Below are positions 1 through 64,000 of a stretch of DNA of 64,000 nt, one piece after another. Both the position numbers and the translations under genes were made by a program. Numbering within the stretch: position 1 is the stretch's first letter; the number at the start of each line of letters is the position of its first letter. Below the pieces are notes generated by a model. The model was given only the letters and a program-made list of their open reading frames with translations, had not been told where the DNA came from and did no database searches. This stretch comes from Calditrichia bacterium (lineage in GTDB: Bacteria > Calditrichota > Calditrichia > RBG-13-44-9 > J075): assembly GCA_965227145.1 (NCBI GenBank), contig OZ245730.1, positions 451,661-515,660 of the forward strand, in the 5' to 3' direction.

Positions 1-967
1 GGCCGGGAATGTGAGTACCACGGCAACGTTGCGGCTCACTCAAATTCCGCTGGATGAAAATACGCAAACCACTGCCAGTGTGAACACAACGACGGAAACG
101 GTTGACATCAACATGGTGCCGACCCAGCTGGAACTGCGCATAATTGACGAAGTGACGCTGAACGAAGGCAGTTATACAGCCGGACAGCAAAATCTGGCGG
201 TGTTCGGTTTGGCGTTCAGAAACCCGAATCCTGCCGAAATTATCCGAGTGGATTCGATTCATATTCGTGTTACGGAAAACGAATCCAACGTGCCGGATAT
301 CCAAAATTTGTTGTCACGAATGGAAATGGTCAGTTGGGGATTTTATCAAACAAGCCCGAACGGCAATGCAACACCACCGGATCAATTGATTAGCGTGGCA
401 ATATCTGATCCGGGTTCGAATCCGGTGCAACTGATATTTGACCAGCCGTTGCAGATTCCAGCCGGCGAGAGCGACAGTCTGGTGTTGCGCATCGATTTAT
501 CCGGCGCACAGCTGAACCGCAATTTCAATCTGTCGATCAGCAATGTGTGGGCACGCGGCGCATCCTCAAATCCGGCAGATGTGCTGGACGGTTTCGGCAC
601 ACCGATCATCAATTCCGGTTCGATCAAGTCCGGCGGTATTACCATTCTTTCCGGCGACCCGGAAGTGGCGTTCCGCAACTATCCCAACCCGTTTGGGAAA
701 GACAGCAACAACGGCTCGGGGCTGACCTTTTTCTCATTCGTAATGGAAAGCGGCAGCGAAGCGACCATCAGCATTTATACCCTCACCGGTCAACTGGTCT
801 ATCGCCAAACCGAATCCGGGCTGGATAGCGGCGGCAGGTTGTATAACAGAACGCTGTTCTGGAATGGTAAAAACGATGTTGGGCAAACTGTGGTGAACGG
901 TGTTTACATCGCAATTCTGGAAGCCAACGGGCGGCAGTACACCACAAAGGTTGCATTCGTAAAATAG
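1..967 (+). CDS. secreted protein with type IX secretion (Por) C-terminal sorting domain; 5' end lies upstream of window
   Basis: Reading frame is open from nt 2 with no upstream stop, so the N-terminus is truncated by the window edge. The last ~80 aa (…GKNDVGQTVVNGVYIAILEANGRQYTTKVAFVK) fit the T9SS CTD pattern. Confidence 0.6.
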   Translation, partial: AGNVSTTATLRLTQIPLDENTQTTASVNTTTETVDINMVPTQLELRIIDEVTLNEGSYTAGQQNLAVFGLAFRNPNPAEIIRVDSIHIRVTENESNVPDIQNLLSRMEMVSWGFYQTSPNGNATPPDQLISVAISDPGSNPVQLIFDQPLQIPAGESDSLVLRIDLSGAQLNRNFNLSISNVWARGASSNPADVLDGFGTPIINSGSIKSGGITILSGDPEVAFRNYPNPFGKDSNNGSGLTFFSFVMESGSEATISIYTLTGQLVYRQTESGLDSGGRLYNRTLFWNGKNDVGQTVVNGVYIAILEANGRQYTTKVAFVK

Positions 968-1031
968 TGTAAATATTAAATTTGTAAAAAATGCTTTGCG
1001 GTTGTATTCAACATAGAGCAATGGACAGAAC

Positions 1032-2960
1032 ATGAGTAAACTAAGAAAAATAATCCGGCAAATGAGTATATCCATCACGTTAACGCTGTTGATGGGGACA
1101 CATATTACCGGTCTTGCACAGGATGCCGGCTTACAAAACCCGCTGCACGAGCTAGGCGCAGGCGCGCGCGCGTTTTCACTGGGGCGAGCATATGTGGCAA
1201 TGGCGGATGATCCATCGGCCGTTTATTGGAATCCGGCAGGTTTGGAATATGTGCCGCGCATGTCGTTCACGCTGTTCCGCAGTCCGCTGGCGTTGGCCGG
1301 CGTCAGTTACGATTTCATCGGGTTCGTGTTTCCCACCCTTCAATTGGGTAGTGTGGGTGTCGGGTATTCGCGTATTGGCGTGGGTGATATTTTATTCACG
1401 GATGAATCCAACGCAACAGACGGCTCAACATTTAGTTACGATTTCAGCGAAATTTACATCGCTTACGCCAAAAAAATTTGGTGGGGGCTTACACCGGGGT
1501 TAACCTTTAAAGTGCACCAACAATCTATATCGCTTACCGGACAGGATAACAGCGCATTCGGGCTGGATGCCGGATTAATGTATCGTCCCGGTTTTCAGGA
1601 TGGGATTTTCAGTGGCGTTTCCGTCGGGTTCCATTATCAGAATTTGATTAAACCGGAGCTGAATTTTTCGGCAAACAAGGATACACTGGCCAATCAGATG
1701 TCCATCGGGCTGATGAAAGGCATTCCGTTGGGATTAAGCGGAAAATTGAATGTGCTGCTCAGTTATGTGCAAATAGAAAACGGCACCAGCGCATTTCACA
1801 CCGGCGCGGAATACCAGTTCCAGAATATGGGCAACATCCGGGTTGGGTTCGACAATAATACGCCGTCGTTTGGTGCTGGTGTTGAATACAAATTTATGAA
1901 TATCGATTACGCGTTCGGCAACTTGAGCACGGATAACGCATTCAGCGCATCGCACCGTTTTTCGGTGACGTTCAACCTCGGGAAATCCCGCGAGGAAAAA
2001 ATATTGCAGGCTGATGAAAACCGCATCGCCAGAGAAAAAGAATTGGTCGAAAGCACCAAAACGCAGGAACGCCAGCGCCGCATCTCCGAAAGTATGCAGC
2101 GCGGAAAAGATTATCTGGACAACTCAAATTATTTTGAAGCATCGGTTGAATTCCAGCGCGTCATTCAGGACGACCCGTTCAACACTACCGCGCAGGCGCT
2201 GTTCGACAGCTCGCAAGGATTTATCGAACGGGAATTTGAGAAACGCCAGAATGAAGCCATCGAACAAGCTGTGGACGCAGAGTTGGCTGCGAAAACCCAA
2301 CAACAGATTAACATCTATTTTGAACGTGGTCGTAACCTTCTGCAAAATAAGCAATATACGGACGCGTTGATGCAATTTAATCAGGCGTTGGAATTGCGCC
2401 CGGATGACCCGGTGTTAACCGAAGCCGCCAATTCCACCAAACGCCAGTTGAGCGAAGAAGTGCGCACACTGGTGCAGGATGCCCGCCAGAAATTCCGGTT
2501 GGGCAATTATTCGGATGCGTTGCAGGTGCTCAGCGAGGCGATGATTCTTTCGCCCGATCCGGATCAGCCGGCCAGCCAGGCATTGCGTGATGAAATCAAC
2601 ACGCTCACCCGCCGGATTCGCTTGCAGCAATTCCTGATTCGCGGATTGGCGCTGCTCCGTGCGGAAGAATATACCGAAGCGCTGACCGTTTTTGAGGAAG
2701 CGATCAGGCTCGATCCGACCAACGAAACGCTCCGGCAATATCTGGATCAAACCCGATTGCAATTGGGCACACGCCGGGAAAAAATGGATCCGGAATCCGA
2801 GAGCCAATATGCTGAGGCAATGGACCACTTCCTGGCCGGTCGATATGAACGCTCACTGGAAATTTTCCGCAGATTATCGGAAAAATATCCATATAACAAA
2901 AAACTTCAGGATGCAATCGGGGTTGTCGAAGATCGTATAAAACGCAGTAATAATCAATAA
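1032..2960 (+). CDS. outer-membrane beta-barrel protein (FadL/PorV-like) fused to C-terminal coiled-coil/TPR domain
   Basis: Signal peptide. Alternating beta-strand-like N-terminal ~310 aa with the FadL/TodX-family motif (…SAVYWNPAGLEY). C-terminal ~300 aa is Glu/Gln/Arg-rich with repeated TPR-like 34-aa units (YTDALMQFNQALEL, YSDALQVLSEA, YTEALTVFEEAIRL). Confidence 0.5.
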   Translation: MSKLRKIIRQMSISITLTLLMGTHITGLAQDAGLQNPLHELGAGARAFSLGRAYVAMADDPSAVYWNPAGLEYVPRMSFTLFRSPLALAGVSYDFIGFVFPTLQLGSVGVGYSRIGVGDILFTDESNATDGSTFSYDFSEIYIAYAKKIWWGLTPGLTFKVHQQSISLTGQDNSAFGLDAGLMYRPGFQDGIFSGVSVGFHYQNLIKPELNFSANKDTLANQMSIGLMKGIPLGLSGKLNVLLSYVQIENGTSAFHTGAEYQFQNMGNIRVGFDNNTPSFGAGVEYKFMNIDYAFGNLSTDNAFSASHRFSVTFNLGKSREEKILQADENRIAREKELVESTKTQERQRRISESMQRGKDYLDNSNYFEASVEFQRVIQDDPFNTTAQALFDSSQGFIEREFEKRQNEAIEQAVDAELAAKTQQQINIYFERGRNLLQNKQYTDALMQFNQALELRPDDPVLTEAANSTKRQLSEEVRTLVQDARQKFRLGNYSDALQVLSEAMILSPDPDQPASQALRDEINTLTRRIRLQQFLIRGLALLRAEEYTEALTVFEEAIRLDPTNETLRQYLDQTRLQLGTRREKMDPESESQYAEAMDHFLAGRYERSLEIFRRLSEKYPYNKKLQDAIGVVEDRIKRSNNQ

Positions 2961-3099
2961 CTCGAACACGCTGATCTGCCACGTGTTTTTTCGGGGCTAA
3001 ATTCTGTAAACTTATAAAAATACGGAATGATTATCCCAAAAAATCGTTTGGTAATCGGGTGATGGCAAACTAATTTTATTGAAAAACTGATTCAAGAGA

Positions 3100-5712
3100 A
3101 TGTTCAAAAATATCTCCAAGGAAGAACTTGTTGTTCCCGCCGCGATGACCCAACTGGCATCGGTTCGCGATTTTATTGAACACATCGGCAAGAAATACAA
3201 GATTTCTCCCAAAATAGTGAATTCCTTTAAACTGGTGGTGGATGAAGCCTGTACCAACATCATCCGGCACGGTTACCAGAACGTAAAGGATGGTAAAATT
3301 ACCATCCGGGCGATTATGCGTCGCCTGAGCGTTACGCTGGTGATCATCGATAAAGGGAAAACCTTCGACCCGCGGCAATTGAAAAACCCGGATCTGGATC
3401 AGTACGTCAAAATCGGGAAAAAGGGTGGTTTGGGCATTTTGATGATGCGCCGCCTGATGGACGATATCCAATACAACATCACTGCCGAAGGCAACGAACT
3501 GCGCCTCACAAAAACCCGCGATGCGGCTATTGAATCGTCTGTTTCTGCATATTACAATTCCATGTCGCTGCGGCGTAAGTTTTTTCTTTTCACATGTTTA
3601 GGGATGTTTTTGGTGACAGCCATCGCATATTTTGCGGTGGTGCCGAGCGTAAAATCCAATGTGCAAAAGAACCTGTTTGCGGATGTCCGGGCGATTGCCC
3701 AGGATTTCGCAAAAACCAATTACGAACTGCTCCGCGAAGAGCAGGATTTGATTCTGGCGGAGAACGCCAAATCGATTCAGCAAAACCGCCCGGATCTGGT
3801 GCAACGCGCAATGATCGCCCGGCAAGATTGGGAAATTATTGCGGTTTATCCGTTTGATCGCGAAATGATCAACCAAAAATTGTTGATCGATGAATTGAGC
3901 GTGATGGAGAGCGATAGCCAGATTACCATTTACGAATCCGAAGTGGATGGCCGGTTGTGCTATTATTTTATTGCACCCGTTCGCCCGGAAACCGGCGATA
4001 TCGATCCGATCGGTTACGCCCTGCTGCAGGTGGACGACGAGCATATTCAAAATAAAATTGCCGGCGAAAATGTTCGCTGGGTTATTTTCCTCGGTATTTT
4101 GATGTTTGGCGGCATCCTCGGGATTGGCTGGATGGTCACGCAAATTACCAAACCGTTCCACCGATTGGCAGAATGGGTGCGGCAAGTTGCCCGGGGACAG
4201 GTGGATCAGGAGGAAATTGACATCGACGCCCGCGATGAAATCGGGGAAATTGCCCAGGCTTTTAGCGAAGTGACCAGCAAATTCCGCGAAGCGCAGGCAA
4301 ATGTGATCGAGCAACAGCGGCTCCAGAAAGAGTTGCAGGTTGCCCAGGAAATTCAGCAAATGTTGCTGCCCAACGATTTCCCGGATGTGGTCGGATACGA
4401 TATTACATCGTATTATCAATCCGCAAAAGAAGTGGGCGGGGATTTGTTCGACTTTGTGCAAGTCGATGACCAGAGCATCGGCATTTGCGTTGCAGACGTT
4501 TCCGGTAAAGGCATTCCCGGATCGTTGGTGATGACGATGATCCGCACATCGCTGCGGCTGGAAGCGCGCGCCAACAAAAATCCGGCCGAAGTGCTCACCA
4601 AAGTGAACAGTTTTGTGACAGACGATATTCGCCGGGGCATGTTTGTCACCATGTTTTATGTGATTCTCGATTCCCGCGAACGGACGGTTTCATTTGCCAG
4701 CGCCGGTCACAACCCGATGATCGTGTATCGCGGAAAAAGCAAAGAAACCTATTACCTCAATCCATCGGGTTTCCCGGTGGGCATTACTTTGCCGGATATC
4801 AAATTATTTGGCGAACGGGTGCAGGCAGACCGCATCCGGCTCCACCCGGATGACATTTTGGTGCTCTACACCGACGGCATCACCGAAGCGATGAACGCAC
4901 AGCGCGAGCTGTATGGTGATGAGCGATTTTTATCCGCCATCCGTAAATTCGGGCATTTGGATGTTGTCGAATTTGTGAACGCGCTGAAAAATGATATTTT
5001 GACATTTACCGGCGGTTTCGAACAAAACGACGATATTACATTGGTTGCCATCAAAGAAAACATGGCGGCTGTTGATGTAAAAGTGAACGGTTTCCAGGAT
5101 ATGTTCGAAGCTGTTCAGGAATACGATGAATTGACCGTGGCGGAAGCCTGCAAAATCGCCGGAATTTCGTCATCCACTTTCTACCGCTATCGCAAAATTT
5201 ACGAAGAAGGTGGCTACGATTTGCTTCGCGAAATGCTTCACGGATACACCAACCTCGGTTTGCGCCATATGAGTGTGGAATTGAAAACGAAAATGTATGA
5301 CATCATCCGCAGATACCCGCATTACGGCCCGAAAAAAATCAGCGATTTGCTGAATACGGAAGAATACGGATTTGTGGAAATGCCGCCGGTGCTGATTTAC
5401 GAAGAACTCAAACGTGCCAAACTGAATACCAAAGAACGCCGGGAATCGTTTGTGCAGCGCGGTGGAAAACGGCGCCTCAAACCGCCGGGAACGCCGCTGT
5501 TGACGCTCGATGGCGAAGTGCTGGTCGGTTTCCGCAGCGAAGATCAGCCGGCGATAGATATGCCGTTTGCGCCCGCACCGATAAATTCATCTGTGCGCAG
5601 CAAAGAAAAACTGATTTCCGCACGCGGAAAAGCGCATAAAACAGCATTTGGAAATCTTCAGCGATATGAAGAAACCCGTGTCGATCAACCGGATAAAGAT
5701 GACGAAAATTAA
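3100..5712 (+). CDS. multidomain partner-switching protein: RsbW-like anti-sigma HATPase + 2-TM sensor + HAMP + PP2C/SpoIIE phosphatase + C-terminal transposase-type HTH tail
   Basis: N-terminus matches anti-sigma regulatory kinases (VDEACTNIIRHGYQ…GGLGILMMRRLMDDI). Two hydrophobic helices follow (FLFTCLGMFLVTAIAYFAVVP, WVIFLGILMFGGILGIGWMV), then a HAMP-like linker. PP2C motifs are present (DFVQVDD…GICVADVSGKG, AGHNPMIVYR, LYTDGITEA). The last ~190 aa carry IS3 OrfA-like and HTH_21-like helices (LTVAEACKIAGISSSTFYRYRKIYEEGG, RRYPHYGPKKISDLLNTEEYGF). Confidence 0.75.
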   Translation: MFKNISKEELVVPAAMTQLASVRDFIEHIGKKYKISPKIVNSFKLVVDEACTNIIRHGYQNVKDGKITIRAIMRRLSVTLVIIDKGKTFDPRQLKNPDLDQYVKIGKKGGLGILMMRRLMDDIQYNITAEGNELRLTKTRDAAIESSVSAYYNSMSLRRKFFLFTCLGMFLVTAIAYFAVVPSVKSNVQKNLFADVRAIAQDFAKTNYELLREEQDLILAENAKSIQQNRPDLVQRAMIARQDWEIIAVYPFDREMINQKLLIDELSVMESDSQITIYESEVDGRLCYYFIAPVRPETGDIDPIGYALLQVDDEHIQNKIAGENVRWVIFLGILMFGGILGIGWMVTQITKPFHRLAEWVRQVARGQVDQEEIDIDARDEIGEIAQAFSEVTSKFREAQANVIEQQRLQKELQVAQEIQQMLLPNDFPDVVGYDITSYYQSAKEVGGDLFDFVQVDDQSIGICVADVSGKGIPGSLVMTMIRTSLRLEARANKNPAEVLTKVNSFVTDDIRRGMFVTMFYVILDSRERTVSFASAGHNPMIVYRGKSKETYYLNPSGFPVGITLPDIKLFGERVQADRIRLHPDDILVLYTDGITEAMNAQRELYGDERFLSAIRKFGHLDVVEFVNALKNDILTFTGGFEQNDDITLVAIKENMAAVDVKVNGFQDMFEAVQEYDELTVAEACKIAGISSSTFYRYRKIYEEGGYDLLREMLHGYTNLGLRHMSVELKTKMYDIIRRYPHYGPKKISDLLNTEEYGFVEMPPVLIYEELKRAKLNTKERRESFVQRGGKRRLKPPGTPLLTLDGEVLVGFRSEDQPAIDMPFAPAPINSSVRSKEKLISARGKAHKTAFGNLQRYEETRVDQPDKDDEN

Positions 5713-5847
5713 AAATCGTCCGGGTTGTTTTGAGTAAATGATGTTGTATCTTTGACAATATCATTATTCACAAAAATGATTTTTTTCTGTATAAAATGAA
5801 TATAAAGTTCGATGATAAAAAAGATATAATGACTGACGGAGGATTGA

Positions 5848-6630
5848 ATGGAAGGAATTCAAGTCTCAACGCTTAACGCCGGATCCCACAACCAGATTTC
5901 TATTATTAAAGTGGGCGGTTATATTGACACAACGACCTCCGCCGAAGTAGAGCGTTCGCTGAATGCTTTGCTCAAACAGGGGCGTTACCAAATCATAATT
6001 GATTTGGGTGCTGTCGACTACATCAGTAGCGCCGGTTGGGGGATTTTCATCAGTGAAATCAAATCGATCCGGGAAAATAACGGCGATCTGAAACTGGTGC
6101 AGATGATCCCGGATGTATATGAAATTTTTGAACTTCTGGAATTTCATCACATTTTGGATGTTTACGACTCGGTGCAGGAAGCGGTGAACAAATTTGAAGA
6201 ATCGCAATATGTTGAAGTGGTTTCGGAATCCCGGGTTAAAGCGCAGCCGAAAGAAGCCGCGCCAAAACCGGTAACGAATACCGCACCAACAGCGCAAACG
6301 CCACCCACACCACGGTACGAAAATCGTGAGCAAGCGGCAACGGCAGCTGCGCCAAAACTGCCCAATTTACCCAATTCCGCTGCAACAGCCGCTACGGAAG
6401 AGCCGCGTAAACAATCCATAATAGATACGGCAACCCTTCCTGTTGAGGAAAAAGTGAAACACATCGTCCGGCAAAACCCGGAATTCGGTGCATACAAAAT
6501 CAACAAACGGTTGAATACACCGGATTATGGTTTTGCGCGAATCGGTTGGTTCGGCGTGCGTTCCCTGCTCAGTCAGTTGGGATTAAATTCCCGCGGCAAA
6601 CGCCGTGAATTTGCGCAAAAATCCAGATAA
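5848..6630 (+). CDS. STAS-domain anti-sigma-factor antagonist (SpoIIAA/RsbV-like) with Pro/Ala-rich linker and transposase HTH_21-like C-terminal tail
   Basis: The first ~110 aa are a STAS fold (…IIDLGAVDYISSAGWGIFIS…). A low-complexity P/A/T linker follows. The tail (VRQNPEFGAYKINKRLNTPDYGFARIGWFGVRSLLSQLGL) is clearly homologous to the tail of the upstream 870-aa protein. Confidence 0.7.
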   Translation: MEGIQVSTLNAGSHNQISIIKVGGYIDTTTSAEVERSLNALLKQGRYQIIIDLGAVDYISSAGWGIFISEIKSIRENNGDLKLVQMIPDVYEIFELLEFHHILDVYDSVQEAVNKFEESQYVEVVSESRVKAQPKEAAPKPVTNTAPTAQTPPTPRYENREQAATAAAPKLPNLPNSAATAATEEPRKQSIIDTATLPVEEKVKHIVRQNPEFGAYKINKRLNTPDYGFARIGWFGVRSLLSQLGLNSRGKRREFAQKSR

Positions 6631-6702
6631 ACCGGTTTTTGTCGCGCATTCTGCGAAATTGCAAACATAGTTATGCCGGATTTTTCCGGCAAAAAAAGTT
6701 AA

Positions 6703-6737
6703 AGACAGGCTTCTGAAGCACTGTCTTTGCCTTTTTA
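6703..6737 (+). terminator. putative Rho-independent terminator after STAS gene
   Basis: Stem gacag…ctgtc (6704-6708 / 6721-6725) followed by ttgccttttt. Confidence 0.4.
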
Positions 6738-6868
6738 GGGGATTTGCCAATTTCAGAAACTTTTAGTGGTTTTCCGGGTAAACAATCTGAACGTTCCGGA
6801 TTCGGATCAACGCTGTGTTGTCAACAAAAAAGCCAAAACAAACGCTAATCTGCCAATGTAAATTCGAT

Positions 6869-7540
6869 ATGAAATTATCTCCCAAATACCTGTTTTTACT
6901 GATGATATTCGCGGTATTGTTTGCGACGCAGTCCGTAGTTGCCCAAAACCCGGTATCGGTTGCGCGCATCAAATACGACGGCGGCGGAGATTGGTATGGA
7001 AACCGCACCACATTTGTCAATCTGTTCCGCTTCATGCGGGAAAACAACAATGTGGAAACAACCGAACGGGAAATTGTGCTTTCAATTACCGATAAAGATT
7101 TTTTCAAATATCCGATTGCCTATATTGCCGGACATGGCAACATCAAATTTTCTGCGCCGGAAGCAAGTCGCTTGCGCGAATATCTGATAAAAGGCGGCTT
7201 TCTGTGGGCAGATGACGATTACGGGATGGACCCGTATTTTCGCCGGGAAATGAAAAAAGTTTTCCCGGAATCGGACTGGGTTGCGCTGCCATTTTCGCAC
7301 CCGGTTTTTCACATGCAGTTTAATTTTTCCAATGGATTGCCAAAAATCCACAAACACGATGGCGGCCCGCCGGTTGCATTCGGGCTCTTTTTTGAAGGAC
7401 GAATGGTGGCATTTTACAGTTACAATACCGATATCAGCGATGGCTGCGAGGATGCCGACGTTCACAACGACCCGCCGGAAGTGCGCCGTTCCGCCCTGCA
7501 AATGGGAACCAATATTTTATTGTGGGCAATGTTGCAGTAA
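6869..7540 (+). CDS. secreted hypothetical protein (DUF4159-like)
   Basis: The ATG at 6869 gives a signal peptide (MKLSPKYLFLLMIFAVLFATQSVVAQ). The frame is conserved to 7540. The upstream in-frame extension from 6815 is unlikely to be coding. Confidence 0.45.
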   Translation: MKLSPKYLFLLMIFAVLFATQSVVAQNPVSVARIKYDGGGDWYGNRTTFVNLFRFMRENNNVETTEREIVLSITDKDFFKYPIAYIAGHGNIKFSAPEASRLREYLIKGGFLWADDDYGMDPYFRREMKKVFPESDWVALPFSHPVFHMQFNFSNGLPKIHKHDGGPPVAFGLFFEGRMVAFYSYNTDISDGCEDADVHNDPPEVRRSALQMGTNILLWAMLQ

Positions 7541-7586
7541 AATGTCCGGTTCAAATTTCGCAAATAATTAAAAAGAAGTACAAATA

Positions 7587-10500
7587 ATGAGCAATACAAT
7601 CGATCCCATCTATCACGAAACGCACGAAAAAGTGTTGGCGGTAAACCGCAAATTCCGGCTGATCCACGTTGGCGCAGCGCTGTTGCAATTTGTGTTTCTG
7701 GCAATTTGCGTGTTTTTGGGATTTCTGTTTATCGAAGTATTGTTCGATTTGATTACGCCGCTGCGTCTGCTGTTTTGGGTGCTGTTGGCTGGCGGTCTCG
7801 GTTATTTTCTGATCAAAGAAATTGTGCCGAATTTGCGCCGCGCATTTTCGCCGGCGGAGCAGGATCTGTATCAAATTTCCCGGCTGATCGGCGATGAAAC
7901 CCCACAGGTGCAGGATGCACTTGTCAATTTTTTGCAAATTTATCGCGATGAAGGCATTGCCACTCACGCAGCGTTCAAAAATCTCTCGCTAAAACAACTT
8001 TACAACACATTCCGCGATGTCGATTTCGGCAAAATTCTCAATCTGGCCGGCTGGAAACGTCCCGGCATTCGGCTGCTCGCCGCGTTGGGCGGATTTGTGT
8101 TTATGTTCCTGCTGTTTCCCGGCGCAACCAACCAGACTTTTTTGAAAATTTTGCATCCGACTCAATCGTTCGAACCGCCGTTTCCGGTCACGCTAAAAAG
8201 CATTTCCGGCGAACAAGTAGTGCTCAAAAACGATCCGGTAACGCTGGAAGGTGAATTCACCGGCGTAATGCCATCGCGATTATGGCTGGTGCTGGAAAAT
8301 TTCGCCGATGACAGCAAATCGCCGGAACTGGAACGACTGGAAGTGCCGCTGCGCAGTGGAAATCGTTTCGAATATGAATTGAAGCATGTCAAAAATCGAT
8401 TCAACTATTGGTTTGAAGCGCAATTGGATATGCGCGGATTTGAAAATCGTCCCGCCAAAAGCGATATGAATGCGGTGCTGGTTAAGGAGCGTCCGTTTAT
8501 CCGCGAGTTGCAGGCAAAGCTGGCATATCCGGTTTACACGCGATTGCCCGAAAAATTTCTGCCGCTCAACGATGGTGAAGTTACCGCGCTGAAAGGCACG
8601 ACGGTTGACATTCGCATCGAGGCAAATAAATCGCTCACCGGCAGTTGGTTTCAGTTCGACGATTCCACCCGGATTGAGCTGCAAACCAATGGAAACCGCG
8701 CAACCGGGCAATTTACGGTTCGGGAAGACGGGCAATATCATGTCGGTATTCGCGATGCGGATGGCATTGAAAATTACCAACCGGTGCAATACGCCGTTTT
8801 TGCGCTGCAGGACGAACTACCGTTTGTGGAAATCACCCGCCCGGGACAGGATCTGGAATTGGGCGAAGAGCTGGATTTGCCACTGCTAATCAATCTTCGT
8901 GACGATTACGGATTTACAAAACTGAGCCTGAAGGGGCGGCACATCAAAGCCGGCTCCACCGGCGATACCAGCGAATTTGCTATCGATGTGCCGTATCAGC
9001 GTATCGAAGCGACGCGGGCGCTGGCGGATTATCGCTGGAATTTGCGCAATTTCTATCTCTCGCCGGATGACTTCGTCGAGTATTTCGCCGAAATTCGCGA
9101 TAACGATGTTATCACCGGACCCAAAACGGCACGCAGCCAAACGTATGTGCTCCGCTTGCCATCGCTGATGGAAGTGCTGGCCAAAGCGGATGAAAATTTA
9201 TCCGAACAATTGGAAGACACCCGCGAAATTGCCGAAGAAACCAAAGCGCTGAAAGAAAAGCTCGAAGAAATAAATCGCGAAATGAAGCGGGAAGAGGAAC
9301 TGACCTGGGAACGCAAACAGCAAATTCAGGAGCAGGCTCAAAAGCAGCAGGAAAATCTGGATAAAATGCAGGAATTGCGCGAAGAACTGGAACAGGTGAT
9401 CAGCGATCTGGAACAGCGCGATGTGCTCAGCCAGGAAACGCTCGAAAAATATATGGAACTCCAGCAGATGATCGAGGACCTCGCTTCGCCGGAAATGCTG
9501 GAAGCGTTGAAAGAGCTGCAAAAAGCGATGGAAAACGCCAACATGGAAGAAATTAAGGAAGCAATGGAACGCTTCGAATTTTCTGTTGAACAATTTGAGG
9601 AACGCATCGAGCGAACGTACGAGTTGTTCAAACGTGTTCAACTGGAACAGAAAATGGACGAGTTGAACAAAATGGCCCAGGAAATGCTGGATGCCCAAAA
9701 GCAAATCAACGAGCAGCTTCAGCAGGAAAATTTGTCGAAAGATCAGCAGGAACAACTCGCCCAACAGGAAGAAAATCTCGCCGAAAACAGCGATGCGATG
9801 GAAGATGCGCTGGAAAAAGCAACTTCGGAATTTGAAGAAATGATGCCGGAAATCGCTGAATCGCTCGAAAAAACGCGCGAATTTATGGACGAGCAGCAAA
9901 TCAGCGAACAGATGCAGCAGATGCAACAGCAAATGCAGCAGGGGCAGCAGCAAAACGCTCAAAAAAGCGGCGAAAATGTCCAAAAACAATTGGAGATGGT
10001 GCAAAGCCAAATGCAGCAAAATCGTCAGCAAATGCAGCAACAACAGCAGCAGGAGTTGATGCAGGCGATGCAAAAAGTACAACAAGATTTGCTGCGGTCT
10101 TCATTTCAGCAGGAAAAATTGGTGGAGCGCTCTCAAAATTCGGATATGGCATCCAACAGCATCAACCAAACCGCCCGCGAGCAGGCTCAGTTGCGGGAGA
10201 ACGCCGGAAATATCGTTCGGCAAATGCTGGAAATTTCCAACAAATCATTTTTTATGCAGCCGGGAATGAGCCAAATTATGCAATCGTTGATGGGAAATAT
10301 GGAAAATGCCCTTCAGGGATTATCGAACCGCAACCCGCGCGGTGCGGCGCGATCGCAGCAAAAAGCGTTGGGCAATTATAATGAAGCAATCATGTCCATG
10401 CAAAGCTCGATGAACAGCATGATGCAATCGCAATCCGGCACCGGATTTGAACAATTTATGCAACAAATGCAGCAAATGGCCGGACAGCAGGGGCAACTGA

Positions 10501-11009
10501 ATCAAGAATCGATGAGCATGTTCCAGCAGGGGCAACGTCCCGGCGGACAAGTTCCGGCTGAACAAATGGCGCGAATGGCAGCCCAACAGCAGGCGATCCA
10601 AAAATCGCTGGAAAAATTGAATGACGAAATGGGCAATCGCAACGATGTGCTCGGCAGATTGGGCGAACTGGGCGAGGAAATGGAAAAAGTGGTTGAGGAA
10701 CTGCAGCGGCAGCAACTCAGCCCGAAAGTGATTGAACGCCAGCAACGGATTCTCAGCCGGATGCTCGATGCTCAAAAATCGGTTCGCGAAAAGGAACATT
10801 CCAAAAAGCGGCAGGCGGAACGGGAACAGGGTGTAACCGCAAAATCACCGCCGCAGCTAAAACGGGAAATGCTCGAACGCGAAAATCAGCTCCGCAAGGA
10901 AATGCAGGAAGCGCTGAAAGAAGGTTATTCGTCCGAATATAAAGAATATATTAAATTGTATTACGAAATTCTCTCACGGCAGGGCGAAACCGCCGGCGAA
11001 AAGAAATAA
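7587..11009 (+). CDS. large membrane-anchored protein with beta-rich middle region and very long Gln/Glu-rich coiled-coil C-terminal half
   Basis: N-terminal TM helices (LLQFVFLAICVFLGFLFIEVLF, LLFWVLLAGGLGYFLI). The 1140-aa frame is uninterrupted. The C-terminal ~600 aa are an E/Q/M/K low-complexity coiled coil (QMQQQMQQGQQQ…). Confidence 0.6.
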   Translation: MSNTIDPIYHETHEKVLAVNRKFRLIHVGAALLQFVFLAICVFLGFLFIEVLFDLITPLRLLFWVLLAGGLGYFLIKEIVPNLRRAFSPAEQDLYQISRLIGDETPQVQDALVNFLQIYRDEGIATHAAFKNLSLKQLYNTFRDVDFGKILNLAGWKRPGIRLLAALGGFVFMFLLFPGATNQTFLKILHPTQSFEPPFPVTLKSISGEQVVLKNDPVTLEGEFTGVMPSRLWLVLENFADDSKSPELERLEVPLRSGNRFEYELKHVKNRFNYWFEAQLDMRGFENRPAKSDMNAVLVKERPFIRELQAKLAYPVYTRLPEKFLPLNDGEVTALKGTTVDIRIEANKSLTGSWFQFDDSTRIELQTNGNRATGQFTVREDGQYHVGIRDADGIENYQPVQYAVFALQDELPFVEITRPGQDLELGEELDLPLLINLRDDYGFTKLSLKGRHIKAGSTGDTSEFAIDVPYQRIEATRALADYRWNLRNFYLSPDDFVEYFAEIRDNDVITGPKTARSQTYVLRLPSLMEVLAKADENLSEQLEDTREIAEETKALKEKLEEINREMKREEELTWERKQQIQEQAQKQQENLDKMQELREELEQVISDLEQRDVLSQETLEKYMELQQMIEDLASPEMLEALKELQKAMENANMEEIKEAMERFEFSVEQFEERIERTYELFKRVQLEQKMDELNKMAQEMLDAQKQINEQLQQENLSKDQQEQLAQQEENLAENSDAMEDALEKATSEFEEMMPEIAESLEKTREFMDEQQISEQMQQMQQQMQQGQQQNAQKSGENVQKQLEMVQSQMQQNRQQMQQQQQQELMQAMQKVQQDLLRSSFQQEKLVERSQNSDMASNSINQTAREQAQLRENAGNIVRQMLEISNKSFFMQPGMSQIMQSLMGNMENALQGLSNRNPRGAARSQQKALGNYNEAIMSMQSSMNSMMQSQSGTGFEQFMQQMQQMAGQQGQLNQESMSMFQQGQRPGGQVPAEQMARMAAQQQAIQKSLEKLNDEMGNRNDVLGRLGELGEEMEKVVEELQRQQLSPKVIERQQRILSRMLDAQKSVREKEHSKKRQAEREQGVTAKSPPQLKREMLERENQLRKEMQEALKEGYSSEYKEYIKLYYEILSRQGETAGEKK

Positions 11010-11044
11010 TTGATTGTGAAAATGGCAACTTCCCCGTTGCGTGA

Positions 11045-13891
11045 ATGAAATTGAGCCAAGGGTATTTCGATGGCTTCGGGAATGTAGATTCTGTGCAGAA
11101 AATCAGGGTGCAAATGGTGCGATATCATCGCCCAAATAAGATAATCAGCAGATGTTGTGCAGCTTGCCTGTTAAGCTGCATTCTTTTTTTCGGTGATTTT
11201 GGTGCTGTTTTACAGGCGCAAACACCGGAAAACGATTTGTGGATCCGGTTGGAAAAAGCGGAAAAACAGCCATTCCCTTTCAAAAATATCGAATATTATC
11301 CGTTAAAACACCCCAAAGTTGCGCTGGTGCTCAGCGGTGGCGGCGCGCGCGGATTGGCGCACATCGGCGTGCTGAAGGCGTTTGAAGAGCATAAAATTCC
11401 GGTTGATCTGATCGTCGGAACCAGTATCGGCAGCATCATCGGCGGGTTTTATTCCGCCGGATTCAGCGCGGAGGATATTCGCCGCAACATCAAAAGCATC
11501 GATTGGAACAGTATTTTCAACGATCAAACCGATCGTCCGCTGATGTTTATTTCCCAAAAAAGTATTCCCCGGCGCCATTTGGTGCAATTCCGGCTGGATG
11601 GCGTGATGCCGGTTATTCCCACCTCCATTTCTCAGGGACAACGCATTTTTCAAACGCTTTACAACAAATTGCTGAAAGCGAGCTATCAAACAACTGATTT
11701 TGATCAACTGAAAATCCCGTTTCGGGCGGTGGCGACGGATATCATCAGCGGGCAAAAAGTGGTGTTGGCAGAAGGCGATTTGGCGGAAGCGATCAACGCC
11801 AGCATGGCTTTTCCGCTGCTGTTCGCGCCGGTGGAAATTGACGGAATGCGGCTGGCGGATGGCGGCATTACCGATAATTTGCCGGTTCAGGTTGCGCAGG
11901 ATGAACACGCAAACATCGTAATTGCGGTAGATTGCACATCGGAATTGCGGGCATCGGACGACATCAACGCGCCGTGGGAAGTTGCCGATCAGGTGACATC
12001 CATCATGATGAAAAAGCCGACGGAGGAAAGCCGGCAGTTGGCGGACGTGCTCATCATGCCGGAACTCGGCGATTTCAAAGGCGGCAGCTTCGAATTTTCG
12101 GATAGTTTGGTGGAATTGGGATATCAGGCTGCGCTAACACATATTTCCGAAATTGAACGGAAAATAGTCGAATCCGATTCCCAACGTATCAATGAAAACC
12201 GGTCAATTGGCGAGATCAGCGAAATCCGTTATGAGGGGCTATCAAAGGAAACATTTCAACTGCTTCGCTCGCTGTTGCTTTTCCATGCCACCAGCGAAAT
12301 ACCGTTGGCGGTAAACGATAATCAATTACCGGTTACCACTACATTTATGCCTCAAACAATGAGTGATATTCCGGTCAGCTACCGCGATGTGCTGGACAAT
12401 ATGCGCATCATTTATCAAAGTGGATATGTTCAGGATATTCAGGCGCATATTTCCATGGTTGAGAACCGGCGAATTCTGACATTTATTGTTCGGGAACAGC
12501 CGGAAATTGAATCTGTTGTCATCGATGCACACCCGGCATTACCGGATAGCATTGTTTCGAAAATTCAAAATGAACACGCCGGTAAGCGACTGAATATATT
12601 GAGTTTAGTGAAAAACCTTGAACGACTGCAGAACGCAATTTTTCAGGAGGGCTATTCGCTAACCGATGTGTCGGCAATCCGTTTTCTTCCGGAATCGAAT
12701 GAATTGCACATTTCGCTGAATAATGGGCGGGTTGACGATATTCGGATTCATGGAAACGATATCACCCGTAATTTTGTGATTTTGCGGGAAATGCCCCTGA
12801 AAGTAGGCGATTTATTTGAAAACGCAAAAGCTTCGCGCGGCATCGAAAATATATATGGTACGGGTTTGTTCGACAGGGTGCTGATCAATCTGCAAAAAGA
12901 AGATTCGCTGAATATAATGGTCATCAAAGTGAAGGAAAAACGCTATCAGGTTGCCCGGCTTGGTGCGCATTATTCGACAGAGCGGTTGACCGAAGGGTTT
13001 GCAGAACTGCTGGCGGATAACTTTTTGGGAACCCAAACCAAAATGAGCGTTTTTGGCGCTGTGGGTGAGTTTTCGCGAAATCTGGAACTGCGGTTTTATA
13101 CGGTCCGGCTGTTCAGAAGCTATCTGACTGCCAGTGTCTCAACATATTATACCGAACGACAGGATCGTTTTTATCGCAATTTCAACCGATTTCCGGATTA
13201 TGAAATTATCCGGCGGGGATTTCGGTTTTCCGTGGGCCAGCAAATTCAGCGCCTCGGTATCATTTCAGTTGAATTGCGGGCAGAAGAAATTGATCTCGGT
13301 GCGCCGGAGGACGACTTTTCTAAAAATAATTTTCGCTTACGTTCGATTTCCGTCAATTCTGTAGTGGATAAACGCGATAAATTGCCATTCCCGGAAAGCG
13401 GAATTTACAACCGTTGGTCCTGGGAAGCTGGCAGCCAGCGGCTATTGGGTGGCAGCGAGCCGTTTACGCGGGTATTTTTGGGATTGGAAGGGTATTACAA
13501 TCTCCAAAAACAATTAAATTACCATCCGTACGTTTACGCCGGCAGCGCAGATTTAACATTACCGTTTACCGAATATTTTTTCTTTGGCGGTCAAAACAGT
13601 TTCCCCGGATTGCACGAACGCGAGATCTTTGGCAGACAATTTATCCAGGCCGGGCTGGATATGCGGTATAAGCTGGAATGGAACCTACCGGTTGAAGCAT
13701 TTTTAATCAGCAATTATTCAGTTGGCGCAGCCTGGGAAGAGCCGGATGAAGACATATCGACAAATGATTTTGTCCAATCGGTTTCTGCATCTGTTGCAAT
13801 AAATTCCCTGCTCGGGCCAATCCAATTAACGTATGCATATGTGTTCAAGCGTGACGGCAAGTTGCAGTTCTCAATGGGTTTTGATTTTTGA
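11045..13891 (+). CDS. patatin-like phospholipase fused to POTRA/Omp85 beta-barrel (type Vd autotransporter, PlpD-like)
   Basis: Patatin oxyanion and nucleophile motifs are present (LSGGGARGLAHIGVLKA; VGTSIGSIIGG), and so is the catalytic Asp (LADGGITDN). The C-terminal half alternates hydrophobic and polar residues and ends in an aromatic terminal strand (…LQFSMGFDF). Confidence 0.7.
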   Translation: MKLSQGYFDGFGNVDSVQKIRVQMVRYHRPNKIISRCCAACLLSCILFFGDFGAVLQAQTPENDLWIRLEKAEKQPFPFKNIEYYPLKHPKVALVLSGGGARGLAHIGVLKAFEEHKIPVDLIVGTSIGSIIGGFYSAGFSAEDIRRNIKSIDWNSIFNDQTDRPLMFISQKSIPRRHLVQFRLDGVMPVIPTSISQGQRIFQTLYNKLLKASYQTTDFDQLKIPFRAVATDIISGQKVVLAEGDLAEAINASMAFPLLFAPVEIDGMRLADGGITDNLPVQVAQDEHANIVIAVDCTSELRASDDINAPWEVADQVTSIMMKKPTEESRQLADVLIMPELGDFKGGSFEFSDSLVELGYQAALTHISEIERKIVESDSQRINENRSIGEISEIRYEGLSKETFQLLRSLLLFHATSEIPLAVNDNQLPVTTTFMPQTMSDIPVSYRDVLDNMRIIYQSGYVQDIQAHISMVENRRILTFIVREQPEIESVVIDAHPALPDSIVSKIQNEHAGKRLNILSLVKNLERLQNAIFQEGYSLTDVSAIRFLPESNELHISLNNGRVDDIRIHGNDITRNFVILREMPLKVGDLFENAKASRGIENIYGTGLFDRVLINLQKEDSLNIMVIKVKEKRYQVARLGAHYSTERLTEGFAELLADNFLGTQTKMSVFGAVGEFSRNLELRFYTVRLFRSYLTASVSTYYTERQDRFYRNFNRFPDYEIIRRGFRFSVGQQIQRLGIISVELRAEEIDLGAPEDDFSKNNFRLRSISVNSVVDKRDKLPFPESGIYNRWSWEAGSQRLLGGSEPFTRVFLGLEGYYNLQKQLNYHPYVYAGSADLTLPFTEYFFFGGQNSFPGLHEREIFGRQFIQAGLDMRYKLEWNLPVEAFLISNYSVGAAWEEPDEDISTNDFVQSVSASVAINSLLGPIQLTYAYVFKRDGKLQFSMGFDF

Positions 13892-14031
13892 GCAAATTTT
13901 GTATGGTCATATAATATTACAATTTTGTTACGACAACAAAAAATGTCAAAAAACAGTGAATTTTAAACTCGGTGCTTGCTTTTTTGAATCGTTGCACGTA
14001 ATTTTCTCAGGTTATATATGAAATCAAAACT

Positions 14032-14427
14032 ATGAAAAAAGCACTTTTTACGATCACGTTTCTTCTGGGTTTTTGCATTTCGCTATTTGCTGATGCAATT
14101 ATTGTCGAGTTTGTTGGTGCTCCGGCACGCGATAAAATCGTATTGAACTGGCGAACAGGGGATGAAGCAGCAGTTAATCTGTTTATTGTTGAACGGAGCA
14201 GTGACAAAAAAGTGTTTACCAAAGCTGGTGAGGTTCCTGCTAAAGGAAGCAATAGTGAATATGAGTATGTAGATTCGAACCTGACCAGTGTCAACAATGT
14301 ATATTATTACCGTCTTCGTATCCGTCGAACCGACGGAACCTTCCAATCCAGCGAAATAATCTCCGTTATCCCCAAACTTAGCAGTTTTGCAAAAACTTGG
14401 GGGAGTATAAAAGCCTTATTTCAATAA
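14032..14427 (+). CDS. small secreted hypothetical protein
   Basis: Signal peptide MKKALFTITFLLGFCISLFA; 131-aa open frame; no recognisable motif. Confidence 0.35.
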   Translation: MKKALFTITFLLGFCISLFADAIIVEFVGAPARDKIVLNWRTGDEAAVNLFIVERSSDKKVFTKAGEVPAKGSNSEYEYVDSNLTSVNNVYYYRLRIRRTDGTFQSSEIISVIPKLSSFAKTWGSIKALFQ

Positions 14428-14707
14428 CCGCACAAGATTAAATCACCCCCATACTTAAATTATCAACCCCAAACATTTGGTGGGTGGAGATCTGTTTGTT
14501 GTTATATCTTGGCTTATATGGAGACTTGTGGAAAATGACTTAGTCGAGGGCAATTTTTTTTAATACAATTGAATGCTTTGTTCGATAATCAATTGTAGAG
14601 TGTTTTAAAAACTGGGGTTGACAAAATTAGGTAATTTCATTATCTTCATCGTGCGCCACTTGTGACAGGCGTTACAAAGAGAGATAAAGCGTAAGCAGGG
14701 GATAGTA

Positions 14708-15619
14708 ATGAGGAAGAAGCCGTTATTAATCTATGTTAATCCGGAATCCTCGGGTGTTAAAGAATTTAAATTGTCGTTCAAAAAAATAGCAATTGCGACC
14801 ATTGCAATTGTTGTTGGCGTAGGGATGATTTTAAAGTTTTCAATTGATCATTTTATTGATTACAGCGAAAATTCCAAAATTTCCCAGCTAAAAATTCAGA
14901 ATGAAACGCTTCACGAAGAAATTGAAAAAATCGGTCAAAAATTGTTAAGCCTTAACAGTAGCCTCGATTTTTTAGAGGAGCGTGACGACCAGTTGCGCAC
15001 TCTGCTGGATCTCCCGCCAATTGATTCTGACGTTCGTAAAGTTGGTGTTGGTGGTACCGACCCCAATCTTACAACGGCAACCATGGCAGAAGCTTTTTCA
15101 TTTAGCACCCGTTTAGCTGAAAATTTGAAATTGCTCGACAAGCTGGACCGCGAAGTCCGGTTAGAAAAAGAAAGCTATGAAAAATTAATAGCAACTGTGG
15201 AGCGTCAGCAGGACTCATTGCGTTATCTGCCAGTGCTGAAGCCCGTGCCAAATGCCTATATTTCCAGCAGCTTTGGCAATCGTCGCCATCCTATTAAGAA
15301 ATACATGCATTTCCATAAAGGTGTTGATATGGCTGCCCCGGGTGGTACGCCGATTATTGCTCCGGCTGATGGCGTTGTATCATCCTCCGGACGTAATGGT
15401 GGTTATGGCCTGGAAGTGATGATTGATCACAAATACGGATTTAAAACACGTTTTGGACATATGCAAAAAATTTATGTTCGCAAAGGACAGCATATCAAAC
15501 GTGGCGATAAAATTGGTGAAGTCGGTAAAACCGGTTTAACTACTAGTTATCACCTCCATTACGAAGTTTATTTTAAAGGTAAGCCGCTTAATCCGGAAAA
15601 CTTCTACTTTGATGAATAA
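14708..15619 (+). CDS. M23 family metallopeptidase (LytM-like) with N-terminal TM and coiled coil
   Basis: HxxxD and HxH motifs (HKGVDMAAPGGTPIIAPADG; TSYHLHYEV). N-terminal membrane anchor. Confidence 0.8.
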   Translation: MRKKPLLIYVNPESSGVKEFKLSFKKIAIATIAIVVGVGMILKFSIDHFIDYSENSKISQLKIQNETLHEEIEKIGQKLLSLNSSLDFLEERDDQLRTLLDLPPIDSDVRKVGVGGTDPNLTTATMAEAFSFSTRLAENLKLLDKLDREVRLEKESYEKLIATVERQQDSLRYLPVLKPVPNAYISSSFGNRRHPIKKYMHFHKGVDMAAPGGTPIIAPADGVVSSSGRNGGYGLEVMIDHKYGFKTRFGHMQKIYVRKGQHIKRGDKIGEVGKTGLTTSYHLHYEVYFKGKPLNPENFYFDE

Positions 15620-15653
15620 AAAAGATTTCTTACAATTTTGACGATTTTATTAA

Positions 15654-15682
15654 GCCGAAGGGTGTGTTGCCTTCGGCTTTTT
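15654..15682 (+). terminator. Rho-independent terminator after M23 peptidase gene
   Basis: Stem gccgaagg (15654-15661), loop tgtgttg, stem ccttcggc (15669-15676), followed by tttttt. Confidence 0.65.
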
Positions 15683-15767
15683 TCATGCCCGGCTATCGTG
15701 AATATCGGTTGTTTTTGGATAGGTGAATGTTTATTTTGACAGGCTGAAAAAGGAAGAGAAATTGCCT

Positions 15768-16051
15768 ATGAAAGTTACTGTAGAAACCGTTGAGCATATC
15801 GCAAAACTGGCTAAATTGACATTTAGTGATACCGATAAAACGCAAATGGCGCACGAGCTTGGTAATATTCTGGGTTACATCGAAAAACTTAACGAGCTGA
15901 ATACTGATGGCGTTGAACCGCTAAGCCACCCGATTGATATCGTTAATGTGATGCGCGAGGATAAAGCCGGTGAATCTTTTCCGCCGGAAGTTGCTGTCCG
16001 CAACGCGCCGTCGCCGCAGGATACTTTTTTCAAAGTACCCAAGGTGATCAA

Positions 16052-16055
<4 letters not shown>
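15768..16055 (+). CDS. gatC: Asp/Glu-tRNA amidotransferase subunit C
   Basis: About 95 aa with the GatC-type N-terminus (MKVTVETVEHIAKLAKLTFSD). RBS aaggaagag lies upstream. The stop overlaps the kdsB start. Confidence 0.65.
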
Positions 16056-19259
<3,204 letters not shown>

Positions 19260-19280
19260 AATTATATAAAACAACTGCTT

Positions 19281-19838
19281 ATGATCTGTGCATCTGAACA
19301 ATCTGCTGAACTGTTTCGCCGGGCAGCCAACGTCCGGGCGATCTTGGTTGATGTGGATGGTGTGCTCACCAAAGGGCAAATTATCCGAACGGATGCCGGA
19401 GAGCAGGTAAAAGTATTCAATTCGCTCGATGGATTCGGGCTGCGACTGGCAAAATTTTCCGGATATATCATCGCAATTATTTCTGCAAGTGGCAGCGAAG
19501 CGATTCGGTTCCGGGCGGAGGAAATCGGGTTCGATGCGATTTATCTCGGCAGTTACAGCAAAATCGACGCCTACCGGGATCTCAAATCAAAATTTAATCT
19601 GGATGATTCGCAAATCTGTTATGTCGGTGACGACCTCCCGGATATACCGCTGTTGGAGCTGGTCGGATTGCCCATTGCCGTTCACAATTCGGCGGCAGAT
19701 TTAAGTGCCATTACGCCGTTTCAAACGCGTCGCCGAGGCGGCGAAGGCGCAGTTCGCGAAGTGATTGATTTTATTATGTTTGCGCAAGGCAAACGCGATG
19801 AAAAAGTCGAAACGATACTTAAATCGTTTGGCAGGTAA
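19281..19838 (+). CDS. kdsC: Kdo-8-phosphate phosphatase (HAD family)
   Basis: HAD motif I (ILVDVDGVLT) and motif IV (YVGDDLPD). Length ~185 aa. Confidence 0.75.
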   Translation: MICASEQSAELFRRAANVRAILVDVDGVLTKGQIIRTDAGEQVKVFNSLDGFGLRLAKFSGYIIAIISASGSEAIRFRAEEIGFDAIYLGSYSKIDAYRDLKSKFNLDDSQICYVGDDLPDIPLLELVGLPIAVHNSAADLSAITPFQTRRRGGEGAVREVIDFIMFAQGKRDEKVETILKSFGR

Positions 19839-19841
19839 ATT

Positions 19842-20846
19842 ATGAATGGTTCAGTACAGCCAAATACAATTTTATCCGAAGAACAAAAGCGGCTGATCAA
19901 TATCGCCCGACGGGTGATTGTCATGGAAGCGGATGCTATCCGATTGTTATTAAAGGAGATAGATCATCGTTTCCTTAGCGCTGTGGATATGATTTTCGAT
20001 TGTAACGGCCGGGTAATCATCACCGGATTGGGCAAATCCGGCGCGATCGGCAGAAAAATTGCCGCAACGCTGGCATCCACCGGAACAGCTACCTATTTCA
20101 TGCATCCGACCGATGGCGTTCATGGCGATATCGGCATTGTTCACAAAGATGATGTGATCATTTGCCTCTCCAAAAGTGGCGAGTCAGAGGAATTGTTTAA
20201 TCTGTTGCCGATTTTCAAACGGATTGGCGTGCCGGTCATTTCGATTACCGCAAATGCAGAATCGGCGTTGGCAAAGCACAGCAGCATCGCGCTGACCATT
20301 GCAGATTTTGAGGAAGCCTGCCCGCACGATTTAGCACCAACAACCAGTTCCACCGCAATGCTGGCGCTCGGCGACGCTTTGGCGATGGCATTGCTGGAAA
20401 AACGCCATTTCACCCGCGAAGATTTTGCATTTTTGCATCCGAGCGGTGCTTTGGGCAAACGCCTGCTGCTAAAAGTGGATGATATTATGGAAACCGGGGA
20501 ACACATTCCGGTTGTTCAGCCAACCGCCCAAATGAAAGATGTAATTTTGCAAATGACCGCAAAGCGCGGTATTTGTATGGTTACGGATCCTGAAAACAGG
20601 GTGGTCGGCGTCGTAACCAACGGCGATTTGAACCGGTTGGTTGAAAAAACGGAACACTTTTTCCAAATTCCCGTGGAAGATGTGATGAATCGGTCGCCAA
20701 AAACGGTACAGAGTGGCACTTTGGCTTATACGGTTTACAAAAAAATGGAAAAATACCGGATCATCGCGATGCCGGTGCTGGATCAAACCGATCATTTGAT
20801 TGGCGTTATTCATTTGCATGACATAATGCGCACAGGTATTTTCTAA
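19842..20846 (+). CDS. kdsD: arabinose-5-phosphate isomerase (SIS domain + tandem CBS)
   Basis: SIS motif (VIITGLGKSGAIGRKIAATLASTG) followed by two CBS-like repeats. Kdo context. Confidence 0.8.
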   Translation: MNGSVQPNTILSEEQKRLINIARRVIVMEADAIRLLLKEIDHRFLSAVDMIFDCNGRVIITGLGKSGAIGRKIAATLASTGTATYFMHPTDGVHGDIGIVHKDDVIICLSKSGESEELFNLLPIFKRIGVPVISITANAESALAKHSSIALTIADFEEACPHDLAPTTSSTAMLALGDALAMALLEKRHFTREDFAFLHPSGALGKRLLLKVDDIMETGEHIPVVQPTAQMKDVILQMTAKRGICMVTDPENRVVGVVTNGDLNRLVEKTEHFFQIPVEDVMNRSPKTVQSGTLAYTVYKKMEKYRIIAMPVLDQTDHLIGVIHLHDIMRTGIF

Positions 20847-20873
20847 ACTTAAATAGAGTAAAAATAAGACAAT

Positions 20874-21446
20874 ATGAATCGTTTTTTTTGGATGCTGACA
20901 GTTATTGCAACGCTGTTTTTTATGACCGGTGCGTGTAGCAAAATTGAGGATGAGCCTGCATCAACCAATCCGCCGGATTCGTTACAGGAAGTGCCGGATC
21001 AGGAAAGTTGGGGCTCGATTATCGTTATTTCGAAAGAAGGGCGACGATTTGCACGGGTTTGGTCGGGATATGTTGCGGTTTACAATAAACAAAATCAAAC
21101 GATTTTGAAAGATAGCATCCACGTTGATTTTTACAACCGCGAAGGGCAGCACAACTCTGTTCTCACCGCGCAGGAAGGCGTGGTTGATAACCAAACCGAA
21201 AATCTCCGGGCGATGGGTAACGTGATTGTCATTTCCGATAGCGGCGTGGTCTTGGAAACGGAAGAGCTGCTCTGGGATAATCAGAAACAAAAAATTATCA
21301 GTGATGTGCCCGTAAAATTCACGACTGATGAAGATACGTTAGTCGGCGATTCATTTATTTCCGATCCCGAGTTGGTTAATTACGAAATCCGTAATGCCCG
21401 CGGTTATTCAAAACGAAAAATGCAGTTGGAAAAACCCCGAAATTGA
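20874..21446 (+). CDS. lptC: LptC-like periplasmic LPS export component
   Basis: N-terminal membrane anchor and a beta-jellyroll-sized periplasmic domain. Sits immediately upstream of the OstA-like and lptB genes. Confidence 0.5.
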   Translation: MNRFFWMLTVIATLFFMTGACSKIEDEPASTNPPDSLQEVPDQESWGSIIVISKEGRRFARVWSGYVAVYNKQNQTILKDSIHVDFYNREGQHNSVLTAQEGVVDNQTENLRAMGNVIVISDSGVVLETEELLWDNQKQKIISDVPVKFTTDEDTLVGDSFISDPELVNYEIRNARGYSKRKMQLEKPRN

Positions 21447-22543
21447 ACGCCAAAATAACATTAAATATTACGCTGCGTAAGTTTTTGTATTTATTGATCT
21501 TGCTTGCCTCCACGACACTCGTTGCGCAATCCCGGATTGAATTGGTTCATGCGGATTTTTCGCGCGGTGTTCGCCTGAACACCAACGAAGAAGTTAAAAT
21601 TCTCGAAGGCAGTGTTCACATTCGTCAGGATACGGTTGAAATTTTTTGTGATCAGGCGGAATATTATCGCGAGCAAAATAAGGTTGTGTTGTTGAACTCT
21701 GTCCGGCTGATTCGCGGTTCTGAAACGCTGACGGCAAACAAAGTGACCTATTACGAACTGAGCAAAATTGCCGTTTGCGAAGGCAATGTGCATCTCGAAA
21801 GACCGGAACAGCGCCTATTTTGTGATTATTTACGCTATTTTTACGAAACGGATCAATCGTTTGCGAAGGGCAATCTGGTGCTGATCGACGATGATGCACG
21901 CGTTACCGTCACCGCTGAACAGGGCGAATATTTGCCGGAACAATCATTGAGCCGGGTTGAGCGGAACGCTCATTTTTTGCAGGTGGATAGCTCCGGCACT
22001 GATACGCTGCATATTTTTGCCGAAAAAATGGTGTATCAATTTGATCCCGAACGAAAGGCGATTGCGACAGATTCCGTGCGAATTATTCGGGCGGATTTGT
22101 TTGCGCGCTGCGATTCCGCAGTTTATCAACTGGATACGGAGCAGGTTTTTCTGGAAATTGAGCCAGTCGCAAACCAGAAAAACAACGAATTAACCGGACA
22201 TCAGATCGAATTTGAACTGCCGGAAATGGAGCTCAGCCGGATTATTGTCCGGCAAAATGCAGTTGCCATTTCGGTGGAAGATTCCGCAAGTCAAAAAATC
22301 AACCGCCTCAGCGGAAAGGAAATTCAAGCGTTTATTCAACAGCGCCAGATTACCGAACTGTGGGCGTATGATAATGCCAGAAGCCAATATTTTTTGAAAA
22401 ATGAGGAAGTGGTGCAGGGCGTCAACAGCGCATCTGCGGATACGATAAAAGTATTTTTCAAAGAAGGCGAAGTGGATATTATTCAGGTTAAGGGTGGTGC
22501 AGAAGGCGTTTATAAACCGGATCAAATAGCGAAAAAACAATAG
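21443..22543 (+). CDS. lptA: LptA/OstA-N-like periplasmic LPS transport protein
   Basis: Signal peptide and repeated OstA-like beta-jellyroll segments. Start overlaps lptC; lptB lies downstream. Confidence 0.5.
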   Translation: MNAKITLNITLRKFLYLLILLASTTLVAQSRIELVHADFSRGVRLNTNEEVKILEGSVHIRQDTVEIFCDQAEYYREQNKVVLLNSVRLIRGSETLTANKVTYYELSKIAVCEGNVHLERPEQRLFCDYLRYFYETDQSFAKGNLVLIDDDARVTVTAEQGEYLPEQSLSRVERNAHFLQVDSSGTDTLHIFAEKMVYQFDPERKAIATDSVRIIRADLFARCDSAVYQLDTEQVFLEIEPVANQKNNELTGHQIEFELPEMELSRIIVRQNAVAISVEDSASQKINRLSGKEIQAFIQQRQITELWAYDNARSQYFLKNEEVVQGVNSASADTIKVFFKEGEVDIIQVKGGAEGVYKPDQIAKKQ

Positions 22544-22546
22544 CTT

Positions 22547-23320
22547 ATGACAATCGAAGATATTACAGCAATCAGCGGGCACGAAGGCGAGTCTTCCATT
22601 CTGCGATCAGAAAATCTGGTGAAAATTTACGGCAAACGGAAAGTCGTGAACGAGGTCAGTTTGCAGGTGCGGCAGGGGCAAATTGTCGGGCTGCTCGGTC
22701 CCAACGGCGCCGGGAAAACCACCTCGTTTTACATGATCACCGGACTGATTGCGCCCAATAGCGGCGAAATTTTTCTCAACAAACGGCAAATCACCAATTT
22801 GCCGATGTTCAAACGTGCGCGATTGGGAATGGCATATTTACCGCAGGAAGCTTCAATATTTCGTAAATTAACGGTTGAACAAAATTTGTTGGCGATTATG
22901 GAAGCCCTCAAATTTTCCCGGAAAAAACGCAAAGAGCGCTGCGAACAGTTGATGGAAGAATTGCGCATCACCCACATTGCCAAAAATCTGGGATACAATC
23001 TTTCCGGCGGTGAGCGCCGGCGTACGGAAATTGCCCGCGCGCTGGTGAACAATCCCAAATTCATTTTGCTGGATGAGCCGTTTGCCGGTGTGGACCCGAT
23101 TGCGGTGCAGGATATTCAAAATATTGTGATCAGCCTGAAAGAGAAAAATATCGGCATTCTGATTACCGATCACAATGTTCACGAAACGCTTTCCATTACC
23201 GATCACGCATATTTGCTGTTTGAGGGCAAAGTGCTGAAAGAGGGTAACAGTGAATATCTCGCCAACGATCCCGAGGCGAGAAAATTGTATCTCGGCGAAA
23301 CCTTCAAATTGCTGCGTTAA
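22547..23320 (+). CDS. lptB: LPS export ABC transporter ATP-binding protein
   Basis: Walker A (GPNGAGKTT), ABC signature (LSGGERRR), Walker B (ILLDEPFAGVDP). Confidence 0.8.
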   Translation: MTIEDITAISGHEGESSILRSENLVKIYGKRKVVNEVSLQVRQGQIVGLLGPNGAGKTTSFYMITGLIAPNSGEIFLNKRQITNLPMFKRARLGMAYLPQEASIFRKLTVEQNLLAIMEALKFSRKKRKERCEQLMEELRITHIAKNLGYNLSGGERRRTEIARALVNNPKFILLDEPFAGVDPIAVQDIQNIVISLKEKNIGILITDHNVHETLSITDHAYLLFEGKVLKEGNSEYLANDPEARKLYLGETFKLLR

Positions 23321-25668
23321 ACCAAAATTTTTTCCAATACATCTTCAAACGATTGCACTTCGATGATGGTCATTCCGTCGCGGATTTCTTTTGGCAAATC
23401 GTGCACCTCTTTGCGGTTTTCTTTGGGAAGCAACACGGTTCGGATGTTGTTGCGCTGCGCGGCCAACAGCTTTTCGTTGATGCCGCCAACGGCCAGAATT
23501 TTACCGCGCAACGTCAGTTCGCCGGTCAGGGCAATATTATTTCGCAGCGGTCGCCGGATAATTGCAGACAGCATCGCTGCTGCCAGCGCAGCACCGGCGG
23601 ACGGACCGTCTTTGGGAACCGCACCTTCCGGCAAGTGCAGGTGCAAATCGTTGTTTTCGAAAATTTCGCGGTCTATGTTGTATCGCCCGGAAATTGCGCG
23701 CACATAACTCAACGCAATATTCGCGGATTCTTTCATCACATCGCCGAGCTTGCCGGTGAGGGTCAGTTTGCCTTTACCGGGCAGCATAATTACTTCAATT
23801 TTAAGTATATCGCCGCCGAAAGATGTCCAGGCTAATCCCGTTGCCACGCCAACTTGCTCTTCCAATTCCGATTCGCGGCTGAGATACAGTGGTTTCCCGA
23901 GAAATTCATCGAGATTGTCATGGGTAATTTGTTTGGGCTGCCCGTTTTTGGCTTCGCTGAACAGTCGGACGGTTTTTCTGCAGAGGTTTGCCAACTGACG
24001 TTCCAGCTCGCGAACACCAGCTTCGCGGGTGTATTCGCGGATGACGCGCAAAACGGCATCGTCTTCGATTCGCATTTCGCTTTCCACCAAACCGTGTGCC
24101 TGCATTTGTTTGGGGATGAGGTGATACCGGGCGATGCTCAGCTTTTCGTGCTCCAGATAACCCGGCAGCTCGATAATTTCCATCCGGTCTTGCAACGGCA
24201 GCGGAATATTTGAGCGAACATTGGCTGTGGTCAGGAAAAACACGTCGGATAAATCGTAATCGACATCCAGATAATGGTCGTTGAATGTGCGGTTTTGCTC
24301 CGGATCGAGCACTTCCAGCAGCGCTGATGCGGGGTCGCCGCGAAAATCGGAGCTCAGTTTGTCCACTTCGTCCAATAAAATAACCGGATTTACGCTGCCT
24401 ACTTTTTTCATCGACTGAATAAATTTGCCGGGCATCGAACCGATATATGTTCGCCGGTGCCCGCGAATTTCTGCTTCGTCGCGTACGCCGCCGAGCGAAA
24501 TGCGCGTAAAATTGCGTCCCAACGCCCGCGCGATGGATTTACCGAGCGAGGTTTTGCCCACGCCGGGCGGACCGACGAGGCACAAAATCGGACCCTTCAA
24601 TTGTTTGACCCGTTTCATAACCGCCAGATGTTCGATGATCCGTTCTTTCGGTTTTTCCAAGCCGTAGTGATCTTCATCGAGAATTTTTTGGGCTTCGGCG
24701 ATGTTCAGCCGGTCCTGGGTGCGGGTTTGCCACGGCAGCCGGATCATCCAGTCCAGATAATTGCGGATGACCGTGTATTCCGGCGAAAACGGCGGAATTT
24801 TGCGGAGTTTGTTAAATTCTTCGGTGGCTTTGTCTAAAACGGGATCGGGCATGTCGGCGCTGAAAATGTCATCTTCCAGCTTCATCAATTCCGGGGAATT
24901 GAGGTCGTCATCTTCGCCCAATTCTTTGTTAATGATCTTAAGTTTTTCCTGAATGTAATAATTGCGCTGATTTTTCATCAGGTTTTCCTGAACTTTTTGG
25001 TCCAGATCCATGCGCACCTGATGGTGACCGATCACCTGCCGGATCAGATCCAGCAACATAATCAGCCGTTTTTCGATATCCCGTTCTTCCAGAATTTGCT
25101 GTTTTTGATGCGCGGAAGCCTGAATGTTCAATGCAACAAAGTCAATCATCCGGTAGGTATCGCCCTGTCGCTGCAGATGGTCGAGCATTTCTTCGGGCAA
25201 GTCCGGTGTCAGGGCAATGTATTCTTTAAAATAATGGTGAAGTTGATCAACGTAGCTTTCCGTGATCTCATCGAGATCCGACATTTCTTCAAAAATATCT
25301 ACTTCGGTGCGAAAATATTGGCGGTTGCCGTTAAATTTGCGAATTTTCGCCCGGATAACGCCTTCCACAACAACTTTGGCATGACCGTTGGGAAATTCCA
25401 GCAGTTGCAAAATCCGGCAAACGGTTCCCACCCGGAAAATATCAGACGATCGCAGCGCTTCCTGTTCAGAGTTTTTTTGGGTGGCAACCAGCAGCAGATC
25501 GTCGTTATCTCTGGCAACCTGAATGGCTTTTAGCGATTTGGTGCGTCCGACCAGCAACGGCACAACCGAATATGGGAAAACCACCAGTTCCCGAACGGGT
25601 AACAGTGGCAGTACTGTCGGGATTTCCAAAACGTCGTCGCCTTTTAAAATGCGTTGGTATTCGCTCAT
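23317..25668 (-). CDS. lon: ATP-dependent Lon protease
   Basis: Lon N-domain, AAA+ Walker A (GPPGVGKTS) and C-terminal Ser protease motif (DGPSAGAA). 783 aa. Confidence 0.9.
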   Translation of the reverse strand: MSEYQRILKGDDVLEIPTVLPLLPVRELVVFPYSVVPLLVGRTKSLKAIQVARDNDDLLLVATQKNSEQEALRSSDIFRVGTVCRILQLLEFPNGHAKVVVEGVIRAKIRKFNGNRQYFRTEVDIFEEMSDLDEITESYVDQLHHYFKEYIALTPDLPEEMLDHLQRQGDTYRMIDFVALNIQASAHQKQQILEERDIEKRLIMLLDLIRQVIGHHQVRMDLDQKVQENLMKNQRNYYIQEKLKIINKELGEDDDLNSPELMKLEDDIFSADMPDPVLDKATEEFNKLRKIPPFSPEYTVIRNYLDWMIRLPWQTRTQDRLNIAEAQKILDEDHYGLEKPKERIIEHLAVMKRVKQLKGPILCLVGPPGVGKTSLGKSIARALGRNFTRISLGGVRDEAEIRGHRRTYIGSMPGKFIQSMKKVGSVNPVILLDEVDKLSSDFRGDPASALLEVLDPEQNRTFNDHYLDVDYDLSDVFFLTTANVRSNIPLPLQDRMEIIELPGYLEHEKLSIARYHLIPKQMQAHGLVESEMRIEDDAVLRVIREYTREAGVRELERQLANLCRKTVRLFSEAKNGQPKQITHDNLDEFLGKPLYLSRESELEEQVGVATGLAWTSFGGDILKIEVIMLPGKGKLTLTGKLGDVMKESANIALSYVRAISGRYNIDREIFENNDLHLHLPEGAVPKDGPSAGAALAAAMLSAIIRRPLRNNIALTGELTLRGKILAVGGINEKLLAAQRNNIRTVLLPKENRKEVHDLPKEIRDGMTIIEVQSFEDVLEKILV

Positions 25669-25831
25669 GAAGGTCTCTTTATTACTAAATTTGACAAAAT
25701 ATAAAACAAGAAAATTGGGGAATCAAAGAACTTTTGAAGGGAGTTCCGGCGGTTGTGGCGTTGAAACGCCATTTCGAAATCCAGTATTGTTTTACGACTG
25801 TGCAGGTAACAATCAATATTTCGTTTCATTA

Positions 25832-25866
25832 TAAAAAAACGGGGTAGAATCCACATCATCTACCCC
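25832..25866 (-). terminator. Rho-independent terminator downstream of clpX (minus strand)
   Basis: On the minus strand: stem cggggtaga, loop tgatgtggat, stem tctaccccg, then ttttttt. Confidence 0.6.
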
Positions 25867-25895
25867 GTAAAGAAAATTTATTCGGCTGAGGAAAA

Positions 25896-27143
25896 TCAGG
25901 CGGATTGCCGCGATTTTTCCATTTTGAGCACCGGTTCATCTTTGCCGAGGATAACATCTTCGGTTACCAGACATTCCTTTACGCCTTCCATCGAAGGCAC
26001 TTTGAACATTACTGATTGCATGGCTTTTTCGAGAATGCCGCGCAGTCCGCGAGCGCCGGTTTTGCGTTTTCGTGCTAAACTGACCACTTCGCGAAGCGCT
26101 TTATCCGTAAATTTCAACTCAACGCCTTCCAGCTCGAACAGCTTTTTGTACTGTTTGATCAGTGAATTTCGGGGTTCAACCAAAATTGCCAGCAATTCGG
26201 ATTCGGAGAGATCGCGCAGGCCAACCAATACGGGTAATCGACCGATCAATTCGGGAATCAATCCGTAGTGAACCAGATCTTCCGGCTCAACATATCCAAA
26301 CAGCTCGGTGTCGGATAATTCACGAACAGAGCGAACGTGGGCGCTGAAGCCCATTTTCTTTTCACCGATGCGACGGCGGATAACATCACCCAATCCGTCG
26401 AATGCGCCACCGCAGATAAACAAAATATTTTTGGTGTTGATATGCACCATTGGCGCTTCCGGATGTTTGCGCCCGCCTTTTGGAGGAATGGCGGAAACCG
26501 TTCCTTCCAGAATTTTGAGCAATGCCTGCTGCACGCCTTCGCCGGAAACATCGCGGGTGATGGAAGGGCTGCCGGCTTTCCGGGCAATTTTGTCCACTTC
26601 ATCGATATAAACAATGCCGCGTTCGGTTGATGGCACATCGTAATTTGAGGATTGATACAGCCGAACGAGAATATTTTCCACATCTTCACCGACGTATCCG
26701 GCTTCTGTGAGCGTTGTTGCGTCGGAGATGGAAAATGGCACCTGAAGCAAACGTGCCAATGTTTGGGCCATCAGGGTTTTGCCAACACCTGTGGGTCCTA
26801 AAAAGAGGATATTGCTTTTTTCAATTTCGATATCATCCTGAAAGCCATCCAGCGAAATCCGTTTGTAATGATTATAAACCGCAACTGCCATGGCAATTTT
26901 GGCGTGTTCCTGCCCGATCACAAACTGATCGAGGAACTCTTTGATTTCTTTGGGTTTAGGGAGCGTAAATTCACCGCGCTGGTACTGCGAATAGCGGGAA
27001 TTACGCAAAATTTCGTTCGCGCTGTTTACACATTGGTCGCAAATGCTGGCGGATTGCCCGGTAATTAATTGGGTAACCTGCGTGGCGCGACGTCCGCAAA
27101 ACGAACAATTTGATTCGTGTTCATAAAAATCTTTGTTGGCCAT
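25896..27143 (-). CDS. clpX: ATP-dependent Clp protease ATP-binding subunit
   Basis: N-terminal C4 zinc finger (CSFCGR…CDQC), Walker A (GPTGVGKT), Walker B ([10 protein letters not shown]). Confidence 0.9.
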
Positions 27144-27169
27144 AAAACAAAACTCTTTTATCAGATTTA

Positions 27170-27775
27170 TTATTCAGTAGCTTCGGACTCAACTTCACGA
27201 CGGGTCAGGATTTCGTCCACAATACCATATTCTATTGCCTGGCTGGCTGTCATGAAAAAGTTGCGGTCGGTATCCTGCTCGATCTGTTCCAGCGGTTGCC
27301 CGGTACGATCAGCGAGAAGTTTATTGAGTCGTTCGCGCATTTTCAAAATTTCCTGTGCGTGGATGTCGATATCGGCAGCCTGACCTTCCACCCCACCGAG
27401 CGGCTGGTGAATCATCACTCTGGAGTTCGGGAGTACAAAGCGTTTGCCGCGTTTGCCCGCTGCCAACAAAATGGCGCCCATACTGGCAGCCTGCCCGATA
27501 CACGTTGTAACAACATCCGGACGAATATACTGCATTGTGTCGTAGATTGCCAATCCGGCCGTCACAATCCCGCCGGGACTGTTTATGTAAAGATAAATAT
27601 CTTTTTCCGGATCTTCTGCTTCCAGAAACAACAATTGCGCAATGGTTAGGCTGGCAATGTTATCATCAATCGGCGTACCCAAAAAGATGATGCGTTCTTT
27701 CAGCAATCGTGAATAAATGTCGTAGGCGCGTTCGCCGCGTCCGGTTTGTTCAACAACCATTGGAATTAATGGCAT
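27170..27775 (-). CDS. clpP: ATP-dependent Clp protease proteolytic subunit
   Basis: Ser-His-Asp ClpP motifs (GQAASMGA; MIHQP). 201 aa. Confidence 0.9.
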
Positions 27776-27854
27776 GGAGCAATCCTCCCCTGATTATCCA
27801 ATTTTATCCTGAATATTTTTTGCGTAATCGTTTACGCTTGATTACAATTTAAGT

Positions 27855-29153
27855 TCATTCTGCCGGATTATCTACCTGTGCTGTAAATTTAGGGGTTTCC
27901 GGCGGATCTACTTCGGTTATTTTGGCGTTTTCTTTGAGAAATTTGATAACTTTGTCGTCGATCATATCGTCTTTGATGCGGCGAAGGAACTCCGGGTTAC
28001 CTTTCAACATCTCAACATCTTCCGGGCTAAATCCTGCTTTATCAACACGTTCAAATGCTTCTTCGTCAGAAACTTCTATATTCTCGACCTGCCTGATCTT
28101 ATCCTTTAACAGATGCCAGCGAATGGCATGAATTCCCTCAACCCGATGGTTTTGGCGCACAATTTCTGCATCGATTTTGGCTTTGGGGTTCTGCTTTTTG
28201 AGGTCTTCGATAACATAGCTGATGTAATTATCAACCATTGCTTCCGGCACTTCAAACGGGTTTTCTTTCAATAATTCATCGATCAAGTGTTGGGTCAGGT
28301 GTTGCTCCGCATGATGCGTCATCCGGTGTTCCATTTGATCGTTGAGATATTTTTTGAGCTCATCCAATGTGCTGATATTTTCTTCACCGATATTTTTGGC
28401 TAACTCGTCGTCAATTTCCGGCAATTCCTGCTCTTCAACGGCTGTTGCGGTAACTTTGTAGCTTTCCGTTTTGCCTTCGGTTTCGCCTTCTTTGGGTTCG
28501 GTTTTGCGGCGGATAATCCGTTCTTCATTTTCCGTTAAACCGATCATTTGTTTTTCCATATCTTCATCAAACTGGCCGGAGCCGAGCTTCACTTTCACAT
28601 CGTCGTATTTGCGACCGACTATCGGCATATCACCTTCGCCAAGTTCCTGAATCGACAGCGTAACCAGGTGACCTTCTTCCGCTTTTTCCGCAGATTTTAC
28701 GGTGGCGTAGCTTTGGCGAATGTTTTCGAGCGCTTCCTGAATCATTTCATCTGTCACAACTACTTTTTCTTTTTCAACAGCGAGTTCTTTGTATTTTTTG
28801 AGATCAATTTCCGGCTGGATTTCAACGACGACGGTGAACGTCATGTCGGTTTGCGGACCTTCAAATTTGAGATCCTGAATTTCACCTTTGGAGACAATTT
28901 TCAATTCGGAATCGGTCATTGCCTGTTGGTAGCCACGGCTGACAGCGGTTTCCAGTATTTCTTTGCGGATGAAATCGGCGTAATTTTTTTTGATCAAACC
29001 GATGGGCGCGCGGCCTTTCCGAAAACCCGGCAGCGATACGTTTTTGCTGACATCTTTCAAAATATCGCTTTCAATTTTTTGGAGATCATCTGACGGAACG
29101 GTCACCAAAAGATGTCGTTTTATACTGTCAATTTCTTTCACTTCAAATTGCAT
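27855..29153 (-). CDS. tig: trigger factor
   Basis: Length 432 aa, acidic, with an FKBP-like central region. It is the first gene of the classic tig-clpP-clpX-lon block. Confidence 0.8.
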   Translation of the reverse strand: MQFEVKEIDSIKRHLLVTVPSDDLQKIESDILKDVSKNVSLPGFRKGRAPIGLIKKNYADFIRKEILETAVSRGYQQAMTDSELKIVSKGEIQDLKFEGPQTDMTFTVVVEIQPEIDLKKYKELAVEKEKVVVTDEMIQEALENIRQSYATVKSAEKAEEGHLVTLSIQELGEGDMPIVGRKYDDVKVKLGSGQFDEDMEKQMIGLTENEERIIRRKTEPKEGETEGKTESYKVTATAVEEQELPEIDDELAKNIGEENISTLDELKKYLNDQMEHRMTHHAEQHLTQHLIDELLKENPFEVPEAMVDNYISYVIEDLKKQNPKAKIDAEIVRQNHRVEGIHAIRWHLLKDKIRQVENIEVSDEEAFERVDKAGFSPEDVEMLKGNPEFLRRIKDDMIDDKVIKFLKENAKITEVDPPETPKFTAQVDNPAE

Positions 29154-29391
29154 GTTGCTTCCTCGTCATTAAACATCAGCTGTTATCGTAATTAATTTGT
29201 TTTCTGATTTTCCGGCAAAAAAACCGGGGAAACAGCCTGGCTCAAGCTGTAAAAAGGAAAAAAACTGCGGAAATCGCCATAAATAATGCCACAAAAGTTA
29301 TGAAAATGTTACTTTTATTTCATAACTGCCAAATATAATAGCTGCAATAAGGTATTGCAAGAAGCTTGTAAAGCGGTTAAAACTGCGATTT

Positions 29392-30696
29392 TTACACGAT
29401 TTCTTTAAGAATTAATGGCGGTGCCGTAACCGGTTTTTCGCCGATAGAAATGGCATTTTGCAGCCGTTCCAGCGCCGGTTCAACCTGTCCGGGCAGGTTG
29501 GTGTGGATGGTCAGCAGCAGATCGCCTTTGGCAACGGCATCGCCGATGCTGACATTCATCATAATACCCGCAACCGGATCGATATTGTCTTCGGCGCGCA
29601 ATCTGCCGGCGCCCAGGCTAACGGAGGTCATCCCGATTCCGAAGGTATCCATTTGTGAAACGTAGCCGGATGTTGTTGCGGTAAGTCTATGAATTTCAGT
29701 CGCCTGGCGATATTTTCCGGGGTTATCCAAAAATGAAACATCGCCGCCCTGCGCCGCGGTAATTTGCCGGAATTTTGCCATTGCGGAGCCATCCGACAGC
29801 GCGCGTTTCGCCAAAGTTTCACCGGCTTCGAGGGAATCTGCCGCGCCGCCGGCAACCAGCATATGCGCCGCGAGACGAACGGTAACTGTTCGCAAATCGT
29901 CCGGACCTTCGCCGTTGAGGCACTCCAGCGATTCCTTTACTTCCAGCCAATTGCCGATGGCGTTGCCGAGCGGTTGTTCCATCCCGGTTAGGCATGCGAC
30001 CGTTTTTTTGCCAAAATCTTTACCGATCCGGATGAGCGTTTGCGCCAATTCTGTTGCCTGTTCGGGCGTTTTCATGAATGCGCCGTTGCCGTATTTTACG
30101 TCCAGCACCAGCGCATCAATGCCTTCGGCAATCTTTTTGCTCATGATGCTGGCAGCGATGAGCGGCATGCAATCGACCGTTGCGGTTACGTCGCGAAGGG
30201 CGTAAATCCGTTTATCTGCCGGAACGATTTCCGCTGTTTGCCCGATGAGCGCAAGCTTATGATTTTTCAATAATTTATGGTAGTCATCCAACCCCAAATT
30301 TGTTTTAAATCCGGGGATCGATTCCAGTTTGTCCAGCGTGCCGCCGGAGTGCCCGAGCCCGCGCCCGGAAATCATGGGAACCGGAACGCCGAGGCTGGCA
30401 ACCAATGGCGCCAAAATCAGCGAAACTTTGTCGCCAACGCCGCCGGTGCTGTGTTTGTCCACTTTGATGCCGGGAATATCTTGTAAATCGACCATCACAC
30501 CGGAGTTGATATAGGCTTTGGTGAGTGCGCCGGTTTCCTCAAAATTCATGCCGCGCAGATAAATGGCCATCAGCAACGCGGTGAGTTGGTAGTCGGTAAC
30601 ATCGCCGCGCATGTATGCGGCAATAAATTCGGTGATCTGGTTGGGCGAAAGCGTTTTTCCGTCGCGTTTGATCGCGATAATTTCGTAAGGTGACAT
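29392..30696 (-). CDS. pyrimidine-nucleoside (thymidine) phosphorylase
   Basis: Phosphate-binding motif (KHSTGGVGDK) and the glycosyltransferase family 3 N-terminal helical domain. 434 aa. Confidence 0.8.
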   Translation of the reverse strand: MSPYEIIAIKRDGKTLSPNQITEFIAAYMRGDVTDYQLTALLMAIYLRGMNFEETGALTKAYINSGVMVDLQDIPGIKVDKHSTGGVGDKVSLILAPLVASLGVPVPMISGRGLGHSGGTLDKLESIPGFKTNLGLDDYHKLLKNHKLALIGQTAEIVPADKRIYALRDVTATVDCMPLIAASIMSKKIAEGIDALVLDVKYGNGAFMKTPEQATELAQTLIRIGKDFGKKTVACLTGMEQPLGNAIGNWLEVKESLECLNGEGPDDLRTVTVRLAAHMLVAGGAADSLEAGETLAKRALSDGSAMAKFRQITAAQGGDVSFLDNPGKYRQATEIHRLTATTSGYVSQMDTFGIGMTSVSLGAGRLRAEDNIDPVAGIMMNVSIGDAVAKGDLLLTIHTNLPGQVEPALERLQNAISIGEKPVTAPPLILKEIV

Positions 30697-30712
30697 ATTT
30701 TTTTCCGAAAGT

Positions 30713-31180
30713 TTAGCTGAATTTTTGTTTGCCGGTGAGCATTTCGATCGCTTTGTTGATGCGCCGCTCCCGGGTTTCCGGGCGTTTGGCTTCGGTGATC
30801 CAGCGGATATATTCTTTGCGATGGGTGAAGGCGAGTCCGTCGAAAAATGCCTGCACTTCGGGATTTTCGTTTAGTTTTTTCCGGAAATCTTCCGGTACTT
30901 CAACCGTGCGCGGCTGGTCATCTTTTTGGATGGTGACGTGAACGGAATCGCCGGGCTGTTTGCCGATGGCCTTGCGCACTGCCTGGGTCATAATCAAAAA
31001 ATGGCAGTGGTGATCCATTTTTGCCAGCGATCCGCGATATTCGAAACCGTCGAAAATGGCGCGAACTTTTATCCACCCACGGGTGCCGAATTCTTTTTCA
31101 ACATCAAATGGGAACTCGATGAACGCCGCGTTCATCTGCCCGTGTCCGATAATTGTTGCATCAAAAGTGTAGGTTTTCAT
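30713..31180 (-). CDS. DUF1905/YdeI-like small protein
   Basis: 155-aa frame. Two-part architecture resembling DUF1905 plus a YdeI C-terminal region. Weak, from memory only. Confidence 0.4.
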   Translation of the reverse strand: MKTYTFDATIIGHGQMNAAFIEFPFDVEKEFGTRGWIKVRAIFDGFEYRGSLAKMDHHCHFLIMTQAVRKAIGKQPGDSVHVTIQKDDQPRTVEVPEDFRKKLNENPEVQAFFDGLAFTHRKEYIRWITEAKRPETRERRINKAIEMLTGKQKFS

Positions 31181-31325
31181 TTCAGAAATCCGTTTGTTTT
31201 TGCGGATTTTACCAATTTAGCGATAAAGTCGGGCGAATGCTCCAAAAAATTCAATTGTCCGCCGGGAATAAAAAAGCGCTCAAAAAGAGCGCCTAAATTG
31301 TAAATCTGCGGATGGTGCCGATCGC

Positions 31326-32324
31326 TTAAAACGCCAGCGTCACCCACACCGGAATGTGGTCCGAGGCAAAGCTGCCGCGCTCCTTATACACCAGTTTGTC
31401 ATCCACAAAACGGATGCTGCTGCGGCTGCCGCGCACCGCCGACGAACGGTTGAAAACACCCGATTCCTTCACATACGGCTTCAGGTTCATGGAAACGAGA
31501 ATGTTGTCCAGCAGGGTGATTTTCACGATCACATCTTTCATGTAATCGTGGGTTTTGCCGCGCCATTTGTTGTTTTCCGCACGGGAACCGGCTGCTGTCG
31601 GGTCGAATGTTTCCGTTTCGATGCTGTCCAGCAAAAAATTGTAGCCGTATGAGCCGTAGTCTTTTTCCAACAGCGATTCGGATGTGTTGAAGAAAAAAGT
31701 GTCCTCTGTTTTGTCGATGCCTGCGGGTGCGTCGGGATTGCCATATTCGAGAATATTGAGCGAACGGTCGTCCGGGTTATCGTTGAAATCGCCGAGAACA
31801 ATCACGTTTTTGCCGGCCATTTCCGCCGATTGCAGGTGCCGCAAAATCAGCTTCGATGCGCCGTTTCGCAACGGATCGTTCTTCTCCCGTCCGCCGCGAC
31901 GGGATTTGGCGTGATGCACCAGAAATACAAATTCCCGGTCGTAACCTTCGACGGTCACTTCAAGCAAATCGCGGCTGCGCGGAAATTCAAAATCATACAG
32001 CGTATCGGGAAAAACATATCGTTGCGAAACAATTTTGAACGGTTCGCGAACCAGTAGCGCCACTTCCTGCACTTCGCTGGTGTCGTCGATCATGGCGATT
32101 TGGTAAGTATCGCCAACAATATTTTGCAAAGCTGCCGGATTGTTGATTTCTTCGCAAGCGATCACATCTGCATCTAACTCTCGAATTACCGTTTGCAAAC
32201 TCGCTTTGCGTTCCGCAGAAATGCCGTCATCGAGAAAATAAATATTGTATGTGGCAATTTTCATGGTTTGACCGGCAGCAAACTGGAGCGCCAATATTAG
32301 CAAGAAAAAGGATATGCGTTTCAT
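31326..32324 (-). CDS. secreted endonuclease/exonuclease/phosphatase (EEP) family protein
   Basis: Signal peptide. EEP family motifs including the C-terminal SDHIPV. Confidence 0.6.
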   Translation of the reverse strand: MKRISFFLLILALQFAAGQTMKIATYNIYFLDDGISAERKASLQTVIRELDADVIACEEINNPAALQNIVGDTYQIAMIDDTSEVQEVALLVREPFKIVSQRYVFPDTLYDFEFPRSRDLLEVTVEGYDREFVFLVHHAKSRRGGREKNDPLRNGASKLILRHLQSAEMAGKNVIVLGDFNDNPDDRSLNILEYGNPDAPAGIDKTEDTFFFNTSESLLEKDYGSYGYNFLLDSIETETFDPTAAGSRAENNKWRGKTHDYMKDVIVKITLLDNILVSMNLKPYVKESGVFNRSSAVRGSRSSIRFVDDKLVYKERGSFASDHIPVWVTLAF

Positions 32325-32571
32325 TTTCAGCCCTTATTTTGTTCGCGAAAATATCCGAATTTTTCCCGACGAAACCAAGCTTCAAAACACTTTCCCGGCA
32401 TTGCGCTAAATGGAATCCGGGATTCTTTATTTTCATTAGAAACAACGGGTTGATAAAAAAATGTCATCAATTTTTGCGAAAAAAAACAGTGAGAAAAAAT
32501 AAGCTTGCCAGTTCCATTTTTCCGCGATATTTTCCAACCAAAAAAACGCAATTAACCGACGAACGAACCGC

Positions 32572-33774
32572 ATGTACCGAAACGTAAAACCATTTATTTC
32601 CCCGCGAAAACGCTTTTTCTTTTTGCCTTTTGCCTTTTTCTTTTTTCCTTTTGTCATTGCCGCACAGCCGCACGCGTTAACAGATAGCGCGACGATTTCG
32701 CTGATCACGGTTTCGCCGGGAAACGAGCTGTATACCACGTTTGGGCACAGTGCTTTTCGGGTGGTCGATAAATCCCAAAATCTCGACCGGATTTATAATT
32801 ACGGCACCTTCAATTTCGACGAACCGGGATTTTATCTCAATTTTTGCCGTGGGAAACTGGATTATTTGTTATCCGCGTATCGTTACAAATGGGCGGAAGA
32901 AACCTACATCGATGAGCAGCGCTCAATTTTTCAGCAACAGCTGAACGTGACGCCTGAGATGCGGGATTATCTGTTCCAGTTTTTGGAGTGGAATCATTTG
33001 CCGGAAAACCGGCGCTATCGATATGATTTCTTTTTTGACAACTGCGCAACGCGCATTCGCGATGTTTTTGAACGAACACTCGGCGACGATGTGCGGCTTT
33101 ATGAAAATCCCGATCGCCATATGACGTTTCGGGAATACATCGATTTGTATCTGACCGGATTACCCTTCAGCGATTACGGTATCGATCTGGCTTTGGGCGC
33201 GAAAACGGATAATCCGGCGTCGGCTCATGAAGCGATGTTTTTACCGGATTATTTGTTCGAAGCCGTTGAAAACGGAGAAATACGGGTTAACGGTGAGTGG
33301 CAACCTTTGGTGGCGCAGTTCGATACGTTATTCTGGACGGAAATTTCCGAGCAACCAAAAACCGCGTTGCCGTGGATGACCATTATTTTGTGGCTGGTTT
33401 TTGCTTTTGCCGGATGGGCGACTTTTCGGGCGTATCAGGAAAAACAATCACCAAAAATCAGCAGAATCGATTATGGTTTATTTGCTTTAAACGGATTAAT
33501 GGGGCTGGTAATGTTGCTGCTTTGGTTTGCCACCGATCATACCACAACGGTAAATAACTGGAATCTGATCTGGGCGTGGCCGACAAATCTGATTGTTGCC
33601 GGATTGTTTTTTGTGCCAAATATGCGGGAACAGTTACGGGTCTATTTTATGGTTTTTGCTGGTGTTCTGGTTTTGTCGCTGGCGGGTTGGGCTTTTCTGC
33701 CGCAGGATTTACATGAGGCAAACATCCCGTTTATTTTGGCGTTGGTGTTGCGTTGTTGGTGGTTAAGCCGATGA
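32572..33774 (+). CDS. DUF4105 (Lnb-like N-terminal domain) membrane protein
   Basis: N-terminal anchor, then a periplasmic domain with GNELYTTFGHSAFRV… followed by 4-5 C-terminal hydrophobic helices. Confidence 0.5.
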   Translation: MYRNVKPFISPRKRFFFLPFAFFFFPFVIAAQPHALTDSATISLITVSPGNELYTTFGHSAFRVVDKSQNLDRIYNYGTFNFDEPGFYLNFCRGKLDYLLSAYRYKWAEETYIDEQRSIFQQQLNVTPEMRDYLFQFLEWNHLPENRRYRYDFFFDNCATRIRDVFERTLGDDVRLYENPDRHMTFREYIDLYLTGLPFSDYGIDLALGAKTDNPASAHEAMFLPDYLFEAVENGEIRVNGEWQPLVAQFDTLFWTEISEQPKTALPWMTIILWLVFAFAGWATFRAYQEKQSPKISRIDYGLFALNGLMGLVMLLLWFATDHTTTVNNWNLIWAWPTNLIVAGLFFVPNMREQLRVYFMVFAGVLVLSLAGWAFLPQDLHEANIPFILALVLRCWWLSR

Positions 33775-33884
33775 TCGATCTGGCCAACGCGCAAGACATT
33801 GTTGATGATGGACAGTCGCTTTTCAATTTTTCGGTTGTAAAGCCACTATCCTGACGCTAAATTTGCCTCGCCAAAAAAACAGAT

Positions 33885-33966
33885 GCCCGGGTGGTGGAAT
33901 TGGCAGACACGCATGACTTAGGATCATGTGCCGAAAGGCGTGGAGGTTCGAGTCCTCTCCCGGGTA
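33885..33966 (+). tRNA. tRNA-Leu (anticodon TAG)
   Basis: Acceptor stem GCCCGGG/CCCGGGT with a G1-U72 wobble. D-arm GGTGGAATTGG. Anticodon stem CATGA/TCATG with loop cTTAGga. Long variable arm GCCGAAAGGCGTG. T-arm GGAGG-TTCGAGT-CCTCT. Discriminator A. CCA is not encoded. Confidence 0.85.
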
Positions 33967-34193
33967 CTGAATAAAAACAACTACTTACAGACACACCTGA
34001 CTTTACAGAATTTCTCTTGCTCCAAACTTGCTCTATTTGCGTTTTAAGAAAAAGCCCCTTGTAGAGGCTAATCTGGTGGTCGCCAAGATTAATTGCCGTA
34101 ATTGGCTGCGCTCGTTCAAGGGGCAAAATGTATAATTAATCCTGGCGACCGGCTTCAATATACAAACCTGCCTTCCGTTTTACTATACCCACT

Positions 34194-35417
34194 TTACCGG
34201 TACATAGTTATGATTTTCGGCGTGGCTGTGAGATAGGTTTCGGTCGTGACCTTCAGGTCGGTATGCCCGAGGATCTGCGAAAGGGCATACACATCCCCGC
34301 GGCGGTTCTCCAGAAAGTTGACCGCGAAAGTATGCCGGAGGCTGTGGATCGAAACGTTCTCCTGGAGATGGCACTTCATTTTGGCTACCCGGAAAAATTC
34401 GTTGACGCTGTTCCGGGAGCTGATCTCGAAAAACAGGTATCCGTCGAAGGCGCGCCGGCGCCAGGATTCGGCGTTTTTGTTTCCGGAGTCAAACAGCAGC
34501 TCGTTCAGCTTTTGGGGATCGCTCATAATCGCCCGGCGGCGTTCAATGATTTCCATAACATCGTTCACCGGCACCCAGCGGGCCTTTTCCTTGAACTTCC
34601 GGGAGCCCTTGCCAATCACCCTCAGGAAGTGCCGGGTTTCGCCGTCGATATCGTTGGTCCGGAGGCGGTTGATGTTCACGTCCAGTATCTCGCTTCTGCG
34701 GAGCCCGGTTTTTAGCCCGAACTCAAAAAAGTCGAGATGCCAGGAAACCTCGCTTTTTTCCAGATACCGGCGGATTTTTTGGATTTCGCTTTCCTCCAGA
34801 TACCTGGGCGAGGTATCCACGTTGAGCAGCGGAAAGCCGATAAACGGGTTGACAGGTATCAACCCGAGTTTTCTGGCATGGCTGAACGCCGAGCGCAAGG
34901 TGCGCAGGTGGACGTTGATCGATGTTGGCTTATAGGGCTTGCCGAATTTGGTGGTGGAGCCAAGCAGGGTATCAATAAAGTGCTGGACGGCGTTCCGGCT
35001 GATTTCCGAAAGCAGGCGCTGCTCCCCAAAAACGGTGATGAGCAGCTTGGTGCTTTGGTTGTCCGTGTCGAATGTGTTCTGGGAAATGTTGCCTCGCTCG
35101 ATTTCCTTTTCCCGGTGGTCCAAGTAGAGCCTGCGGAACTTGCCGAGCGTCATTTTATTCAGATGCGGCAGGTATTCCTTTAGGTTGAAGGACTCCAGCG
35201 CCACCTCGCCCTGGATTTTCCGGAGCGCCTTTTCTGCGACGGCTAGCGCCTTACGGGTGTCGGTTCGGAGGTCAACGTGCTTAATTGTAATGCTTTTGGT
35301 GGAGCCGTCTTGAAATGTAATGAGAATATACGGGCGCTTTCTGCCGGTCCACGGCAGGCTTGCCAGAACCTGCTCCGGCGATGGCTTCAGCTGGACATAG
35401 CGAATCCGGTTATTCAT
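34194..35417 (-). CDS. int: tyrosine-type site-specific integrase
   Basis: C-terminal catalytic motifs (HSLRHTFAV…LGHTDLKVTTETYL). 407 aa. Lies adjacent to the tRNA. Confidence 0.85.
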   Translation of the reverse strand: MNNRIRYVQLKPSPEQVLASLPWTGRKRPYILITFQDGSTKSITIKHVDLRTDTRKALAVAEKALRKIQGEVALESFNLKEYLPHLNKMTLGKFRRLYLDHREKEIERGNISQNTFDTDNQSTKLLITVFGEQRLLSEISRNAVQHFIDTLLGSTTKFGKPYKPTSINVHLRTLRSAFSHARKLGLIPVNPFIGFPLLNVDTSPRYLEESEIQKIRRYLEKSEVSWHLDFFEFGLKTGLRRSEILDVNINRLRTNDIDGETRHFLRVIGKGSRKFKEKARWVPVNDVMEIIERRRAIMSDPQKLNELLFDSGNKNAESWRRRAFDGYLFFEISSRNSVNEFFRVAKMKCHLQENVSIHSLRHTFAVNFLENRRGDVYALSQILGHTDLKVTTETYLTATPKIITMYR

Positions 35418-35438
35418 TGGTCAGCCCTCTCATGCATT

Positions 35439-35696
35439 TCAATGATCGTTATTCTTAACTTCAGTAATACGAACTTTTTTTCCGCGAATCAATACCAATT
35501 TGATTGTTTCGCCGGCGTTGGTTCTGCCCGTGATGGTCGTGTAGTGCTTTTTCTCCTTGTCCTTTGGATCGATAATGACGGAAATGATGACCTCGGGCGA
35601 GTAGTCCTCAATTGCGTCGATGAATTTTTTGAGTTTTTTTCCGGTGGGAGCCGGTAGCTGCTTTTGCAGAAGCTGCAATACTTCCTTGACGTACAA
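35439..35696 (-). CDS. small hypothetical protein between integrase and umuD-like gene
   Basis: 85-aa basic ORF, 21 nt upstream of integrase on the same strand. No motif recognised. Confidence 0.3.
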   Translation of the reverse strand: MYVKEVLQLLQKQLPAPTGKKLKKFIDAIEDYSPEVIISVIIDPKDKEKKHYTTITGRTNAGETIKLVLIRGKKVRITEVKNNDH

Positions 35697-35873
35697 TTCG
35701 CCTACCTCCTTATATAGGAATGGATGTATGTATTACTAGCCTCGATTGAACCCGAACAAAAATAAATTACCCGAAATAAAAATGCAACAACTTTTTAGTG
35801 AACTTTTATATACTATTTTTCTTGACATATGTCACTCCAGTTTTTACTTTTGCCCTGAGAGAAAAACAACAAT

Positions 35874-36293
35874 ATGGAGGTTACTTTGAAGATCGTAACA
35901 GCAACCCAGCAGCAAGTCAAGTTTATTTTGGCGCCGGCAATGGCCGGCTTTCCATCGCCGGCGGATGACTATCTGGAGGGCAGCCTGGATCTGACCCAGC
36001 TGATGATTTACCACCCGGCCGAAACCTACCTGTTCAATGTCAAGGGTAACTCGATGGTAGATGCGCATATTGACGACGGGGACATGCTTTTAGTGGACCG
36101 GGCGATTAAGCCCCAGAACGGGGATCTGGTTCTGGCGAAGCTAGACGGCTGTTTTCTTGTTAAAAAGTATTTCAACAAGGGCAGCTATGTTGTCCTGGCG
36201 TCATGCAATAAGGACTACGAGCCCATCCGGATTGAGGAGGGGCGGGAGTTTGAGGTGTTTGGGAAGGTAATATTTGCGATACGGCCTAGGTAA
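35874..36293 (+). CDS. UmuD-like S24 peptidase domain protein (no HTH, no adjacent umuC)
   Basis: 139 aa. The protein carries the GFPSPADDY cleavage-site region, the Ser nucleophile in GNSM and the Lys in LVKKYF. It is colinear with UmuD/LexA C-domains. Confidence 0.75.
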   Translation: MEVTLKIVTATQQQVKFILAPAMAGFPSPADDYLEGSLDLTQLMIYHPAETYLFNVKGNSMVDAHIDDGDMLLVDRAIKPQNGDLVLAKLDGCFLVKKYFNKGSYVVLASCNKDYEPIRIEEGREFEVFGKVIFAIRPR

Positions 36294-36466
36294 GTGCAAA
36301 GCTTAAAGACCGGTGAGAAAATTTGAGAAATCGATTTACGACTTGTCTGAATCACCTCTTGTTCAATGGTGTGCCAAAGGGTGAGGTCGAAGTCGTTTGC
36401 AGAAAACAACACCATTCGATTCCCGGCAAGAGTTCCCGAATTAAATCACGGATCAATAAATAAATA

Positions 36467-37138
36467 TTAACTATTAAATATCTGATTAAAATTATAGAAG
36501 CAAGTCGGTTCGCTATTGTTCTTATTGTACTGCTTAAATTTCTTTGTGAGATTTGAAATAGCAATATACTTTGACATACTGTCACAGGTCTTTGATTTTC
36601 TTGCTTTTTGTAAAATTTTTAGTTGCACATCTTCAATTGAAATTAGACCAACTCCATTATTTTTCAAGATTTGGAGATCAACATTTTTAACATATCTTGA
36701 ATGTATTGCAAGGTAAGAATAGTCCGAAAAGTAACTATACCTAAGTGCTTGGTAAAAGCCCCCCCGCCAATCTTTAACTTTTACTTCTACCGAAGAAAGA
36801 GAGGGTAACTTTGAAAAATCTATATAATAATTAATAAAAATCGAGTTGTTGTTTACTATTAATAAATTTTTGCTAATTAGTTCTTTGACTATGTTGTCTG
36901 TTTTTCTTTTTGCTAACTTAGATTGGCTGTAAAGGTCATAAGTGTTTTCAATGCGATTTTCAACAATTGCGTTATATATTTTCAAGGTATAATAATCGTT
37001 GATATATGGGCTGTTGACTTTTTTATCCAAGAAAGCGATATCCGGAATTCCTATACCCATCCTAACCTCATTGGCATAGACAACTTTGCAACGTTCCAGA
37101 ACGTTATTAAATGTTGCGACTAGCTCATTTTCTTTCAT
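36467..37138 (-). CDS. hypothetical protein, possible PD-(D/E)xK-type nuclease, co-operonic with kinase fusion
   Basis: Starts 3 nt after the kinase stop on the same strand and is AT-rich. Candidate motifs GIGIPDIAF…VEVKVK…QALRY (hPD…ExK…QxxxY), but the spacing is atypical. Confidence 0.5.
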   Translation of the reverse strand: MKENELVATFNNVLERCKVVYANEVRMGIGIPDIAFLDKKVNSPYINDYYTLKIYNAIVENRIENTYDLYSQSKLAKRKTDNIVKELISKNLLIVNNNSIFINYYIDFSKLPSLSSVEVKVKDWRGGFYQALRYSYFSDYSYLAIHSRYVKNVDLQILKNNGVGLISIEDVQLKILQKARKSKTCDSMSKYIAISNLTKKFKQYNKNNSEPTCFYNFNQIFNS

Positions 37139-37140
37139 TA

Positions 37141-39198
37141 CTATATACCATAAAGTTTTCTTAGTTTTTCAATTACTAACTGCCAGTTATTCAAAAATTG
37201 ATAACTTTCAGGCTTAAATATAGCCTTAAGAGCCTTGTAATAATTTAAACTTTCGACTATATCGTTATTGAGTTTATCCAATCTTTCTGTCGTTGTTTTT
37301 TGTAACAATATATCAATTTCATTTTGGATACGATACAAAAAGTGCTTTTTGGTGTTTTTGTCAATAATTATGTCTTCAGGTGGTTTTCCCTTGCAATAGG
37401 GACAATTGCAGGCCAAGTTTTTTCCAGTGGCTCCTGCGAGAATTGCAAAAAGTTTTGATGGGTCTTTTCGATTAATAGGGACATTCGCAAAAAGCTCAGG
37501 TATATAATATCTAACAAATAAATTATATGAATCTGTTCTGTCTTTGTATAAATCCTCATAAAAACTTTCAAATCTTGCGCTACCAGACTCAAAGCCATGG
37601 ATTCCAAATGCAAGTAGTAACAAGCCAATTAAGCCTACTCTACCGGCAATGACTGGTTTACCAGAAGAAACTTGTAATGTTCTGAGTGTCTGAATGAAGT
37701 GGTATAGCTCTGAAGTTGATGATTGATGATTTATGCAATCGACATAAATAAGATAGCCGTCACATGGGAGACCAGTTAAAATGTTAATAAAATATTCTTT
37801 TTCAACCTTACTTGTTAATATCTCTGAACGAATTGAAAAACCTGCGATTAGAGGAATTGAAATATTGTTTTCATCTAGATACATCCTAGTTTGTTTTATT
37901 AGGCGATAATCGACATTAAACCAGTTTAGCTGCCTATCGTGTTTTATTGTTATGTGTTCAGAATTATTACTTACGTGAAAGGGGCTGACTAAATAAGTGG
38001 GATCATGTTCCAGTTGAGTATCAATAACGCTTTTTATATATTGGTATCTTTTTGTGTCATCATCTAAGTCAGATAACTCGATTTTTGAATAATTACTAGG
38101 CGCATAAGGTAGTTGTGTTAAACCTTTTACATCTGAAAAAGTATCATATGCTAAACGCATTGTTGCAGGGTCAAACATTAAATTTATTTTGGGGTTTTGT
38201 AGAATTTTTAGCAAATTTTTTTGTTGATATTGATGGTTGATCGGGAAAATAGCATTTTTTATTTTATACCCGTCATTGAGGTACTCAGTTAATACTTGCT
38301 TCTCGTTCCAAGTTCTCAAATAAAGCCCTGGTTCAAAGTAATTACGATTATGCTTTGGTAGTTGGTTATTTGTGATATTAAAGTATTTTTTTATATCAGA
38401 TATCGAATTTGGTCGATTATGTACAGTTTTTTCAAGAAGATGATAAATCAACTTTTCATAGGACGCATCTAAATCTGGTCGATATAATAATATAGAATCC
38501 GGCCTATTATTTAGAATTCTATAAAATAATTCAGGAAGTGAGGTTGCTCTCCCATAGGGACTTACTTTAGTAAGAATTTCAAAGTATAACACTCCTAAGG
38601 AATAATAATCAGAACGGTAATCTATATTTTTTGAATCATTTATTTGTTCTGGTGACATATACAGTGGGCTACCAATTTGGCTTCCTGTGCTGGTTAGCGA
38701 GGAATAATCAATAAGCTTTGAAAGCCCAAAGTCGAGAAGTTTTATTTCACCTGCGTTTGTTAAGTAGATATTCTCAGGCTTTAAGTCCCTATGAATTATT
38801 CCCTTAGAGTGTATTGCATTTAATCCTTCTAGTATTTGAAAAAAGATGTCCTTTTCATTAATTTGTCGATTATTCCTTATTATATCACGGATATCTGAGC
38901 CCTCAAGGAATTCCATCACGACATAGATATAAATTTGTGAATTTTCTATTAATTCTCCACTCTCAATGTATTTGATCACATTTGGGTGATCGATTCTTGT
39001 TAAGGTTTCAATCTCTCTTGAAATACGGTTATTCGCCCCTCGTGTAAATTCCTCATAAACATATTCTCTATTAAATATTTTAATGGCATAGGTTTTAGAA
39101 GTAGTATCCCTAATGCATTTATAGACTGATCCAAATGCACCTTTTCCAATAAAAGAGGATATTGAATAGCATCCAATTTTTTTTCCTAACATTACCAT
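37141..39198 (-). CDS. Hanks-type Ser/Thr protein kinase fused to a C-terminal tRNA-guanine-transglycosylase(TGT)/DpdA-like domain
   Basis: Kinase subdomains: GKGAFGSVYKC (G-loop), YAIKIF (VAIK), HRDLKPENIYL (catalytic loop), DFGLSK (DFG), GSPLYMSPE (APE). The ~400-aa C-terminal domain contains LMFDPATM (cf. TGT DSGGYQ), GKPVIAGRVG…GIHGFES (cf. TGT KPxYLMGVG…GIDMFD) and a Zn-type CNCPYC (CxCxxC) followed by HFLYRIQNEI (cf. TGT His and HNL helix). Confidence 0.7.
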   Translation of the reverse strand: MVMLGKKIGCYSISSFIGKGAFGSVYKCIRDTTSKTYAIKIFNREYVYEEFTRGANNRISREIETLTRIDHPNVIKYIESGELIENSQIYIYVVMEFLEGSDIRDIIRNNRQINEKDIFFQILEGLNAIHSKGIIHRDLKPENIYLTNAGEIKLLDFGLSKLIDYSSLTSTGSQIGSPLYMSPEQINDSKNIDYRSDYYSLGVLYFEILTKVSPYGRATSLPELFYRILNNRPDSILLYRPDLDASYEKLIYHLLEKTVHNRPNSISDIKKYFNITNNQLPKHNRNYFEPGLYLRTWNEKQVLTEYLNDGYKIKNAIFPINHQYQQKNLLKILQNPKINLMFDPATMRLAYDTFSDVKGLTQLPYAPSNYSKIELSDLDDDTKRYQYIKSVIDTQLEHDPTYLVSPFHVSNNSEHITIKHDRQLNWFNVDYRLIKQTRMYLDENNISIPLIAGFSIRSEILTSKVEKEYFINILTGLPCDGYLIYVDCINHQSSTSELYHFIQTLRTLQVSSGKPVIAGRVGLIGLLLLAFGIHGFESGSARFESFYEDLYKDRTDSYNLFVRYYIPELFANVPINRKDPSKLFAILAGATGKNLACNCPYCKGKPPEDIIIDKNTKKHFLYRIQNEIDILLQKTTTERLDKLNNDIVESLNYYKALKAIFKPESYQFLNNWQLVIEKLRKLYGI

Positions 39199-39369
39199 CC
39201 CTTTCCTTTAAAGAAGTCGTTACACATATTTTTAATACTACTGAAAAAATTTAAGTTCTTCGAAAGATCCTCATAAGTATTAAATGTTTGGAGTTTTTAG
39301 AATTAGATAAAAAACAAAGCTTAACAAGAATAATTCTTTGGGTTATTAAAAGTTAAATAAAAGAGGATT

Positions 39370-40365
39370 TCAGTCCTGCCAGGCAGTCAGAACTCCATTC
39401 TCAAAGTAAACATAAGTGCGATAATAAACCCACTGCTCATGAACTCCCCACGATCCAACCGACCTGTTAATATCACGAGGATCACCCCAGCTTGCACGTA
39501 CCATTTCCCTGCTCATTCCAATATAAATTTCTCCATTTAAGATTTGATTTTTTCTAGAACGTGATAATTTTGGATTGTCTCTAACGAATTTTTGTCTTCT
39601 TAAATCACTTTCAGAAATTAAAGCCACTTCACGATAGCTTACAAGATCCTTGCTTATCCAAGCATCTGTATACTTTTGTTTTAACTGTTTAAGGGTAGAC
39701 GGGGTAGTGTTATTATTTTTAATACGAATCTTAATCCAGCTTCCCGCTTCAAGATTTTTATAAACAATTTCTCCTTGCCTAAGAGTTGATACAATTTTGC
39801 CACCAGTTGATGATGTATCTCGTACATTGGCAGTTAGTGAGCTAATCCATAACGGTGTTGATTCATACTCAATGTCAAGTTTTTTGGCATTAGTGCTCTC
39901 GGCTTTTCGGTCTATTGAGCTTTTAAATGTGCCCTCATTATTAACATGAAAGCTTAACTCTCGTTTGATAGATGCAAGTTCATTTTGTAGTTTTGTAAAT
40001 GAGGATATGTCTGGTGAGTCTTTAATGAATGATTCAAAAATAAAACCCTTTTTACCTTGAAACTCAACAAAGGCATACTTTTGTGATTCATGTCTGTTTT
40101 CAATAAAACGAAATAAATGGATTTCATCTCCGGAACTAATTTTAGCAATTTTTTTTGAACTACGTGATCCTTCTCTGAATAAACTCGCGCCATATACCAG
40201 CTTGACGGTTAGCCCTTCATTATTGATCCTATTAATTTGTGTTTCTAATTTTTTTTCAAGAAGTGTTAAGCTATCAAGTTTAGCCACATATAAGCGATTT
40301 GCTACGTCGGAGTACTGCGCATGGCAAATCAGGCTAACAAATAACAATAATATCGTAATTCTCAT
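39370..40365 (-). CDS. secreted protein with C-terminal BamE/SmpA_OmlA-like domain
   Basis: Signal peptide MRITILLLFVSLICHAQ. C-terminus GMSREMVRASWGDPRDINRSVGSWGVHEQWVYY…NGVLTAWQD resembles the BamE fold signature. AT-rich. Confidence 0.5.
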   Translation of the reverse strand: MRITILLLFVSLICHAQYSDVANRLYVAKLDSLTLLEKKLETQINRINNEGLTVKLVYGASLFREGSRSSKKIAKISSGDEIHLFRFIENRHESQKYAFVEFQGKKGFIFESFIKDSPDISSFTKLQNELASIKRELSFHVNNEGTFKSSIDRKAESTNAKKLDIEYESTPLWISSLTANVRDTSSTGGKIVSTLRQGEIVYKNLEAGSWIKIRIKNNNTTPSTLKQLKQKYTDAWISKDLVSYREVALISESDLRRQKFVRDNPKLSRSRKNQILNGEIYIGMSREMVRASWGDPRDINRSVGSWGVHEQWVYYRTYVYFENGVLTAWQD

Positions 40366-40418
40366 CTTTTCCCTCGCCGAATGACAAAAAATTAGATATT
40401 TATTTATTTCAAAAGTCC

Positions 40419-40862
40419 TTATCTCCCCAAAAACTTCTCAATCTCCTTCCGGTCCGGATCGGTGATGCTGCCGAGCTGGGTCAGCTTTGCCTTCGTCTCG
40501 AAGATGACCTCCTCGCACTGCTGCAGAGCTTCCGGGCTTACGGCGTTGGATTCCTCCGCGTCCATGTGAAATCCCAGCATAAAGTTCAGAAAGTTGTTCA
40601 GGATGTGCTGGCTTGACCTAACGGACGCCAGAAACACCTCCCTTTTTTCCTGCTCCTTTTTCGCCATCTGCTCAAAATGGTGCTTGATAAGTATATATAG
40701 CATCGCAGTAGTTGCGACGACAAAAAGCCACCCCTTGAACGTTTGGGCTACGGTAACAAGATCAAGGGTTTTAAATAAAAGAGCTACGGCTTTATCTGAA
40801 AGCAAAATCCATATAGTGCCAATCATGAAATAGATCAGCGGGATTTTAAGCTGAGGCTTCAT
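40419..40862 (-). CDS. small membrane protein (2 TM helices + helical C-terminal domain)
   Basis: Hydrophobic helices IYFMIGTIWILL and WLFVVATTAMLYILI. 147 aa. Confidence 0.4.
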   Translation of the reverse strand: MKPQLKIPLIYFMIGTIWILLSDKAVALLFKTLDLVTVAQTFKGWLFVVATTAMLYILIKHHFEQMAKKEQEKREVFLASVRSSQHILNNFLNFMLGFHMDAEESNAVSPEALQQCEEVIFETKAKLTQLGSITDPDRKEIEKFLGR

Positions 40863-40973
40863 TAACAGTTACTCCGATTTGTGGTTTCATAGATCACAGC
40901 ACAGATGGGTAGCTGAATGTAGCCAGTTTTTATATCGAAAGAAATCCGCGATTACGGAGCTTTGGAGTGATTT

Positions 40974-41011
40974 TCTCTGTAATTACGGAGAGCTTCTCTG
41001 TAATTACGGAG
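40974..41011. repeat. direct repeats TCTCTGTAATTACGGAG x2 (21-bp phasing) plus third ATTACGGAG copy at 40951
   Basis: 17-bp units at 40974-40990 and 40995-41011. Core ATTACGGAG also at 40951-40959. They lie between the membrane-protein gene and the cI-like gene. Confidence 0.6.
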
Positions 41012-41047
41012 GGCAATATGTCAAAATACAGAGGCGCAAACGGCCTT

Positions 41048-41440
41048 TTAGTCGAGGTCGTCTACCATCCCCTTTAAAAATTCCAGAATGCTTTCCCGCT
41101 TTTTTTCGGGCATCCGCATGAGCAGGTCGTAGATTTCTTTCATGTCCGGGCGGAGTTCGTTTTGGGGTATTGGCTTTGATTTCTCAAAGTATACCAAATC
41201 GCCATCCTCAATAATTTCACGATTAAACGCCTCAGCTATTGACCTTACAGTTGCTTCCTGAACGTTTTGCGTTTCGCCAATGATGATTTTTCTTAGTCCT
41301 GGGTAAGACATGCCTACTCGTTTTGCCATTTCGGGAATTGACAAACGCTCCTCTTTTCGAAGCTCCTCTATGGCCTCCCTGATGTTCGAGTATCGCATAT
41401 CAAAATATAGCACTTGTCTAATCCTTTGTAAATGAAACAC
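41048..41440 (-). CDS. XRE/cI-like HTH transcriptional regulator (prophage repressor candidate)
   Basis: HTH segment IPEMAKRVGMSYPGLRKIIIGE. Divergently oriented from the rightward early genes, with an operator-like palindrome in the intergenic region. Confidence 0.6.
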   Translation of the reverse strand: MFHLQRIRQVLYFDMRYSNIREAIEELRKEERLSIPEMAKRVGMSYPGLRKIIIGETQNVQEATVRSIAEAFNREIIEDGDLVYFEKSKPIPQNELRPDMKEIYDLLMRMPEKKRESILEFLKGMVDDLD

Positions 41441-41476
41441 TTATAAACTTTTATAAATTTTTATAAAAAAATATTG

Positions 41477-41531
41477 CCTCGTTAGTTTATAGAAGTTATA
41501 TTATTTCCGTTACTTTTATAAACTAACGAGG
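41477..41531. promoter_or_regulatory. perfect 15-bp inverted repeat (CCTCGTTAGTTTATA / TATAAACTAACGAGG) with 25-bp spacer in divergent promoter region; candidate operator
   Basis: Arms at 41477-41491 and 41517-41531 are exact reverse complements. AT-rich TTATAAA direct repeats lie at 41441-41470. Confidence 0.55.
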
Positions 41532-41536
41532 ACAAC

Positions 41537-41773
41537 ATGGATCGAACATCAATTTCCGTTTTCAAACCAACCAAGGAAAAATTTGACCAGGCACGGCGGA
41601 AGTATCCCAAATACACAGCCAACGATGACGAGTTTTTGTCTTGCCTGCTTCATCTGTTTGATGATGCTGAAAATTCCATTTTCGAGGGTTCGGAAAACGC
41701 GGAAGCGCCATCCCTGTTGAGCAAAGATAATAACATTTCAAATTTTCAACAAGCCACAAAAGAAAGCGCATAA
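41537..41773 (+). CDS. small acidic hypothetical protein (early rightward gene)
   Basis: 78-aa ORF immediately downstream of the operator region. Confidence 0.35.
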   Translation: MDRTSISVFKPTKEKFDQARRKYPKYTANDDEFLSCLLHLFDDAENSIFEGSENAEAPSLLSKDNNISNFQQATKESA

Positions 41774-41783
41774 GGAGCGTGTT

Positions 41784-42122
41784 ATGCCAAAGCCAATTAA
41801 CCCATTTGATGTGCGGGAGCTGGTCCGGAAGGGGCATGTGCTTCCGCTGCTGCTGAACCAGCAGAATACCGCGGCTTTTATCGGCGTTTCGGAATCGCTG
41901 CTGAAGGTCTGGATTCAGGACGGCGTGTTTCCCGTCCGCCCGTTCAAAAACGGCTGGTACCGGCGAATTGACGTGGAAACCTACATCAACCAGCCTATTG
42001 AAAAAACGGACGACGAGCTGGTTGATGAGATATACTCAGATTTTCAAGCCGAGATGGGATCACACCACAGAAAGGAGGGCAGAGATTTTGGCGCGGCGGG
42101 CTCAAACGCTCTGAACGGCTGA
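41784..42122 (+). CDS. AlpA/excisionase-like HTH DNA-binding protein
   Basis: Segment LLNQQNTAAFIGVSESLLKVWIQDGVFPVRPF resembles MerR/AlpA-type excisionase HTHs. Confidence 0.45.
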   Translation: MPKPINPFDVRELVRKGHVLPLLLNQQNTAAFIGVSESLLKVWIQDGVFPVRPFKNGWYRRIDVETYINQPIEKTDDELVDEIYSDFQAEMGSHHRKEGRDFGAAGSNALNG

Positions 42123-42211
42123 CAGGCTTGCCGTACTTCGAAGGACGGGCGGCGGGCTCCTTGGGTTGAGGCGCCGCCCAAATTTTAACACCACAAAAGG
42201 GAAGGCAGATC

Positions 42212-42541
42212 ATGAAACGGACTTTTAAATCGCTCAAAAAAATCATTGACCGGCTGAAGCTTCGCCTGCGGCTGCTAACGGTTGCGACGGTTTGCAAGTG
42301 GCACGATAGCGTAACGCCGCCCATCAATATGCGTTCTGCCCTGCTGTTCTGGGTTTACTACAAAACCGGCAGGCTGGACGCATTTCACATTTCCGGGGGG
42401 ATTTGCCCGGCATGCGCTGCAAAGGTGCGGCAGTCTGCAGCGCTTCCGCAGCGGGCCGGCAGGTTCGAACGCGGGACTTTTTTCGACCGGTTAATGAGAA
42501 AATTCTTCAAAGGAGGTGAATCGAATGCTAACGCCAGTTGA
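42212..42541 (+). CDS. hypothetical protein
   Basis: 109-aa ORF with contains a Cys pair (ICPACAAK); no family recognised. Confidence 0.3.
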   Translation: MKRTFKSLKKIIDRLKLRLRLLTVATVCKWHDSVTPPINMRSALLFWVYYKTGRLDAFHISGGICPACAAKVRQSAALPQRAGRFERGTFFDRLMRKFFKGGESNANAS

Positions 42542-42824
42542 AGCAGCAAGCCTGGATCGCTGGATCACTACCCGCCCGGACGATACGAAAAGCAACTCTG
42601 CCGGCTGCGAATGCTGCAGCGGGCCGTTTGACCCGGACGCCGAGGGCGTGGTTGCATGGGAAAAGGGGCGCGAAATCGTGGTTGCGGTTTGCGAAAGCTG
42701 CGTTCCGGAGATGTTCTCAAGGTATGCAAAAGTAGTTGAAAGCTGCCTCGCCGGGCATCCGTACGACCGGAAGGAGCTGGGGAAGGCTAACCGGTTTATC
42801 CGGCAGATGTTGTCAGAAATGTAA
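42516..42824 (+). CDS. Cys-rich (CxC…CxxC) hypothetical protein
   Basis: CECCSGPFDP…VCESCVPEM suggests a zinc ribbon. Confidence 0.35.
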   Translation: MNRMLTPVEAASLDRWITTRPDDTKSNSAGCECCSGPFDPDAEGVVAWEKGREIVVAVCESCVPEMFSRYAKVVESCLAGHPYDRKELGKANRFIRQMLSEM

Positions 42825-42913
42825 AACCCCACGATGAGCAGATCGCGGGGCTATTATCGGGTTGTGAGTAAATCATTGCACTCACCCACACCAAAAAATT
42901 AAGGAGAAAATCG

Positions 42914-44224
42914 ATGGCAAACAATGCCTTTTTTCAGGAGCTCGAAAATACCCGCCCGTTTTTTAAGGCGGCGTTCGAAGGATTTAGCGGAACGGGAAAA
43001 TCGTTCACGGCCGGCGTGATCGCCTGCGGGCTGCACGATATGATCAAAAGCAAAAAGCCGATCGCGCTGTACTACACCGAGCGCGCCGGCAAGGGCGCGA
43101 TGGCTAACTTCTACAGCCAGCGCAAAAAGAAGGCAATCATTAAGGAATCGCGGACGCTGGCGGACCTGCTGACGACCATCAACCTGTGCGAGCAGGGCCA
43201 CGCGGATATCCTGGTGATCGATTCCATTTCCCATATTTGGGAAAGCTTTGTCCAGGCGTATATGCGCCAGAAAAACCGGAAAAAGCTTTACTTCCAGGAC
43301 TGGGGCGTTTTGAAGCCGGACTGGAAAGAGAAGTTTTCCGACCGCTTCCTGGAGGCGCAGGTGCATATCATTTTCACCGGGCGCGCCGGCTACGAGTACG
43401 ACTTTGTGGAAAACTCCGACGGCGAAAAAGAGCTTGCAAAGACCGGCATCAAAATGCGGGTCGAGGGCGAGACAGAGTACGAGCCGGACATGGTCGTGCT
43501 GATGGAAAAGGTAAAGGAAATGAACGGCAACGTCATGAGCCTAAAGCGCCGGGCGCTGGTCGTTAAAGACCGCACCAACCTGATCGACGGCAAAAGCTTT
43601 TTCAACCCTTCCTTTGAGGACTTCAAGCCAGCCATCAACATCTTGCTCGCCGGCAGCGCGGTGGCGGATAACTTCGATGAAACGCCGGACGATTTTGAGT
43701 CCGACGATACCTACGAAAACCGCAAAAAGCAACGCACCATTCTGCTTGAGGAAGTGAAGGGCATTTTTGACCAGCTGGAGCTGGGGCAGAGCGCCACGGC
43801 AAAGGCGTTCAAGGCCGATCTGGCGGAAAAAGTTTTTGGCAGCCGGAGCTGGACAGCTATCGAAGAGCTCGATCTCAAGCTGCTGGAAAAGGGCAAAACC
43901 CTCCTCGATACCTACAAAGCCTGGTTTGTTGAATATTTCCGCGGGCGCAAGTCCCAGGGCTTGGACCTGAACAAAGAGGATGCCCTCGCGGCGCTGGAAA
44001 AGATCATCAGCCCGCCGGCAGAAACCCCGGCAGACGAGTGGCTGGCGGAAGCCGAAAAGCCGAAAGCCCCCCGGGCCTCAGCGCCCAAAAAGCAGGCGCC
44101 GGACGAGCTGCCCGGATTCGATACCGAGCCGCAGTCCTTCGGCGATGCTCAGGAACCGTCCTTCGGCGGTGCTCAGGAGCCAGCCGGCGCAGCCATCAGC
44201 AACGGGCAAACGGATCTGTTTTAA
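42914..44224 (+). CDS. phage RecA-like/AAA_24-type ATPase (Sak4-like) with Pro/Ala/Glu-rich C-terminal extension
   Basis: P-loop FEGFSGTGKSFTA; Walker B-like ILVIDSISHIW. Sits within the replication/recombination module. Confidence 0.55.
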   Translation: MANNAFFQELENTRPFFKAAFEGFSGTGKSFTAGVIACGLHDMIKSKKPIALYYTERAGKGAMANFYSQRKKKAIIKESRTLADLLTTINLCEQGHADILVIDSISHIWESFVQAYMRQKNRKKLYFQDWGVLKPDWKEKFSDRFLEAQVHIIFTGRAGYEYDFVENSDGEKELAKTGIKMRVEGETEYEPDMVVLMEKVKEMNGNVMSLKRRALVVKDRTNLIDGKSFFNPSFEDFKPAINILLAGSAVADNFDETPDDFESDDTYENRKKQRTILLEEVKGIFDQLELGQSATAKAFKADLAEKVFGSRSWTAIEELDLKLLEKGKTLLDTYKAWFVEYFRGRKSQGLDLNKEDALAALEKIISPPAETPADEWLAEAEKPKAPRASAPKKQAPDELPGFDTEPQSFGDAQEPSFGGAQEPAGAAISNGQTDLF

Positions 44225-44359
44225 TGGAACCGTCCATCGACTTCGCTCAGGAACCGCCCCGTTGGGAATATTTGACAAAGGAACAGTTTCTCAAGCTGCT
44301 GGCGCGCGTCCGGCAGCTTGAGGCTGAAAACAGCAAACTTCGAATGAGAGGCAAGATCA

Positions 44360-46183
44360 ATGCAATTATCATCCATAAAGCTGACCAACTTCTTGAACCA
44401 CTCCGAAGCGGCAGTGGACTTCAACAAAGTGAACATTTTCTCCGGGCACAACGGCGCCGGAAAAACGGCCATCCTGCAGGCGATCCTGTTCGCGCTGACC
44501 GGGATCAGCCGGCGTGACCCGGTCCAGTGGGGCGCGAGATCCTGCGCCGTGAACCTCGTTTCAAACGACTTAGAGATCACCCGAAAGGAAACCCGATCCG
44601 GCAGCAAGGAGCTTTCGCTCTGGAAAAAGGGCGGGGACTTTGAAGGGACGATCACCGAAAAGCAAAGCCAGCTGATGCGGCTGTTTGGCATGACGGAAAC
44701 CCAGGTCGAGGCGGTTCTGGAAACCGGGCGGTTCCTGGAGCTGAAGGACGACGACCGGAAGGACGTGATTTTCCGGGCGCTGGATATCCGGGTAACGGCG
44801 GAGCACCTGCTGGGCTGGCTGGGCAAGCAGCAGCCGGATATCGACTGGAATAAAATTGTTGGCCGCGAAATAGAAAGCGGGCTGAATCCGGATGCGGACA
44901 ACCAGAAGGTTTTTGTCGAGCGGCGCCGGGCGGCCAAGCGCCGGCTGTCTGACCTTTCCGCGGAAATGGATCGCTTCCTGCAGCTGCCCAACGTGGATAT
45001 CCGCCGGAAGCATAACGCCCAGGCGCTGCTGGCTGATCTGGAAAAGAATCTCGCGGAGCTGCACCAGCGCAAGGGCGAGGCAAGCCACCTGCCCCGGATA
45101 ACCGTGGAGTTTGAGGCGGTCAAGTCCGAGCTGAATAAGCCGGACAACTCCGACCGGATCCGCGGGCTGACCTACGACGCCGAAGTCCTGCAGGAGCAGC
45201 TGGACGGGCTGAACGCGGAAAAGGAAACGCTGCTGGAAAAGGTTTCGACCGAACGCGGGACGATTGCCGGCATCGGCGCCTTTCAGGATTTGGGCGATAG
45301 CTGCGACCGCTGCGGGCAAAGGGTCACCAAAACCCTTGCGAAACGGCTGGCGTCCGAGCACAGCAAGCGGGTGAAGCTGCACGAATCCCTGCTGAAGGAT
45401 GCGACCGGCAAGCTTGCGGAAGTGAATAAGGAAGCCGGCGAAATATCGAATAAAATTGGCGCGCTTAAAAAGGAAATCCGCGATCTGGAATCCGGCAACT
45501 ATAAGGGCGACCGCAAAACGCTCGAAAGGCGTTACGACGAGCTGCTGGCGGAAAAAAAGCGGCTTTCGGAAATCGTGGTGACGCCCGCGGAAATTGATGC
45601 GTTGGAGCTACGAATCAGCAACGGTCGGAACCTGCTGGCCAATATTGAGCTGGTGGAACAGTCCGAAAAGCGCAAGGCGGAGATCGAGGAAGCGGTTGCC
45701 GAAACGCAGCTGGAAATTGAGGCGTCCGACTGGCTGGAAAAGGCGTTCTCGCCCAAAGGCGTGAAGGCGGATCTGCTTCGCAGCGCCATCGCACAGGTGG
45801 AGGATCTCGCCAACGAATTCCTGAGCCCGCTGGGCTTTGGCGAGTTCCGGATCCAGACAACCGACGGCTCGCGCGAGGTCTTTCGGGTGATGGTCGGCGA
45901 AAAGCCTGATGTATCGTTCAGCCGGGCGCAGCGCCACGCCATTAACTTCGTGATACAGGCGGTGCTCTCCCAGCTGACCGGGCTGAAAATTCTGGCGGTG
46001 GACGACGTGGACATGTTCGTGGGCGATACCAAAAGCCTGGTCAACCGGATCATTTTTAACAACATCGCCAAGTTTGATACAGTCCTGATTTTTAAGGCGG
46101 ACGCCGAAAAGCCCAAGCCGGTGCCGGTGGACGGCGTTTCCCAGTTTTGGCTGAACGGCAAGCTGGAGGAGGTAAAGGCGTAA
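44360..46183 (+). CDS. SbcC/Rad50-like SMC-family ATPase
   Basis: N-terminal Walker A (IFSGHNGAGKTAILQAILFALTG), long coiled-coil middle, C-terminal D-loop and Walker B (LKILAVDDVDMF). Confidence 0.65.
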   Translation: MQLSSIKLTNFLNHSEAAVDFNKVNIFSGHNGAGKTAILQAILFALTGISRRDPVQWGARSCAVNLVSNDLEITRKETRSGSKELSLWKKGGDFEGTITEKQSQLMRLFGMTETQVEAVLETGRFLELKDDDRKDVIFRALDIRVTAEHLLGWLGKQQPDIDWNKIVGREIESGLNPDADNQKVFVERRRAAKRRLSDLSAEMDRFLQLPNVDIRRKHNAQALLADLEKNLAELHQRKGEASHLPRITVEFEAVKSELNKPDNSDRIRGLTYDAEVLQEQLDGLNAEKETLLEKVSTERGTIAGIGAFQDLGDSCDRCGQRVTKTLAKRLASEHSKRVKLHESLLKDATGKLAEVNKEAGEISNKIGALKKEIRDLESGNYKGDRKTLERRYDELLAEKKRLSEIVVTPAEIDALELRISNGRNLLANIELVEQSEKRKAEIEEAVAETQLEIEASDWLEKAFSPKGVKADLLRSAIAQVEDLANEFLSPLGFGEFRIQTTDGSREVFRVMVGEKPDVSFSRAQRHAINFVIQAVLSQLTGLKILAVDDVDMFVGDTKSLVNRIIFNNIAKFDTVLIFKADAEKPKPVPVDGVSQFWLNGKLEEVKA

Positions 46184-46542
46184 TGAAAATTACATTCAAC
46201 CAGCACAACGAATTTATTGAAGAGCTGAAAAGGGACAGCCTGTTTATTGATCGAAAGATTGTCCGGGTGACCCGCCAATTCCGGCGCGCCGGCGGCGGGC
46301 TTCCCTTTACCGAGGCAAGCATTCTCGCCTCATATTCAATCCGGGTTAACCCTCAATCTGGTAACGACCACAGCCGCCAGGTTATCTCGTTGAATAATTA
46401 TTGCGGCCGGTACATGCTGGAAGATCCGCACGAGGAGAAGGTGCTGAAGCTTGCGGACGAAATTCAAGGCGAGATCGAGGCCGCCGCAAAAAAGCTGAAC
46501 ATGGAAATTCGCGCTGGGTATATCGAGGACGGAGGTGAGTGA
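46183..46542 (+). CDS. hypothetical protein
   Basis: The ATG overlaps the sbcC-like stop (TAATG); 119-aa frame. Confidence 0.4.
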   Translation: MKITFNQHNEFIEELKRDSLFIDRKIVRVTRQFRRAGGGLPFTEASILASYSIRVNPQSGNDHSRQVISLNNYCGRYMLEDPHEEKVLKLADEIQGEIEAAAKKLNMEIRAGYIEDGGE

Positions 46543-46808
46543 TGGTGTATATCCTCCATTTTTCCCAGCCCTACTTTCACGCCCGGCACTATGTCGGTTT
46601 TACCGAGGATGCCGGCCGGCGGTTGAAGGAGCATTTGAACTCGAGCAGCTCAGGCTCGCCGCTGGTTCGCGCTGCGCTGGATTCCGGGATCACCGTTTCG
46701 GTGGCAAAGGTTTTTTCTGACGGCGACCGCGAGCTGGAGCGGAAAATAAAGAAGGCTCACAGAACGGCGCGGTATTGCCCGATCTGCCAACGGGAGGCGT
46801 CGGCATGA
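46539..46808 (+). CDS. GIY-YIG family small endonuclease-like protein
   Basis: Segment VYILHF…HYVGFTEDAGRRLKEHLNS fits the GIY…YIG…R…E pattern. C-terminal CPICQ. Confidence 0.55.
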   Translation: MMVYILHFSQPYFHARHYVGFTEDAGRRLKEHLNSSSSGSPLVRAALDSGITVSVAKVFSDGDRELERKIKKAHRTARYCPICQREASA

Positions 46809-48529
46809 ACTTGAAATACATCGACGGCGTGTTTGTGTTCGAGTGCGGTTATATGGAGCGGCATCTTCCCAAAGATGCCGGCTTCCAATGGCATACCGAC
46901 AGCTGCAGCCAGAAGTGGTGCCCCGCCTGCCTGGTCGGGCTGGGCAAGGGCTGGTTTACTGCCAGCGACGTAATCGCCGAAAAGCTGATCGGTCTTGCCG
47001 ATGAAAGCGCCATCGCGGCGCTGTCGGAAAGCAAGAAGGCGCGCGAGGCGACCCTGAAGCAGAGCCATGCCCAGGAATCCGATATCGAAATCCCGGCGCC
47101 AAACGGGCTGGATTACCTGCCCTACCAGCGGGCCGGCGTTGCCTTTGCGGCTTCGCGCGAGGCGGCGCTGATCGGCGACGAGATGGGGCTGGGAAAAACG
47201 ATTCAGGCGATCGGGCTGATCAACTACCTGCCGGAGATCCGGCGGGCGCTGGTTGTTTGCCCGGCATCGCTGAAGATCAATTGGAAGCGCGAGCTGAAAA
47301 AGTGGCTGATGCCTGAGCGGGAATGGTTTATCGGTATCGCCGATTCGAAGTCCTTCCCGCGGGCGGATATCGTAATCATTAACTACGATATTTTGGGGCA
47401 TCACCGGGAGGAGTTGCGTCGGCTGCCGTGGGATTTGATGGTCCTGGACGAGGGTCACTATATCAAAAATCCGGATGCCAACCGCTCCAAAGAGGTTTAC
47501 GGCGCAAAGGTTCGCGGCGCAAAGGTGCCGCAGATTCCGGCCAAGCGCCGGCTGATTTTGACCGGGACGCCCATCGAAAACCGCCCCGCGGAGATCTGGG
47601 CTTTGTGGCGCTACCTGGACCCGGACGCCTGCCCGACCCATCAGCGGTTTATGCAGACCTATTACGAGAGCGAGCCGCAGGAGGTCTTTATCCGGGGCGG
47701 CGGCGGGAAAAAGCGCAAGATTACCAGCTACACCGAGCCGCGAAACCTGGACGACCTGCAGTATCGCCTGCGGACAACCGTGATGATCCGCCGGAAAACC
47801 GCGGACGTGTTGACCGAGCTGCCGCCCAAGCGCCGGCAGATTATCGAGATTCCGCAGGTGGACGCGGCGGAGCTGATCCAGCAGGAATTCGCGGCGTACC
47901 GGGAGTATAAGGCGTCGATATCGGCGCGGGAAAACGCCCGGACGCTCGCCAACGAGCGGGACTACCGGGAGCGGATCACCCGGCTCCGGGAAAACGAAAA
48001 CCAGAGCATGGCAAACCTCGCCAGCGCCCGGAAGCGCCTCGCGCTGAAAAAGATCCCCTTTGTGGCGCAGCATACCGAGGAGATGGTTGATTCCGCCGGC
48101 AAGGTCGTGCTGTTTGCCTACCACCGGGAAGTTATCGAGCGGCTGAAGCAGCACTTCGGCGCGTCGGCTGTTCACCTTTATGGCGGGATGAGCGCGGCGG
48201 AAAAGCAGGCGTCCATCGATGCCTTCGACAACGATCCGCGGGTGACGGTCTTTGTCGCTTCGATTATCGCCGCCGGCGTCGGGCTGAACCTCACCGTTTC
48301 GAACCACCAGATTTTTGCGGAGCTGGACTGGGTGCCGGGGCGCATCGAGCAGGCGGAAAAGCGCTGCCACCGGATCGGTCAGGAGCGCCCGGTGCTGATC
48401 CAGCACATCCATTTTGAGGAGTCGCTGGACGCCTTTATGGCAAAGAAAATCATCGAGAAGCAGGAGCATATCGAGAAAGCGTTGGATAAACAGGAACCAT
48501 TATCACAAGGAGCCAACAGCCATGTCTAA
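46805..48529 (+). CDS. SNF2-family DNA helicase with N-terminal Cys/His-rich region
   Basis: Motif I (DEMGLGKTIQAI), motif II DEGH (MVLDEGHYIKN), helicase-C region (…LNLTVSNHQIFAELDW). Cys/His cluster HTDSCSQKWCPAC at the N-terminus. Confidence 0.8.
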   Translation: MNLKYIDGVFVFECGYMERHLPKDAGFQWHTDSCSQKWCPACLVGLGKGWFTASDVIAEKLIGLADESAIAALSESKKAREATLKQSHAQESDIEIPAPNGLDYLPYQRAGVAFAASREAALIGDEMGLGKTIQAIGLINYLPEIRRALVVCPASLKINWKRELKKWLMPEREWFIGIADSKSFPRADIVIINYDILGHHREELRRLPWDLMVLDEGHYIKNPDANRSKEVYGAKVRGAKVPQIPAKRRLILTGTPIENRPAEIWALWRYLDPDACPTHQRFMQTYYESEPQEVFIRGGGGKKRKITSYTEPRNLDDLQYRLRTTVMIRRKTADVLTELPPKRRQIIEIPQVDAAELIQQEFAAYREYKASISARENARTLANERDYRERITRLRENENQSMANLASARKRLALKKIPFVAQHTEEMVDSAGKVVLFAYHREVIERLKQHFGASAVHLYGGMSAAEKQASIDAFDNDPRVTVFVASIIAAGVGLNLTVSNHQIFAELDWVPGRIEQAEKRCHRIGQERPVLIQHIHFEESLDAFMAKKIIEKQEHIEKALDKQEPLSQGANSHV

Positions 48530-48908
48530 ACCAAACACAGTGAGCGTTTACGGTCGTTACGAGCTGAGCAAAAAAGAGCTGGATGAAATCGCCAAGCAGA
48601 CCGCTTTGATCGTCCAGCAAAAGGACCAGCTGCAGGAAGAAAAAAAGAACACGGTCGCCACGCTGAGCAGCCAGATCAAGGATCTGGAGCAGCAGCTTTC
48701 CAGCCTCGCGCAGTGCACCCGCGAGGGCGCCGAGTGGCGCTATCTGGAGTGCCGGGTTGAGTATGATGTTACCCGCGGCGTTAAGGAGTATTTCTGGGTG
48801 CATGACGACCGGTTTATTAAGGACGAGCCGATGACGGCGCAGGAAATTGCCGAGCGCAAGCAGCTGCGGCTTTCGTGGGATATCAATAACGGCGACGGCG
48901 AATTCTAA
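48522..48908 (+). CDS. hypothetical coiled-coil protein
   Basis: The ATG at 48522 is preceded by aaggag; 128 aa. Confidence 0.4.
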   Translation: MSKPNTVSVYGRYELSKKELDEIAKQTALIVQQKDQLQEEKKNTVATLSSQIKDLEQQLSSLAQCTREGAEWRYLECRVEYDVTRGVKEYFWVHDDRFIKDEPMTAQEIAERKQLRLSWDINNGDGEF

Positions 48909-48926
48909 AAAAACGGAGTTAGGCAG

Positions 48927-49859
48927 ATGCCACGCGAAAAAAGAGATACAGTTGAATATTTCCCCCATTACGCCAAGCCTGGCGGGGGGAAAACCAAGCG
49001 GCTGCTGTTCAAGGAGTTCGGTCACGCCGGGAAATCCTGCTGGTTTGAGCTGCTGGAAATCCTCGCGGATTCGGACGGGCACTACCTCGATTTGCGGGAA
49101 GATATCGACTGGCTGGACGTGGTCGAAACGCTCCAGATCGACGAGGAAACGGCGAAACGCTTCTTTGATTTCCTGGTCCGGCTGGGAAAAATCGACGCCG
49201 AATTGTGGGAAAAGAAGGTCGTTTGGTGCCAAAACCTGGTGAACGAGGTTGAGCACGTTTACCGTAACCGGCGTAGAAAAGCGCCGAAAAAGCCGGTGAT
49301 TGATGATTCCAACAGCCAAATCATTCAAGAAACCGAGCCATCGGACGATTCCGGCGGCGTTTCTACGGTAGAAACGCCGGATTTCAGTCCAGAAATGCAA
49401 CAGAGCAAAGTAGAGCAAAGAAGAGCAAAGCAAAGTAGAGAAGAGCAAAGTAGAGCAAAGCAAACCCGCGAAAGTAGCGTAGGAACATCCGCCGGCGCTG
49501 TGAGCCGAAACGGGACCTCGCCGCCCGGCAACGGTTTGCTTCGTTTGCCTCCTGACGGAGATATTTTTGCTACTTTGCTTTTTGTCCTGCGGAAGGATAA
49601 CGGCTCGCGGCATCCCGGAGCGAAAGCCAACGCGGAGAAGAAGGTCGCGGAGCTGCGGAAAACGCAGGATCCCGCCTGGGTATCGGAAAAGCTGGAGCAC
49701 TACAGCTACTGCAAGAAGTTTCGACCGGAGCTTTTGGGCGATAAGCCGACCGGCTACCTGATCGCGTCCATCGAGAAGCGCTACCCGCCGCCCTTTGGCT
49801 ACGACGAGCACGTCCGGCAGCAGGTGCAGGAATCGTTGAAACGGGCATCTCCGGGATAG
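48927..49859 (+). CDS. phage replisome organizer/replication initiation-like protein containing internal iterons
   Basis: Position between the helicase and RusA. The N-terminal domain looks like phage Lin1244-type replication organizers (from memory, unverified). The internal 10-bp-phased repeat encodes the SKVEQRRAKQSREEQSRAKQ stretch. Confidence 0.4.
   Translation: MPREKRDTVEYFPHYAKPGGGKTKRLLFKEFGHAGKSCWFELLEILADSDGHYLDLREDIDWLDVVETLQIDEETAKRFFDFLVRLGKIDAELWEKKVVWCQNLVNEVEHVYRNRRRKAPKKPVIDDSNSQIIQETEPSDDSGGVSTVETPDFSPEMQQSKVEQRRAKQSREEQSRAKQTRESSVGTSAGAVSRNGTSPPGNGLLRLPPDGDIFATLLFVLRKDNGSRHPGAKANAEKKVAELRKTQDPAWVSEKLEHYSYCKKFRPELLGDKPTGYLIASIEKRYPPPFGYDEHVRQQVQESLKRASPG
49402..49460. repeat. 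iteron-like tandem repeats: AGAGCAAAG at exact 10-bp phasing (5 full copies + partial)
   Basis: Copies at 49402, 49412, 49422, 49442, 49452 (49432 degenerate). Inverted CTTTGCT-type copies and an AT-rich tract lie at 49531-49590. Confidence 0.65.
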
Positions 49860-49911
49860 CCGGCAGTGGCACGAGCTGAACCAAAACCAAAAACCAACGA
49901 GAGGAGAACGC

Positions 49912-50337
49912 ATGAAAACGGCGCACAATCACGCCAGCGAGCTGGTTAACCGGCTCCGGCTACGGGAAAGCCCGGTGGATGGCAACGGCGACCTGGACGA
50001 GGCGCGGGACGTTGCGGAGGCAACCCGGATGATCGCGGATTACATCGAGCAGAACTTTATCGGCGAGCTGATGCAGCTGGAATACCTGCTGGCGGAGAAA
50101 TCTACCGGCGGGGCGTTTCTGGAAATCAAGCGCGGGATGGACGTCAAGGGCATGCTGGCGACTGCCGAGCGGGAGCTGAGCCTGCGGCGCCGGTGCTACC
50201 CGGAGTGGGTGCGGATCGGGAAAATGTCCCAAAGCCTTGCCGACCGGGAGCTCGCGCGGATGGGCGAAATTGTTTCTCTGCTGCAGGATGCCTGGGCGGA
50301 GGTTAACCCGGAAAATAAGCAAACGTCGCTGCTGTAG
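49912..50337 (+). CDS. hypothetical protein
   Basis: 141-aa ORF in the prophage early region. Confidence 0.4.
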   Translation: MKTAHNHASELVNRLRLRESPVDGNGDLDEARDVAEATRMIADYIEQNFIGELMQLEYLLAEKSTGGAFLEIKRGMDVKGMLATAERELSLRRRCYPEWVRIGKMSQSLADRELARMGEIVSLLQDAWAEVNPENKQTSLL

Positions 50338-50345
50338 GAGGAGGA

Positions 50346-50711
50346 ATGCCCAGTGAGCAATGGACAAGCGAAGAGTACCAAGAGTGGGAACGTTCCGGAA
50401 AGTGCCCGGATCGTTATCGAGTTCCCGGTAAAAATGGCCAGCTGGAACCAGATTCTCGCCATGAAGCGGGGCAAGCTGATGCGCTTCAAGAAGTTGTGTC
50501 GGAGTATCGCATCACAGTCTATCACTACCGTCACCGGCTCGCCGACTTCGACAACCTCTGCACGAAGTACTTCCTCGATGCCATTGTTGATTCGGGACTA
50601 CTACCAGGCGATACGCCCGACAAGGTCATCATGACCCATAAGCAAATCAAGATCCCAACAACCCTAAGCGAGAAAACCGTTTTTGAAATCGAGAGGAATG
50701 GCGAACGATGA
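50346..50711 (+). CDS. rusA: RusA-like Holliday junction resolvase (N-terminal part appears to be in the +1 frame: possible frameshift)
   Basis: C-terminal two-thirds align with E. coli RusA (…HYRHRLADFDNLCTKYFLDAIVDSGLLPGDTPDKVI… vs …[29 protein letters not shown]…). A RusA-like N-terminus (IEFPVKMASWNQ) is encoded in the overlapping frame 50353-50634. Confidence 0.55.
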   Translation: MPSEQWTSEEYQEWERSGKCPDRYRVPGKNGQLEPDSRHEAGQADALQEVVSEYRITVYHYRHRLADFDNLCTKYFLDAIVDSGLLPGDTPDKVIMTHKQIKIPTTLSEKTVFEIERNGER

Positions 50712-50947
50712 GCGTACCAAAAAAGCAAAAGGGCATGATTCAGCTGACCCAGTATGTGCACGTGCAAGCGCAGTGGCCCGGGGTGAGCATCAACAAGGTT
50801 TTTAACGGCGAGGGCTACCTGAACAAGCTGGCAGCCATGGTCGAGCGGGACGGGCGGAAGTTTGAGCTGCGCCCGAACCCGGAAAACAAAAGGGAGCTGG
50901 CGTTGTTTGTTCAGCCGGTTCCGCGGCACCAGCGCACGCAGCCGTGA
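50708..50947 (+). CDS. hypothetical protein
   Basis: 79-aa ORF overlapping the RusA stop. Confidence 0.3.
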   Translation: MSVPKKQKGMIQLTQYVHVQAQWPGVSINKVFNGEGYLNKLAAMVERDGRKFELRPNPENKRELALFVQPVPRHQRTQP

Positions 50948-51053
50948 TCCGGGCAATTTTACGCGATCTGGGGCGGAGGCGGCTAACCACAATACGGCTC
51001 TGCCCATTTTAACGCAACACAACCGATTTTCCGTGACTGAGGGAAAGGCAAGG

Positions 51054-51266
51054 ATGATCAAAGTCAAGGCATTGAAGCAGTTCGGCGGGGAAGCCTACGA
51101 ATTCGAGTTTACCGTTCGGGAGTTGAAAGATATCAAGCGAGATCTGATCCGGGCGGTTTTTGCGTATAACCTGTCGGTTGCCAGCTGCCGGTCGGATGCG
51201 ATTACCTGGACGGCGGAGATGCTGAACTACTCGGAGCGGTGGGTTTGGGAGTGTGTGCGGGAGTGA
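51054..51266 (+). CDS. small hypothetical protein
   Basis: ATG at 51054 preceded by gggaaagg; 70 aa. Confidence 0.3.
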   Translation: MIKVKALKQFGGEAYEFEFTVRELKDIKRDLIRAVFAYNLSVASCRSDAITWTAEMLNYSERWVWECVRE

Positions 51267-51458
51267 AATAGTGAACATTTTTATTGACAAAAGGCGAAAA
51301 AAAACCTTACCTTTAGTGAACAAAAATTCACACAATTTGTTTTGTTAAATGCTTCTCTGGTTCTGACGAAAATTTCATTTTTTCTTAATAATTTTTCATG
51401 AATTTATCTCTTCACTATGCTTTCAGTATTGAAGGTCTAGCTTTTTGAAGAGGGGGAT

Positions 51459-52370
51459 ATGATTAACTATATTGATGGAAAGTTTTTTGCTTCGCCTGCT
51501 CAAGTGTTTGTAAATACTGTGAATACTGTTGGTGTTATGGGCAAAGGTGTTGCAAAGGTATTCAAAGATATTTATCCCGATATGTTTAAAATTTATCAGA
51601 AATTATGTGATTCTCATGAGTTAGGGATTGGGAAATTACAGCTATACAGAAGCTCAAATAAGTGGATTTTAAACTTCCCAACTAAAAAAGATTGGCGGCA
51701 TCCTTCGAAGGTAGAGTATGTAGAGGCCGGGTTAAAAACATTTGTGGATTCATATGTTGATATGGGTATAAATAGCATTGGGTTTCCTGCGCTTGGATGT
51801 GGGAATGGCGGGCTTGACTTTGAAAAGCAGGTTAAACCACTGATGGAAAAATATTTGTCAAACCTGCCAATTGCCATTTTTATTTATCCCCATAAACATA
51901 ATTATGGGCTACCTGAGCATACAGATAAAGCTGGTATGAAAAAGTGGCTTCAGTCGGAACCGTACTTTCTGCCATTTTCCGAAGTTTGGAAGGACTTGGT
52001 GAATACTCTTGAAAGTCGAAAGCACTTTAATACGCTTGACAAAAATACGCCATTTGAAGCAATTTTGGATAATTTGGCAGTTATCAAAATAACTACATCA
52101 TGTGATGTTCTCTATGTCCACAAAGAAGATACAATGGACTTTTGGCAACAAATAAGAAGCTACGGTTTCATATCAAGTATGGACGCACCCTCGGGACTAA
52201 ACCAAATTTTTTACTATTTATCCCCGATTTTTAGTGTACTAGGCTATATCAAAGTTATCAGATTAGTTAATGAAAATGTTGCAAGAAGCATTTATGGCTT
52301 ACAATACTTTGAACCTTACGTTTATAACAATATGATTTATGACGCTGATGAACATTTAAATTTCTATTAA
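51459..52370 (+). CDS. macro-domain (ADP-ribose binding/hydrolase) protein with ~150-aa C-terminal extension
   Basis: Macro motifs VFVNTVNTVGVMGKGVAKVF (cf. VNAAN…GGGV…AI) and NSIGFPALGCGNGGLD (cf. IAFPAISTGVYG). AT-rich cassette. Confidence 0.75.
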   Translation: MINYIDGKFFASPAQVFVNTVNTVGVMGKGVAKVFKDIYPDMFKIYQKLCDSHELGIGKLQLYRSSNKWILNFPTKKDWRHPSKVEYVEAGLKTFVDSYVDMGINSIGFPALGCGNGGLDFEKQVKPLMEKYLSNLPIAIFIYPHKHNYGLPEHTDKAGMKKWLQSEPYFLPFSEVWKDLVNTLESRKHFNTLDKNTPFEAILDNLAVIKITTSCDVLYVHKEDTMDFWQQIRSYGFISSMDAPSGLNQIFYYLSPIFSVLGYIKVIRLVNENVARSIYGLQYFEPYVYNNMIYDADEHLNFY

Positions 52371-52519
52371 AACAACAAGGAAAATGTCTGGTATTTGATC
52401 AAAACTCTTTTTACGCCGTTGATTCTTTCTAAATAATAACAAGCAGTTGAATTATTGGATCAATTTTCATAAATATGCTTAAGAATTGAAACAAGAATAG
52501 CGTGGAGAATATTTGCTTG

Positions 52520-53443
52520 ATGAAAAATGGACTATATATGGATTCAGAACATATTTTAATAAAAGGGGACACCCTTAAAAATTTAAAAAAAATCGAATCG
52601 GACAAATTCGATTTAACAATCACGTCTCCACCTTACAACATTGGTAAGGCATATGAAACCAAAATGTCAATTGAAAAATACTTAGAGCTCCAGGAAGAGG
52701 TGATTGCGGAGCTGGTTAGAGTTACGTCGAGCCGAGGTAGCATTTGCTGGCAGGTTGGTAATTATGTGGATAATGGTGAAATTTTTCCTTTAGATATTTA
52801 CTACTATCAAATTTTCAAAAAGCTAAATCTAAAGTTAAGAAATAGGATAATCTGGCACTTTGGACACGGGCTGCATGCGTCTAACCGATTTTCGGGTAGA
52901 TACGAAACTATTTTGTGGTTTACAAAAACTGATAACTATATTTTTAACCTTGATGACGTTAGAATCCCCTCTAAATACCCCGGAAAAAGACACTTTAAGG
53001 GCCCAAACAAAGGCAAGCCATCTGGTAACCCAAAGGGTAAAAACCCTTCGGATATATGGGAAATCATTATGGGCGACTGGGAAAAGGGGCTTTGGGATAT
53101 TCCTAACGTAAAATCAAATCATCCTGAGAAAACGTCTCACCCCTGCCAGTATCCGGTTGAGCTAATTGAAAGATGCATATTAGCTCTAACTAATAACGAC
53201 AGCTGGGTTTTAGATCCATATGTAGGGGTAGGATCGACGGCAATAGCAGCGATCAAAAACGGGCGTAGTGTAGTCGGGATTGACAAAGAAGAAAATTATA
53301 TAAAAATTGCCAACGAGCGAATTCGGGACTTCAAAGTTGGAAAACTTAGACTAAGACCTATCAATAAGCCCATACACAAGCCAAGCCCAAATGACAAAGT
53401 TGCGCGAATTCCGGACGAATGGAATATAGGTAACCCAAAATGA
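52520..53443 (+). CDS. beta-class amino-DNA methyltransferase (N4-cytosine/N6-adenine, SPPY motif)
   Basis: FDLTITSPPYNIG catalytic motif near the N-terminus. AdoMet motif in the C-terminal part (VLDPYVGVGSTAIAA). Start ambiguous (GTG 52502 / ATG 52520 / ATG 52538). Confidence 0.8.
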   Translation: MKNGLYMDSEHILIKGDTLKNLKKIESDKFDLTITSPPYNIGKAYETKMSIEKYLELQEEVIAELVRVTSSRGSICWQVGNYVDNGEIFPLDIYYYQIFKKLNLKLRNRIIWHFGHGLHASNRFSGRYETILWFTKTDNYIFNLDDVRIPSKYPGKRHFKGPNKGKPSGNPKGKNPSDIWEIIMGDWEKGLWDIPNVKSNHPEKTSHPCQYPVELIERCILALTNNDSWVLDPYVGVGSTAIAAIKNGRSVVGIDKEENYIKIANERIRDFKVGKLRLRPINKPIHKPSPNDKVARIPDEWNIGNPK

Positions 53444-54054
53444 GAATATCCCAAAAGTATTCACACCTGAACGGCGAGGAGTTTCTGATTGTGCATCACA
53501 ACGACATTTATCAAGAAATAAAGGATGTCGTTAGTTCGATAGATGCTAATGTGTATAGGACAAAGGTTAGCCAGGAAAAGAGATCGCCTGGTAAGCTACT
53601 TTATAGCCCGGTTGATATCAACCAAGCTCTAAAGGAAGAGTTTGCAAGTAGAGGTTGGAACGAATCAAGGTATTCCTACTACATAACGCTTAACAGGCAA
53701 CTCATGGAAGAAAGCCTGAAGATGGATATACAGGAACAACGGAAGTTCTTCATTGAAAATGGTGACGCCGAGCCGATTTACTCATACAATCAAACAGACT
53801 TTCTTAAGGACCTGATCGCAATAGAAGTTCAGTTTGGTAAATACGCGTTTGTCGCGTATGATCTATTTGTTAAGCATATGCTATTTTTTTCCGGCGGAAA
53901 AATTAATCTGGGAGTAGAAATTCTACCAACCAAGGTAATGCAGAGAGAAATGTCATCCGGAATTGCCTATTTCGAAGGCGAGGTCTATAACGTAATGCGT
54001 CAAGGAAGAACAAGCCCCCCCGTTCCTTTACTCATATTAGGGATTGAACCGTAG
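53440..54054 (+). CDS. BglII/BamHI-family Type IIP restriction endonuclease-like protein
   Basis: Start overlaps the MTase stop (ATGA). The segment LKDLIAIEVQFGKYAF closely resembles the BglII active-site strand (…RDTLVEVQFSNYPF…, Glu/Gln pair). The N-terminus is also BglII-like. Confidence 0.6.
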   Translation: MRISQKYSHLNGEEFLIVHHNDIYQEIKDVVSSIDANVYRTKVSQEKRSPGKLLYSPVDINQALKEEFASRGWNESRYSYYITLNRQLMEESLKMDIQEQRKFFIENGDAEPIYSYNQTDFLKDLIAIEVQFGKYAFVAYDLFVKHMLFFSGGKINLGVEILPTKVMQREMSSGIAYFEGEVYNVMRQGRTSPPVPLLILGIEP

Positions 54055-54417
54055 GTAAGCCATTCAGCATTCATAAAGGAATATCGGTCGTAGAAAGCTG
54101 CTTTATAAAAAATTGACACTCGCCTATTGCTTTCGTCATCAATCAGGCCGCTCCACATGAAATATTCCGTTTTTTTCCATCCGTCAGGAAGTTGTGTTTG
54201 GCAGAAGAGCGGGTCACCCGCCATCTGCTCGCCGAATACTATGTTGGTGGAATCCGGTTTTTCCACATTGGAGCACTTTATACCTGCTTTAGAATAGAAA
54301 ATGGATGGTTACCTGGCATACAAAGTTGTGTATAAGCACGTTCTCAATTTATTCTGAACCTCACTTCATAAAACCCCTCCATATCTGCCTTATGTTTCTC
54401 CTAAAAAAGGAGAAGCC

Positions 54418-54708
54418 ATGGATTTACAACAAATTTTCGTTCAGCTGATCGGGTTACTGTCGCTGATCGTGGGCAATACGCTTGCCGACGAGATCAGCGA
54501 GGAAACGCGGGCGTTGCTCCAGCAGGTCGTTCCTAACGTTTACTCGGCGACCAAGTTTGCGCTGCCGCCCATCGTGATCAAGACACCAAACGTCATCGAC
54601 GACGCCGGCAATATGGAGGTCTCGGAGATCTGCGAGGTGATTGCCGCGAAGTATGGGCTGGAGCTGAATCCGGAAAACGTCAACCTGAAGCTGCTGTTCA
54701 AAAAGTGA
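54418..54708 (+). CDS. hypothetical protein
   Basis: 96-aa ORF with RBS aaaaggagaagcc. Confidence 0.35.
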   Translation: MDLQQIFVQLIGLLSLIVGNTLADEISEETRALLQQVVPNVYSATKFALPPIVIKTPNVIDDAGNMEVSEICEVIAAKYGLELNPENVNLKLLFKK

Positions 54709-55115
54709 CGGGCAGCTTCCACGACCGAAGCCCGGCAGACGCGCGCGGCTATTTGCTCTCCGAGTATGGCTACGGCTTCCATCTTGGGGAGCACTTCAAC
54801 CTGGGCGAGCTTGCCTCGCGGGACGGGGCGGATTTTGTGATCGTTCACCCGGACCTGGTCTGGCTGCTCGAGGCGATACGGGCGGAGTTTGGCGTAATCC
54901 ACATAAACAGTGGCTACCGGACGCCCATGCACAACGCCCGAATCGGCGGGAAGCCGTGCAGCTACCACATTATGGGCATGGCGGCGGATATCGTTTCCCG
55001 GCGGGCAAAGCCCTCCGATGTTGGCAGGTTTGCCGAAAGCCTGGGCGCCGGCGGGGTCGGCATTTATGCATCATTTACCCACGTGGATGTGGGCAAATCA
55101 TTCAGGAGGTGGTGA
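54705..55115 (+). CDS. peptidase M15-like (zinc D-Ala-D-Ala carboxypeptidase fold) protein
   Basis: Segment INSGYRTPMHNARIGGKPCSYHIMGMAADI matches the H…D…H metal-ligand pattern of M15/YcbK-like peptidases. Confidence 0.55.
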   Translation: MTGSFHDRSPADARGYLLSEYGYGFHLGEHFNLGELASRDGADFVIVHPDLVWLLEAIRAEFGVIHINSGYRTPMHNARIGGKPCSYHIMGMAADIVSRRAKPSDVGRFAESLGAGGVGIYASFTHVDVGKSFRRW

Positions 55116-55116
55116 C

Positions 55117-55275
55117 ATGTTCAAAAAAGTCTGGTCGGCAGCCAAGTGGCTGTATAATAACATCGAGGAGATCAAGGAGATCATCGAGCTTTTGAAAAAT
55201 AGCCCGAAGGCGAAGATCGCGGTTGCCCGGCTGGCCCACGAGATCCGCAAGGAGCAGGAAGGGAGCCAGGCGTAA
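55117..55275 (+). CDS. small hypothetical protein
   Basis: 52 aa; RBS ggaggtgg. Confidence 0.3.
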   Translation: MFKKVWSAAKWLYNNIEEIKEIIELLKNSPKAKIAVARLAHEIRKEQEGSQA

Positions 55276-55595
55276 TGCAGGAGGCGCTGAACATTGCCGC
55301 AGAGCAGGCGCCGACCCTGTTTGTGCTGGTTTTTCTGGTGGTGATCTTCATTTTGTCCACCCGAAAAACCACAAAGTCGTTCCTGGAGCACCTGGACCAT
55401 AAGGACATCCGGACCGAGCAGATGGTGGATAAAATGGCGGAAACGGTCGAGCGAAACACCGACAAGATGAACGCCGCCATCGAGAAAAACACCGACAAGA
55501 TCAACTCGGCGCTGGAGCGGAATACCGAGATGCTCACGCATGTGCGGATAGTCCTGGACACCAAAAAGCAAAGTGGGAGAAATGAGCAAGCATAA
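55275..55595 (+). CDS. small membrane protein with repeated ERNTDK units
   Basis: TM helix LFVLVFLVVIFIL. Internal repeats VERNTDKMNAAIEKNTDKINSALERNTEM. Confidence 0.35.
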   Translation: MQEALNIAAEQAPTLFVLVFLVVIFILSTRKTTKSFLEHLDHKDIRTEQMVDKMAETVERNTDKMNAAIEKNTDKINSALERNTEMLTHVRIVLDTKKQSGRNEQA

Positions 55596-56112
55596 CCTGA
55601 AGTATGTCTCGCCGCACGAGATCACGCCGTATTATAACAACCCGCGAAACAACGACGCGGCGGTCCCGAAGGTGGCGGAATCGATACAGGCTTACGGATT
55701 CCAGCAGCCCATTCTGGTGGATGAAAATATGGAGATCCTCGCCGGCCACACCCGCTGGAAGGCGGCGCTGGTCCTGAATTTGGAGAAGGTGCCGGTGGTG
55801 GTTTCGCATGGGCTGGACGAGAAGCAAAAGCGCGCCTACCGGATCGCGGATAACCGCTTTGGCGAGCTGGTGGACTGGGATTTCCAGAAGCTGTTTGTGG
55901 AGCTGAAGGACCTGGACGGGATGCCGGTGGGCTTTACAGCGGAGGAGCTGGAGGCGAAAATCGGCGGGGAGAACGATCCTTTTGACGACAAGGGCATCTC
56001 GGATATGAGCCAGTATGGCGTGATCATCATTTGCGACGACGCGGCGCATCAGGAGAAAGTTTACACGGATCTGTCCGACGCCGGCTATACCTGCAAGGTG
56101 GTGGTGACATGA
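55573..56112 (+). CDS. ParB-like nuclease (ParB/Srx) domain protein
   Basis: Segment QPILVDENMEILAGHTRWKAA matches the ParB N-terminal domain signature (…DG.HR..AA). Confidence 0.7.
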   Translation: MGEMSKHNLKYVSPHEITPYYNNPRNNDAAVPKVAESIQAYGFQQPILVDENMEILAGHTRWKAALVLNLEKVPVVVSHGLDEKQKRAYRIADNRFGELVDWDFQKLFVELKDLDGMPVGFTAEELEAKIGGENDPFDDKGISDMSQYGVIIICDDAAHQEKVYTDLSDAGYTCKVVVT

Positions 56113-56804
56113 TTATCCAGGTGCGCAACAAAACGAAGAATTTCAACGGCTACCGGGCGGCGCGGGTTAAGTCCCTGTTCAACGCTGAGCGCGGCGATAC
56201 TTTCGAGCTGGACGCCAACCTGCCCATTGAAGACCTGGACTGGCAGATCGGGCTGGTCGTTGGCGGCAGCGGGTCGGGCAAAACCTCCATCGGGCGGGCG
56301 CTATTTGGCGGCGGGAAGCTGGTCGATTTGTATGCCGGCTGGGATCCGGATTTGCCGATCGTTGAGGCGATTTCTCCGGAAAGCGATTTCGACACGATCA
56401 CCGGCGCTTTGGCGAACGTCGGGCTGGGCGATGTGCCCAGCTGGCTGCGACCGTTTCATGCATTGAGTAACGGGCAGCAGTTCCGGGCGGGGCTGGCTCG
56501 GGTGATTGTCGAGGCGCCGGATCAGGCGGTGATCGATGAATTTACGTCGGTGGTGGATCGCCAGATCGCCAAAATCGGCGCGATGGCGTTTGCCAAGGGC
56601 TGGCGCAGAAACAAGGGAAAGCAGATTGTTTTGCTCTCCTGCCACTACGATATCGTTGAGTGGCTGCAGCCGGACTGGGTATTTGATACCGGCGCCGGCG
56701 AGCTTAAAAAAAAAGCCAAATCGGGGAGCGCCCCAGCTTCGAGCTGGAAGTTTGGAAGGTCAACGGCGCTTACTGGAAGCTTTTTAAGGAGCATTACTAT
56801 TTAG
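56109..56804 (+). CDS. ABC-type ATPase domain protein (probably continues by frameshift into downstream GNAT frame)
   Basis: Walker A (GGSGSGKTS), ABC signature-like (LSNGQQFRAGLARVIV), Walker B (AVIDEFTSVVD). The frame terminates 90 nt after an A9 run. The GNAT frame is open from 56708. Confidence 0.6.
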   Translation: MIIQVRNKTKNFNGYRAARVKSLFNAERGDTFELDANLPIEDLDWQIGLVVGGSGSGKTSIGRALFGGGKLVDLYAGWDPDLPIVEAISPESDFDTITGALANVGLGDVPSWLRPFHALSNGQQFRAGLARVIVEAPDQAVIDEFTSVVDRQIAKIGAMAFAKGWRRNKGKQIVLLSCHYDIVEWLQPDWVFDTGAGELKKKAKSGSAPASSWKFGRSTALTGSFLRSITI

Positions 56805-56812
56805 ACCTGCCC

Positions 56813-57226
56813 ATGCCGCCGGCGTCGGAGTATTTCGTTGGGACGGTGGACGGCGAGCTGGTGTCGCACCTGGCGGTTCAGCCGTTTTTCACCGCCAACG
56901 CCTACCGGGCGACCCGGCTGGTGGTCATGCCTGAGTGGCAGGGCGCCGGCGTCGGGACGAAGTTTCTGGAGTATGTTTGCGAGCTGCACAAGCAGGGCTT
57001 GGGTCGCTGCGAGAGAAGGCTTCCGACCCTGTTTCACACCAGCCACCCGCAGCTGATCGGCTACCTGAAGCGCAGCCGGAAGTGGGTGCTGAAGTCCCAG
57101 CAGATTTTTGGCGGAAACAAGGCAAAGAGCGCAAGAAGCCTGACCAAAGCCGGCTCGAAAATCACCTCCGGCTATGGCGGGCACTTCCGGGCGGTGCAGG
57201 GATTCAAATACATTGGAGAAAAATGA
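56813..57226 (+). CDS. GNAT-family acyltransferase domain (open frame extends upstream to 56708)
   Basis: Acyl-CoA binding motif (MPEWQGAGVGTKFLEYV) and the beta-strand pattern of GNATs. Confidence 0.55.
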   Translation: MPPASEYFVGTVDGELVSHLAVQPFFTANAYRATRLVVMPEWQGAGVGTKFLEYVCELHKQGLGRCERRLPTLFHTSHPQLIGYLKRSRKWVLKSQQIFGGNKAKSARSLTKAGSKITSGYGGHFRAVQGFKYIGEK

Positions 57227-57915
57227 TCGGCGTAATGACAGAGCAGGATGCAACAAGCCTTTTTGAGTCCCGAAAGGCAGCAAAGCCCTTCCGGGTCTTC
57301 ATCAGCGGGCAGAAGTTTTTCGGGCAGGAAGTCCTGCAGCTTTGCCTGAATTTTGGCTTTGATGTCGCCGGCGTTTGCTGCCCGGTGGGCGACAAGTACC
57401 TGGGCAGGCTGGCAGCGCTGAACGGTATCCCCGTGATGCCATCGGGAAGCCTGACGGCGGAGACCATGCCCGACCGGGTCGATCTGGGCATTGCGGCGCA
57501 TTCGTTTGACTACATCGGCAGGCGGACGAGATACCGGGCGAGGCTCGGCTGGATCGGCTATCACCCCAGCCTGTTGCCGCGGCACCGGGGGCGCTCGAGC
57601 ATCGAGTGGGCGTTGCGGATGCGGGATATCGTCACCGGCGGGACCATTTACTGGCTGAACGACGGGATCGACCGCGGCGATATCGAGCGGCAGGGCTGGA
57701 TCTGGCTGGATCACTCCAGGACTGCAGCCGAGGTTTGGCGGGGCGAGCTGCTCCCGCTGGGGCTTCGCTTGATGGGCGAGGCGCTTTCTGATATTTCCCG
57801 CGGCGTGGTCAACCGGCAGCCGCAGGATAACCGATTTTCAACCTTTGAGCCTTCGCTGGAGGGCATCAGGGATATCTACAAACCCGATATGTTAATGCTT
57901 ACAGATGGCAGATAA
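57226..57915 (+). CDS. formyltransferase, Fmt/PurN/ArnA N-domain-like (catalytic domain only)
   Basis: Colinear with Fmt (RVFISGQKFFGQEVL…; GIPVM; LGWIGYHPSLLPRHRGRSSIEWAL; GGTIYWLNDGIDRGDI; QPQDNRFSTFEPSL). SLLPxxRG signature. Catalytic His and Asp present; the Asn of the N-x-H pair is replaced by Gly. Confidence 0.8.
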   Translation: MGVMTEQDATSLFESRKAAKPFRVFISGQKFFGQEVLQLCLNFGFDVAGVCCPVGDKYLGRLAALNGIPVMPSGSLTAETMPDRVDLGIAAHSFDYIGRRTRYRARLGWIGYHPSLLPRHRGRSSIEWALRMRDIVTGGTIYWLNDGIDRGDIERQGWIWLDHSRTAAEVWRGELLPLGLRLMGEALSDISRGVVNRQPQDNRFSTFEPSLEGIRDIYKPDMLMLTDGR

Positions 57916-58353
57916 GTGGCACGCAGTAAATACAACGAGGATTTCCCGCTATTGGCGGAAGGCTACGCGCGGGAGGGGCTCAACGATGAACAAATCGCGG
58001 CGAAGTTGGGAATTTCAAAGCCAACTTTTTATGAGTATCAAAAGCGCTATCCAGACTTTTTTAACTCCATAAAAAGGGGTAAGGCGCCGGTTGATACCGA
58101 GGTCGAGAATTCGCTGCTGCGGAACGCGCTTGGCTTTGAGTATGAGGAAACAACCCAGGAAATCAGGATCATCAATGGCAAAGAATATAAAACTATCCGG
58201 AAAACGAAAAAGTTTGTTGTGCCCAGCACGACTGCCCAGATCTTCTGGCTTAAGAACCGCAAGCCCCACAGGTGGCGGGATAAGCAGGAAATTCTTATTG
58301 GCAATGATGTTGATATCAACGTTTCTTTGCGGGAAACCGATGCCGACGATTAA
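57916..58353 (+). CDS. terminase small subunit
   Basis: HTH segment LNDEQIAAKLGISKPTFYEYQKRY. Sits immediately upstream of, and overlaps, the large-subunit gene. GTG start. Confidence 0.6.
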   Translation: MARSKYNEDFPLLAEGYAREGLNDEQIAAKLGISKPTFYEYQKRYPDFFNSIKRGKAPVDTEVENSLLRNALGFEYEETTQEIRIINGKEYKTIRKTKKFVVPSTTAQIFWLKNRKPHRWRDKQEILIGNDVDINVSLRETDADD

Positions 58354-59551
58354 TGTCACTATCGACCCTGCCGTTTTTAACGCCACCTACCTGCCTTACC
58401 TGGATTATACCGGCAAGCGCTTTGAGGTGCTTTACGGCGGCGCAGGCTCGGGCAAGTCCGTGTTTATTGCCCAGCGCAAGGTTTACCACCACCTGAAGTA
58501 TAAGGGGCGGAAAACGCTGGTTATCCGGAAGGTCGGGCGGACGCTGCGGCACTCGGTTTTTTCGGAGGTCGCCGGCGTTATCAGCAGCTGGAACCTCGGG
58601 CAGATTTTCCAGGTGAACAAGTCCGATCTGGAGATCCATAACCGCGTGAACGGTAACCAATTTATTTTCAGCGGGTTAGATGATGTTGAAAAGATGAAGT
58701 CCATCGCGGGGATCACCGATATCTGGATTGAGGAAGCCAGCGAGATCAGCGAGGACGATTTCAAGCAGCTGAACCTGCGGCTTCGCGGCGCATCCAAGGC
58801 GATGAAGCAGATCACCCTTTCGTTCAACCCGGTTTCGGCGCTGTCCTGGCTGAAGAAGCGCTTTTTTGACCGGCGGGACGAGAATGTTCTGAAACTCAAA
58901 ACGACCTACATCGACAACCGTTTTCTGGATCCGGACGACGTGGCGGAGATCGAGGCGCTGAAGGAAATCGATCCGGTGTATTGGCGGATTTACGGCTTGG
59001 GCGAGTGGGGCGTGCTGGGCGACCTGGTTTATACCAACTGGGAAATCCGGGATTTTGACCCGGATCTGAAGCTTTTCCCGCGGCAGTATAACGGGCTGGA
59101 CTGGGGCTTTAACGATCCCGCGGCTGCGATCAAGGTGGCTTTCAAGGATGCGGAAATTTATGTCCTGAACGAGCTGTATGTGAAGGGCATGGACAACAGC
59201 GAGCTGATGGCGGAGGCGCCGGCGGTGTTCAGCAAGGCGGGCGATTCGATTATCGCGGACAGCTCGGAGCCGGCGCGAATCAAGGAGTGGAAAAAGAACG
59301 GCTGGAAAATCCGGGGCGCGAAAAAGGGCAAGGACTCGGTGTCCTTCGGCATCGATTTTGTGCGGCGCCACAGGGTGATCATCCATCCAACCTGCCAGAG
59401 TTTTATCAACGAAATCCAGGCGTATTGCTACCGGAAGGATAAGGACGGCAACACGCTGGAGGAGCCGGTCGATTTTAACAACCATTTGATGGATGCGCTC
59501 CGCTATGCCCTGGAGCCGATTGCCCACGAAAGACAACTGAGGTTTGCCTGA
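58340..59551 (+). CDS. terminase large subunit (PBSX/XtmB-like)
   Basis: Walker A (YGGAGSGKSVFIAQRK) and an ATPase/nuclease two-domain length (404 aa). The ATG at 58340 is preferred over the longer upstream extension. Confidence 0.8.
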   Translation: MPTINVTIDPAVFNATYLPYLDYTGKRFEVLYGGAGSGKSVFIAQRKVYHHLKYKGRKTLVIRKVGRTLRHSVFSEVAGVISSWNLGQIFQVNKSDLEIHNRVNGNQFIFSGLDDVEKMKSIAGITDIWIEEASEISEDDFKQLNLRLRGASKAMKQITLSFNPVSALSWLKKRFFDRRDENVLKLKTTYIDNRFLDPDDVAEIEALKEIDPVYWRIYGLGEWGVLGDLVYTNWEIRDFDPDLKLFPRQYNGLDWGFNDPAAAIKVAFKDAEIYVLNELYVKGMDNSELMAEAPAVFSKAGDSIIADSSEPARIKEWKKNGWKIRGAKKGKDSVSFGIDFVRRHRVIIHPTCQSFINEIQAYCYRKDKDGNTLEEPVDFNNHLMDALRYALEPIAHERQLRFA

Positions 59552-59699
59552 TGTTTGCACTTTTTGCTTGACCAAAAAGTGCGCAAAAAGTCAAGACGAT
59601 TTTAAACTCGCCATCCTGGCTCGAACAGTAAAATCGTCGGGTGCATCCCTGCAAGAGGGGAAAAGACAAAAGATTAAAGATGAAAGATGGGATTGAAAA

Positions 59700-61142
59700 A
59701 TGGATTTGCCGTTGCCGAAATCGTTGAGTGAGATGATTGCTGAAAACGGGCAGGCGCCCGGCATCACCCGGATTATCCGGGATCTGATCGAGTCCGATCT
59801 GGGATCCGAGGAGAAGCAAAAAGCCTTTGAGGGGATTGCCTACTATAACGGCGATCACCAGATCCGCTACAAGAAGCGCTATTATTACGATAAGCACAAG
59901 AAGCGCCAGGAGGACACGATCAAGGAGAACGCCCGCCCGGTGAATAACTTCCACGCGGATTTTGTGGACGAGAAGGTTTTCTATGTGCTGGGGCAGCATC
60001 CCGGATTTACCTCGGTGAGCGAGCAGCTCGCCGGCGATCTGGACAAGGCGCTGGACCTGAGCTTTTACGAAACGCTGCAGAACGCGGTCGAGGGCGCCTC
60101 GAACAAGGGCAGCGAGTTTATTTATGTGTATGTGGAAAACAACGCTTTCAAATATACCGTGATGCCTTTCGAGGAGCTGATCATCATACGGGACCAGAGC
60201 ATTGCCAAAAATATTACGGACGTGGTGCGCTACTACCTGGTGGAGGTGATCACCGAGGGCGACAAAAAGCTCCGCTACCGGGTGGAGTGGTATAAGCCGG
60301 AGGCGGTGACCTACTTTATGGAGCAGGCGGACGGGAAGTTTGAGCTGGACGAGAACGAGCCGGTGAATCCCAAGCCCTATTTGACGCGGGTCCGGGAGGT
60401 GGAGCGCGTGAATATTCCGGTGGACTCGGCGGCCTGGGGGGCGCCGGCGCGGCTGCCGTTTATCGAGGTGGCCAATAACCGGCGCCGGCAGACAGACCTG
60501 GAGCGGATCAAGAGCCTGCAGGATTTATACAATGTGATTGAGGCGGGCTTTTTTGACAATATCGCGGATATGCAGGAGCTGGTGACGGTGGTGAAGGACG
60601 CGGTGGGCAGCGATCCGGCGGAGGTGCTGGAAAACCTGCGGCACTACAAGCTGGTGCTGGCTGAGGAGGGCGGCGGGATTGAGGCGGTGAAGGCGGAGAT
60701 TCCGGTGGAGGCGCGGGAAACGGCGCTGAAGCGGCTATACCGGGATATCCACCACTTTGGCAAGGCGGTGCTGTTTGAGCCGGACAAGTATGCCAGCGCG
60801 CCCTCGGGCGTGGCGCTGAAGTTCCTATATTCCCGGCTGGATATGAAGGCGGACGACGTGATCCTCTCGCTGCGGGCGGCGCTGAATGCCTTTGTGGAAT
60901 TTTTTGTGATTTTCCAGAAGTGGGCGAAGGGCGTTGACTATGGCGAAAATGCCTTTGTGGAGTGGACGTTTAACAAGTCTCAGATTTTTAACGAGGCGGA
61001 GCAGGTGGAGAGCTGCCAGAAGTCCAAGGGGATTGTGTCGGATGAAACGATTCTGGCGCACCATCCGTTTGTTTCGGATGTTCAGGAGGAGCTGAAGCGG
61101 GTGGAGACGGATCAGGATTTGAAATTGAACCTAGAAAATTAG
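59700..61142 (+). CDS. portal protein (SPP1 gp6-like) candidate
   Basis: 480-aa acidic protein directly after the terminase large subunit. Typical order and size. Confidence 0.5.
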   Translation: MDLPLPKSLSEMIAENGQAPGITRIIRDLIESDLGSEEKQKAFEGIAYYNGDHQIRYKKRYYYDKHKKRQEDTIKENARPVNNFHADFVDEKVFYVLGQHPGFTSVSEQLAGDLDKALDLSFYETLQNAVEGASNKGSEFIYVYVENNAFKYTVMPFEELIIIRDQSIAKNITDVVRYYLVEVITEGDKKLRYRVEWYKPEAVTYFMEQADGKFELDENEPVNPKPYLTRVREVERVNIPVDSAAWGAPARLPFIEVANNRRRQTDLERIKSLQDLYNVIEAGFFDNIADMQELVTVVKDAVGSDPAEVLENLRHYKLVLAEEGGGIEAVKAEIPVEARETALKRLYRDIHHFGKAVLFEPDKYASAPSGVALKFLYSRLDMKADDVILSLRAALNAFVEFFVIFQKWAKGVDYGENAFVEWTFNKSQIFNEAEQVESCQKSKGIVSDETILAHHPFVSDVQEELKRVETDQDLKLNLEN

Positions 61143-61208
61143 GCTAGCCAACCTATGGTTGGCATAGCCCGAATTTATTATAAATTACTTACTGGTACCG
61201 TTTTGTCA

Positions 61209-62702
61209 TCATCTTACATTTTTCACGCAGCGGATGTATAAAATATCGTTTTGAGAGGCAACAGCGGACCAGGTGCCGTTATCTCCATCAGCTATTTTTG
61301 TCATAATCGGGATTTGATTATTATTCTTTGGCCCCCACCACCCGCTTCTTTTTCCAAGGTAATAAAATTTTCCATTCCATAGCCATCCACCGGGGCGAGC
61401 AGAAAAGCCGGTTGAATTCGTGGCTTTACCATTGTTTGGCCAGTAATCCCCTGTTTCTCTTTTTTCTCTCAATTGATAAGCCGCAAATGTTAACCCTTTA
61501 GCACCCGGTTCTATCGTTATACCATCTACTTCTTTATCATACCATTTACGTAAAACCAATTCCCAATCCTCTTGGCCGGGAATTCGCCATCCGTTTGGGC
61601 AGACATCGCAATCTTTGATTGTGGTCCAATTGTAGAGCGGTCCATATACAACGCTGTTGCTGCTTTTGGGCGAATTATCGTGCCAATACATGGCCGCTTT
61701 GCTGTCTTTTTCATCTAAATTCACACGCTTGATATCTTTGATTGTTTGTGTGGAAGCATCCCACCACCGGCGTGCCCGCAGATTCTCTGCCATCCAAAAT
61801 CGATTGTCAATTTTTACAACCCGATAGAACGGATACAAATCAATTTTCGCCAAATTGTTGAGAATCCGTTCATCAAAAGATTTGATCCTGTTGGGTATGG
61901 CTGCCGTTATTTTTGTTAATGTTTCCTGTGCGAAACGATCATTTCTATATTTAACAACGAGGTATGCGACAAAACTTTCAGCAACATCTTCCCTGCATTT
62001 AAAATCAAAAGCATACTTTGAAATGTACATGGGATCATCGTTTTGAATTTGTTGCCATTCTTCCTTACAAACTTCCCCTTCATTGTAATATAAATAATCC
62101 AAGGCAGCATGGCATGACTCGTGAATCAAGGTTTCTTCTTCAACTTTTCTTCTTTCATAGTCCCTTGAATGTTCTCCATCAACTTGTAAATCTAACCACC
62201 CGACATTCCGGTTGCGATTACCCCCCCAAGCCAAATCGCCTTTCATTAGATTAATATGGTTAACGCCTTCACGTAAAAAGGCAGGAATCCTTCCCATCAT
62301 TGTTGCATATTTTATGGCAAGAGTTTTGGCATCTGCTTGATCTGGATAATCGCTCTTTCTAATATTTATTTTTGAGGTTATATCGTCATCATATGTAATG
62401 CTGAAAACATAAGCCTCAGGGTAATCCCAAGCACCAGCGCCATTGTTAGCCTCCCTATCGTACATTTCAACCCTTGGTTCAATTGTTGGGCCGGAAATTG
62501 TTTTATAGGTGGTTAGGTCGTCTTTATTCACCAGGTCCGAATATATAAAAGTTGTTCCATCTTCGGACATGTAATTTTGGGTTGTCTGGGCTTGCGTTTT
62601 ATAAGTTGAGAGAAAAAAACAGCACGCTACCAATCCTAGTAAGATTGTATTTTTTAAGATACATATTTTACGTTTTTTTTCAGTCCTTATTAATATACCC
62701 AT
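61209..62702 (-). CDS. lipoprotein with HExxH metalloprotease domain and C-terminal Fibrobacter succinogenes major paralogous (FISUMP) domain
   Basis: Lipobox LLGLVACC. Zinc motif LIHESCHAALD. C-terminus …WMAENL…YNW…CPNGWRIPGQEDWELV…TGFSARPGGW… matches the FISUMP pattern. The upstream in-frame extension to 62774 is probably not coding. AT-rich. Confidence 0.6.
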   Translation of the reverse strand: MGILIRTEKKRKICILKNTILLGLVACCFFLSTYKTQAQTTQNYMSEDGTTFIYSDLVNKDDLTTYKTISGPTIEPRVEMYDREANNGAGAWDYPEAYVFSITYDDDITSKINIRKSDYPDQADAKTLAIKYATMMGRIPAFLREGVNHINLMKGDLAWGGNRNRNVGWLDLQVDGEHSRDYERRKVEEETLIHESCHAALDYLYYNEGEVCKEEWQQIQNDDPMYISKYAFDFKCREDVAESFVAYLVVKYRNDRFAQETLTKITAAIPNRIKSFDERILNNLAKIDLYPFYRVVKIDNRFWMAENLRARRWWDASTQTIKDIKRVNLDEKDSKAAMYWHDNSPKSSNSVVYGPLYNWTTIKDCDVCPNGWRIPGQEDWELVLRKWYDKEVDGITIEPGAKGLTFAAYQLREKRETGDYWPNNGKATNSTGFSARPGGWLWNGKFYYLGKRSGWWGPKNNNQIPIMTKIADGDNGTWSAVASQNDILYIRCVKNVR

Positions 62703-63291
62703 CCATGTGCCTTTTTTTCCCATGCCTGTTGGAATACTATCCAACTTAATTTTTACTTGCGTAACTCGTTTCATACATTTGCCTCTTCTCTTTAGGTTAT
62801 TGTTGCCATAATCCTGATCAATGAAAGACTATGATGGGTTCATAACAGTTATTTTCAAAATGCTGTATGTGGCATGGGTAAGAGATTTTAGGTTTTTCAG
62901 AGTTTAAACGGCAGATGGATTATTAAAGCGAATATTTTCCGGTTCGTCATATAAGGCTGGTTTTCTTATAAAGGTAATTCACCAATATTTTGGAGATGCT
63001 GAACCCAGATTATCCAGGATTAAAAACTATTTCCGAGGTTTTCGCTTTTAACGAGTGCGAATTTTAGTAGAGAGGATATTGCTAAAACTAATTATACCGT
63101 AATTACGCGTTTTTGTCAAGTAGAAATCTGGCTCTGAAGGTTTTATTTTTTTTGCTAAGAAAAAGCTTGTAACAATTGGGTAATTTGAATCAGATCCAAC
63201 GATATAATATTTTTTCATAATATGATTGCGACTTCATATATCTTCAATTATACGCTTATAACTTTCTCCTGCGCTAACAAAGGAGTAAGTT

Positions 63292-64000
63292 ATCACCAGC
63301 ATAAACACCGAATTAGCTACACTTTTCAATAACGGCCGGGCGCTGACCGACCTGTTGCTCGCCGAATACGAGAGAACAATTGTCCAGCACTACCGGGATG
63401 CGCTGCGGGCGGTCCGTCGGGAAATTGCGGATGTTTATGCCAGGTTTGGGGATGACGTCAGCTATGCCGAGATGCAGAAGTATAAGCGGCTGGCCAGCTT
63501 GGAGCAGGCGATTGTGAAGGAGCTCCAGCGGCTGGGCGTACAGGCGCGCTCGGCGATCCGGGCAGGCATCAAGGATGTGTATTCCGCCAGCTACTACCAC
63601 TCCGCGTTTACGTTTGAAACTACCCTCCAGACAAAATTTGGCTTTGGCGCGCTGGATCCGGCGAAGATCGAGGCGGCGGTCTTTAACCCGCTGGACCGGA
63701 TCAAGTGGAGCGAGCGGCTTTCCGGGCACATCACGGTTCTGAACCGGCGGATCCAGTCGGCGATTACCCAGGGGCTGATCCAGGGCTATGGGTTGGCAAG
63801 GACTGCCCGGAGCGTCCGGGAGGCTATCGAGCGGAACGCCTACGAATCGCTGCGGATTATCCGGACGGAGTCCCAGCGGGCGCAGTCCGCGGCGCGGCTG
63901 GCAGCCATCGAGAAAGTTGAGGCGGCGTCTTCTGAACTGGGCTTCAGTGTTTACCGGGTATGGCTGGCTACATTGGATCAACGAACGCGGGAATCGCACC
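63292..64000 (+). CDS. phage head morphogenesis protein (SPP1 gp7 / Mu F-like); 3' end beyond window, start codon uncertain
   Basis: My own translation of the + strand gives …RIKWSERLSGHI…SVYRVWLATLDQRTRESH, the Mu-F family signature. The minus-strand ORF of the track over the same span is antisense to it. RBS aaggag at 63280. Confidence 0.7.
   Translation, partial: MTSINTELATLFNNGRALTDLLLAEYERTIVQHYRDALRAVRREIADVYARFGDDVSYAEMQKYKRLASLEQAIVKELQRLGVQARSAIRAGIKDVYSASYYHSAFTFETTLQTKFGFGALDPAKIEAAVFNPLDRIKWSERLSGHITVLNRRIQSAITQGLIQGYGLARTARSVREAIERNAYESLRIIRTESQRAQSAARLAAIEKVEAASSELGFSVYRVWLATLDQRTRESH

Follow-up and report, generated by a model that had tools for sequence, protein, structure and literature searches.

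Does a bacterial partner switch whose two proteins both end in helix-turn-helix (HTH) modules of transposase type act directly on DNA? The question is raised by two neighbouring genes in the window, the whole 64,000 nt stretch of Calditrichia DNA analysed here, one of which encodes a long membrane protein with an RsbW-type kinase and a PP2C phosphatase and the other a STAS protein (Table 1). Sequence comparison supports homology of the two tails and an origin in the noncatalytic, DNA-binding N-terminal part of an IS481/IS3-type transposase; direct action of the switch on DNA is plausible, judging by homology, charge and conservation.

Domain organization of the two proteins

Both open reading frames are exactly those given by an earlier reading made from the sequence alone. 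The long protein has the domain order RsbW-type kinase, transmembrane (TM) segment, periplasmic sensor, TM segment, HAMP, PP2C, HTH1, HTH2, and its full-length orthologues across Calditrichota are 50-79% identical. The kinase region is a HATPase_c_2 domain according to Pfam (1.8e-28, 99.5 bits versus a cut-off of 27.4) and also matches the NCBIfam RsbW profile (1.3e-17); its ATP-binding motifs are intact and invariant (N-box EACTN at residue 49, G1 IIDKG at residue 82 and G2 GGLG at residue 109). The phosphatase region belongs to PF07228 (SpoIIE; 1.1e-50, 172.7 bits versus a cut-off of 25), again with intact and invariant metal-binding motifs: GGDLFD at residue 446, DVSGKG at residue 466, TDG at residue 591 and NDD at residue 643.

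TM segment 1 reaches a Kyte-Doolittle maximum of 2.29 (19-residue window) and is part of a long helix in the AF2 model. The domain between the TM segments is a mixture of helices and strands (pLDDT ∼90) and is probably Cache-like; sCache_3_2 matches are on record for relatives. No Response_reg match was found in the long protein with Pfam, and the input consists of TM, sensor, TM and HAMP. As there are two TM segments, the kinase, the PP2C domain and the HTH modules are all cytoplasmic. In relatives the C-terminal extension is replaced by several hundred residues, with terminal TPR repeats in the KSB1-type proteins.

The second protein has a STAS domain (PF01740; 3.3e-20, 72.3 bits versus a cut-off of 22.6) and scores 69 bits on the anti-sigma factor antagonist profile TIGR00377 (cut-off 53.45). 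Its orthologues, Caldithrix abyssi Calab_0680 among them, are 54-67% identical. The STAS domain is acidic (mean net charge -9.5) and the tail strongly basic (mean net charge +8.5, pI 10.6); the linker between them is gappy and unconserved, with a median length of 65 residues and a composition of 15% Pro, 12% Ala, 11.5% Glu and 11% Ser. Of the 120 STAS orthologues listed, 120 have the tail.

Table 1. Features of the two-gene locus and its neighbours (positions are those of the window)
Feature	Positions	Strand	Residues	Remarks
Large surface-protein gene, 3' end, T9SS-type C-terminal domain	11-967	+		Weak CHU_C match
Outer-membrane beta-barrel and TPR protein	1032-2960	+		TPR matches, weak FadL-type match
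Long-protein gene, membrane sensor kinase/phosphatase	3100-5712	+	870 aa	ORF and domain profiles
RsbW-type GHKL serine kinase, N-terminal, cytoplasmic	3133-3513	+	12-138	
TM segment 1	3577-3654	+	160-185	
Periplasmic alpha/beta sensor domain	3655-4068	+	186-323	
TM segment 2	4069-4146	+	324-349	Kyte-Doolittle maximum 2.33
HAMP domain	4129-4263	+	344-388	PF00672, 4.7e-9, 36.9 bits versus cut-off 25
PP2C/SpoIIE serine phosphatase	4465-5055	+	456-652	
HTH1, transposase-type	5107-5241	+	670-714	Recognition helix SSSTFYRYRK
HTH2 of long protein, paralogue of STAS tail	5257-5457	+	720-786	
Near-invariant linear motif RGGKRRLKPPGTPLLTLDGEVLVG	5461-5532	+	788-811	
C-terminal extension, variable, acidic, disordered	5533-5709	+	812-870	Low conservation, pLDDT <40
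STAS-linker-HTH2 gene	5848-6630	+	260 aa	ORF
STAS domain	5884-6183	+	13-112	
Phosphorylatable-serine loop DYISSAG	6016-6036	+	57-63	Present, invariant among orthologues
Flexible low-complexity Pro/Ala/Glu/Ser-rich linker	6202-6432	+	119-195	
HTH2 tail of STAS protein	6433-6621	+	196-258	
DUF4159 gene, downstream	6815-7540	+		Pfam 2e-59; in 44 loci
DUF4175 gene, downstream	7587-11009	+		Pfam 3.6e-10; in 43 loci

Origin of the HTH modules

The sequence-only reading had described the two tails as homologous to each other, and this is borne out both by BLASTP of the window tails (29% identity over 65 residues, E = 8e-9) and by profile-profile alignment of 27 long-protein tails with 30 STAS tails (hhalign probability 98.1%, E = 1.2e-13). 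HTH2 of the long protein is predicted as four helices (AF2 pLDDT 86-95) and has a mean net charge of +4.9. It is preceded by HTH1, which (residues 670-711) matches HTH_28, HTH_23 and HTH_29 in Pfam, all at ∼3e-6; HTH_28 (27.4 bits versus 25) and HTH_23 (26.9 versus 24.6) are above the gathering score and HTH_29 is 0.5 bit short of it. The isolated module gives 32.2 bits for HTH_28 and 29.2 bits for HTH_23. The helices of HTH1 lie at residues 680-687 and 691-714 in the AF2 model; its recognition helix is near-invariant, with the Ser, Tyr and Lys/Arg columns 100% conserved, and its net charge is near neutral (+0.5).

Residues 675-782 of the long protein align with positions 11-114 of the 284 in the NCBIfam IS481 profile (NF033577) with E = 3.9e-8, at a score of 33.2 bits that is far below the family cut-off of 224; the E value against the IS3 profile is 2.7e-5. 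HTH1-HTH2 is also in register with the N-termini of four authentic IS481 transposases (hhalign probability 89%, E = 2.2e-6). The claimed kinship with transposase HTH domains is supported for the long protein. For the STAS tail it is weaker and mostly indirect (IS3 profile, E = 0.0057; hhalign directly against IS481, E = 0.12), and we infer its ancestry through HTH2 of the long protein; this connection by way of HTH2 alone suggests a single capture and a subsequent internal duplication.

The assignment of the tails to HTH_21 is imprecise, since other families match better: for HTH_21 (PF13276), with a cut-off of 28.1 bits, the STAS tail in the window reaches 13.5 bits. Profile searches found HTH_32 in 26 of 27 long-protein orthologues (best 5e-8) and HTH_21 in nine of these 27 and in 12 of 30 STAS orthologues (best 4e-5), all HTH2 matches to Pfam families being below the gathering score in both proteins; a precomputed PF13276 match is carried by three orthologues. 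The best family descriptors are HTH_28/HTH_23 for the first module and HTH_32 together with the IS481 N-terminus for the second. The top-ranked fold matches, which are non-significant, are the DNA-binding domains of TnsB and MuA and Pax paired domains, with SETMAR also listed. As the sequence-only reading had stated, there is no DDE/rve domain in the long protein, nor is there one in seven longer relatives (Pfam).

An invariant motif that is new here, KPPGTPLLTLDGEV, follows HTH2 in the long protein; in the linear motif of Table 1 the Lys, PGTPLLT and Gly columns are 100% conserved, and it is disordered in both AF2 models (pLDDT 31-69). It sits 19 residues past HTH2, and the β1 strand of IS481 transposases (PGxLvHvD) sits 18-22 residues past theirs. 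The chance expectation of its PG..L.LD signature at the DDE β1 position is ∼8e-4 in that positional window. The motif is possibly a relic of the transposase β1 strand with the first catalytic Asp.

Conservation and genomic context

Of 128 genomes with the module, counted at species level, about 80 have the long gene and the STAS gene in synteny; they span Calditrichota, KSB1 and allies (at least two phyla), including the cultured Caldithrix abyssi. In 77 of 80 loci the STAS gene comes immediately after the long gene; in 78 loci the two share a strand and the intergenic gap is short (median ∼90 nt). Upstream, homologues of the large surface protein occur in 54 of the 80 loci and of the TPR outer-membrane protein in 64; relatives also show a faint PorP_SprF match and a giant Big_1/Invasin protein. 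The downstream DUF4159 and DUF4175 neighbours are kept within Calditrichota. No sigma factor gene is present among the annotated neighbours in the window, nor among the genes called in those contexts of relatives that were examined.

Some loci depart from the common arrangement. In L082 and L087 the long protein has HTH1-HTH2, yet the STAS partners are untailed, so the two tails are not strictly interdependent. In L088 the long protein has lost HTH1 and retains HTH2, and its STAS partner is still tailed. In Krumholzibacteriota P0303 and L082 the long protein itself continues, ∼100 residues beyond HTH2, into three covalently fused STAS domains. Patescibacteria have similar modules attached to membrane glycosyltransferases, so that this kind of module also occurs on enzymes that are not known to need DNA for their activity.

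A proposed phospho-switch with a possible DNA output

The reading that we tentatively prefer, with somewhat less than even confidence, is a phospho-switch anchored in the membrane, comparable to SypE/SypA or HsbR/HsbA, in which exapted HTH modules bind nucleic acid. We infer the phosphorylation partners, the direction of signalling, the DNA binding and the regulated targets as follows. The long protein would use its Cache-like domain and HAMP to detect a signal in the periplasm, probably one tied to the products of the two genes just upstream, the large surface protein and the TPR outer-membrane protein. Sensing would shift the balance between the N-terminal RsbW-type kinase and the C-terminal PP2C, both of which would act on a serine of the DYISSAG loop (Ser60 or Ser61) in the co-transcribed STAS protein. 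The latter would be the output, with its acidic STAS domain, flexible ∼75-residue linker and very basic three-helix HTH2, a paralogue of the second half of the bipartite IS481-type HTH1-HTH2 carried after PP2C in the long protein. The exapted modules most likely still bind nucleic acid, and phosphorylation of STAS would decide whether STAS-HTH2 is kept at the membrane kinase or is free to bind DNA, alone or jointly with HTH1-HTH2 of the long protein, resulting in control of transcription without a dedicated sigma factor.

The intact motifs, the topology, the conserved adjacent pair with its short gap, the HTH1 scores above Pfam cut-offs, the IS481-type alignment, the top-ranked though non-significant fold matches, the acidic STAS domain beside a basic tail and the lack of a neighbouring sigma gene speak for such a switch, as does the precedent of a fused kinase/phosphatase whose STAS partner is a downstream output and not a sigma-factor gate (PMC10120452, PMC6482189). 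DNA binding is plausible in view of the basic tail, the near-invariant recognition helix of HTH1 and the preserved bipartite layout. Against a DNA output we count the near-neutral HTH1, the sub-threshold Pfam scores of HTH2, the untailed STAS proteins of L082 and L087, the Patescibacteria glycosyltransferases and the fact that the STAS protein has only half of the bipartite module. Furthermore, a search of intergenic regions at 64-78 loci gave no conserved operator-like motif, and 34 kb of sequence contained no repeated TIR-like sites. The long protein is also embedded in the membrane, which would confine any contact of its HTH modules with DNA to that location.

The HTH2 modules may instead serve in protein-protein docking and not bind DNA at all. 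The STAS tail would then bind HTH2 or HTH1-HTH2 of the long protein, the ∼75-residue tether would hold the STAS substrate beside kinase and phosphatase, and the real output would lie elsewhere, for example in a sigma factor or another partner of the kinase domain or of STAS. We consider this somewhat unlikely, yet it fits several observations equally well: paralogous HTH2 modules on both partners, co-inherited in 77 of the 80 loci, the long disordered STAS linker and the failure to find an operator all suit it, and the P0303/L082 fusion has the same HTH2-linker-STAS geometry in a single chain. The L088 pair, with HTH2 as the only HTH module of the long protein and a tailed partner, points the same way. 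L082 and L087 do not, as their long proteins keep HTH1-HTH2 although the free STAS partners are untailed, so that the module needs a role beyond docking a tail; moreover, both the tail and HTH2 of the long protein are basic and would be driven apart by their charge unless something such as nucleic acid bridged them.

A conventional sigma switch, in which a sigma factor from another part of the genome is sequestered by the RsbW-type domain and relieved by STAS, and the HTH modules are accessory (non-specific nucleoid association or localization, for instance), strikes us as improbable. Both proteins do match RsbW or anti-sigma-antagonist profiles, fused proteins of the HsbR/CrsR type can bind RpoS (PMC6482189), and the ParA/MinD-type ATPase that adjoins the system in relatives hints at localization functions; however, the contexts examined hold no sigma gene, and modules with an accessory role should be less conserved than catalytic domains, whereas the tails equal them in conservation. 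Conservation also refutes the idea that a recent insertion sequence left its remains here, or that an error of assembly or annotation happened to extend both reading frames, to which we give practically no credence. The one feature in its favour is a weak inverted repeat of 25 nt (76% complementary, 4985-5009/5746-5770) that roughly brackets the part coding for the C-terminal modules. Architecture and synteny are kept at 45-80% protein identity in these ∼80 genomes, the DDE domain is missing, the STAS tail is nearer to HTH2 of the long protein than to any transposase and the GC content is unremarkable. There are no convincing flanking terminal repeats either, so that the refuting case named by the sequence-only reading, a recent IS remnant between inverted repeats, does not apply; the domestication that it proposed is old.

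Within the preferred phospho-switch reading, a more specific version is unlikely as a whole: STAS-HTH2 would be a phosphorylation-gated DNA-binder, the long protein a membrane-tethered co-regulator, the surface-protein genes next to the pair, of T9SS type in the window, the controlled target and the invariant PPGTPLLTLDG peptide a re-used catalytic-strand relic recruiting a putative partner. If true, a partner switch would signal straight to DNA without a sigma factor, and a transposase DNA-binding domain would have been split between an enzyme and its substrate.

Comparison with known systems

The sequence-only reading had thought a kinase and a PP2C domain on one chain unusual; the characterized proteins SypE (PMC10120452) and HsbR/CrsR (PMC6482189) contradict this. 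SypE of Vibrio fischeri (kinase-REC-PP2C; PMC10120452) resembles the long protein in having an N-terminal RsbW-type kinase and a C-terminal PP2C in one polypeptide with an input module between them. The SypE/SypA pair is further alike in its genetic link to a cell-surface system, in the control of STAS serine phosphorylation, here putative, with a small STAS protein encoded nearby, and in the role of SypA as a downstream output and not an upstream gate, as proposed here. The input of SypE is a cytoplasmic receiver domain, whereas the long protein has a periplasmic sensor between two TM segments, followed by HAMP, and neither SypE nor SypA has the HTH modules that both partners carry here. HsbR/HsbA of Pseudomonas aeruginosa and CrsR/CrsA of Shewanella oneidensis likewise combine a bifunctional PP2C and kinase/anti-sigma protein with a STAS partner, but are soluble with the order REC-PP2C-kinase; the phospho-state of HsbA or CrsA decides which partners are bound (PMC6482189, PMC5085249). 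Their outputs are the protein partners FlgM, HsbD and RpoS, without DNA-binding-type modules.

IS481 transposases share the bipartite HTH1-HTH2 in the same order and spacing, and the PG..L.LD signature at β1. Unlike them, the long protein lacks a DDE/rve core and terminal inverted repeats, and the genes of the pair are single-copy, syntenic and vertically conserved. The Pax paired domain, CENP-B and SETMAR are transposase-derived and belong to eukaryotic proteins of transcription or chromatin whose DNA binding has been demonstrated; there too a host protein has taken over the bipartite HTH of a transposase without its catalytic function. In the present case the hosts are bacterial, one a membrane kinase/phosphatase and the other a STAS protein, and DNA binding is putative. 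ToxR, CadC and TcpP are membrane-bound one-component regulators; those of ToxR type begin with a winged-helix domain of the OmpR kind and lack enzymatic domains. ToxR-type proteins are not homologous to the long protein, but if its HTH modules bind DNA it would, like them, be an inner-membrane sensor in direct contact with DNA at the membrane.

Architecture of the pair

Two co-directional open reading frames, a membrane kinase/phosphatase (the long protein) and a STAS protein, lie where the sequence-only reading had placed them, and public annotations describe them only as 'SpoIIE family protein phosphatase' and 'STAS domain-containing protein'. In the AlphaFold2 model the two hydrophobic segments of the long protein lie on either side of a confidently folded α/β domain (pLDDT about 90), and an sCache_3_2 match is recorded at this sensor region in relatives. 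The order is therefore a cytoplasmic kinase, a transmembrane segment, a periplasmic sensor, a second transmembrane segment and cytoplasmic HAMP, PP2C and helix-turn-helix (HTH) modules. In the STAS protein the STAS domain is followed by a Pro/Ala/Glu/Ser-rich linker and then a conserved tail of ∼63 residues. The pair has the N-box, G1 and G2 motifs of the kinase, the metal-binding motifs of PP2C and the STAS loop DYISSAG, and none of these varies among homologues, which makes the phospho-switch look functional at the level of sequence.

Features of the pair and its surroundings (nucleotide positions are those of the window unless a relative's context is named)
Feature	Location	Evidence or content
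Long protein gene	3100..5712 (+)	870 aa
HATPase_c_2, RsbW-type serine kinase	long protein, aa 12-138	Pfam 1.8e-28
Hydrophobic segments	long protein, aa 160-185 and 324-349	either side of the α/β domain
HAMP	long protein, aa 344-388	Pfam
SpoIIE/PP2C	long protein, aa 456-652	Pfam 1.1e-50
Transposase-type HTH (HTH1)	long protein, aa 670-711	HTH_28 and HTH_23 above gathering thresholds; HTH_29 just below
Motif RGGKRRLKPPGTPLLTLDGEVLVG	long protein, aa 788-811; 5461-5532	directly after HTH2
STAS protein gene	5848..6630 (+)	260 aa
STAS domain	STAS protein, aa 13-112	Pfam 3.3e-20; TIGR00377 above its cut-off
Conserved envelope cluster	11-2960, 6815-13891	surface protein, outer-membrane TPR protein, the pair, DUF4159, DUF4175, patatin-POTRA-Omp85
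ParA/MinD-type ATPase of relatives	L081 7562-8377; L082 9314-10048; L085 7865-8683	CbiA/AAA_31/MipZ matches

Transposase ancestry of the C-terminal modules

The claim that both proteins end in homologous tails holds: the two tails originally quoted align by BLASTP with E = 8e-9, and profile-profile alignment of 27 long-protein C-termini (A1) with 30 STAS tails (A2) gives a probability of 98.1% and E = 1.2e-13 over 65 columns. The C-terminal region of the long protein is matched by N-terminal, non-catalytic positions 11-114 (of 284) of the NCBIfam IS481 transposase model with E = 3.9e-8 and by the IS3 model with E = 2.7e-5, and HTH_32 matches 26 of the 27 long-protein orthologues (best 5e-8). 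HTH1 and HTH2 align in register with authentic annotated IS481-family transposases taken from plasmids (profile-profile, 89%, E = 2.2e-6), and HTH1 is strikingly like a Burkholderia IS481-family transposase (VSKACKVMGLSRDTFYRYQNAVAEGGVDAL versus VAEACKIAGISSSTFYRYRKIYEEGGYDLL). The assignment of the STAS tail to HTH_21 stands only in part: 12 of 30 orthologues match, all below threshold (best 4e-5). The IS3 model gives E = 0.0057 for this tail, and direct hhalign comparison with IS481 is not significant (E = 0.12). Alone, the STAS tail is only weakly transposase-like, and given these weak direct matches we infer its ancestry through HTH2 of the long protein. The simplest history would be that the long protein captured a transposase N-terminus once and that HTH2 was then duplicated onto the STAS protein, since the STAS tail is far closer to the long-protein HTH2 than to transposases.

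AlphaFold2 gives the C-terminal module as two helical bundles, with a pLDDT of 86-95 for HTH2. Foldseek found no significant match to this module in the PDB (the top-ranked, non-significant matches were the DNA-binding domains of the TnsB and MuA transposases and Pax paired domains), and comparison of its sequence with solved structures likewise gave nothing significant.

Conservation

A recent IS remnant is ruled out by deep conservation together with the lack of terminal repeats, there being no IS-type inverted repeats at the ends of the tail-coding segments. A weak, AT-rich inverted repeat of 25 nt (76% complementary; 4985-5009 and 5746-5770) roughly brackets the DNA of the C-terminal module; it is probably due to chance, as the fusion is conserved phylum-wide. 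The sequence-only reading was also correct that there is no DDE domain: no DDE/rve match is present in the window protein, and none, hidden or degenerate, was found in the longer relatives of 1100-1400 aa. The scanned KSB1-type long relatives end in TPR repeats, and the extensions of the Calditrichia-type long forms have no Pfam match.

Both proteins have full-length orthologues, complete with their tails, throughout Calditrichota, of which the window host is an uncultured member; the cultured Caldithrix abyssi also has the orthologue (STAS protein Calab_0680). In a scan of species-representative genomes, 128 carried the C-terminal module: members of Calditrichota, KSB1 and Zhuqueibacterota together with some MAGs with doubtful labels. 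The 80 fetched loci with this module were typed with domain HMMs built locally from alignments, and essentially every one with a long enough contig has the same pair: a protein ordered kinase-sensor-HAMP-PP2C-HTH1-HTH2-motif and, immediately after it, one ordered STAS-linker-HTH2. Conservation of the tails equals that of the catalytic domains, and the transposase module is domesticated, as originally claimed.

A conserved motif after HTH2

The motif that follows HTH2 was missed in the sequence-only reading. The stretch RGGKRRLKPPGTPLLTLDGEV (aa 788-808) is the best conserved part of the long protein outside the catalytic cores, and conservation reaches 100% in its K, PGTPLLT and G columns. The motif surpasses the HTH modules in conservation, and the STAS protein lacks it. 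Both AlphaFold2 models leave it disordered (pLDDT 31-69), behaviour that would suit a short linear motif needing a partner in trans. Docking within the chain is not supported, as the pLDDT stays at 31-39 in the full-length model. A docking site for the STAS tail would predict strict co-occurrence and is rejected, because the long proteins of motif-less relatives pair with STAS partners that are tailed (weakly in context L085, clearly in L088) and untailed (L082 and L087) alike.

In canonical IS481 transposases strand β1 of the DDE domain, which has the first catalytic Asp (PGdLLHID, PGeLVHVD etc.), starts 18-22 residues past HTH2; in the long protein PPGTPLLTLD starts 19 residues past the end of HTH2. 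In unrelated ORFs the frequency of the IS481-derived signature is 7.5e-5 per residue, giving a post hoc expectation of ∼8e-4 matches in the positional window. Position and this short signature suggest that the motif may be a relic of transposase β1; we go no further than this, since the profile alignment of the long protein to IS481 ends at HTH2 and does not reach into the motif.

Related architectures

Searched exhaustively with an HMM, 1.84 billion cluster representatives yielded 649 matches at E ≤ 1e-3, and the 150 listed were classified using local HMMs, Pfam and source names. About 54 of these 150 have the full module and motif. The matches listed also include other kinase-Cache-HAMP-PP2C-HTH1-HTH2 proteins without the motif and some STAS proteins with two HTH2 tails. 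One of the latter (P0348; L084, 5883-7034) has a Glu/Arg-rich coiled segment between the tails, and its gene is the last of a polysaccharide export cluster (Polysacc_deac_1, Bac_transf, Poly_export and Wzz/GNVR).

The Krumholzibacteriota form (P0303) has three STAS domains on the same chain, ∼100 residues past HTH2. The order kinase-sensor-HAMP-PP2C-HTH1-HTH2-STAS×3 is seen at L082 5001-9317 (Candidatus Krumholzibacteriota, GCA_034520215.1), where two more STAS genes, free and untailed, lie downstream, and likewise in P0299, P0300 and P0310. This fusion is a Rosetta-stone link between the HTH module and STAS. Family-2 processive-type glycosyltransferases of 600-1700 aa (P0320, P0326, P0338, P0340, P0337 and P0365; Patescibacteria where the source is named) carry an N-terminal tandem (HTH1-HTH2)×2 with HTH_28/HTH_32 matches, another recurrent joining of the module to a non-transposase, probably membrane, protein. 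Docking of the STAS tail on their HTH modules is irrelevant here, these fusions being those of Patescibacteria.

Upstream of the long gene, the contexts of relatives without the motif still encode a very large surface protein and then a TPR outer-membrane protein; in one, Big_1/Invasin repeats are present in the former and a faint PorP_SprF match in the latter. Most of these contexts have a ParA/MinD-type ATPase gene inserted downstream, directly 3' of the long gene and overlapping it, which is not found at that position in motif-bearing Calditrichota loci.

Genomic neighbourhood

Directly upstream of the pair are the 3' end of a T9SS-type sorted-protein gene and then an outer-membrane β-barrel and TPR gene, with homologues of the former located upstream in 54 of the 80 loci and of the latter in 64. 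Both genes persist even among relatives of the KSB1 and Krumholzibacteriota types, suggesting that the sensor monitors or regulates the adjacent surface system. In Bacteroidota, a PorP-like anchor typically accompanies type-B T9SS cargo (PMC9143113); the upstream pair in the window resembles this arrangement by weak matches alone.

Inside the DUF4175 gene, a degenerate 21-nt-periodic repeat (9660-10063) codes for Gln/Met-rich (QMQQ) low complexity. A housekeeping envelope cluster (16052-23320) encodes a CMP-Kdo synthetase-type cytidylyltransferase, CTP synthase, a Kdo-8-P synthase-type enzyme, a HAD phosphatase, a SIS/CBS isomerase, LptC, an OstA/LptA-like protein and an ABC ATPase, with Lon protease (23317-25668) on the opposite strand. 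A tRNA-Leu (33885-33967) and a tyrosine integrase (34194-35417, minus strand) precede a region of mosaic GC content (0.33 to 0.59) extending to ∼60000, with a Ser/Thr protein kinase, an SH3_3 protein, AAA_24 and AAA_15/23 ATPases, an SNF2 helicase, a Macro-domain protein and an N6/N4 DNA methylase with a BglII-type endonuclease; this looks like an integrated genomic or defence island.

Possible outputs of the switch

By analogy with SypE/SypA and HsbR/HsbA, the long protein would use a periplasmic signal to set whether the DYISSAG serine (S60 or S61) of the STAS protein is phosphorylated, with the HTH2 tail of the latter as the putative effector end. That this output is exerted on DNA is a tentative reading, for which belief falls slightly behind doubt. 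Nucleic-acid binding by the HTH modules is plausible from their sequences: HTH1 scores above Pfam family thresholds, the long protein keeps the two modules of the transposase domain in their original order and spacing, and the recognition helix of HTH1, S-P-S-T-Y-Y-[RK]-Y-K-K, hardly varies. The sharp split of charge also speaks for binding, with -9.5 on the STAS domain and +8.5 on its tail (pI 10.6); the long-protein HTH2 and the motif carry +4.9 and +3.8. Against a DNA output, HTH1 is near neutral, the STAS protein has only half of the bipartite module and the long protein is membrane-bound, so that it could reach DNA only at the membrane. No conserved operator-like motif was found in three intergenic regions at 64-78 loci, where the recurrent k-mers merely mirror start-codon context.

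The main rival, which we consider rather unlikely, is that the paralogous HTH2 modules keep the STAS domain near its enzymes. The long flexible linker of the STAS protein and the covalent HTH2-linker-STAS fusion of Krumholzibacteriota fit such a tether, but some relatives retain HTH1-HTH2 although their STAS partners are untailed, and both HTH2 modules are basic. Tethering and a DNA output are not exclusive, as the two proteins could bind together on DNA. In the usual view, partner switching ends at a sigma factor or a protein partner; for this pair, a conventional switch whose target is a sigma factor encoded elsewhere is improbable, with no sigma factor gene among the annotated neighbours in the window.

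Significance and comparison with known systems

Across at least one whole phylum, an enzyme and its putative STAS substrate both carry halves of a transposase DNA-binding domain, and no description of these HTH tails was found in the searchable literature. If the modules bind DNA, they would provide a direct route from a periplasmic signal to the chromosome through STAS serine phosphorylation; they would also show clearly, in bacteria, how signalling can exapt a transposase DNA-binding domain, duplicate it and share it between partners. If they act as a tether, they would be a new way of holding a substrate beside its kinase and phosphatase. Under either model the system can be tested in cultured C. 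abyssi (Calab_0680 and the upstream gene). Calditrichota and KSB1 are abundant in sediments and their signalling has barely been studied; the tight linkage to the large surface protein and the TPR outer-membrane protein indicates that the pair may regulate the cell surface in both.

The sequence-only reading was wrong to call a kinase and PP2C on one chain unusual: SypE is a kinase-REC-PP2C protein (PMC10120452) and HsbR/CrsR has the order REC-PP2C-kinase (PMC6482189). In these systems the STAS proteins SypA and HsbA are the downstream output, and their phosphorylation state selects their partners (PMC10120452, PMC6482189). The pair described here resembles this partner-switch, which is the known part of the system; it differs in, and what is new is, the Cache-HAMP input and the exapted transposase HTH modules on both partners.

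What the first reader, a model, noticed from the sequence alone, without database searches (positions are those of the whole stretch)
36300..40400. Low-GC cargo cassette next to prophage integrase: kinase-TGT fusion with two partner genes (candidate undescribed defense/abortive-infection system)
The block reads about 30% GC by eye against about 50% in the flanking prophage. It holds three co-oriented minus-strand genes: a secreted BamE-like protein, a Ser/Thr kinase fused to a TGT/DpdA-like domain, and a 223-aa gene starting 3 nt after the kinase stop. It sits exactly where defense cargo usually accumulates, between an integrase/UmuD region and the immunity region. I know of no described system with this gene combination.
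Basis: partly seen in the sequence, partly recalled or inferred. Interest (0 to 1): 0.85.

Follow-up and report, generated by a model that had tools for sequence, protein, structure and literature searches.

The report
Kinase–TGT-fold protein with nuclease partner
A foreign, AT-rich insert in a prophage cargo hotspot carries a tightly conserved gene pair that matches no catalogued system: a protein kinase fused to a divergent tRNA-guanine-transglycosylase-like domain, plus a DNA-cutting enzyme; it is most likely an untested anti-phage or anti-plasmid defence system.

Summary
Window 36300-40400 has 32.9% GC, against 49% (sd 6%) elsewhere. It carries three minus-strand genes.

The 223-aa gene starts 2 nt after the kinase stop. 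It encodes a PD-(D/E)xK nuclease (E…D…ExK…QxxxY) with a winged-helix insert.

The pair is adjacent in 35 of 35 evaluable non-redundant loci. These lie on ICEs, plasmids and prophages, next to restriction-modification, Wadjet, GmrSD and AbiE genes. The kinase can be a separate gene, as on an Arthrobacter plasmid, and some loci have a PIN gene and no kinase. The conserved core is therefore the TGT-fold protein plus the nuclease.

The 331-aa secreted SH3 protein is an unrelated orphan.

A 98-99% identical sister prophage carries different cargo at exactly this site.

I found no description of this system in the libraries and literature I could search. The defence role and the mechanism are inferred, not shown.

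The parts
37141..39198 (-). Gene for the 685-aa fusion protein: N-terminal Hanks-type Ser/Thr kinase plus C-terminal TGT-fold domain.
   Evidence: ORF. About 358 homologues at the 90% clustering level share the same roughly 683-aa architecture at 50-57% identity.
38407..39168 (-). Kinase domain (residues 11-264). It has GKGAFG, K40 (AIK), HRDLKPEN (D138), DFG (D156), SPE and an S/T-rich activation loop.
   Evidence: Pfam Pkinase E 2.8e-54. The motifs are intact in 39-40 of 40 family members.
37144..38343 (-). TGT-fold (beta/alpha)8 domain (residues 286-685). Conserved residues: D343 (IDPxT), H408 (PFH), E537 (GFESG), E544 (GExF).
37342..37410 (-). Zinc-binding motif C597-x-C599-x-x-C602 … H619, the TGT-family hallmark.
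   Evidence: Invariant in the A1 and A4 alignments and near-invariant in the broad A7 family. It is the stretch aligned to the ArcTGT zinc site in the only PDB hit of the broad profile, at E 0.4, which is not significant alone.
36467..37138 (-). Gene for the 223-aa partner: a PD-(D/E)xK nuclease (E24, D33, E118-x-K120, Q130xxxY134) with a winged-helix insert (about residues 49-102). Its ATG lies 2 nt after the kinase stop.
39199..39369 (-). AT-rich intergenic region upstream of the kinase gene, presumed to hold the promoter of the two-gene operon (inferred).
   Evidence: Sequence read. The promoter scan gives no more sites than shuffled sequence, so this is inference only.
39370..40365 (-). 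331-aa secreted or lipoprotein-like SH3_3 protein. It is co-resident low-GC cargo and NOT part of the conserved system.
   Evidence: SH3_3 E 1.8e-6. No homologue in any related locus. Singleton cluster.
35820..40423 (.). Variable cargo segment of the prophage. It holds the S24 peptidase gene (35874-36293, + strand) and the three low-GC genes. A sister prophage has a different 3.7-kb low-GC segment here.
   Evidence: blastn against Calditrichia_J042 (L062): 99.1% identity up to window 35819 and 98.3% from 40424, with nothing alignable between.

Best explanation
**What it is.** A two-gene, horizontally mobile anti-phage or anti-plasmid defence module, carried here as cargo in the integrase-proximal hotspot of a Calditrichia prophage.

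**Conserved core.** A TGT-fold, zinc-binding protein plus a PD-(D/E)xK nuclease that carries a winged-helix DNA-binding insert.

**Third module.** In this lineage the TGT-fold protein is fused to an active Hanks-type Ser/Thr kinase. In other lineages the kinase is a separate upstream gene. In still others there is a PIN-domain gene and no kinase.

**Proposed mechanism (inferred).**
1. The TGT-fold domain engages nucleic acid as TGT enzymes do, by flipping out a base. It thereby recognises, or chemically marks by base excision or exchange, invader DNA or RNA.
2. This event controls the fused kinase, through autophosphorylation of the conserved S/T-rich activation loop and then phosphorylation of the partner and/or host and phage proteins.
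3. The translationally coupled nuclease cleaves DNA. The outcome is restriction of the invader or abortive infection.

**Shown:** domain identities, intact catalytic motifs of the kinase and nuclease, strict synteny, fusion and fission of the kinase, mobile-element and defence-island context, and cargo swapping.

**Inferred:** the defence function, the ligand of the TGT-fold domain, the order of events and the kinase substrates.
For: **Synteny and gene architecture.**
- The partner is adjacent in 35 of 35 evaluable non-redundant loci: 34 co-oriented with short gaps or overlaps, 1 convergent.
- The pairing survives at 25-31% identity of the TGT-like domain (L005 Bacilli, L006 Priestia plasmid).
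- A true split version exists on the finished Arthrobacter FB24 plasmid: a 270-aa kinase, a 457-aa TGT-like protein and a convergent partner.
- Kinase-free versions consisting of TGT-like, PIN_3 and a convergent partner occur in L056, L059 and L061.

**Genomic context.**
- Wadjet JetABC.
- Type III restriction-modification with Abi_C, DpnI and Fic, beside a prophage repressor.
- Type IIG restriction-modification directly upstream in four loci, plus GmrSD, AbiEi/Eii, AAA_15/DUF3696 and ABC-3C.
- ICE, plasmid and recombinase settings.

**This window.**
- GC3 is 0.26-0.32 against about 0.7 for the prophage.
- The cargo is exactly replaced in a 98-99% identical prophage.

**Domains and motifs.**
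- Kinase motifs are intact in 39-40 of 40 members.
- Nuclease residues E, D, ExK and QxxxY are invariant, with a PD-(D/E)xK plus wHTH fold.
- TGT fold and zinc motif.

**Precedent.** TGT-family proteins already act in defence: DpdA, Cap10 in type IV CBASS, and BRC systems (10.1101/2025.04.06.647259; PMC12839542).
Against: - No experiment exists for any family member.
- No match in 50,697 phage genomes or in IMG/VR by pattern, so the phage association rests on this prophage and on L011-L013.
- Defence-island context is qualitative, based on about 30 loci. It is not a genome-wide enrichment statistic.
- The TGT assignment rests on a predicted model. Foldseek ranks TGT first, but barely above other TIM barrels. 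Profile methods are non-significant.
- The residue I map to the TGT nucleophile (E537) is not conserved in distant or stand-alone relatives. Catalysis by this domain is therefore uncertain.
- Some stand-alone TGT-like homologues have no detectable partner (L057, L064).
- A kinase-less truncated copy persists in many contigs, so the kinase is dispensable at least for retention of the pair.
Confidence: 0.58

Rival explanations
1. Dpd-like restriction-modification. The TGT-fold domain is a DNA transglycosylase that swaps a base (for example guanine for a 7-deazaguanine) into host DNA as a self mark. The nuclease restricts unmodified incoming DNA. The kinase domain supplies the ATP-dependent or regulatory function that DpdB provides in Dpd systems.
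For: - A conserved modifier-plus-nuclease pair is the classic restriction-modification layout.
- A TGT-like plus partner pair persists without the kinase.
- TGT-based DNA marking is established for Dpd and proposed for BRC systems (PMC12839542).
Against: - No dpdB, dpdC or queC/D/E/F genes appear among 107 neighbouring proteins or in the window.
- No sequence-level similarity to TGT or DpdA.
- By my motif mapping, the base-recognition Asp is replaced by His408, and the nucleophile position is variable across the family. This mapping is an inference.
- The system crosses phyla on mobile elements. That is awkward if it needs a host-supplied precursor and genome-wide pre-modification.
Confidence: 0.17
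2. Addiction or toxin-antitoxin-like stabilisation module of mobile elements. The nuclease (or the kinase, or PIN) is a toxin held in check by the TGT-fold protein. Its main role is maintenance of the plasmid, ICE or prophage rather than defence.
For: - The pair is always on or beside mobile elements, and sits beside ParA/ParB in L008-L010.
- It sits beside RES-Xre and PemK toxin-antitoxin genes in some loci.
- It is a tight, translationally coupled two-gene layout.
- PIN is a typical toxin-antitoxin toxin domain.
Against: - The proteins are far larger and more complex than typical toxin-antitoxin pairs.
- Active kinase, zinc site and nuclease motifs are all under strong conservation.
- The most frequent neighbours are restriction-modification, Abi and Wadjet genes.
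- Many defence systems also show addiction behaviour, so this reading overlaps with the main one.
Confidence: 0.1
3. The kinase is simply a PD-T4-6-type (or MADS Mad6-type) single-gene defence kinase, already catalogued. The downstream gene is an unrelated neighbour.
For: PADLOC PD-T4-6 and mad6 models hit the protein at E 1e-60 to 1e-64. Automated annotation would probably label it PD-T4-6.
Against: - The hits cover only residues of about 3-280, the generic kinase domain.
- NCBIfam MAD6 scores 150 bits against a cut-off of 460.
- PD-T4-6 models also call the PASTA-type Ser/Thr kinase found in every S. thermophilus genome (PMC11514479), so the label is not diagnostic.
- The 400-aa TGT-fold domain and the partner match no PADLOC model.
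- The partner is adjacent in 35 of 35 loci, and it pairs with the TGT-like protein even where no kinase is present.
Confidence: 0.04
4. Not defence. It is a cargo-encoded signalling or nucleic-acid-modification function, such as a tRNA- or DNA-modifying enzyme under kinase control, or a DNA-damage-related function, that benefits the host or the element in another way.
For: - UmuD-like S24 peptidase is adjacent in the window. YolD and a Y-family polymerase are adjacent on the Priestia plasmid.
- TGT enzymes are primarily tRNA modifiers.
- The alternative cargo in the sister prophage is a hybrid histidine kinase, which is also a signalling gene.
Against: - The obligatory nuclease partner and the presence of a PIN gene in kinase-less loci fit conflict systems better.
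- Distribution is patchy and cross-phylum, carried on mobile elements, with a foreign GC signature.
- The neighbours are dominated by defence genes.
Confidence: 0.08

Closest known systems
DpdA / Dpd 7-deazaguanine DNA modification-restriction system
   Same: - Encoded with a nuclease on mobile DNA.
- TGT-fold protein used in genome conflict.
   Different: - No detectable sequence similarity.
- No DpdB ATPase, DpdC or preQ0 synthesis genes nearby.
- Fused to a Ser/Thr kinase.
- Putative base-binding and nucleophile residues differ or vary.
- Two genes rather than an 11-gene cluster or larger.
Cap10 (TGT-like) of type IV CBASS
   Same: - Shows that the fold can act on or bind a protein partner rather than tRNA (10.1101/2025.04.06.647259).
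   Different: - No CD-NTase, Cap9/QueC or Cap effector genes here.
- The partner is a PD-(D/E)xK nuclease.
- The kinase fusion is absent from CBASS.
Defence-associated Hanks-type kinases (PD-T4-6, MADS Mad6, BREX PglW; Stk2 recalled from memory)
   Same: - Active eukaryotic-like Ser/Thr kinase domain in a defence-island context.
- PADLOC PD-T4-6 and mad6 models hit the kinase domain strongly.
   Different: - Similarity is confined to the kinase domain.
- NCBIfam MAD6 and PglW scores are far below their cut-offs.
- None of these has a TGT-fold domain or this nuclease partner.
- PD-T4-6 is a single-gene system.
BREX-related capture (BRC) systems with TGT/GNAT modules
   Same: A TGT homologue recruited into a multi-component defence locus, with a proposed DNA-marking role (PMC12839542).
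   Different: BRC systems are built around HerA/FtsK, PglZ, a BrxC-like ATPase and STAND proteins. None of these is present here, and BRC has neither the kinase fusion nor the PD-(D/E)xK-wHTH partner.
PD-(D/E)xK nucleases with a QxxxY motif (RecB/Cas4-like, recalled from memory) and SPO1766 (PDB 3dnx)
   Different: - A winged-helix domain is inserted between the D and ExK strands.
- No Pfam, NCBIfam or PADLOC family covers it.
- No iron-sulfur cluster or helicase association.

Membership tests
TGT superfamily (Tgt / ArcTGT / DpdA / Cap10) | (beta/alpha)8 TGT-type barrel fold | tested here: met
   [not shown]
TGT superfamily (Tgt / ArcTGT / DpdA / Cap10) | C-terminal zinc site CxCxxC … H | tested here: met
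   C597, C599, C602 and H619 are invariant in 41 kinase-fused members and in the distant L005 and L006. C312, C317 and H334 are at least 90% conserved in the broad family. The motif aligns to the ArcTGT zinc motif (E 0.4, not significant alone).
TGT superfamily (Tgt / ArcTGT / DpdA / Cap10) | Sequence-profile membership (Pfam TGT, PF01702 from memory, or a PDB TGT sequence match) | tested here: not met
   No Pfam or NCBIfam hit on the domain. PDB hmmsearch is non-significant. hhalign against E. coli Tgt gives probability 0.7%.
TGT superfamily (Tgt / ArcTGT / DpdA / Cap10) | Catalytic Asp pair (general acid/base plus nucleophile) and base-recognising Asp | tested here: inconclusive
   No model coordinates were available for superposition. 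By strand order and motif shape, D343 (invariant) corresponds to Tgt D89, F-H408 to F-D143, and F-E537-S to F-D264-C. E537 is invariant only in the main clade and is variable elsewhere. E/D544 is widely conserved. This mapping is an inference.
Dpd system | DpdA accompanied by DpdB (ParB-like ATPase), DpdC and 7-deazaguanine synthesis genes | tested here: not met
   None appear among the top 25 families for 107 neighbouring proteins, in the loci annotated through the look-up of encoding contigs, or in the window.
Type IV CBASS | CD-NTase plus Cap9 (QueC-like) plus Cap10 plus an effector | tested here: not met
   No CD-NTase or QueC-like gene in the window cassette or in related loci.
PD-T4-6 | Single-gene Ser/Thr kinase defence protein matched over its length by PD-T4-6 models | tested here: not met
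   Hits are strong (E 1e-60) but cover only kinase residues of about 3-280. Longer PD-T4-6 profiles align only through their first 270 or so positions. An obligatory partner gene is present. The label is known to catch housekeeping kinases (PMC11514479).
MADS Mad6 / BREX PglW kinases | NCBIfam equivalog score above the curated cut-off | tested here: not met
   MAD6 scores 150.5 bits against a cut-off of 460. PglW scores 49.6 against 990.
Hanks-type (eukaryotic-like) Ser/Thr protein kinases | Pkinase domain with GxGxxG, VAIK Lys, HRD, DFG and APE motifs | tested here: met
   Pfam scores 184.7 bits against a cut-off of 31.7. The motifs are present here and in 39-40 of 40 homologues.
PD-(D/E)xK nuclease superfamily (partner protein) | alpha-beta-beta-beta-alpha-beta core with D…(D/E)xK catalytic residues, here also E and QxxxY | tested here: met
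   [not shown]

The most novel reading that the evidence does not exclude
**Proposal.** A previously unrecognised class of prokaryotic immune system built on a highly divergent TGT-fold enzyme.

**How it would work.** The enzyme would act directly on invader nucleic acid, by base excision or exchange that creates a lesion or mark which the dedicated PD-(D/E)xK-wHTH nuclease then cuts. Alternatively, like Cap10, it would act on a protein-nucleobase conjugate.

**Output modules.** An interchangeable Ser/Thr kinase (fused or split) or a PIN RNase would couple this chemistry to abortive infection.

**What this would add.** A third, mechanistically distinct use of the TGT fold in immunity, and a direct link between nucleobase chemistry and phospho-signalling.
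Probability: 0.25. Interest if true: 0.88.

Novelty: new variant of a known kind. Interest (0 to 1): 0.72.

Why it matters
If the pair protects against phages or plasmids, it adds a widespread, compact and mobile two-gene system. There are about 360 clusters (90% identity) of the fused form and 174 clusters (50% identity) of the TGT-like family. Hosts named in the hits include Bacillota, Actinomycetota and Calditrichota.

It would combine three activities never reported together: a eukaryotic-like kinase, a TGT-fold domain invisible to sequence-based annotation, and a dedicated nuclease.

It would extend the emerging theme that queuosine-pathway folds (DpdA, Cap10, QatC) have been repurposed for immunity. 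It would also offer a tractable model for how a nucleic-acid-sensing or nucleic-acid-modifying domain controls a bacterial Ser/Thr kinase.

There is a practical warning too. Automated tools would mislabel the gene as 'PD-T4-6' and miss both the real core and the partner.

Tried and rejected
**Searches that led nowhere**
- The genome-contig scan was saturated by the generic kinase pattern HRDLKPxNI.
- The viral-contig scan with the C-terminal alignment found no relatives. tblastn against 50,697 phage genomes found nothing.
- Sequence and profile links to TGT were all non-significant: PDB phmmer and hmmsearch, Pfam on ten members and hhalign against E. coli Tgt. I therefore do not claim sequence-level membership.
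- The afdb50 fold library was unavailable. The Foldseek PDB search only weakly separates TGT from other TIM barrels.
- An exact look-up of the partner protein in the contig index failed.
- The promoter and terminator scan gave no more sites than shuffled sequence. No flanking direct repeats delimit the cassette.

**Readings considered and rejected**
- A three-gene system including the SH3 protein: it has no homologues elsewhere.
- Membership of PD-T4-6, MAD6 or PglW: only the kinase domain matches, and scores are below the cut-offs.
- Dpd or CBASS type IV membership: the partner genes are absent.
- L060 as proof of a split kinase: 10 Ns lie at the junction. The finished Arthrobacter plasmid serves as the example instead.

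Full report
**1. Checking the observation**

The block is real. GC over 36300-40400 is 0.329. One-kb windows elsewhere in the window average 0.492 (sd 0.059). The twelve windows inside the block all lie at or below 0.343.

Third-position GC is 0.28, 0.26 and 0.32 for the three genes. It is 0.63-0.79 for the integrase, the S24 peptidase and the prophage genes, and 0.57 for host genes.

Three co-oriented minus-strand ORFs occupy 39370-40365 (331 aa), 37141-39198 (685 aa) and 36467-37138 (223 aa). The last two are separated by TAG-TA-ATG.

- tRNA-Leu at 33885-33967;
- a tyrosine integrase at 34194-35417 and an S24/UmuD-like peptidase at 35874-36293;
- an HTH repressor-like gene at 41048-41440;
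- a prophage backbone: Sak4-like and SbcC-like genes, helicase, replication initiator, a methyltransferase with an endonuclease, large terminase and portal.

The host is a Calditrichota/Calditrichia bacterium, judged from the source names of a housekeeping protein cluster.

**2. The three proteins**

*(a) The 685-aa protein.*
- Residues 11-264 are a Hanks-type kinase (Pkinase E 2.8e-54). GKGAFG, K40, HRDLKPEN, DFG and SPE are all present. The same motifs are intact in 39-40 of 40 homologues.
- Residues 286-685 match nothing in Pfam, NCBIfam, PHROGs, PADLOC or PDB sequences.
- An AlphaFold2 model built on 41 sequences is confident (pLDDT 84, pTM 0.87) and has an alternating strand/helix barrel pattern.
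- Foldseek also ranks a TGT first, but with E-values close to those of other barrels.
- The family carries an invariant C597-x-C599-x-x-C602…H619 motif. This is the TGT zinc-site signature.
- A broad profile of the family finds exactly one PDB sequence at E of 10 or less. It is ArcTGT, aligned through this motif (E 0.4, not significant alone).

I conclude that this is a highly divergent TGT-superfamily domain. No sequence-level membership is claimed.

I could not superpose coordinates. From strand order and motif shape, and as an inference only:
- D343 (IDPxT, near-invariant in the whole family) corresponds to Tgt D89;
- F-H408 corresponds to F-D143, the base-recognition Asp;
- F-E537-S corresponds to the F-D264-C nucleophile motif.

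E537 is invariant in the main clade but variable in distant relatives. An acidic residue at 544 (GExF) is widely kept.

*(b) The 223-aa partner.*
- It has no family match.
- Forty diverse homologues share invariant E24, G28, D33, E118-x-K120, W124 and Q130-A-x-x-Y134.
- Its model (pLDDT 90.8) places these on a PD-(D/E)xK core. A winged-helix domain is inserted between the D strand and the ExK strand.

*(c) The 331-aa protein.*
- It has a signal-peptide-like N-terminus and a borderline SH3_3 match.
- 'BamE-like' could not be confirmed.

**3. Is the pairing conserved?**

The C-terminal domain retrieves 358 clusters at the 90% level. Almost all are proteins of about 683 aa with the same kinase fusion, at 50-57% identity. 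The named sources are Bacillota: Syntrophomonas, Oscillibacter, Lachnobacterium and Acidaminococcaceae.

I collected loci by exact look-up, by a metagenome scan (42 loci) and by tblastn against plasmids. I then scored all ORFs with HMMs of the two proteins.

- Every one of the 35 non-redundant loci with an intact gene and at least 400 nt of downstream DNA has the partner adjacent.
- It is co-oriented with small gaps or overlaps in 34 loci and convergent in one, the Priestia megaterium plasmid.
- The pairing holds down to 25-31% identity of the TGT-like domain (L005, L006).
- The SH3 protein and the neighbouring 147-aa membrane protein have no homologue in any other locus.

The system therefore has two genes, not three.

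**4. The family is modular**

An exhaustive phmmer of the TGT-like domain against 1.84 billion representatives found 174 clusters. About 28 of the 150 listed are kinase fusions. Many others are stand-alone proteins of 380-435 aa with the same motifs: IxDPxT, LPY, GFxSG and CxCxxC…HFL. These too lack any Pfam or PADLOC family.

Their contexts are informative:

| Locus | Arrangement |
|---|---|
| L056, L059, L061 | TGT-like, then an overlapping PIN_3 gene, then a convergent partner-nuclease homologue (HMM E 1e-34 to 1e-40) |
| Arthrobacter sp. FB24 plasmid 3 (finished sequence) | Separate 270-aa Ser/Thr kinase, 457-aa TGT-like protein, convergent partner |
| L060 | Similar to the Arthrobacter layout, but 10 Ns lie at the kinase/TGT junction |
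| L057 (66% GC) and a Clavibacter plasmid | Stand-alone homologue with no detectable partner |
| L009, L010 (at least 19 contigs) | Kinase-less truncated copy right after a serine recombinase, still followed by the partner |

The conserved core is therefore the TGT-fold protein plus the PD-(D/E)xK-wHTH nuclease. The kinase is fused or split, and some loci have a PIN gene and no kinase. This pattern is typical of conflict systems.

**5. Genomic neighbourhoods**

- The Syntrophomonas locus lies in an ICE-like region with TraG, a topoisomerase and a methylase.
- L003 abuts Wadjet JetABC.
- L011-L013 sit between a Fic gene and a type III restriction-modification system with Abi_C and DpnI, next to a prophage repressor and Bro-N/ANT genes.
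- L008-L010 are flanked by ParAB and serine recombinases.
- Among 107 further neighbouring proteins, the commonest families are Eco57I/MmeI type IIG restriction-modification, AbiEii/AbiEi, N6 methylases, resolvases and recombinases, and IS elements.
- Type IIG enzymes lie directly upstream in four loci. GmrSD, AAA_15/DUF3696 and an ABC-3C component are immediate neighbours in others.
- No 7-deazaguanine biosynthesis or dpd genes appear.

**6. The insertion site is a cargo hotspot**

A second Calditrichia genome (J042, L062) is 99.1% identical to window 24194-35819 and 98.3% identical to window 40424-46305. In place of window 35820-40423 it carries an unrelated 3.7-kb, 37.6% GC segment. That segment encodes 376-aa and 142-aa proteins of unknown function and a hybrid histidine kinase/response regulator.

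The kinase-TGT cassette, together with the S24 peptidase gene and the SH3 gene, is therefore exchangeable accessory cargo between the integrase side and the immunity side of the prophage.

**7. Mechanism**

*Shown:*
- an active-looking kinase;
- a zinc-binding TGT-fold domain;
- a catalytically complete PD-(D/E)xK nuclease with a DNA-binding insert;
- translational coupling;
- strict co-inheritance;
- fusion and fission of the kinase;
- a PIN gene in kinase-less loci;
- mobile-element and defence-island context.

*Inferred (confidence about 0.58 for the defence role, lower for the details):*
- The TGT-fold domain engages nucleic acid by base flipping and senses or marks invader DNA or RNA.
- This controls the kinase, whose activation loop is conserved and S/T-rich.
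- The nuclease executes cleavage.

*Rivals:*
- a Dpd-like modification-restriction pair (0.17);
- an addiction module (0.10);
- a non-defence signalling or modification function (0.08);
- a plain PD-T4-6 kinase with an unrelated neighbour (0.04).

The last of these is contradicted by the synteny. PD-T4-6 models also match only the kinase domain, and they are known to call the PASTA-type kinase present in all S. thermophilus genomes (PMC11514479).

**8. Comparison with known systems, and novelty**

TGT-family proteins already work in defence:
- as DpdA;
- as Cap10 in type IV CBASS, where the fold was remodelled to bind a protein carrying a 7-deazaguanine conjugate (10.1101/2025.04.06.647259);
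- in the proposed BRC systems (PMC12839542).

Hanks-type kinases work in PD-T4-6, MADS, BREX type 2 and Stk2.

None of these combines a kinase, a TGT-fold domain and this nuclease. Every membership test other than the generic superfamily tests fails; see the table.

Five full-text searches returned no paper describing the combination. I could not run current DefenseFinder or PADLOC releases or HHpred, so a very recent naming cannot be excluded.

I rate it as a new variant of a known kind, namely a defence-island sensor plus nuclease system. There is about a 25% chance that it represents genuinely new chemistry for the TGT fold in immunity.

**Interest: 0.72.**

Noticed in passing
L062:5883-9598 (Calditrichia_J042), the counterpart of window 35820-40423: The sister prophage carries a different low-GC (0.376) cargo at the same hotspot: 376-aa and 142-aa proteins with no family, plus a 626-aa hybrid HisKA/HATPase/response-regulator protein. 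It is possibly another uncharacterised accessory or defence module. Only weak PADLOC hits were found.
   Followed up: partly
window 52502-54054: The prophage backbone encodes an overlapping DNA methyltransferase (52502-53443) and a 'restriction endonuclease II' PHROG family protein (53440-54054, E 8e-76). This is a probable phage-borne type II restriction-modification system.
   Followed up: no
window 51459-52370: A prophage gene matches the PHROG 'phosphatase' family (phrog_335, E 5e-37). A phage-encoded protein phosphatase in the same element as a cargo Ser/Thr kinase could be functionally relevant. Not examined.
   Followed up: no
window 40419-40862 and 40973-41014: A 147-aa membrane protein is conserved in both prophages. 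Its N-terminus resembles that of the phosphodiesterase DibA (NCBIfam E 3.8e-9). A tandem 21-nt direct repeat (TTCTCTGTAATTACGGAGAGC, two copies) lies between it and the HTH repressor-like gene and may be an operator.
   Followed up: no
L009:7944-9955 and L010:1606-3617: A kinase-less 433-aa version of the TGT-like gene starts immediately after a large serine recombinase gene and is still followed by the partner. It is found in at least 19 contigs. It is either a truncation at an element boundary or a functional two-gene core.
   Followed up: partly
L047:1-3579: In one metagenomic locus the kinase-TGT gene is split, with a 453-aa ORF (1206-2567) between the two halves. This is probably an insertion-sequence disruption.
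   Followed up: no
window 35874-36293; L006:3151-4762: Translesion-synthesis-type genes sit next to the system in two unrelated elements: a UmuD-like S24 peptidase here, and YolD-like plus 'damage repair protein' genes on the Priestia plasmid. This may be coincidence among mobile-element cargo.
   Followed up: no
[not shown]
   Followed up: no
window 39370-40365: The secreted SH3_3 protein is a singleton in a collection of 15 billion proteins (a cluster of one member). It shares the foreign low GC of the cassette. Its origin and role are unknown.
   Followed up: partly
L030:1-2844, L033:2-1381, L041:417-4058, L050:1269-4073: Type IIG (Eco57I/MmeI-like) restriction-modification genes lie immediately upstream of the kinase-TGT gene in four loci. 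In two of them the gap is only 3 nt, which hints at occasional co-transcription or functional cooperation.
   Followed up: partly

What the first reader, a model, noticed from the sequence alone, without database searches (positions are those of the whole stretch)
36467..37138. Translationally coupled 223-aa partner of the kinase fusion with possible PD-(D/E)xK/RecB-like nuclease motifs
The gene starts 3 nt after the kinase stop. It contains GIGIPDIAF, VEVKVK and QALRY, reminiscent of the hPD…ExK…QxxxY nuclease signature, although the PD-to-ExK spacing is unusually long. A nuclease effector paired with a sensor kinase would fit an abortive-infection logic.
Basis: inference. Interest (0 to 1): 0.6.

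Follow-up and report, generated by a model that had tools for sequence, protein, structure and literature searches.

The report
Nuclease partner of a kinase–TIM-barrel cassette
The 223-aa gene almost certainly encodes a restriction-endonuclease-fold DNA nuclease with a DNA-binding winged helix inserted in its core, and it belongs to a widespread, unnamed three-part module (Ser/Thr kinase, TGT-like TIM barrel, nuclease) that looks like an undescribed anti-phage system carried here by a prophage.

Summary
The ORF is real: minus strand 36467-37138, 223 aa, ATG 2 nt after the stop of a 685-aa kinase gene. E118, K120 and Q130 are invariant, and E3, E24, D33 and Y134 are at least 90% conserved, in 135 relatives down to about 20% identity.

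A confident AlphaFold model (pLDDT 87.5) has the alpha-beta-beta-beta-alpha-beta core. Its best fold matches are MmcB/DUF1052 PD-(D/E)xK proteins (PDB 3dnx). The long PD-to-ExK spacing is a complete winged helix-turn-helix inserted between strands 2 and 3, and it is the fastest-evolving segment.

The family is large (2782 representative clusters) and has no Pfam, NCBIfam or PADLOC model.

New here: the kinase's C-terminal 400 aa is a TIM barrel most like tRNA-guanine transglycosylase, with a CxCxxC…H motif. This TIM domain, not the kinase, is the near-constant neighbour of the nuclease: 112 of 118 informative loci. The kinase may be fused, encoded separately, or replaced by a PIN_3 RNase.

The cassette is a low-GC insert in the integrase–repressor region of a prophage. 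Elsewhere the module lies beside R-M, AbiE and reverse-transcriptase genes. A defence role and the mechanism are inferred, not shown.

The parts
36467..37138 (-). Gene for the 223-aa partner: a PD-(D/E)xK-fold nuclease with an inserted winged helix-turn-helix
   Evidence: ORF. AF2 model has pLDDT 87.5 and pTM 0.82. Foldseek top PDB hit is 3dnx (E 5.7e-4, prob 1.0, TMt 0.66). BFVD hits are MmcB-like proteins. The family holds 2782 representative clusters.
37016..37138 (-). N-terminal half of the nuclease core (res 1-41): helix 1 with E3, strand 1 followed by E24, and GIGIPD with D33 at the start of strand 2
   Evidence: Secondary structure. Conservation: E3 130/135, E24 131/135, D33 134/135.
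36824..37006 (-). Winged helix-turn-helix inserted between core strands 2 and 3 (res ~45-105)
   Evidence: Model elements are H49-60, H66-73, H77-89, E93-96 and E99-102. Foldseek hits to MexR, MarR, DtxR and Z-alpha/beta have rmsd 1.4-3 A over 53-62 residues. The profile hits MarR-type regulators in the PDB (E 1.5e-4). TrmB, MarR and HTH_24 match family members in Pfam. It is the most variable segment: 22% mean pairwise identity against 44-49% in the core.
36524..36811 (-). C-terminal half of the nuclease core (res 110-205): strand 3 with S116-x-E118-x-K120, helix with W124, Q130, R133 and Y134, then strand 4 FSDYSYLA
   Evidence: E118, K120 and Q130 are invariant in 135 sequences. pLDDT is 91-97 here.
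37139..37143 (-). Junction: kinase stop TAG (37143-37141) plus 2 nt before the partner ATG (37138)
   Evidence: In 36 homologous loci the gap is -14 to +18 nt.
38407..39168 (-). Hanks-type Ser/Thr protein kinase domain (res 11-264 of the 685-aa protein)
   Evidence: Pfam Pkinase E 2.8e-54. G-loop, AIK, HRDLKPEN, DFG and SPE motifs are present. PADLOC PD-T4-6 and mad6 models match only this domain.
37144..38346 (-). C-terminal TIM-barrel domain (res 285-685), TGT-like. It includes CxCxxC…H (C597, C599, C602, H619 = nt 37342-37410) and the family-invariant D343 (nt 38170-38172)
   Evidence: AF2 pLDDT 84, pTM 0.85. Foldseek finds TIM barrels, with the highest TM-scores and coverage for tRNA-guanine transglycosylase (4jbr TMq 0.55/TMt 0.58 over 412 columns). 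Cys and His are invariant in 44 fusions. D59 and P122 (domain numbering) are invariant in 29 fused and stand-alone homologs. No Pfam, PADLOC or PDB sequence hit.
36467..40400 (.). Low-GC block (about 30-34% G+C) that carries the cassette, inside DNA of 44-60% G+C
   Evidence: Composition profile.
33885..35417 (.). tRNA-Leu (33885-33967, +) and the adjacent tyrosine integrase (34194-35417, -): the left end of the prophage that carries the cassette
   Evidence: ARAGORN. Phage_integrase E 4.5e-16. Downstream phage genes.

Best explanation
The 223-aa protein is a metal-dependent DNA endonuclease of the PD-(D/E)xK (restriction-endonuclease) fold. Its motif set is RecB-like (E…hPD…ExK…QxxxY). A rapidly evolving winged helix-turn-helix inserted between core strands 2 and 3 probably supplies DNA binding and specificity. 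The protein is the DNA-cutting member of a conserved three-function module. The other parts are a TGT-like TIM-barrel domain, which is the near-constant partner, and a Hanks-type Ser/Thr kinase. In this window the kinase and TIM domain are fused in one 685-aa protein and translated just ahead of the nuclease. The cassette is a horizontally acquired low-GC insert in the lysogeny region of a prophage. It most likely acts as an anti-phage or anti-MGE system. In that model the TIM-barrel domain reads a nucleic-acid feature, possibly a flipped or modified base as in TGT/DpdA enzymes. The kinase would transmit or amplify the signal, or act as a second toxic effector. The nuclease would cut DNA. Shown: the gene, the conservation, the fold, the domain anatomy and the co-inheritance. 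Inferred: nuclease activity, the defence role, and who senses and who executes.
For: Fold: the AF2 model is confident (pLDDT 87.5) and has a-b-b-[wHTH]-b-a-b topology. The best PDB match is 3dnx/DUF1052, which is classified as PD-(D/E)XK (PMC3424549; PMC3045609). The best viral matches are MmcB-like proteins. Among sub-threshold Pfam hits to core-only sequences, the only family hit by more than one member (2 of 25) is PDDEXK_9, and three further single-member hits are to families I know as PD-(D/E)xK (HSDR_N, HSDR_N_2, Herpes_UL24). Catalytic set: E118, K120 and Q130 are invariant, and D33, E24, E3 and Y134 are at least 95% conserved, in 135 sequences. wHTH; it is the fastest-evolving part. 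Module: a TIM-domain gene lies next to the partner in 112 of 118 loci with enough flank. The kinase is fused in 40 loci, separate in 35, and absent in 10 that have room for one; of those 10, most carry an ORF of PIN size (Pfam PIN_3 confirmed in 5 loci) and two look decayed. Homology of stand-alone TIM proteins to the kinase C-terminus: hhalign E 2.5e-5 over 344 columns, and an HMM of the stand-alone proteins hits every fusion at E 1e-20 to 1e-34. Gene order and orientation change (tandem or convergent) while the association persists, across Bacillota, Bacteroidota, Aminicenantes, Ignavibacteriae, Desulfobacteraceae, Phycisphaerae, CPR and Bdellovibrionota. Tight coupling. Context: the cassette lies between the integrase and a CI-like repressor of a prophage, on the lysogeny strand, and its GC is about 32% against 44-60% around it. 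Elsewhere it lies beside type I and type III R-M, AbiEi/Eii, C5 methylases, RT/ThiF/Vsr, integrases and a conjugative element. Intact partners without a working TIM/kinase gene exist (L013, L027, L088), so the nuclease alone is apparently tolerated. That fits a nuclease that is gated or acts only on foreign DNA.
Confidence: 0.55

Rival explanations
1. Restriction-modification-like system. The TGT-like TIM domain exchanges or modifies a base in host DNA, as DpdA does. The wHTH-nuclease restricts DNA that lacks the mark. The kinase only regulates.
For: The TIM domain resembles TGT/DpdA-type base-exchange enzymes and has an invariant Asp at the end of a barrel strand. A two-gene core in convergent orientation with overlapping 3' ends is common for R-M pairs. 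TGT homologs mark DNA in Dpd systems (PMC12839542).
Against: Intact orphan nuclease genes without TIM or kinase (L013, L088, L027) should be lethal for an R enzyme that has lost its M. No deazapurine-synthesis or DpdB/DpdC genes recur nearby. There is no sequence similarity to TGT. An R-M pair has no obvious need for a kinase or a PIN.
Confidence: 0.15
2. The partner is mainly a DNA-binding regulator and kinase substrate. It would be a repressor released by phosphorylation, as CapS is by CapK. It would control the cassette or prophage genes and would not be a cutting effector.
For: It has a central wHTH. Some sources annotate relatives as 'predicted transcriptional regulator'. A kinase-repressor pair that controls immune operons is documented (PMC13373217). 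A PP2C phosphatase sits next to one relative.
Against: The full catalytic set (D, ExK, Q, Y) is invariant over 135 sequences while the wHTH drifts. This is the opposite of what a pure DNA-binding regulator would show. No conserved downstream operon exists that it could regulate. The one candidate phosphosite tested failed (S116).
Confidence: 0.1
3. Addiction or toxin-antitoxin-type stabilisation module of mobile elements. A nuclease or kinase toxin is neutralised by the other parts, and the module is kept because its loss kills the host, not because it blocks phages.
For: The module is always on variable, mobile contexts: a prophage, a conjugative element, a plasmid, integrases. The genes are tightly coupled. 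A PIN toxin occurs in place of the kinase.
Against: Frameshifted and partial copies in which only one component survives are found (L013, L027, L039, L040, L046, L135). Many TA-like modules are themselves defence systems, so this reading overlaps with the main one.
Confidence: 0.1
4. Housekeeping or SOS DNA-repair nuclease of the MmcB type that happens to lie next to a signalling kinase.
For: The closest structural neighbours are MmcB/DUF1052 proteins. An orphan UmuD-like gene lies next to it in the window.
Against: No sequence-level membership in PF06319. Distribution is patchy and horizontally transferred, with foreign GC. Linkage to TIM and kinase or PIN is obligate. The UmuD-like neighbour is not conserved elsewhere.
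Confidence: 0.05

Closest known systems
MmcB / DUF1052 (Pfam PF06319; PDB 3dnx, SPO1766)
   Same: Closest fold. It is a small single-domain PD-(D/E)xK protein and the best Foldseek match in the PDB (E 5.7e-4) and in BFVD. It is listed as a PD-(D/E)XK family in PMC3424549.
   Different: No detectable sequence similarity. MmcB has no inserted wHTH. It is a stand-alone, SOS-linked repair gene (my recollection of the MmcB literature, not checked here) and is not paired with a kinase or TIM protein.
RecB-family / Cas4-type nucleases (motifs hPD, ExK, QhxxY)
   Same: Same order of motifs, including the Q-x-x-x-Y helix 10 residues after the ExK lysine (Q130, Y134).
   Different: No HMM match to PDDEXK_1 or Cas4 models. 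No Fe-S cysteines. A wHTH is inserted between motifs II and III.
[quoted passage not shown]
   Same: The same 'grammar': a PD-(D/E)xK nuclease (NERD), an active Ser/Thr kinase and wHTH DNA-binding modules acting together in a defence system (PMC12839542).
   Different: PglW is one 1400-1600-aa protein inside a six-gene BREX locus with PglX and PglZ. Here the nuclease is a separate small protein of a different family, there are no BREX genes, and a TGT-like TIM barrel is the constant partner.
PD-T4-6 / Stk2-type single-gene kinase defence systems; MADS MAD6
   Same: The kinase domain matches these PADLOC and NCBIfam models strongly (E to 1e-64). They are kinases used in phage defence.
   Different: Matches cover only residues ~1-290. 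The 400-aa TIM domain and the nuclease partner have no counterpart in those systems. Automated tools would mislabel this gene as PD-T4-6.
tRNA-guanine transglycosylase / DpdA
   Same: TIM barrel with a C-terminal CxCxxC…H motif at nearly the same position. TGTs give the highest TM-scores and full-length structural alignments. TGT homologs act on DNA in Dpd defence and occur in BREX-related systems.
   Different: No sequence-level relationship. Catalytic Asp equivalents are not identified. The Cys cluster is lost in many stand-alone homologs. A TGT-like domain fused to a kinase was not found in the searchable literature.
Mrr-type type IV restriction enzymes (wHTH + PD-(D/E)xK)
   Same: They combine a winged helix with a PD-(D/E)xK catalytic domain in a small defence nuclease.
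   Different: In Mrr the wHTH is N-terminal, not inserted within the catalytic core (my knowledge). No Mrr_cat HMM match was found.

Membership tests
PD-(D/E)xK phosphodiesterase superfamily | alpha-beta-beta-beta-alpha-beta core fold | tested here: met
PD-(D/E)xK phosphodiesterase superfamily | Conserved acidic residue at strand 2 and (D/E)xK on strand 3 | tested here: met
   D33 is present in 134/135 sequences; E118 and K120 in 135/135. They map to the start of strand 2 and to strand 3 of the model.
PD-(D/E)xK phosphodiesterase superfamily | Metal-dependent phosphodiester cleavage | not testable with these tools
   Needs a biochemical assay.
MmcB-like / DUF1052 (PF06319) | Match to the family HMM at or above the gathering score | tested here: not met
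   No PF06319 hit for the window protein, for 135 relatives, or for 25 core-only sequences, even at E<=5.
RecB-like nuclease family | Motif IV QhxxY on the helix after ExK | tested here: met
   Q130 is present in 135/135 and Y134 in 128/135 sequences.
RecB-like nuclease family | HMM match (PDDEXK_1 / Cas_Cas4) | tested here: not met
   None found. Only sub-threshold PDDEXK_9, HSDR_N and UL24 hits.
Winged helix-turn-helix (MarR/TrmB-like) | Three-helix bundle plus beta-hairpin wing, with profile similarity | tested here: met
   Model elements span residues 49-102. The profile hits PDB 2d1h (E 1.5e-4) and MarR proteins. TrmB, MarR and HTH_24 each match 10 of 135 members.
PD-T4-6 defence system (for the upstream gene) | Single-gene kinase system; full-length match to the model | tested here: not met
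   PADLOC matches stop at residue ~290 of 685. The gene is always linked to a TIM domain and a nuclease.
tRNA-guanine transglycosylase / DpdA family (for the kinase C-terminal domain) | TIM barrel with a C-terminal Zn site CxCxxC…H | tested here: met
   Best TM-scores are to TGT structures. C313, C315, C318 and H335 are invariant in 44 fusions. Zn binding itself was not tested.
tRNA-guanine transglycosylase / DpdA family (for the kinase C-terminal domain) | Sequence-level membership (PF01702) and the catalytic Asp pair | tested here: not met
   No Pfam hit at E<=1. No PDB sequence hit with a 29-sequence profile at E<=10. Only one Asp (D59 of the domain) is invariant. Correspondence to the TGT catalytic residues is unresolved.
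Any catalogued anti-phage system (PADLOC-DB v2.0.0) | HMM match of the partner or the TIM protein | tested here: not met
   Zero families for the partner, for remote partners, and for fused or stand-alone TIM proteins.

The most novel reading that the evidence does not exclude
This is a widespread, previously undescribed anti-phage system. It has at least 2,700 representative partner clusters across many phyla. Its constant core is a TGT-like TIM-barrel protein, a base-flipping or base-exchanging reader of nucleic acid, plus a PD-(D/E)xK nuclease with an internal fast-evolving wHTH. The core is coupled interchangeably to a Hanks kinase or a PIN RNase (one locus has a PP2C phosphatase next to the partner). 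That would be a new sensing principle for defence: a transglycosylase-fold domain used as an infection sensor wired to eukaryote-like phosphosignalling.
Probability: 0.4. Interest if true: 0.8.

Novelty: new variant of a known kind. Interest (0 to 1): 0.62.

Why it matters
If the module is a defence system, it adds a large unannotated family to the bacterial immune repertoire. It would also give a first function to a TGT-like TIM barrel fused to a Ser/Thr kinase. The interchangeable kinase and PIN slots offer a natural experiment on how phosphosignalling is wired to nucleases in immunity, a question still open for PglW and Stk2-type kinases. On the practical side, current pipelines will call the kinase 'PD-T4-6' and the nuclease 'hypothetical' or 'transcriptional regulator'. 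The alignments and the architecture census here are enough to build proper models.

Tried and rejected
1. Phosphosite idea. S116 lies two residues before the catalytic Glu on the same face of strand 3. It was Ser in every kinase-linked partner and Ala or Gly in every kinase-less one among the first 54 loci. The 80-locus metagenome set refuted this: most partners with a fused or separate kinase have A116. The earlier pattern was a clade effect.

2. Sequence-level links to solved structures. The single sequence, the full profile and a core-only profile gave only wHTH hits or nothing. The TIM profile gave nothing.

4. Broad alignments A2 and A5 were too diverse for locus scans. I used A1 and a sub-clade alignment (A8) instead.

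5. A third conserved gene. Neighbours within 5 kb of 37 loci are heterogeneous. C5 methylases (5 loci) and AbiEi/Eii (4 loci) recur but are not constant. The L008 methylase is unrelated to the others.

6. attR or a direct repeat of the tRNA-Leu 3' end was not found inside the window.

7. Promoter and terminator scans around the cassette were at chance level.

8. Literature. No paper in the searchable library combines a TGT-like domain, a Ser/Thr kinase and a nuclease. 'PD-T4-6' in S. thermophilus is a PASTA kinase and is unrelated. CapK/CapS is a different kinase type.

9. Identification of the host organism failed: there is no exact record for the protein and no names in its cluster.

Full report
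**Observation.** The finding's coordinates delimit a real ORF on the minus strand: 36467-37138, 223 aa, ATG start. On the same strand, directly upstream, lies a 685-aa gene (37141-39198). Its residues 11-264 are a Hanks-type protein kinase domain (Pfam Pkinase E 2.8e-54). The junction reads GGT ATA TAG TA ATG.

**Is it more than chance?** A word-indexed search found only 8 close homologs. A profile of those, scored against 1.84 billion representative proteins, found far more: 2782 at E<=1e-3, 703 at E<=1e-10, nearly all 205-270 aa. I aligned 135 full-length members sharing as little as about 20% identity.
- Invariant: E118, K120, Q130.
- Near-invariant: D33 (134/135), A131 (133), E24 (131), E3 (130), Y134 (128), R133 (126), W124 (125).

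No Pfam, NCBIfam, PHROG-with-function or PADLOC model covers the protein. Source annotations of relatives are 'hypothetical protein' or 'predicted transcriptional regulator'.

**Fold.** AlphaFold2 on the 8-sequence alignment gave a confident model: pLDDT 87.5, pTM 0.82, with 91-97 over residues 111-200.
- Order of elements: helix 3-16, strand 20-23, strand 34-37, then H49-60, H66-73, H77-89 and hairpin 93-102, then strand 114-120, helix 124-134, strand 140-146, and further elements.
- D33 opens strand 2. E118-x-K120 lie on strand 3. Q130 and Y134 lie on the following helix. This is the canonical PD-(D/E)xK arrangement with RecB-type motif IV.
- Foldseek against the PDB gave one significant full-length hit, 3dnx (SPO1766): E 5.7e-4, prob 1.0, TM 0.66 on the target.
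- 3dnx represents DUF1052/PF06319. It is catalogued as PD-(D/E)XK family 92 by Steczkiewicz et al. (PMC3424549) and is used as a PD-(D/E)XK reference structure in PMC3045609.
- Against BFVD, two of the six hits at E<=1e-3 are proteins annotated as MmcB-like DNA-repair proteins, which I take to be the same family (TM up to 0.65, rmsd 4.2-4.3 A).
- Core-only sequences give only sub-threshold Pfam hits. PDDEXK_9 is the only family hit by more than one member (2 of 25). Three single-member hits are to families I know as PD-(D/E)xK: HSDR_N, HSDR_N_2 and Herpes_UL24.

**The long spacer.** All other PDB hits are winged-helix proteins (MexR, MarR, DtxR, MntR, Z-alpha/beta) that superpose on residues ~45-105 at 1.4-3 A. 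The family profile hits MarR-type regulators in the PDB (E 1.5e-4 to 1e-3). Several members reach TrmB, MarR or HTH_24 Pfam models. The 84-residue gap between PD and ExK is thus a complete wHTH inserted between core strands 2 and 3. It is the fastest-evolving segment, with 22% mean pairwise identity among close homologs against 44% and 49% for the flanking core halves. Such fast change is typical of a specificity or target-recognition element (my inference).

**The upstream gene.** Its C-terminal 400 residues have no Pfam or PADLOC hit.
- They are highly conserved in more than 300 clusters of ~683-aa kinases.
- The AF2 model (pLDDT 84, pTM 0.85) is a TIM barrel followed by a helical subdomain.
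- Among Foldseek hits, tRNA-guanine transglycosylases give the highest TM-scores and the longest alignments: 4jbr 0.55/0.58 over 412 columns, 6yfx 0.47/0.52, and human TGT 8omr.
- The domain carries an invariant CxCxxC…(16)…H. It sits at almost the same position as the TGT zinc site, by my recollection of TGT numbering.
- There is no sequence-level relation to TGT, so I call it TGT-like, not TGT.
- The kinase has all the catalytic motifs. PADLOC PD-T4-6 and mad6 models and NCBIfam MAD6 match the kinase domain only.

**Co-inheritance.** I collected 134 loci that encode partner relatives. The sources were exact look-ups, a scan of GTDB species genomes (39 loci) and a metagenome scan with a remote sub-clade (80 loci). 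I scored all ORFs with HMMs for the partner, the kinase domain and the TIM domain.
- A TIM-domain gene lies next to the partner in 112 loci.
- 16 loci end too close to the partner to tell.
- 6 loci lack a TIM domain despite adequate flanks. One is a decayed partner (L046). One is a weak partner-like hit (L049). Two have a kinase plus an unrecognised 394-457-aa ORF in between (L098, L101). Two are true orphans (L013, L088).

Architectures found:

| Architecture | Loci |
|---|---|
| Kinase-TIM fusion followed in tandem by the partner (the window's type) | 32 |
| Kinase-TIM fusion convergent with the partner | 8 |
| Separate kinase (~265-340 aa) then TIM (~400 aa), convergent with the partner, 3' ends overlapping by about 16 nt | 33 |
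| Separate kinase, tandem with the partner | 2 |
| TIM present, kinase absent although the contig leaves room for one | 10 |
| TIM present, contig ends too soon to see a kinase | 27 |

- Of the 10 loci without a kinase, most carry an ORF of PIN size between TIM and the partner. Pfam PIN_3 was confirmed in five loci (L051, L077, L095, L119, L134; E 1e-10 to 1e-13). Two of the 10 look decayed (L027, L040).
- One locus (L010, fetched again as L092) has a PP2C phosphatase overlapping the partner's start.
- Stand-alone TIM proteins are true homologs of the kinase C-terminus. hhalign gives E 2.5e-5 over 344 columns. An HMM built from the stand-alone proteins hits every fusion at E 1e-20 to 1e-34.
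- Across all of them only D59 and P122 (domain numbering; D343 in the 685-aa protein) are invariant.
- In the fused clade the distance from stop to start is -14 to +18 nt in 36 loci. This supports co-translation.

But the near-constant associate of the nuclease is the TIM-barrel domain. The kinase occupies an exchangeable slot.

**Context.** In the window the cassette is a ~32% G+C block (36.5-40.4 kb) inside 44-60% G+C DNA.
- It lies between a tyrosine integrase next to tRNA-Leu and a CI-like HTH repressor (41048-41440, minus strand).
- Further on come Sak4-like, SbcC-like, helicase, replication-initiator, methyltransferase, large-terminase and portal genes.
- It is therefore a prophage moron, on the same strand as the integrase and repressor.
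- Elsewhere the module sits in a conjugative element beside TraG, TopoIII and a DNA methylase. It also lies beside AbiEi/Eii pairs, C5 methylases and integrases; RT, ThiF and Vsr genes; type I R-M genes; a type III Res gene; and on one Priestia plasmid.
- No deposited phage record carries it. Only three IMG/VR contigs do, and one of those copies is decayed.
- Frameshifted or fragmentary copies occur (L039, L040, L046, L135). Such decay is what I would expect of accessory defence cargo.

**Mechanism (inferred).** The conserved catalytic set argues for an active Mg2+-dependent nuclease. The variable internal wHTH argues for DNA recognition.
- TGT-fold enzymes bind nucleic acid and flip a base into the barrel. 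An invariant Asp at a strand end suggests that the TIM domain binds or processes such a ligand.
- The exchangeable kinase/PIN slot suggests a signalling or second-effector function. This resembles the NERD-nuclease, kinase and wHTH grammar of PglW and some DndF proteins (PMC12839542).
- Intact orphan partners (L013, L027, L088) indicate that the nuclease alone is not lethal. This favours a gated or foreign-DNA-specific nuclease over a classic R-M logic.
- My best model: the TIM domain senses, the kinase transduces or adds toxicity, and the wHTH-nuclease cuts.
- Confidence is about 0.85 for the fold, about 0.55 for the whole statement, and low for the assignment of roles.

**Comparison and novelty.**
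- *Membership:* the protein belongs to the PD-(D/E)xK superfamily by fold and motifs. It does not belong to MmcB/DUF1052, RecB/Cas4, NERD or Mrr by HMM.
- *Module:* it is not PD-T4-6, MADS, BREX or Dpd.
- *Databases and literature:* I found no model in Pfam, NCBIfam or PADLOC v2, and no paper in the searchable library, that describes a kinase plus TGT-like TIM plus nuclease module. Subscription literature and newer catalogues were not searchable.
- *Rating:* a new variant of a known kind, namely kinase-plus-nuclease defence cassettes built from new families.

**Rejected along the way.** A tempting phosphosite hypothesis (S116, on the active-site face of strand 3) held in the first 54 loci. It failed in the 80-locus set, where A116 partners commonly have kinases. 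Promoter, terminator and att-repeat searches gave nothing above chance.

Noticed in passing
window 34194-64000: This part of the window is a prophage integrated next to tRNA-Leu (33885-33967). It carries an integrase, a CI-like HTH (41048-41440, minus strand), a small ORF I take to be Cro/Xis-like (41784-42122, plus strand; not scanned), Sak4-like, SbcC-like, helicase and replication-initiator genes, a DNA methyltransferase (52502-53443), large terminase (58091-59551) and portal (59700-61142). No attR copy of the tRNA end lies inside the window.
   Followed up: partly
window 35874-36293 (+): A 139-aa UmuD-like Peptidase_S24 protein (E 7.9e-28) has no N-terminal HTH and no umuC next to it. It sits between the integrase and the cassette and is not conserved next to the module elsewhere.
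   Followed up: no
window 39370-40365 (-) and 40419-40862 (-): A 331-aa protein with a signal-peptide-like N-terminus and a bacterial SH3_3 domain lies in the same low-GC block upstream of the kinase. Its C-terminus matches phrog_11546. A 147-aa protein that looks membrane-associated by eye follows it, partly inside the block. Neither travels with the module in other loci. Their function is unknown.
   Followed up: partly
window 49401-49470: Five overlapping copies of a ~10-nt unit (AGAGCAAAG-like) lie inside the replication-initiator gene (48927-49859). They look like origin iterons of the prophage.
   Followed up: no
window 37141-39198 (-): PADLOC PD-T4-6, mad6 and MkoA models and NCBIfam MAD6 and PknB models match only the kinase domain (residues ~1-290). 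Automatic defence finders are therefore likely to mislabel this 685-aa protein as a single-gene PD-T4-6 system.
   Followed up: yes
L051, L077, L095, L096, L103, L107, L119, L120, L130, L132, L134; L010 (= L092): These are variants of the module without a kinase. The partner is convergent with a TIM gene, with room for, or an ORF of, a ~145-155-aa PIN_3 RNase in between. Pfam PIN_3 was confirmed in L051, L077, L095, L119 and L134. L130 and L132 end too soon to exclude a kinase. One further locus has a PP2C phosphatase overlapping the partner's start.
   Followed up: partly
L013, L027, L039, L040, L046, L088, L135: These are orphan or decaying copies: an intact partner with no or a truncated TIM/kinase gene (L013, L088, L027), a frameshifted kinase-TIM gene (L039), a kinase split by an insertion with a frameshifted partner (L040), and partner fragments (L046, L135).
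   Followed up: partly
L098:4048-5229 (-), L101:5710-7080 (-): In two high-GC loci a kinase and a partner relative flank a 394-457-aa ORF that neither TIM HMM nor Pfam recognises. It may be a very divergent TIM protein or a replacement.
   Followed up: no
window 40973-41014: A tandem 21-nt direct repeat (TTCTCTGTAATTACGGAGAGC, 95% identical) lies just downstream of the CI-like repressor gene. The first copy overlaps a terminator-like hairpin. Its meaning is unknown.
   Followed up: no
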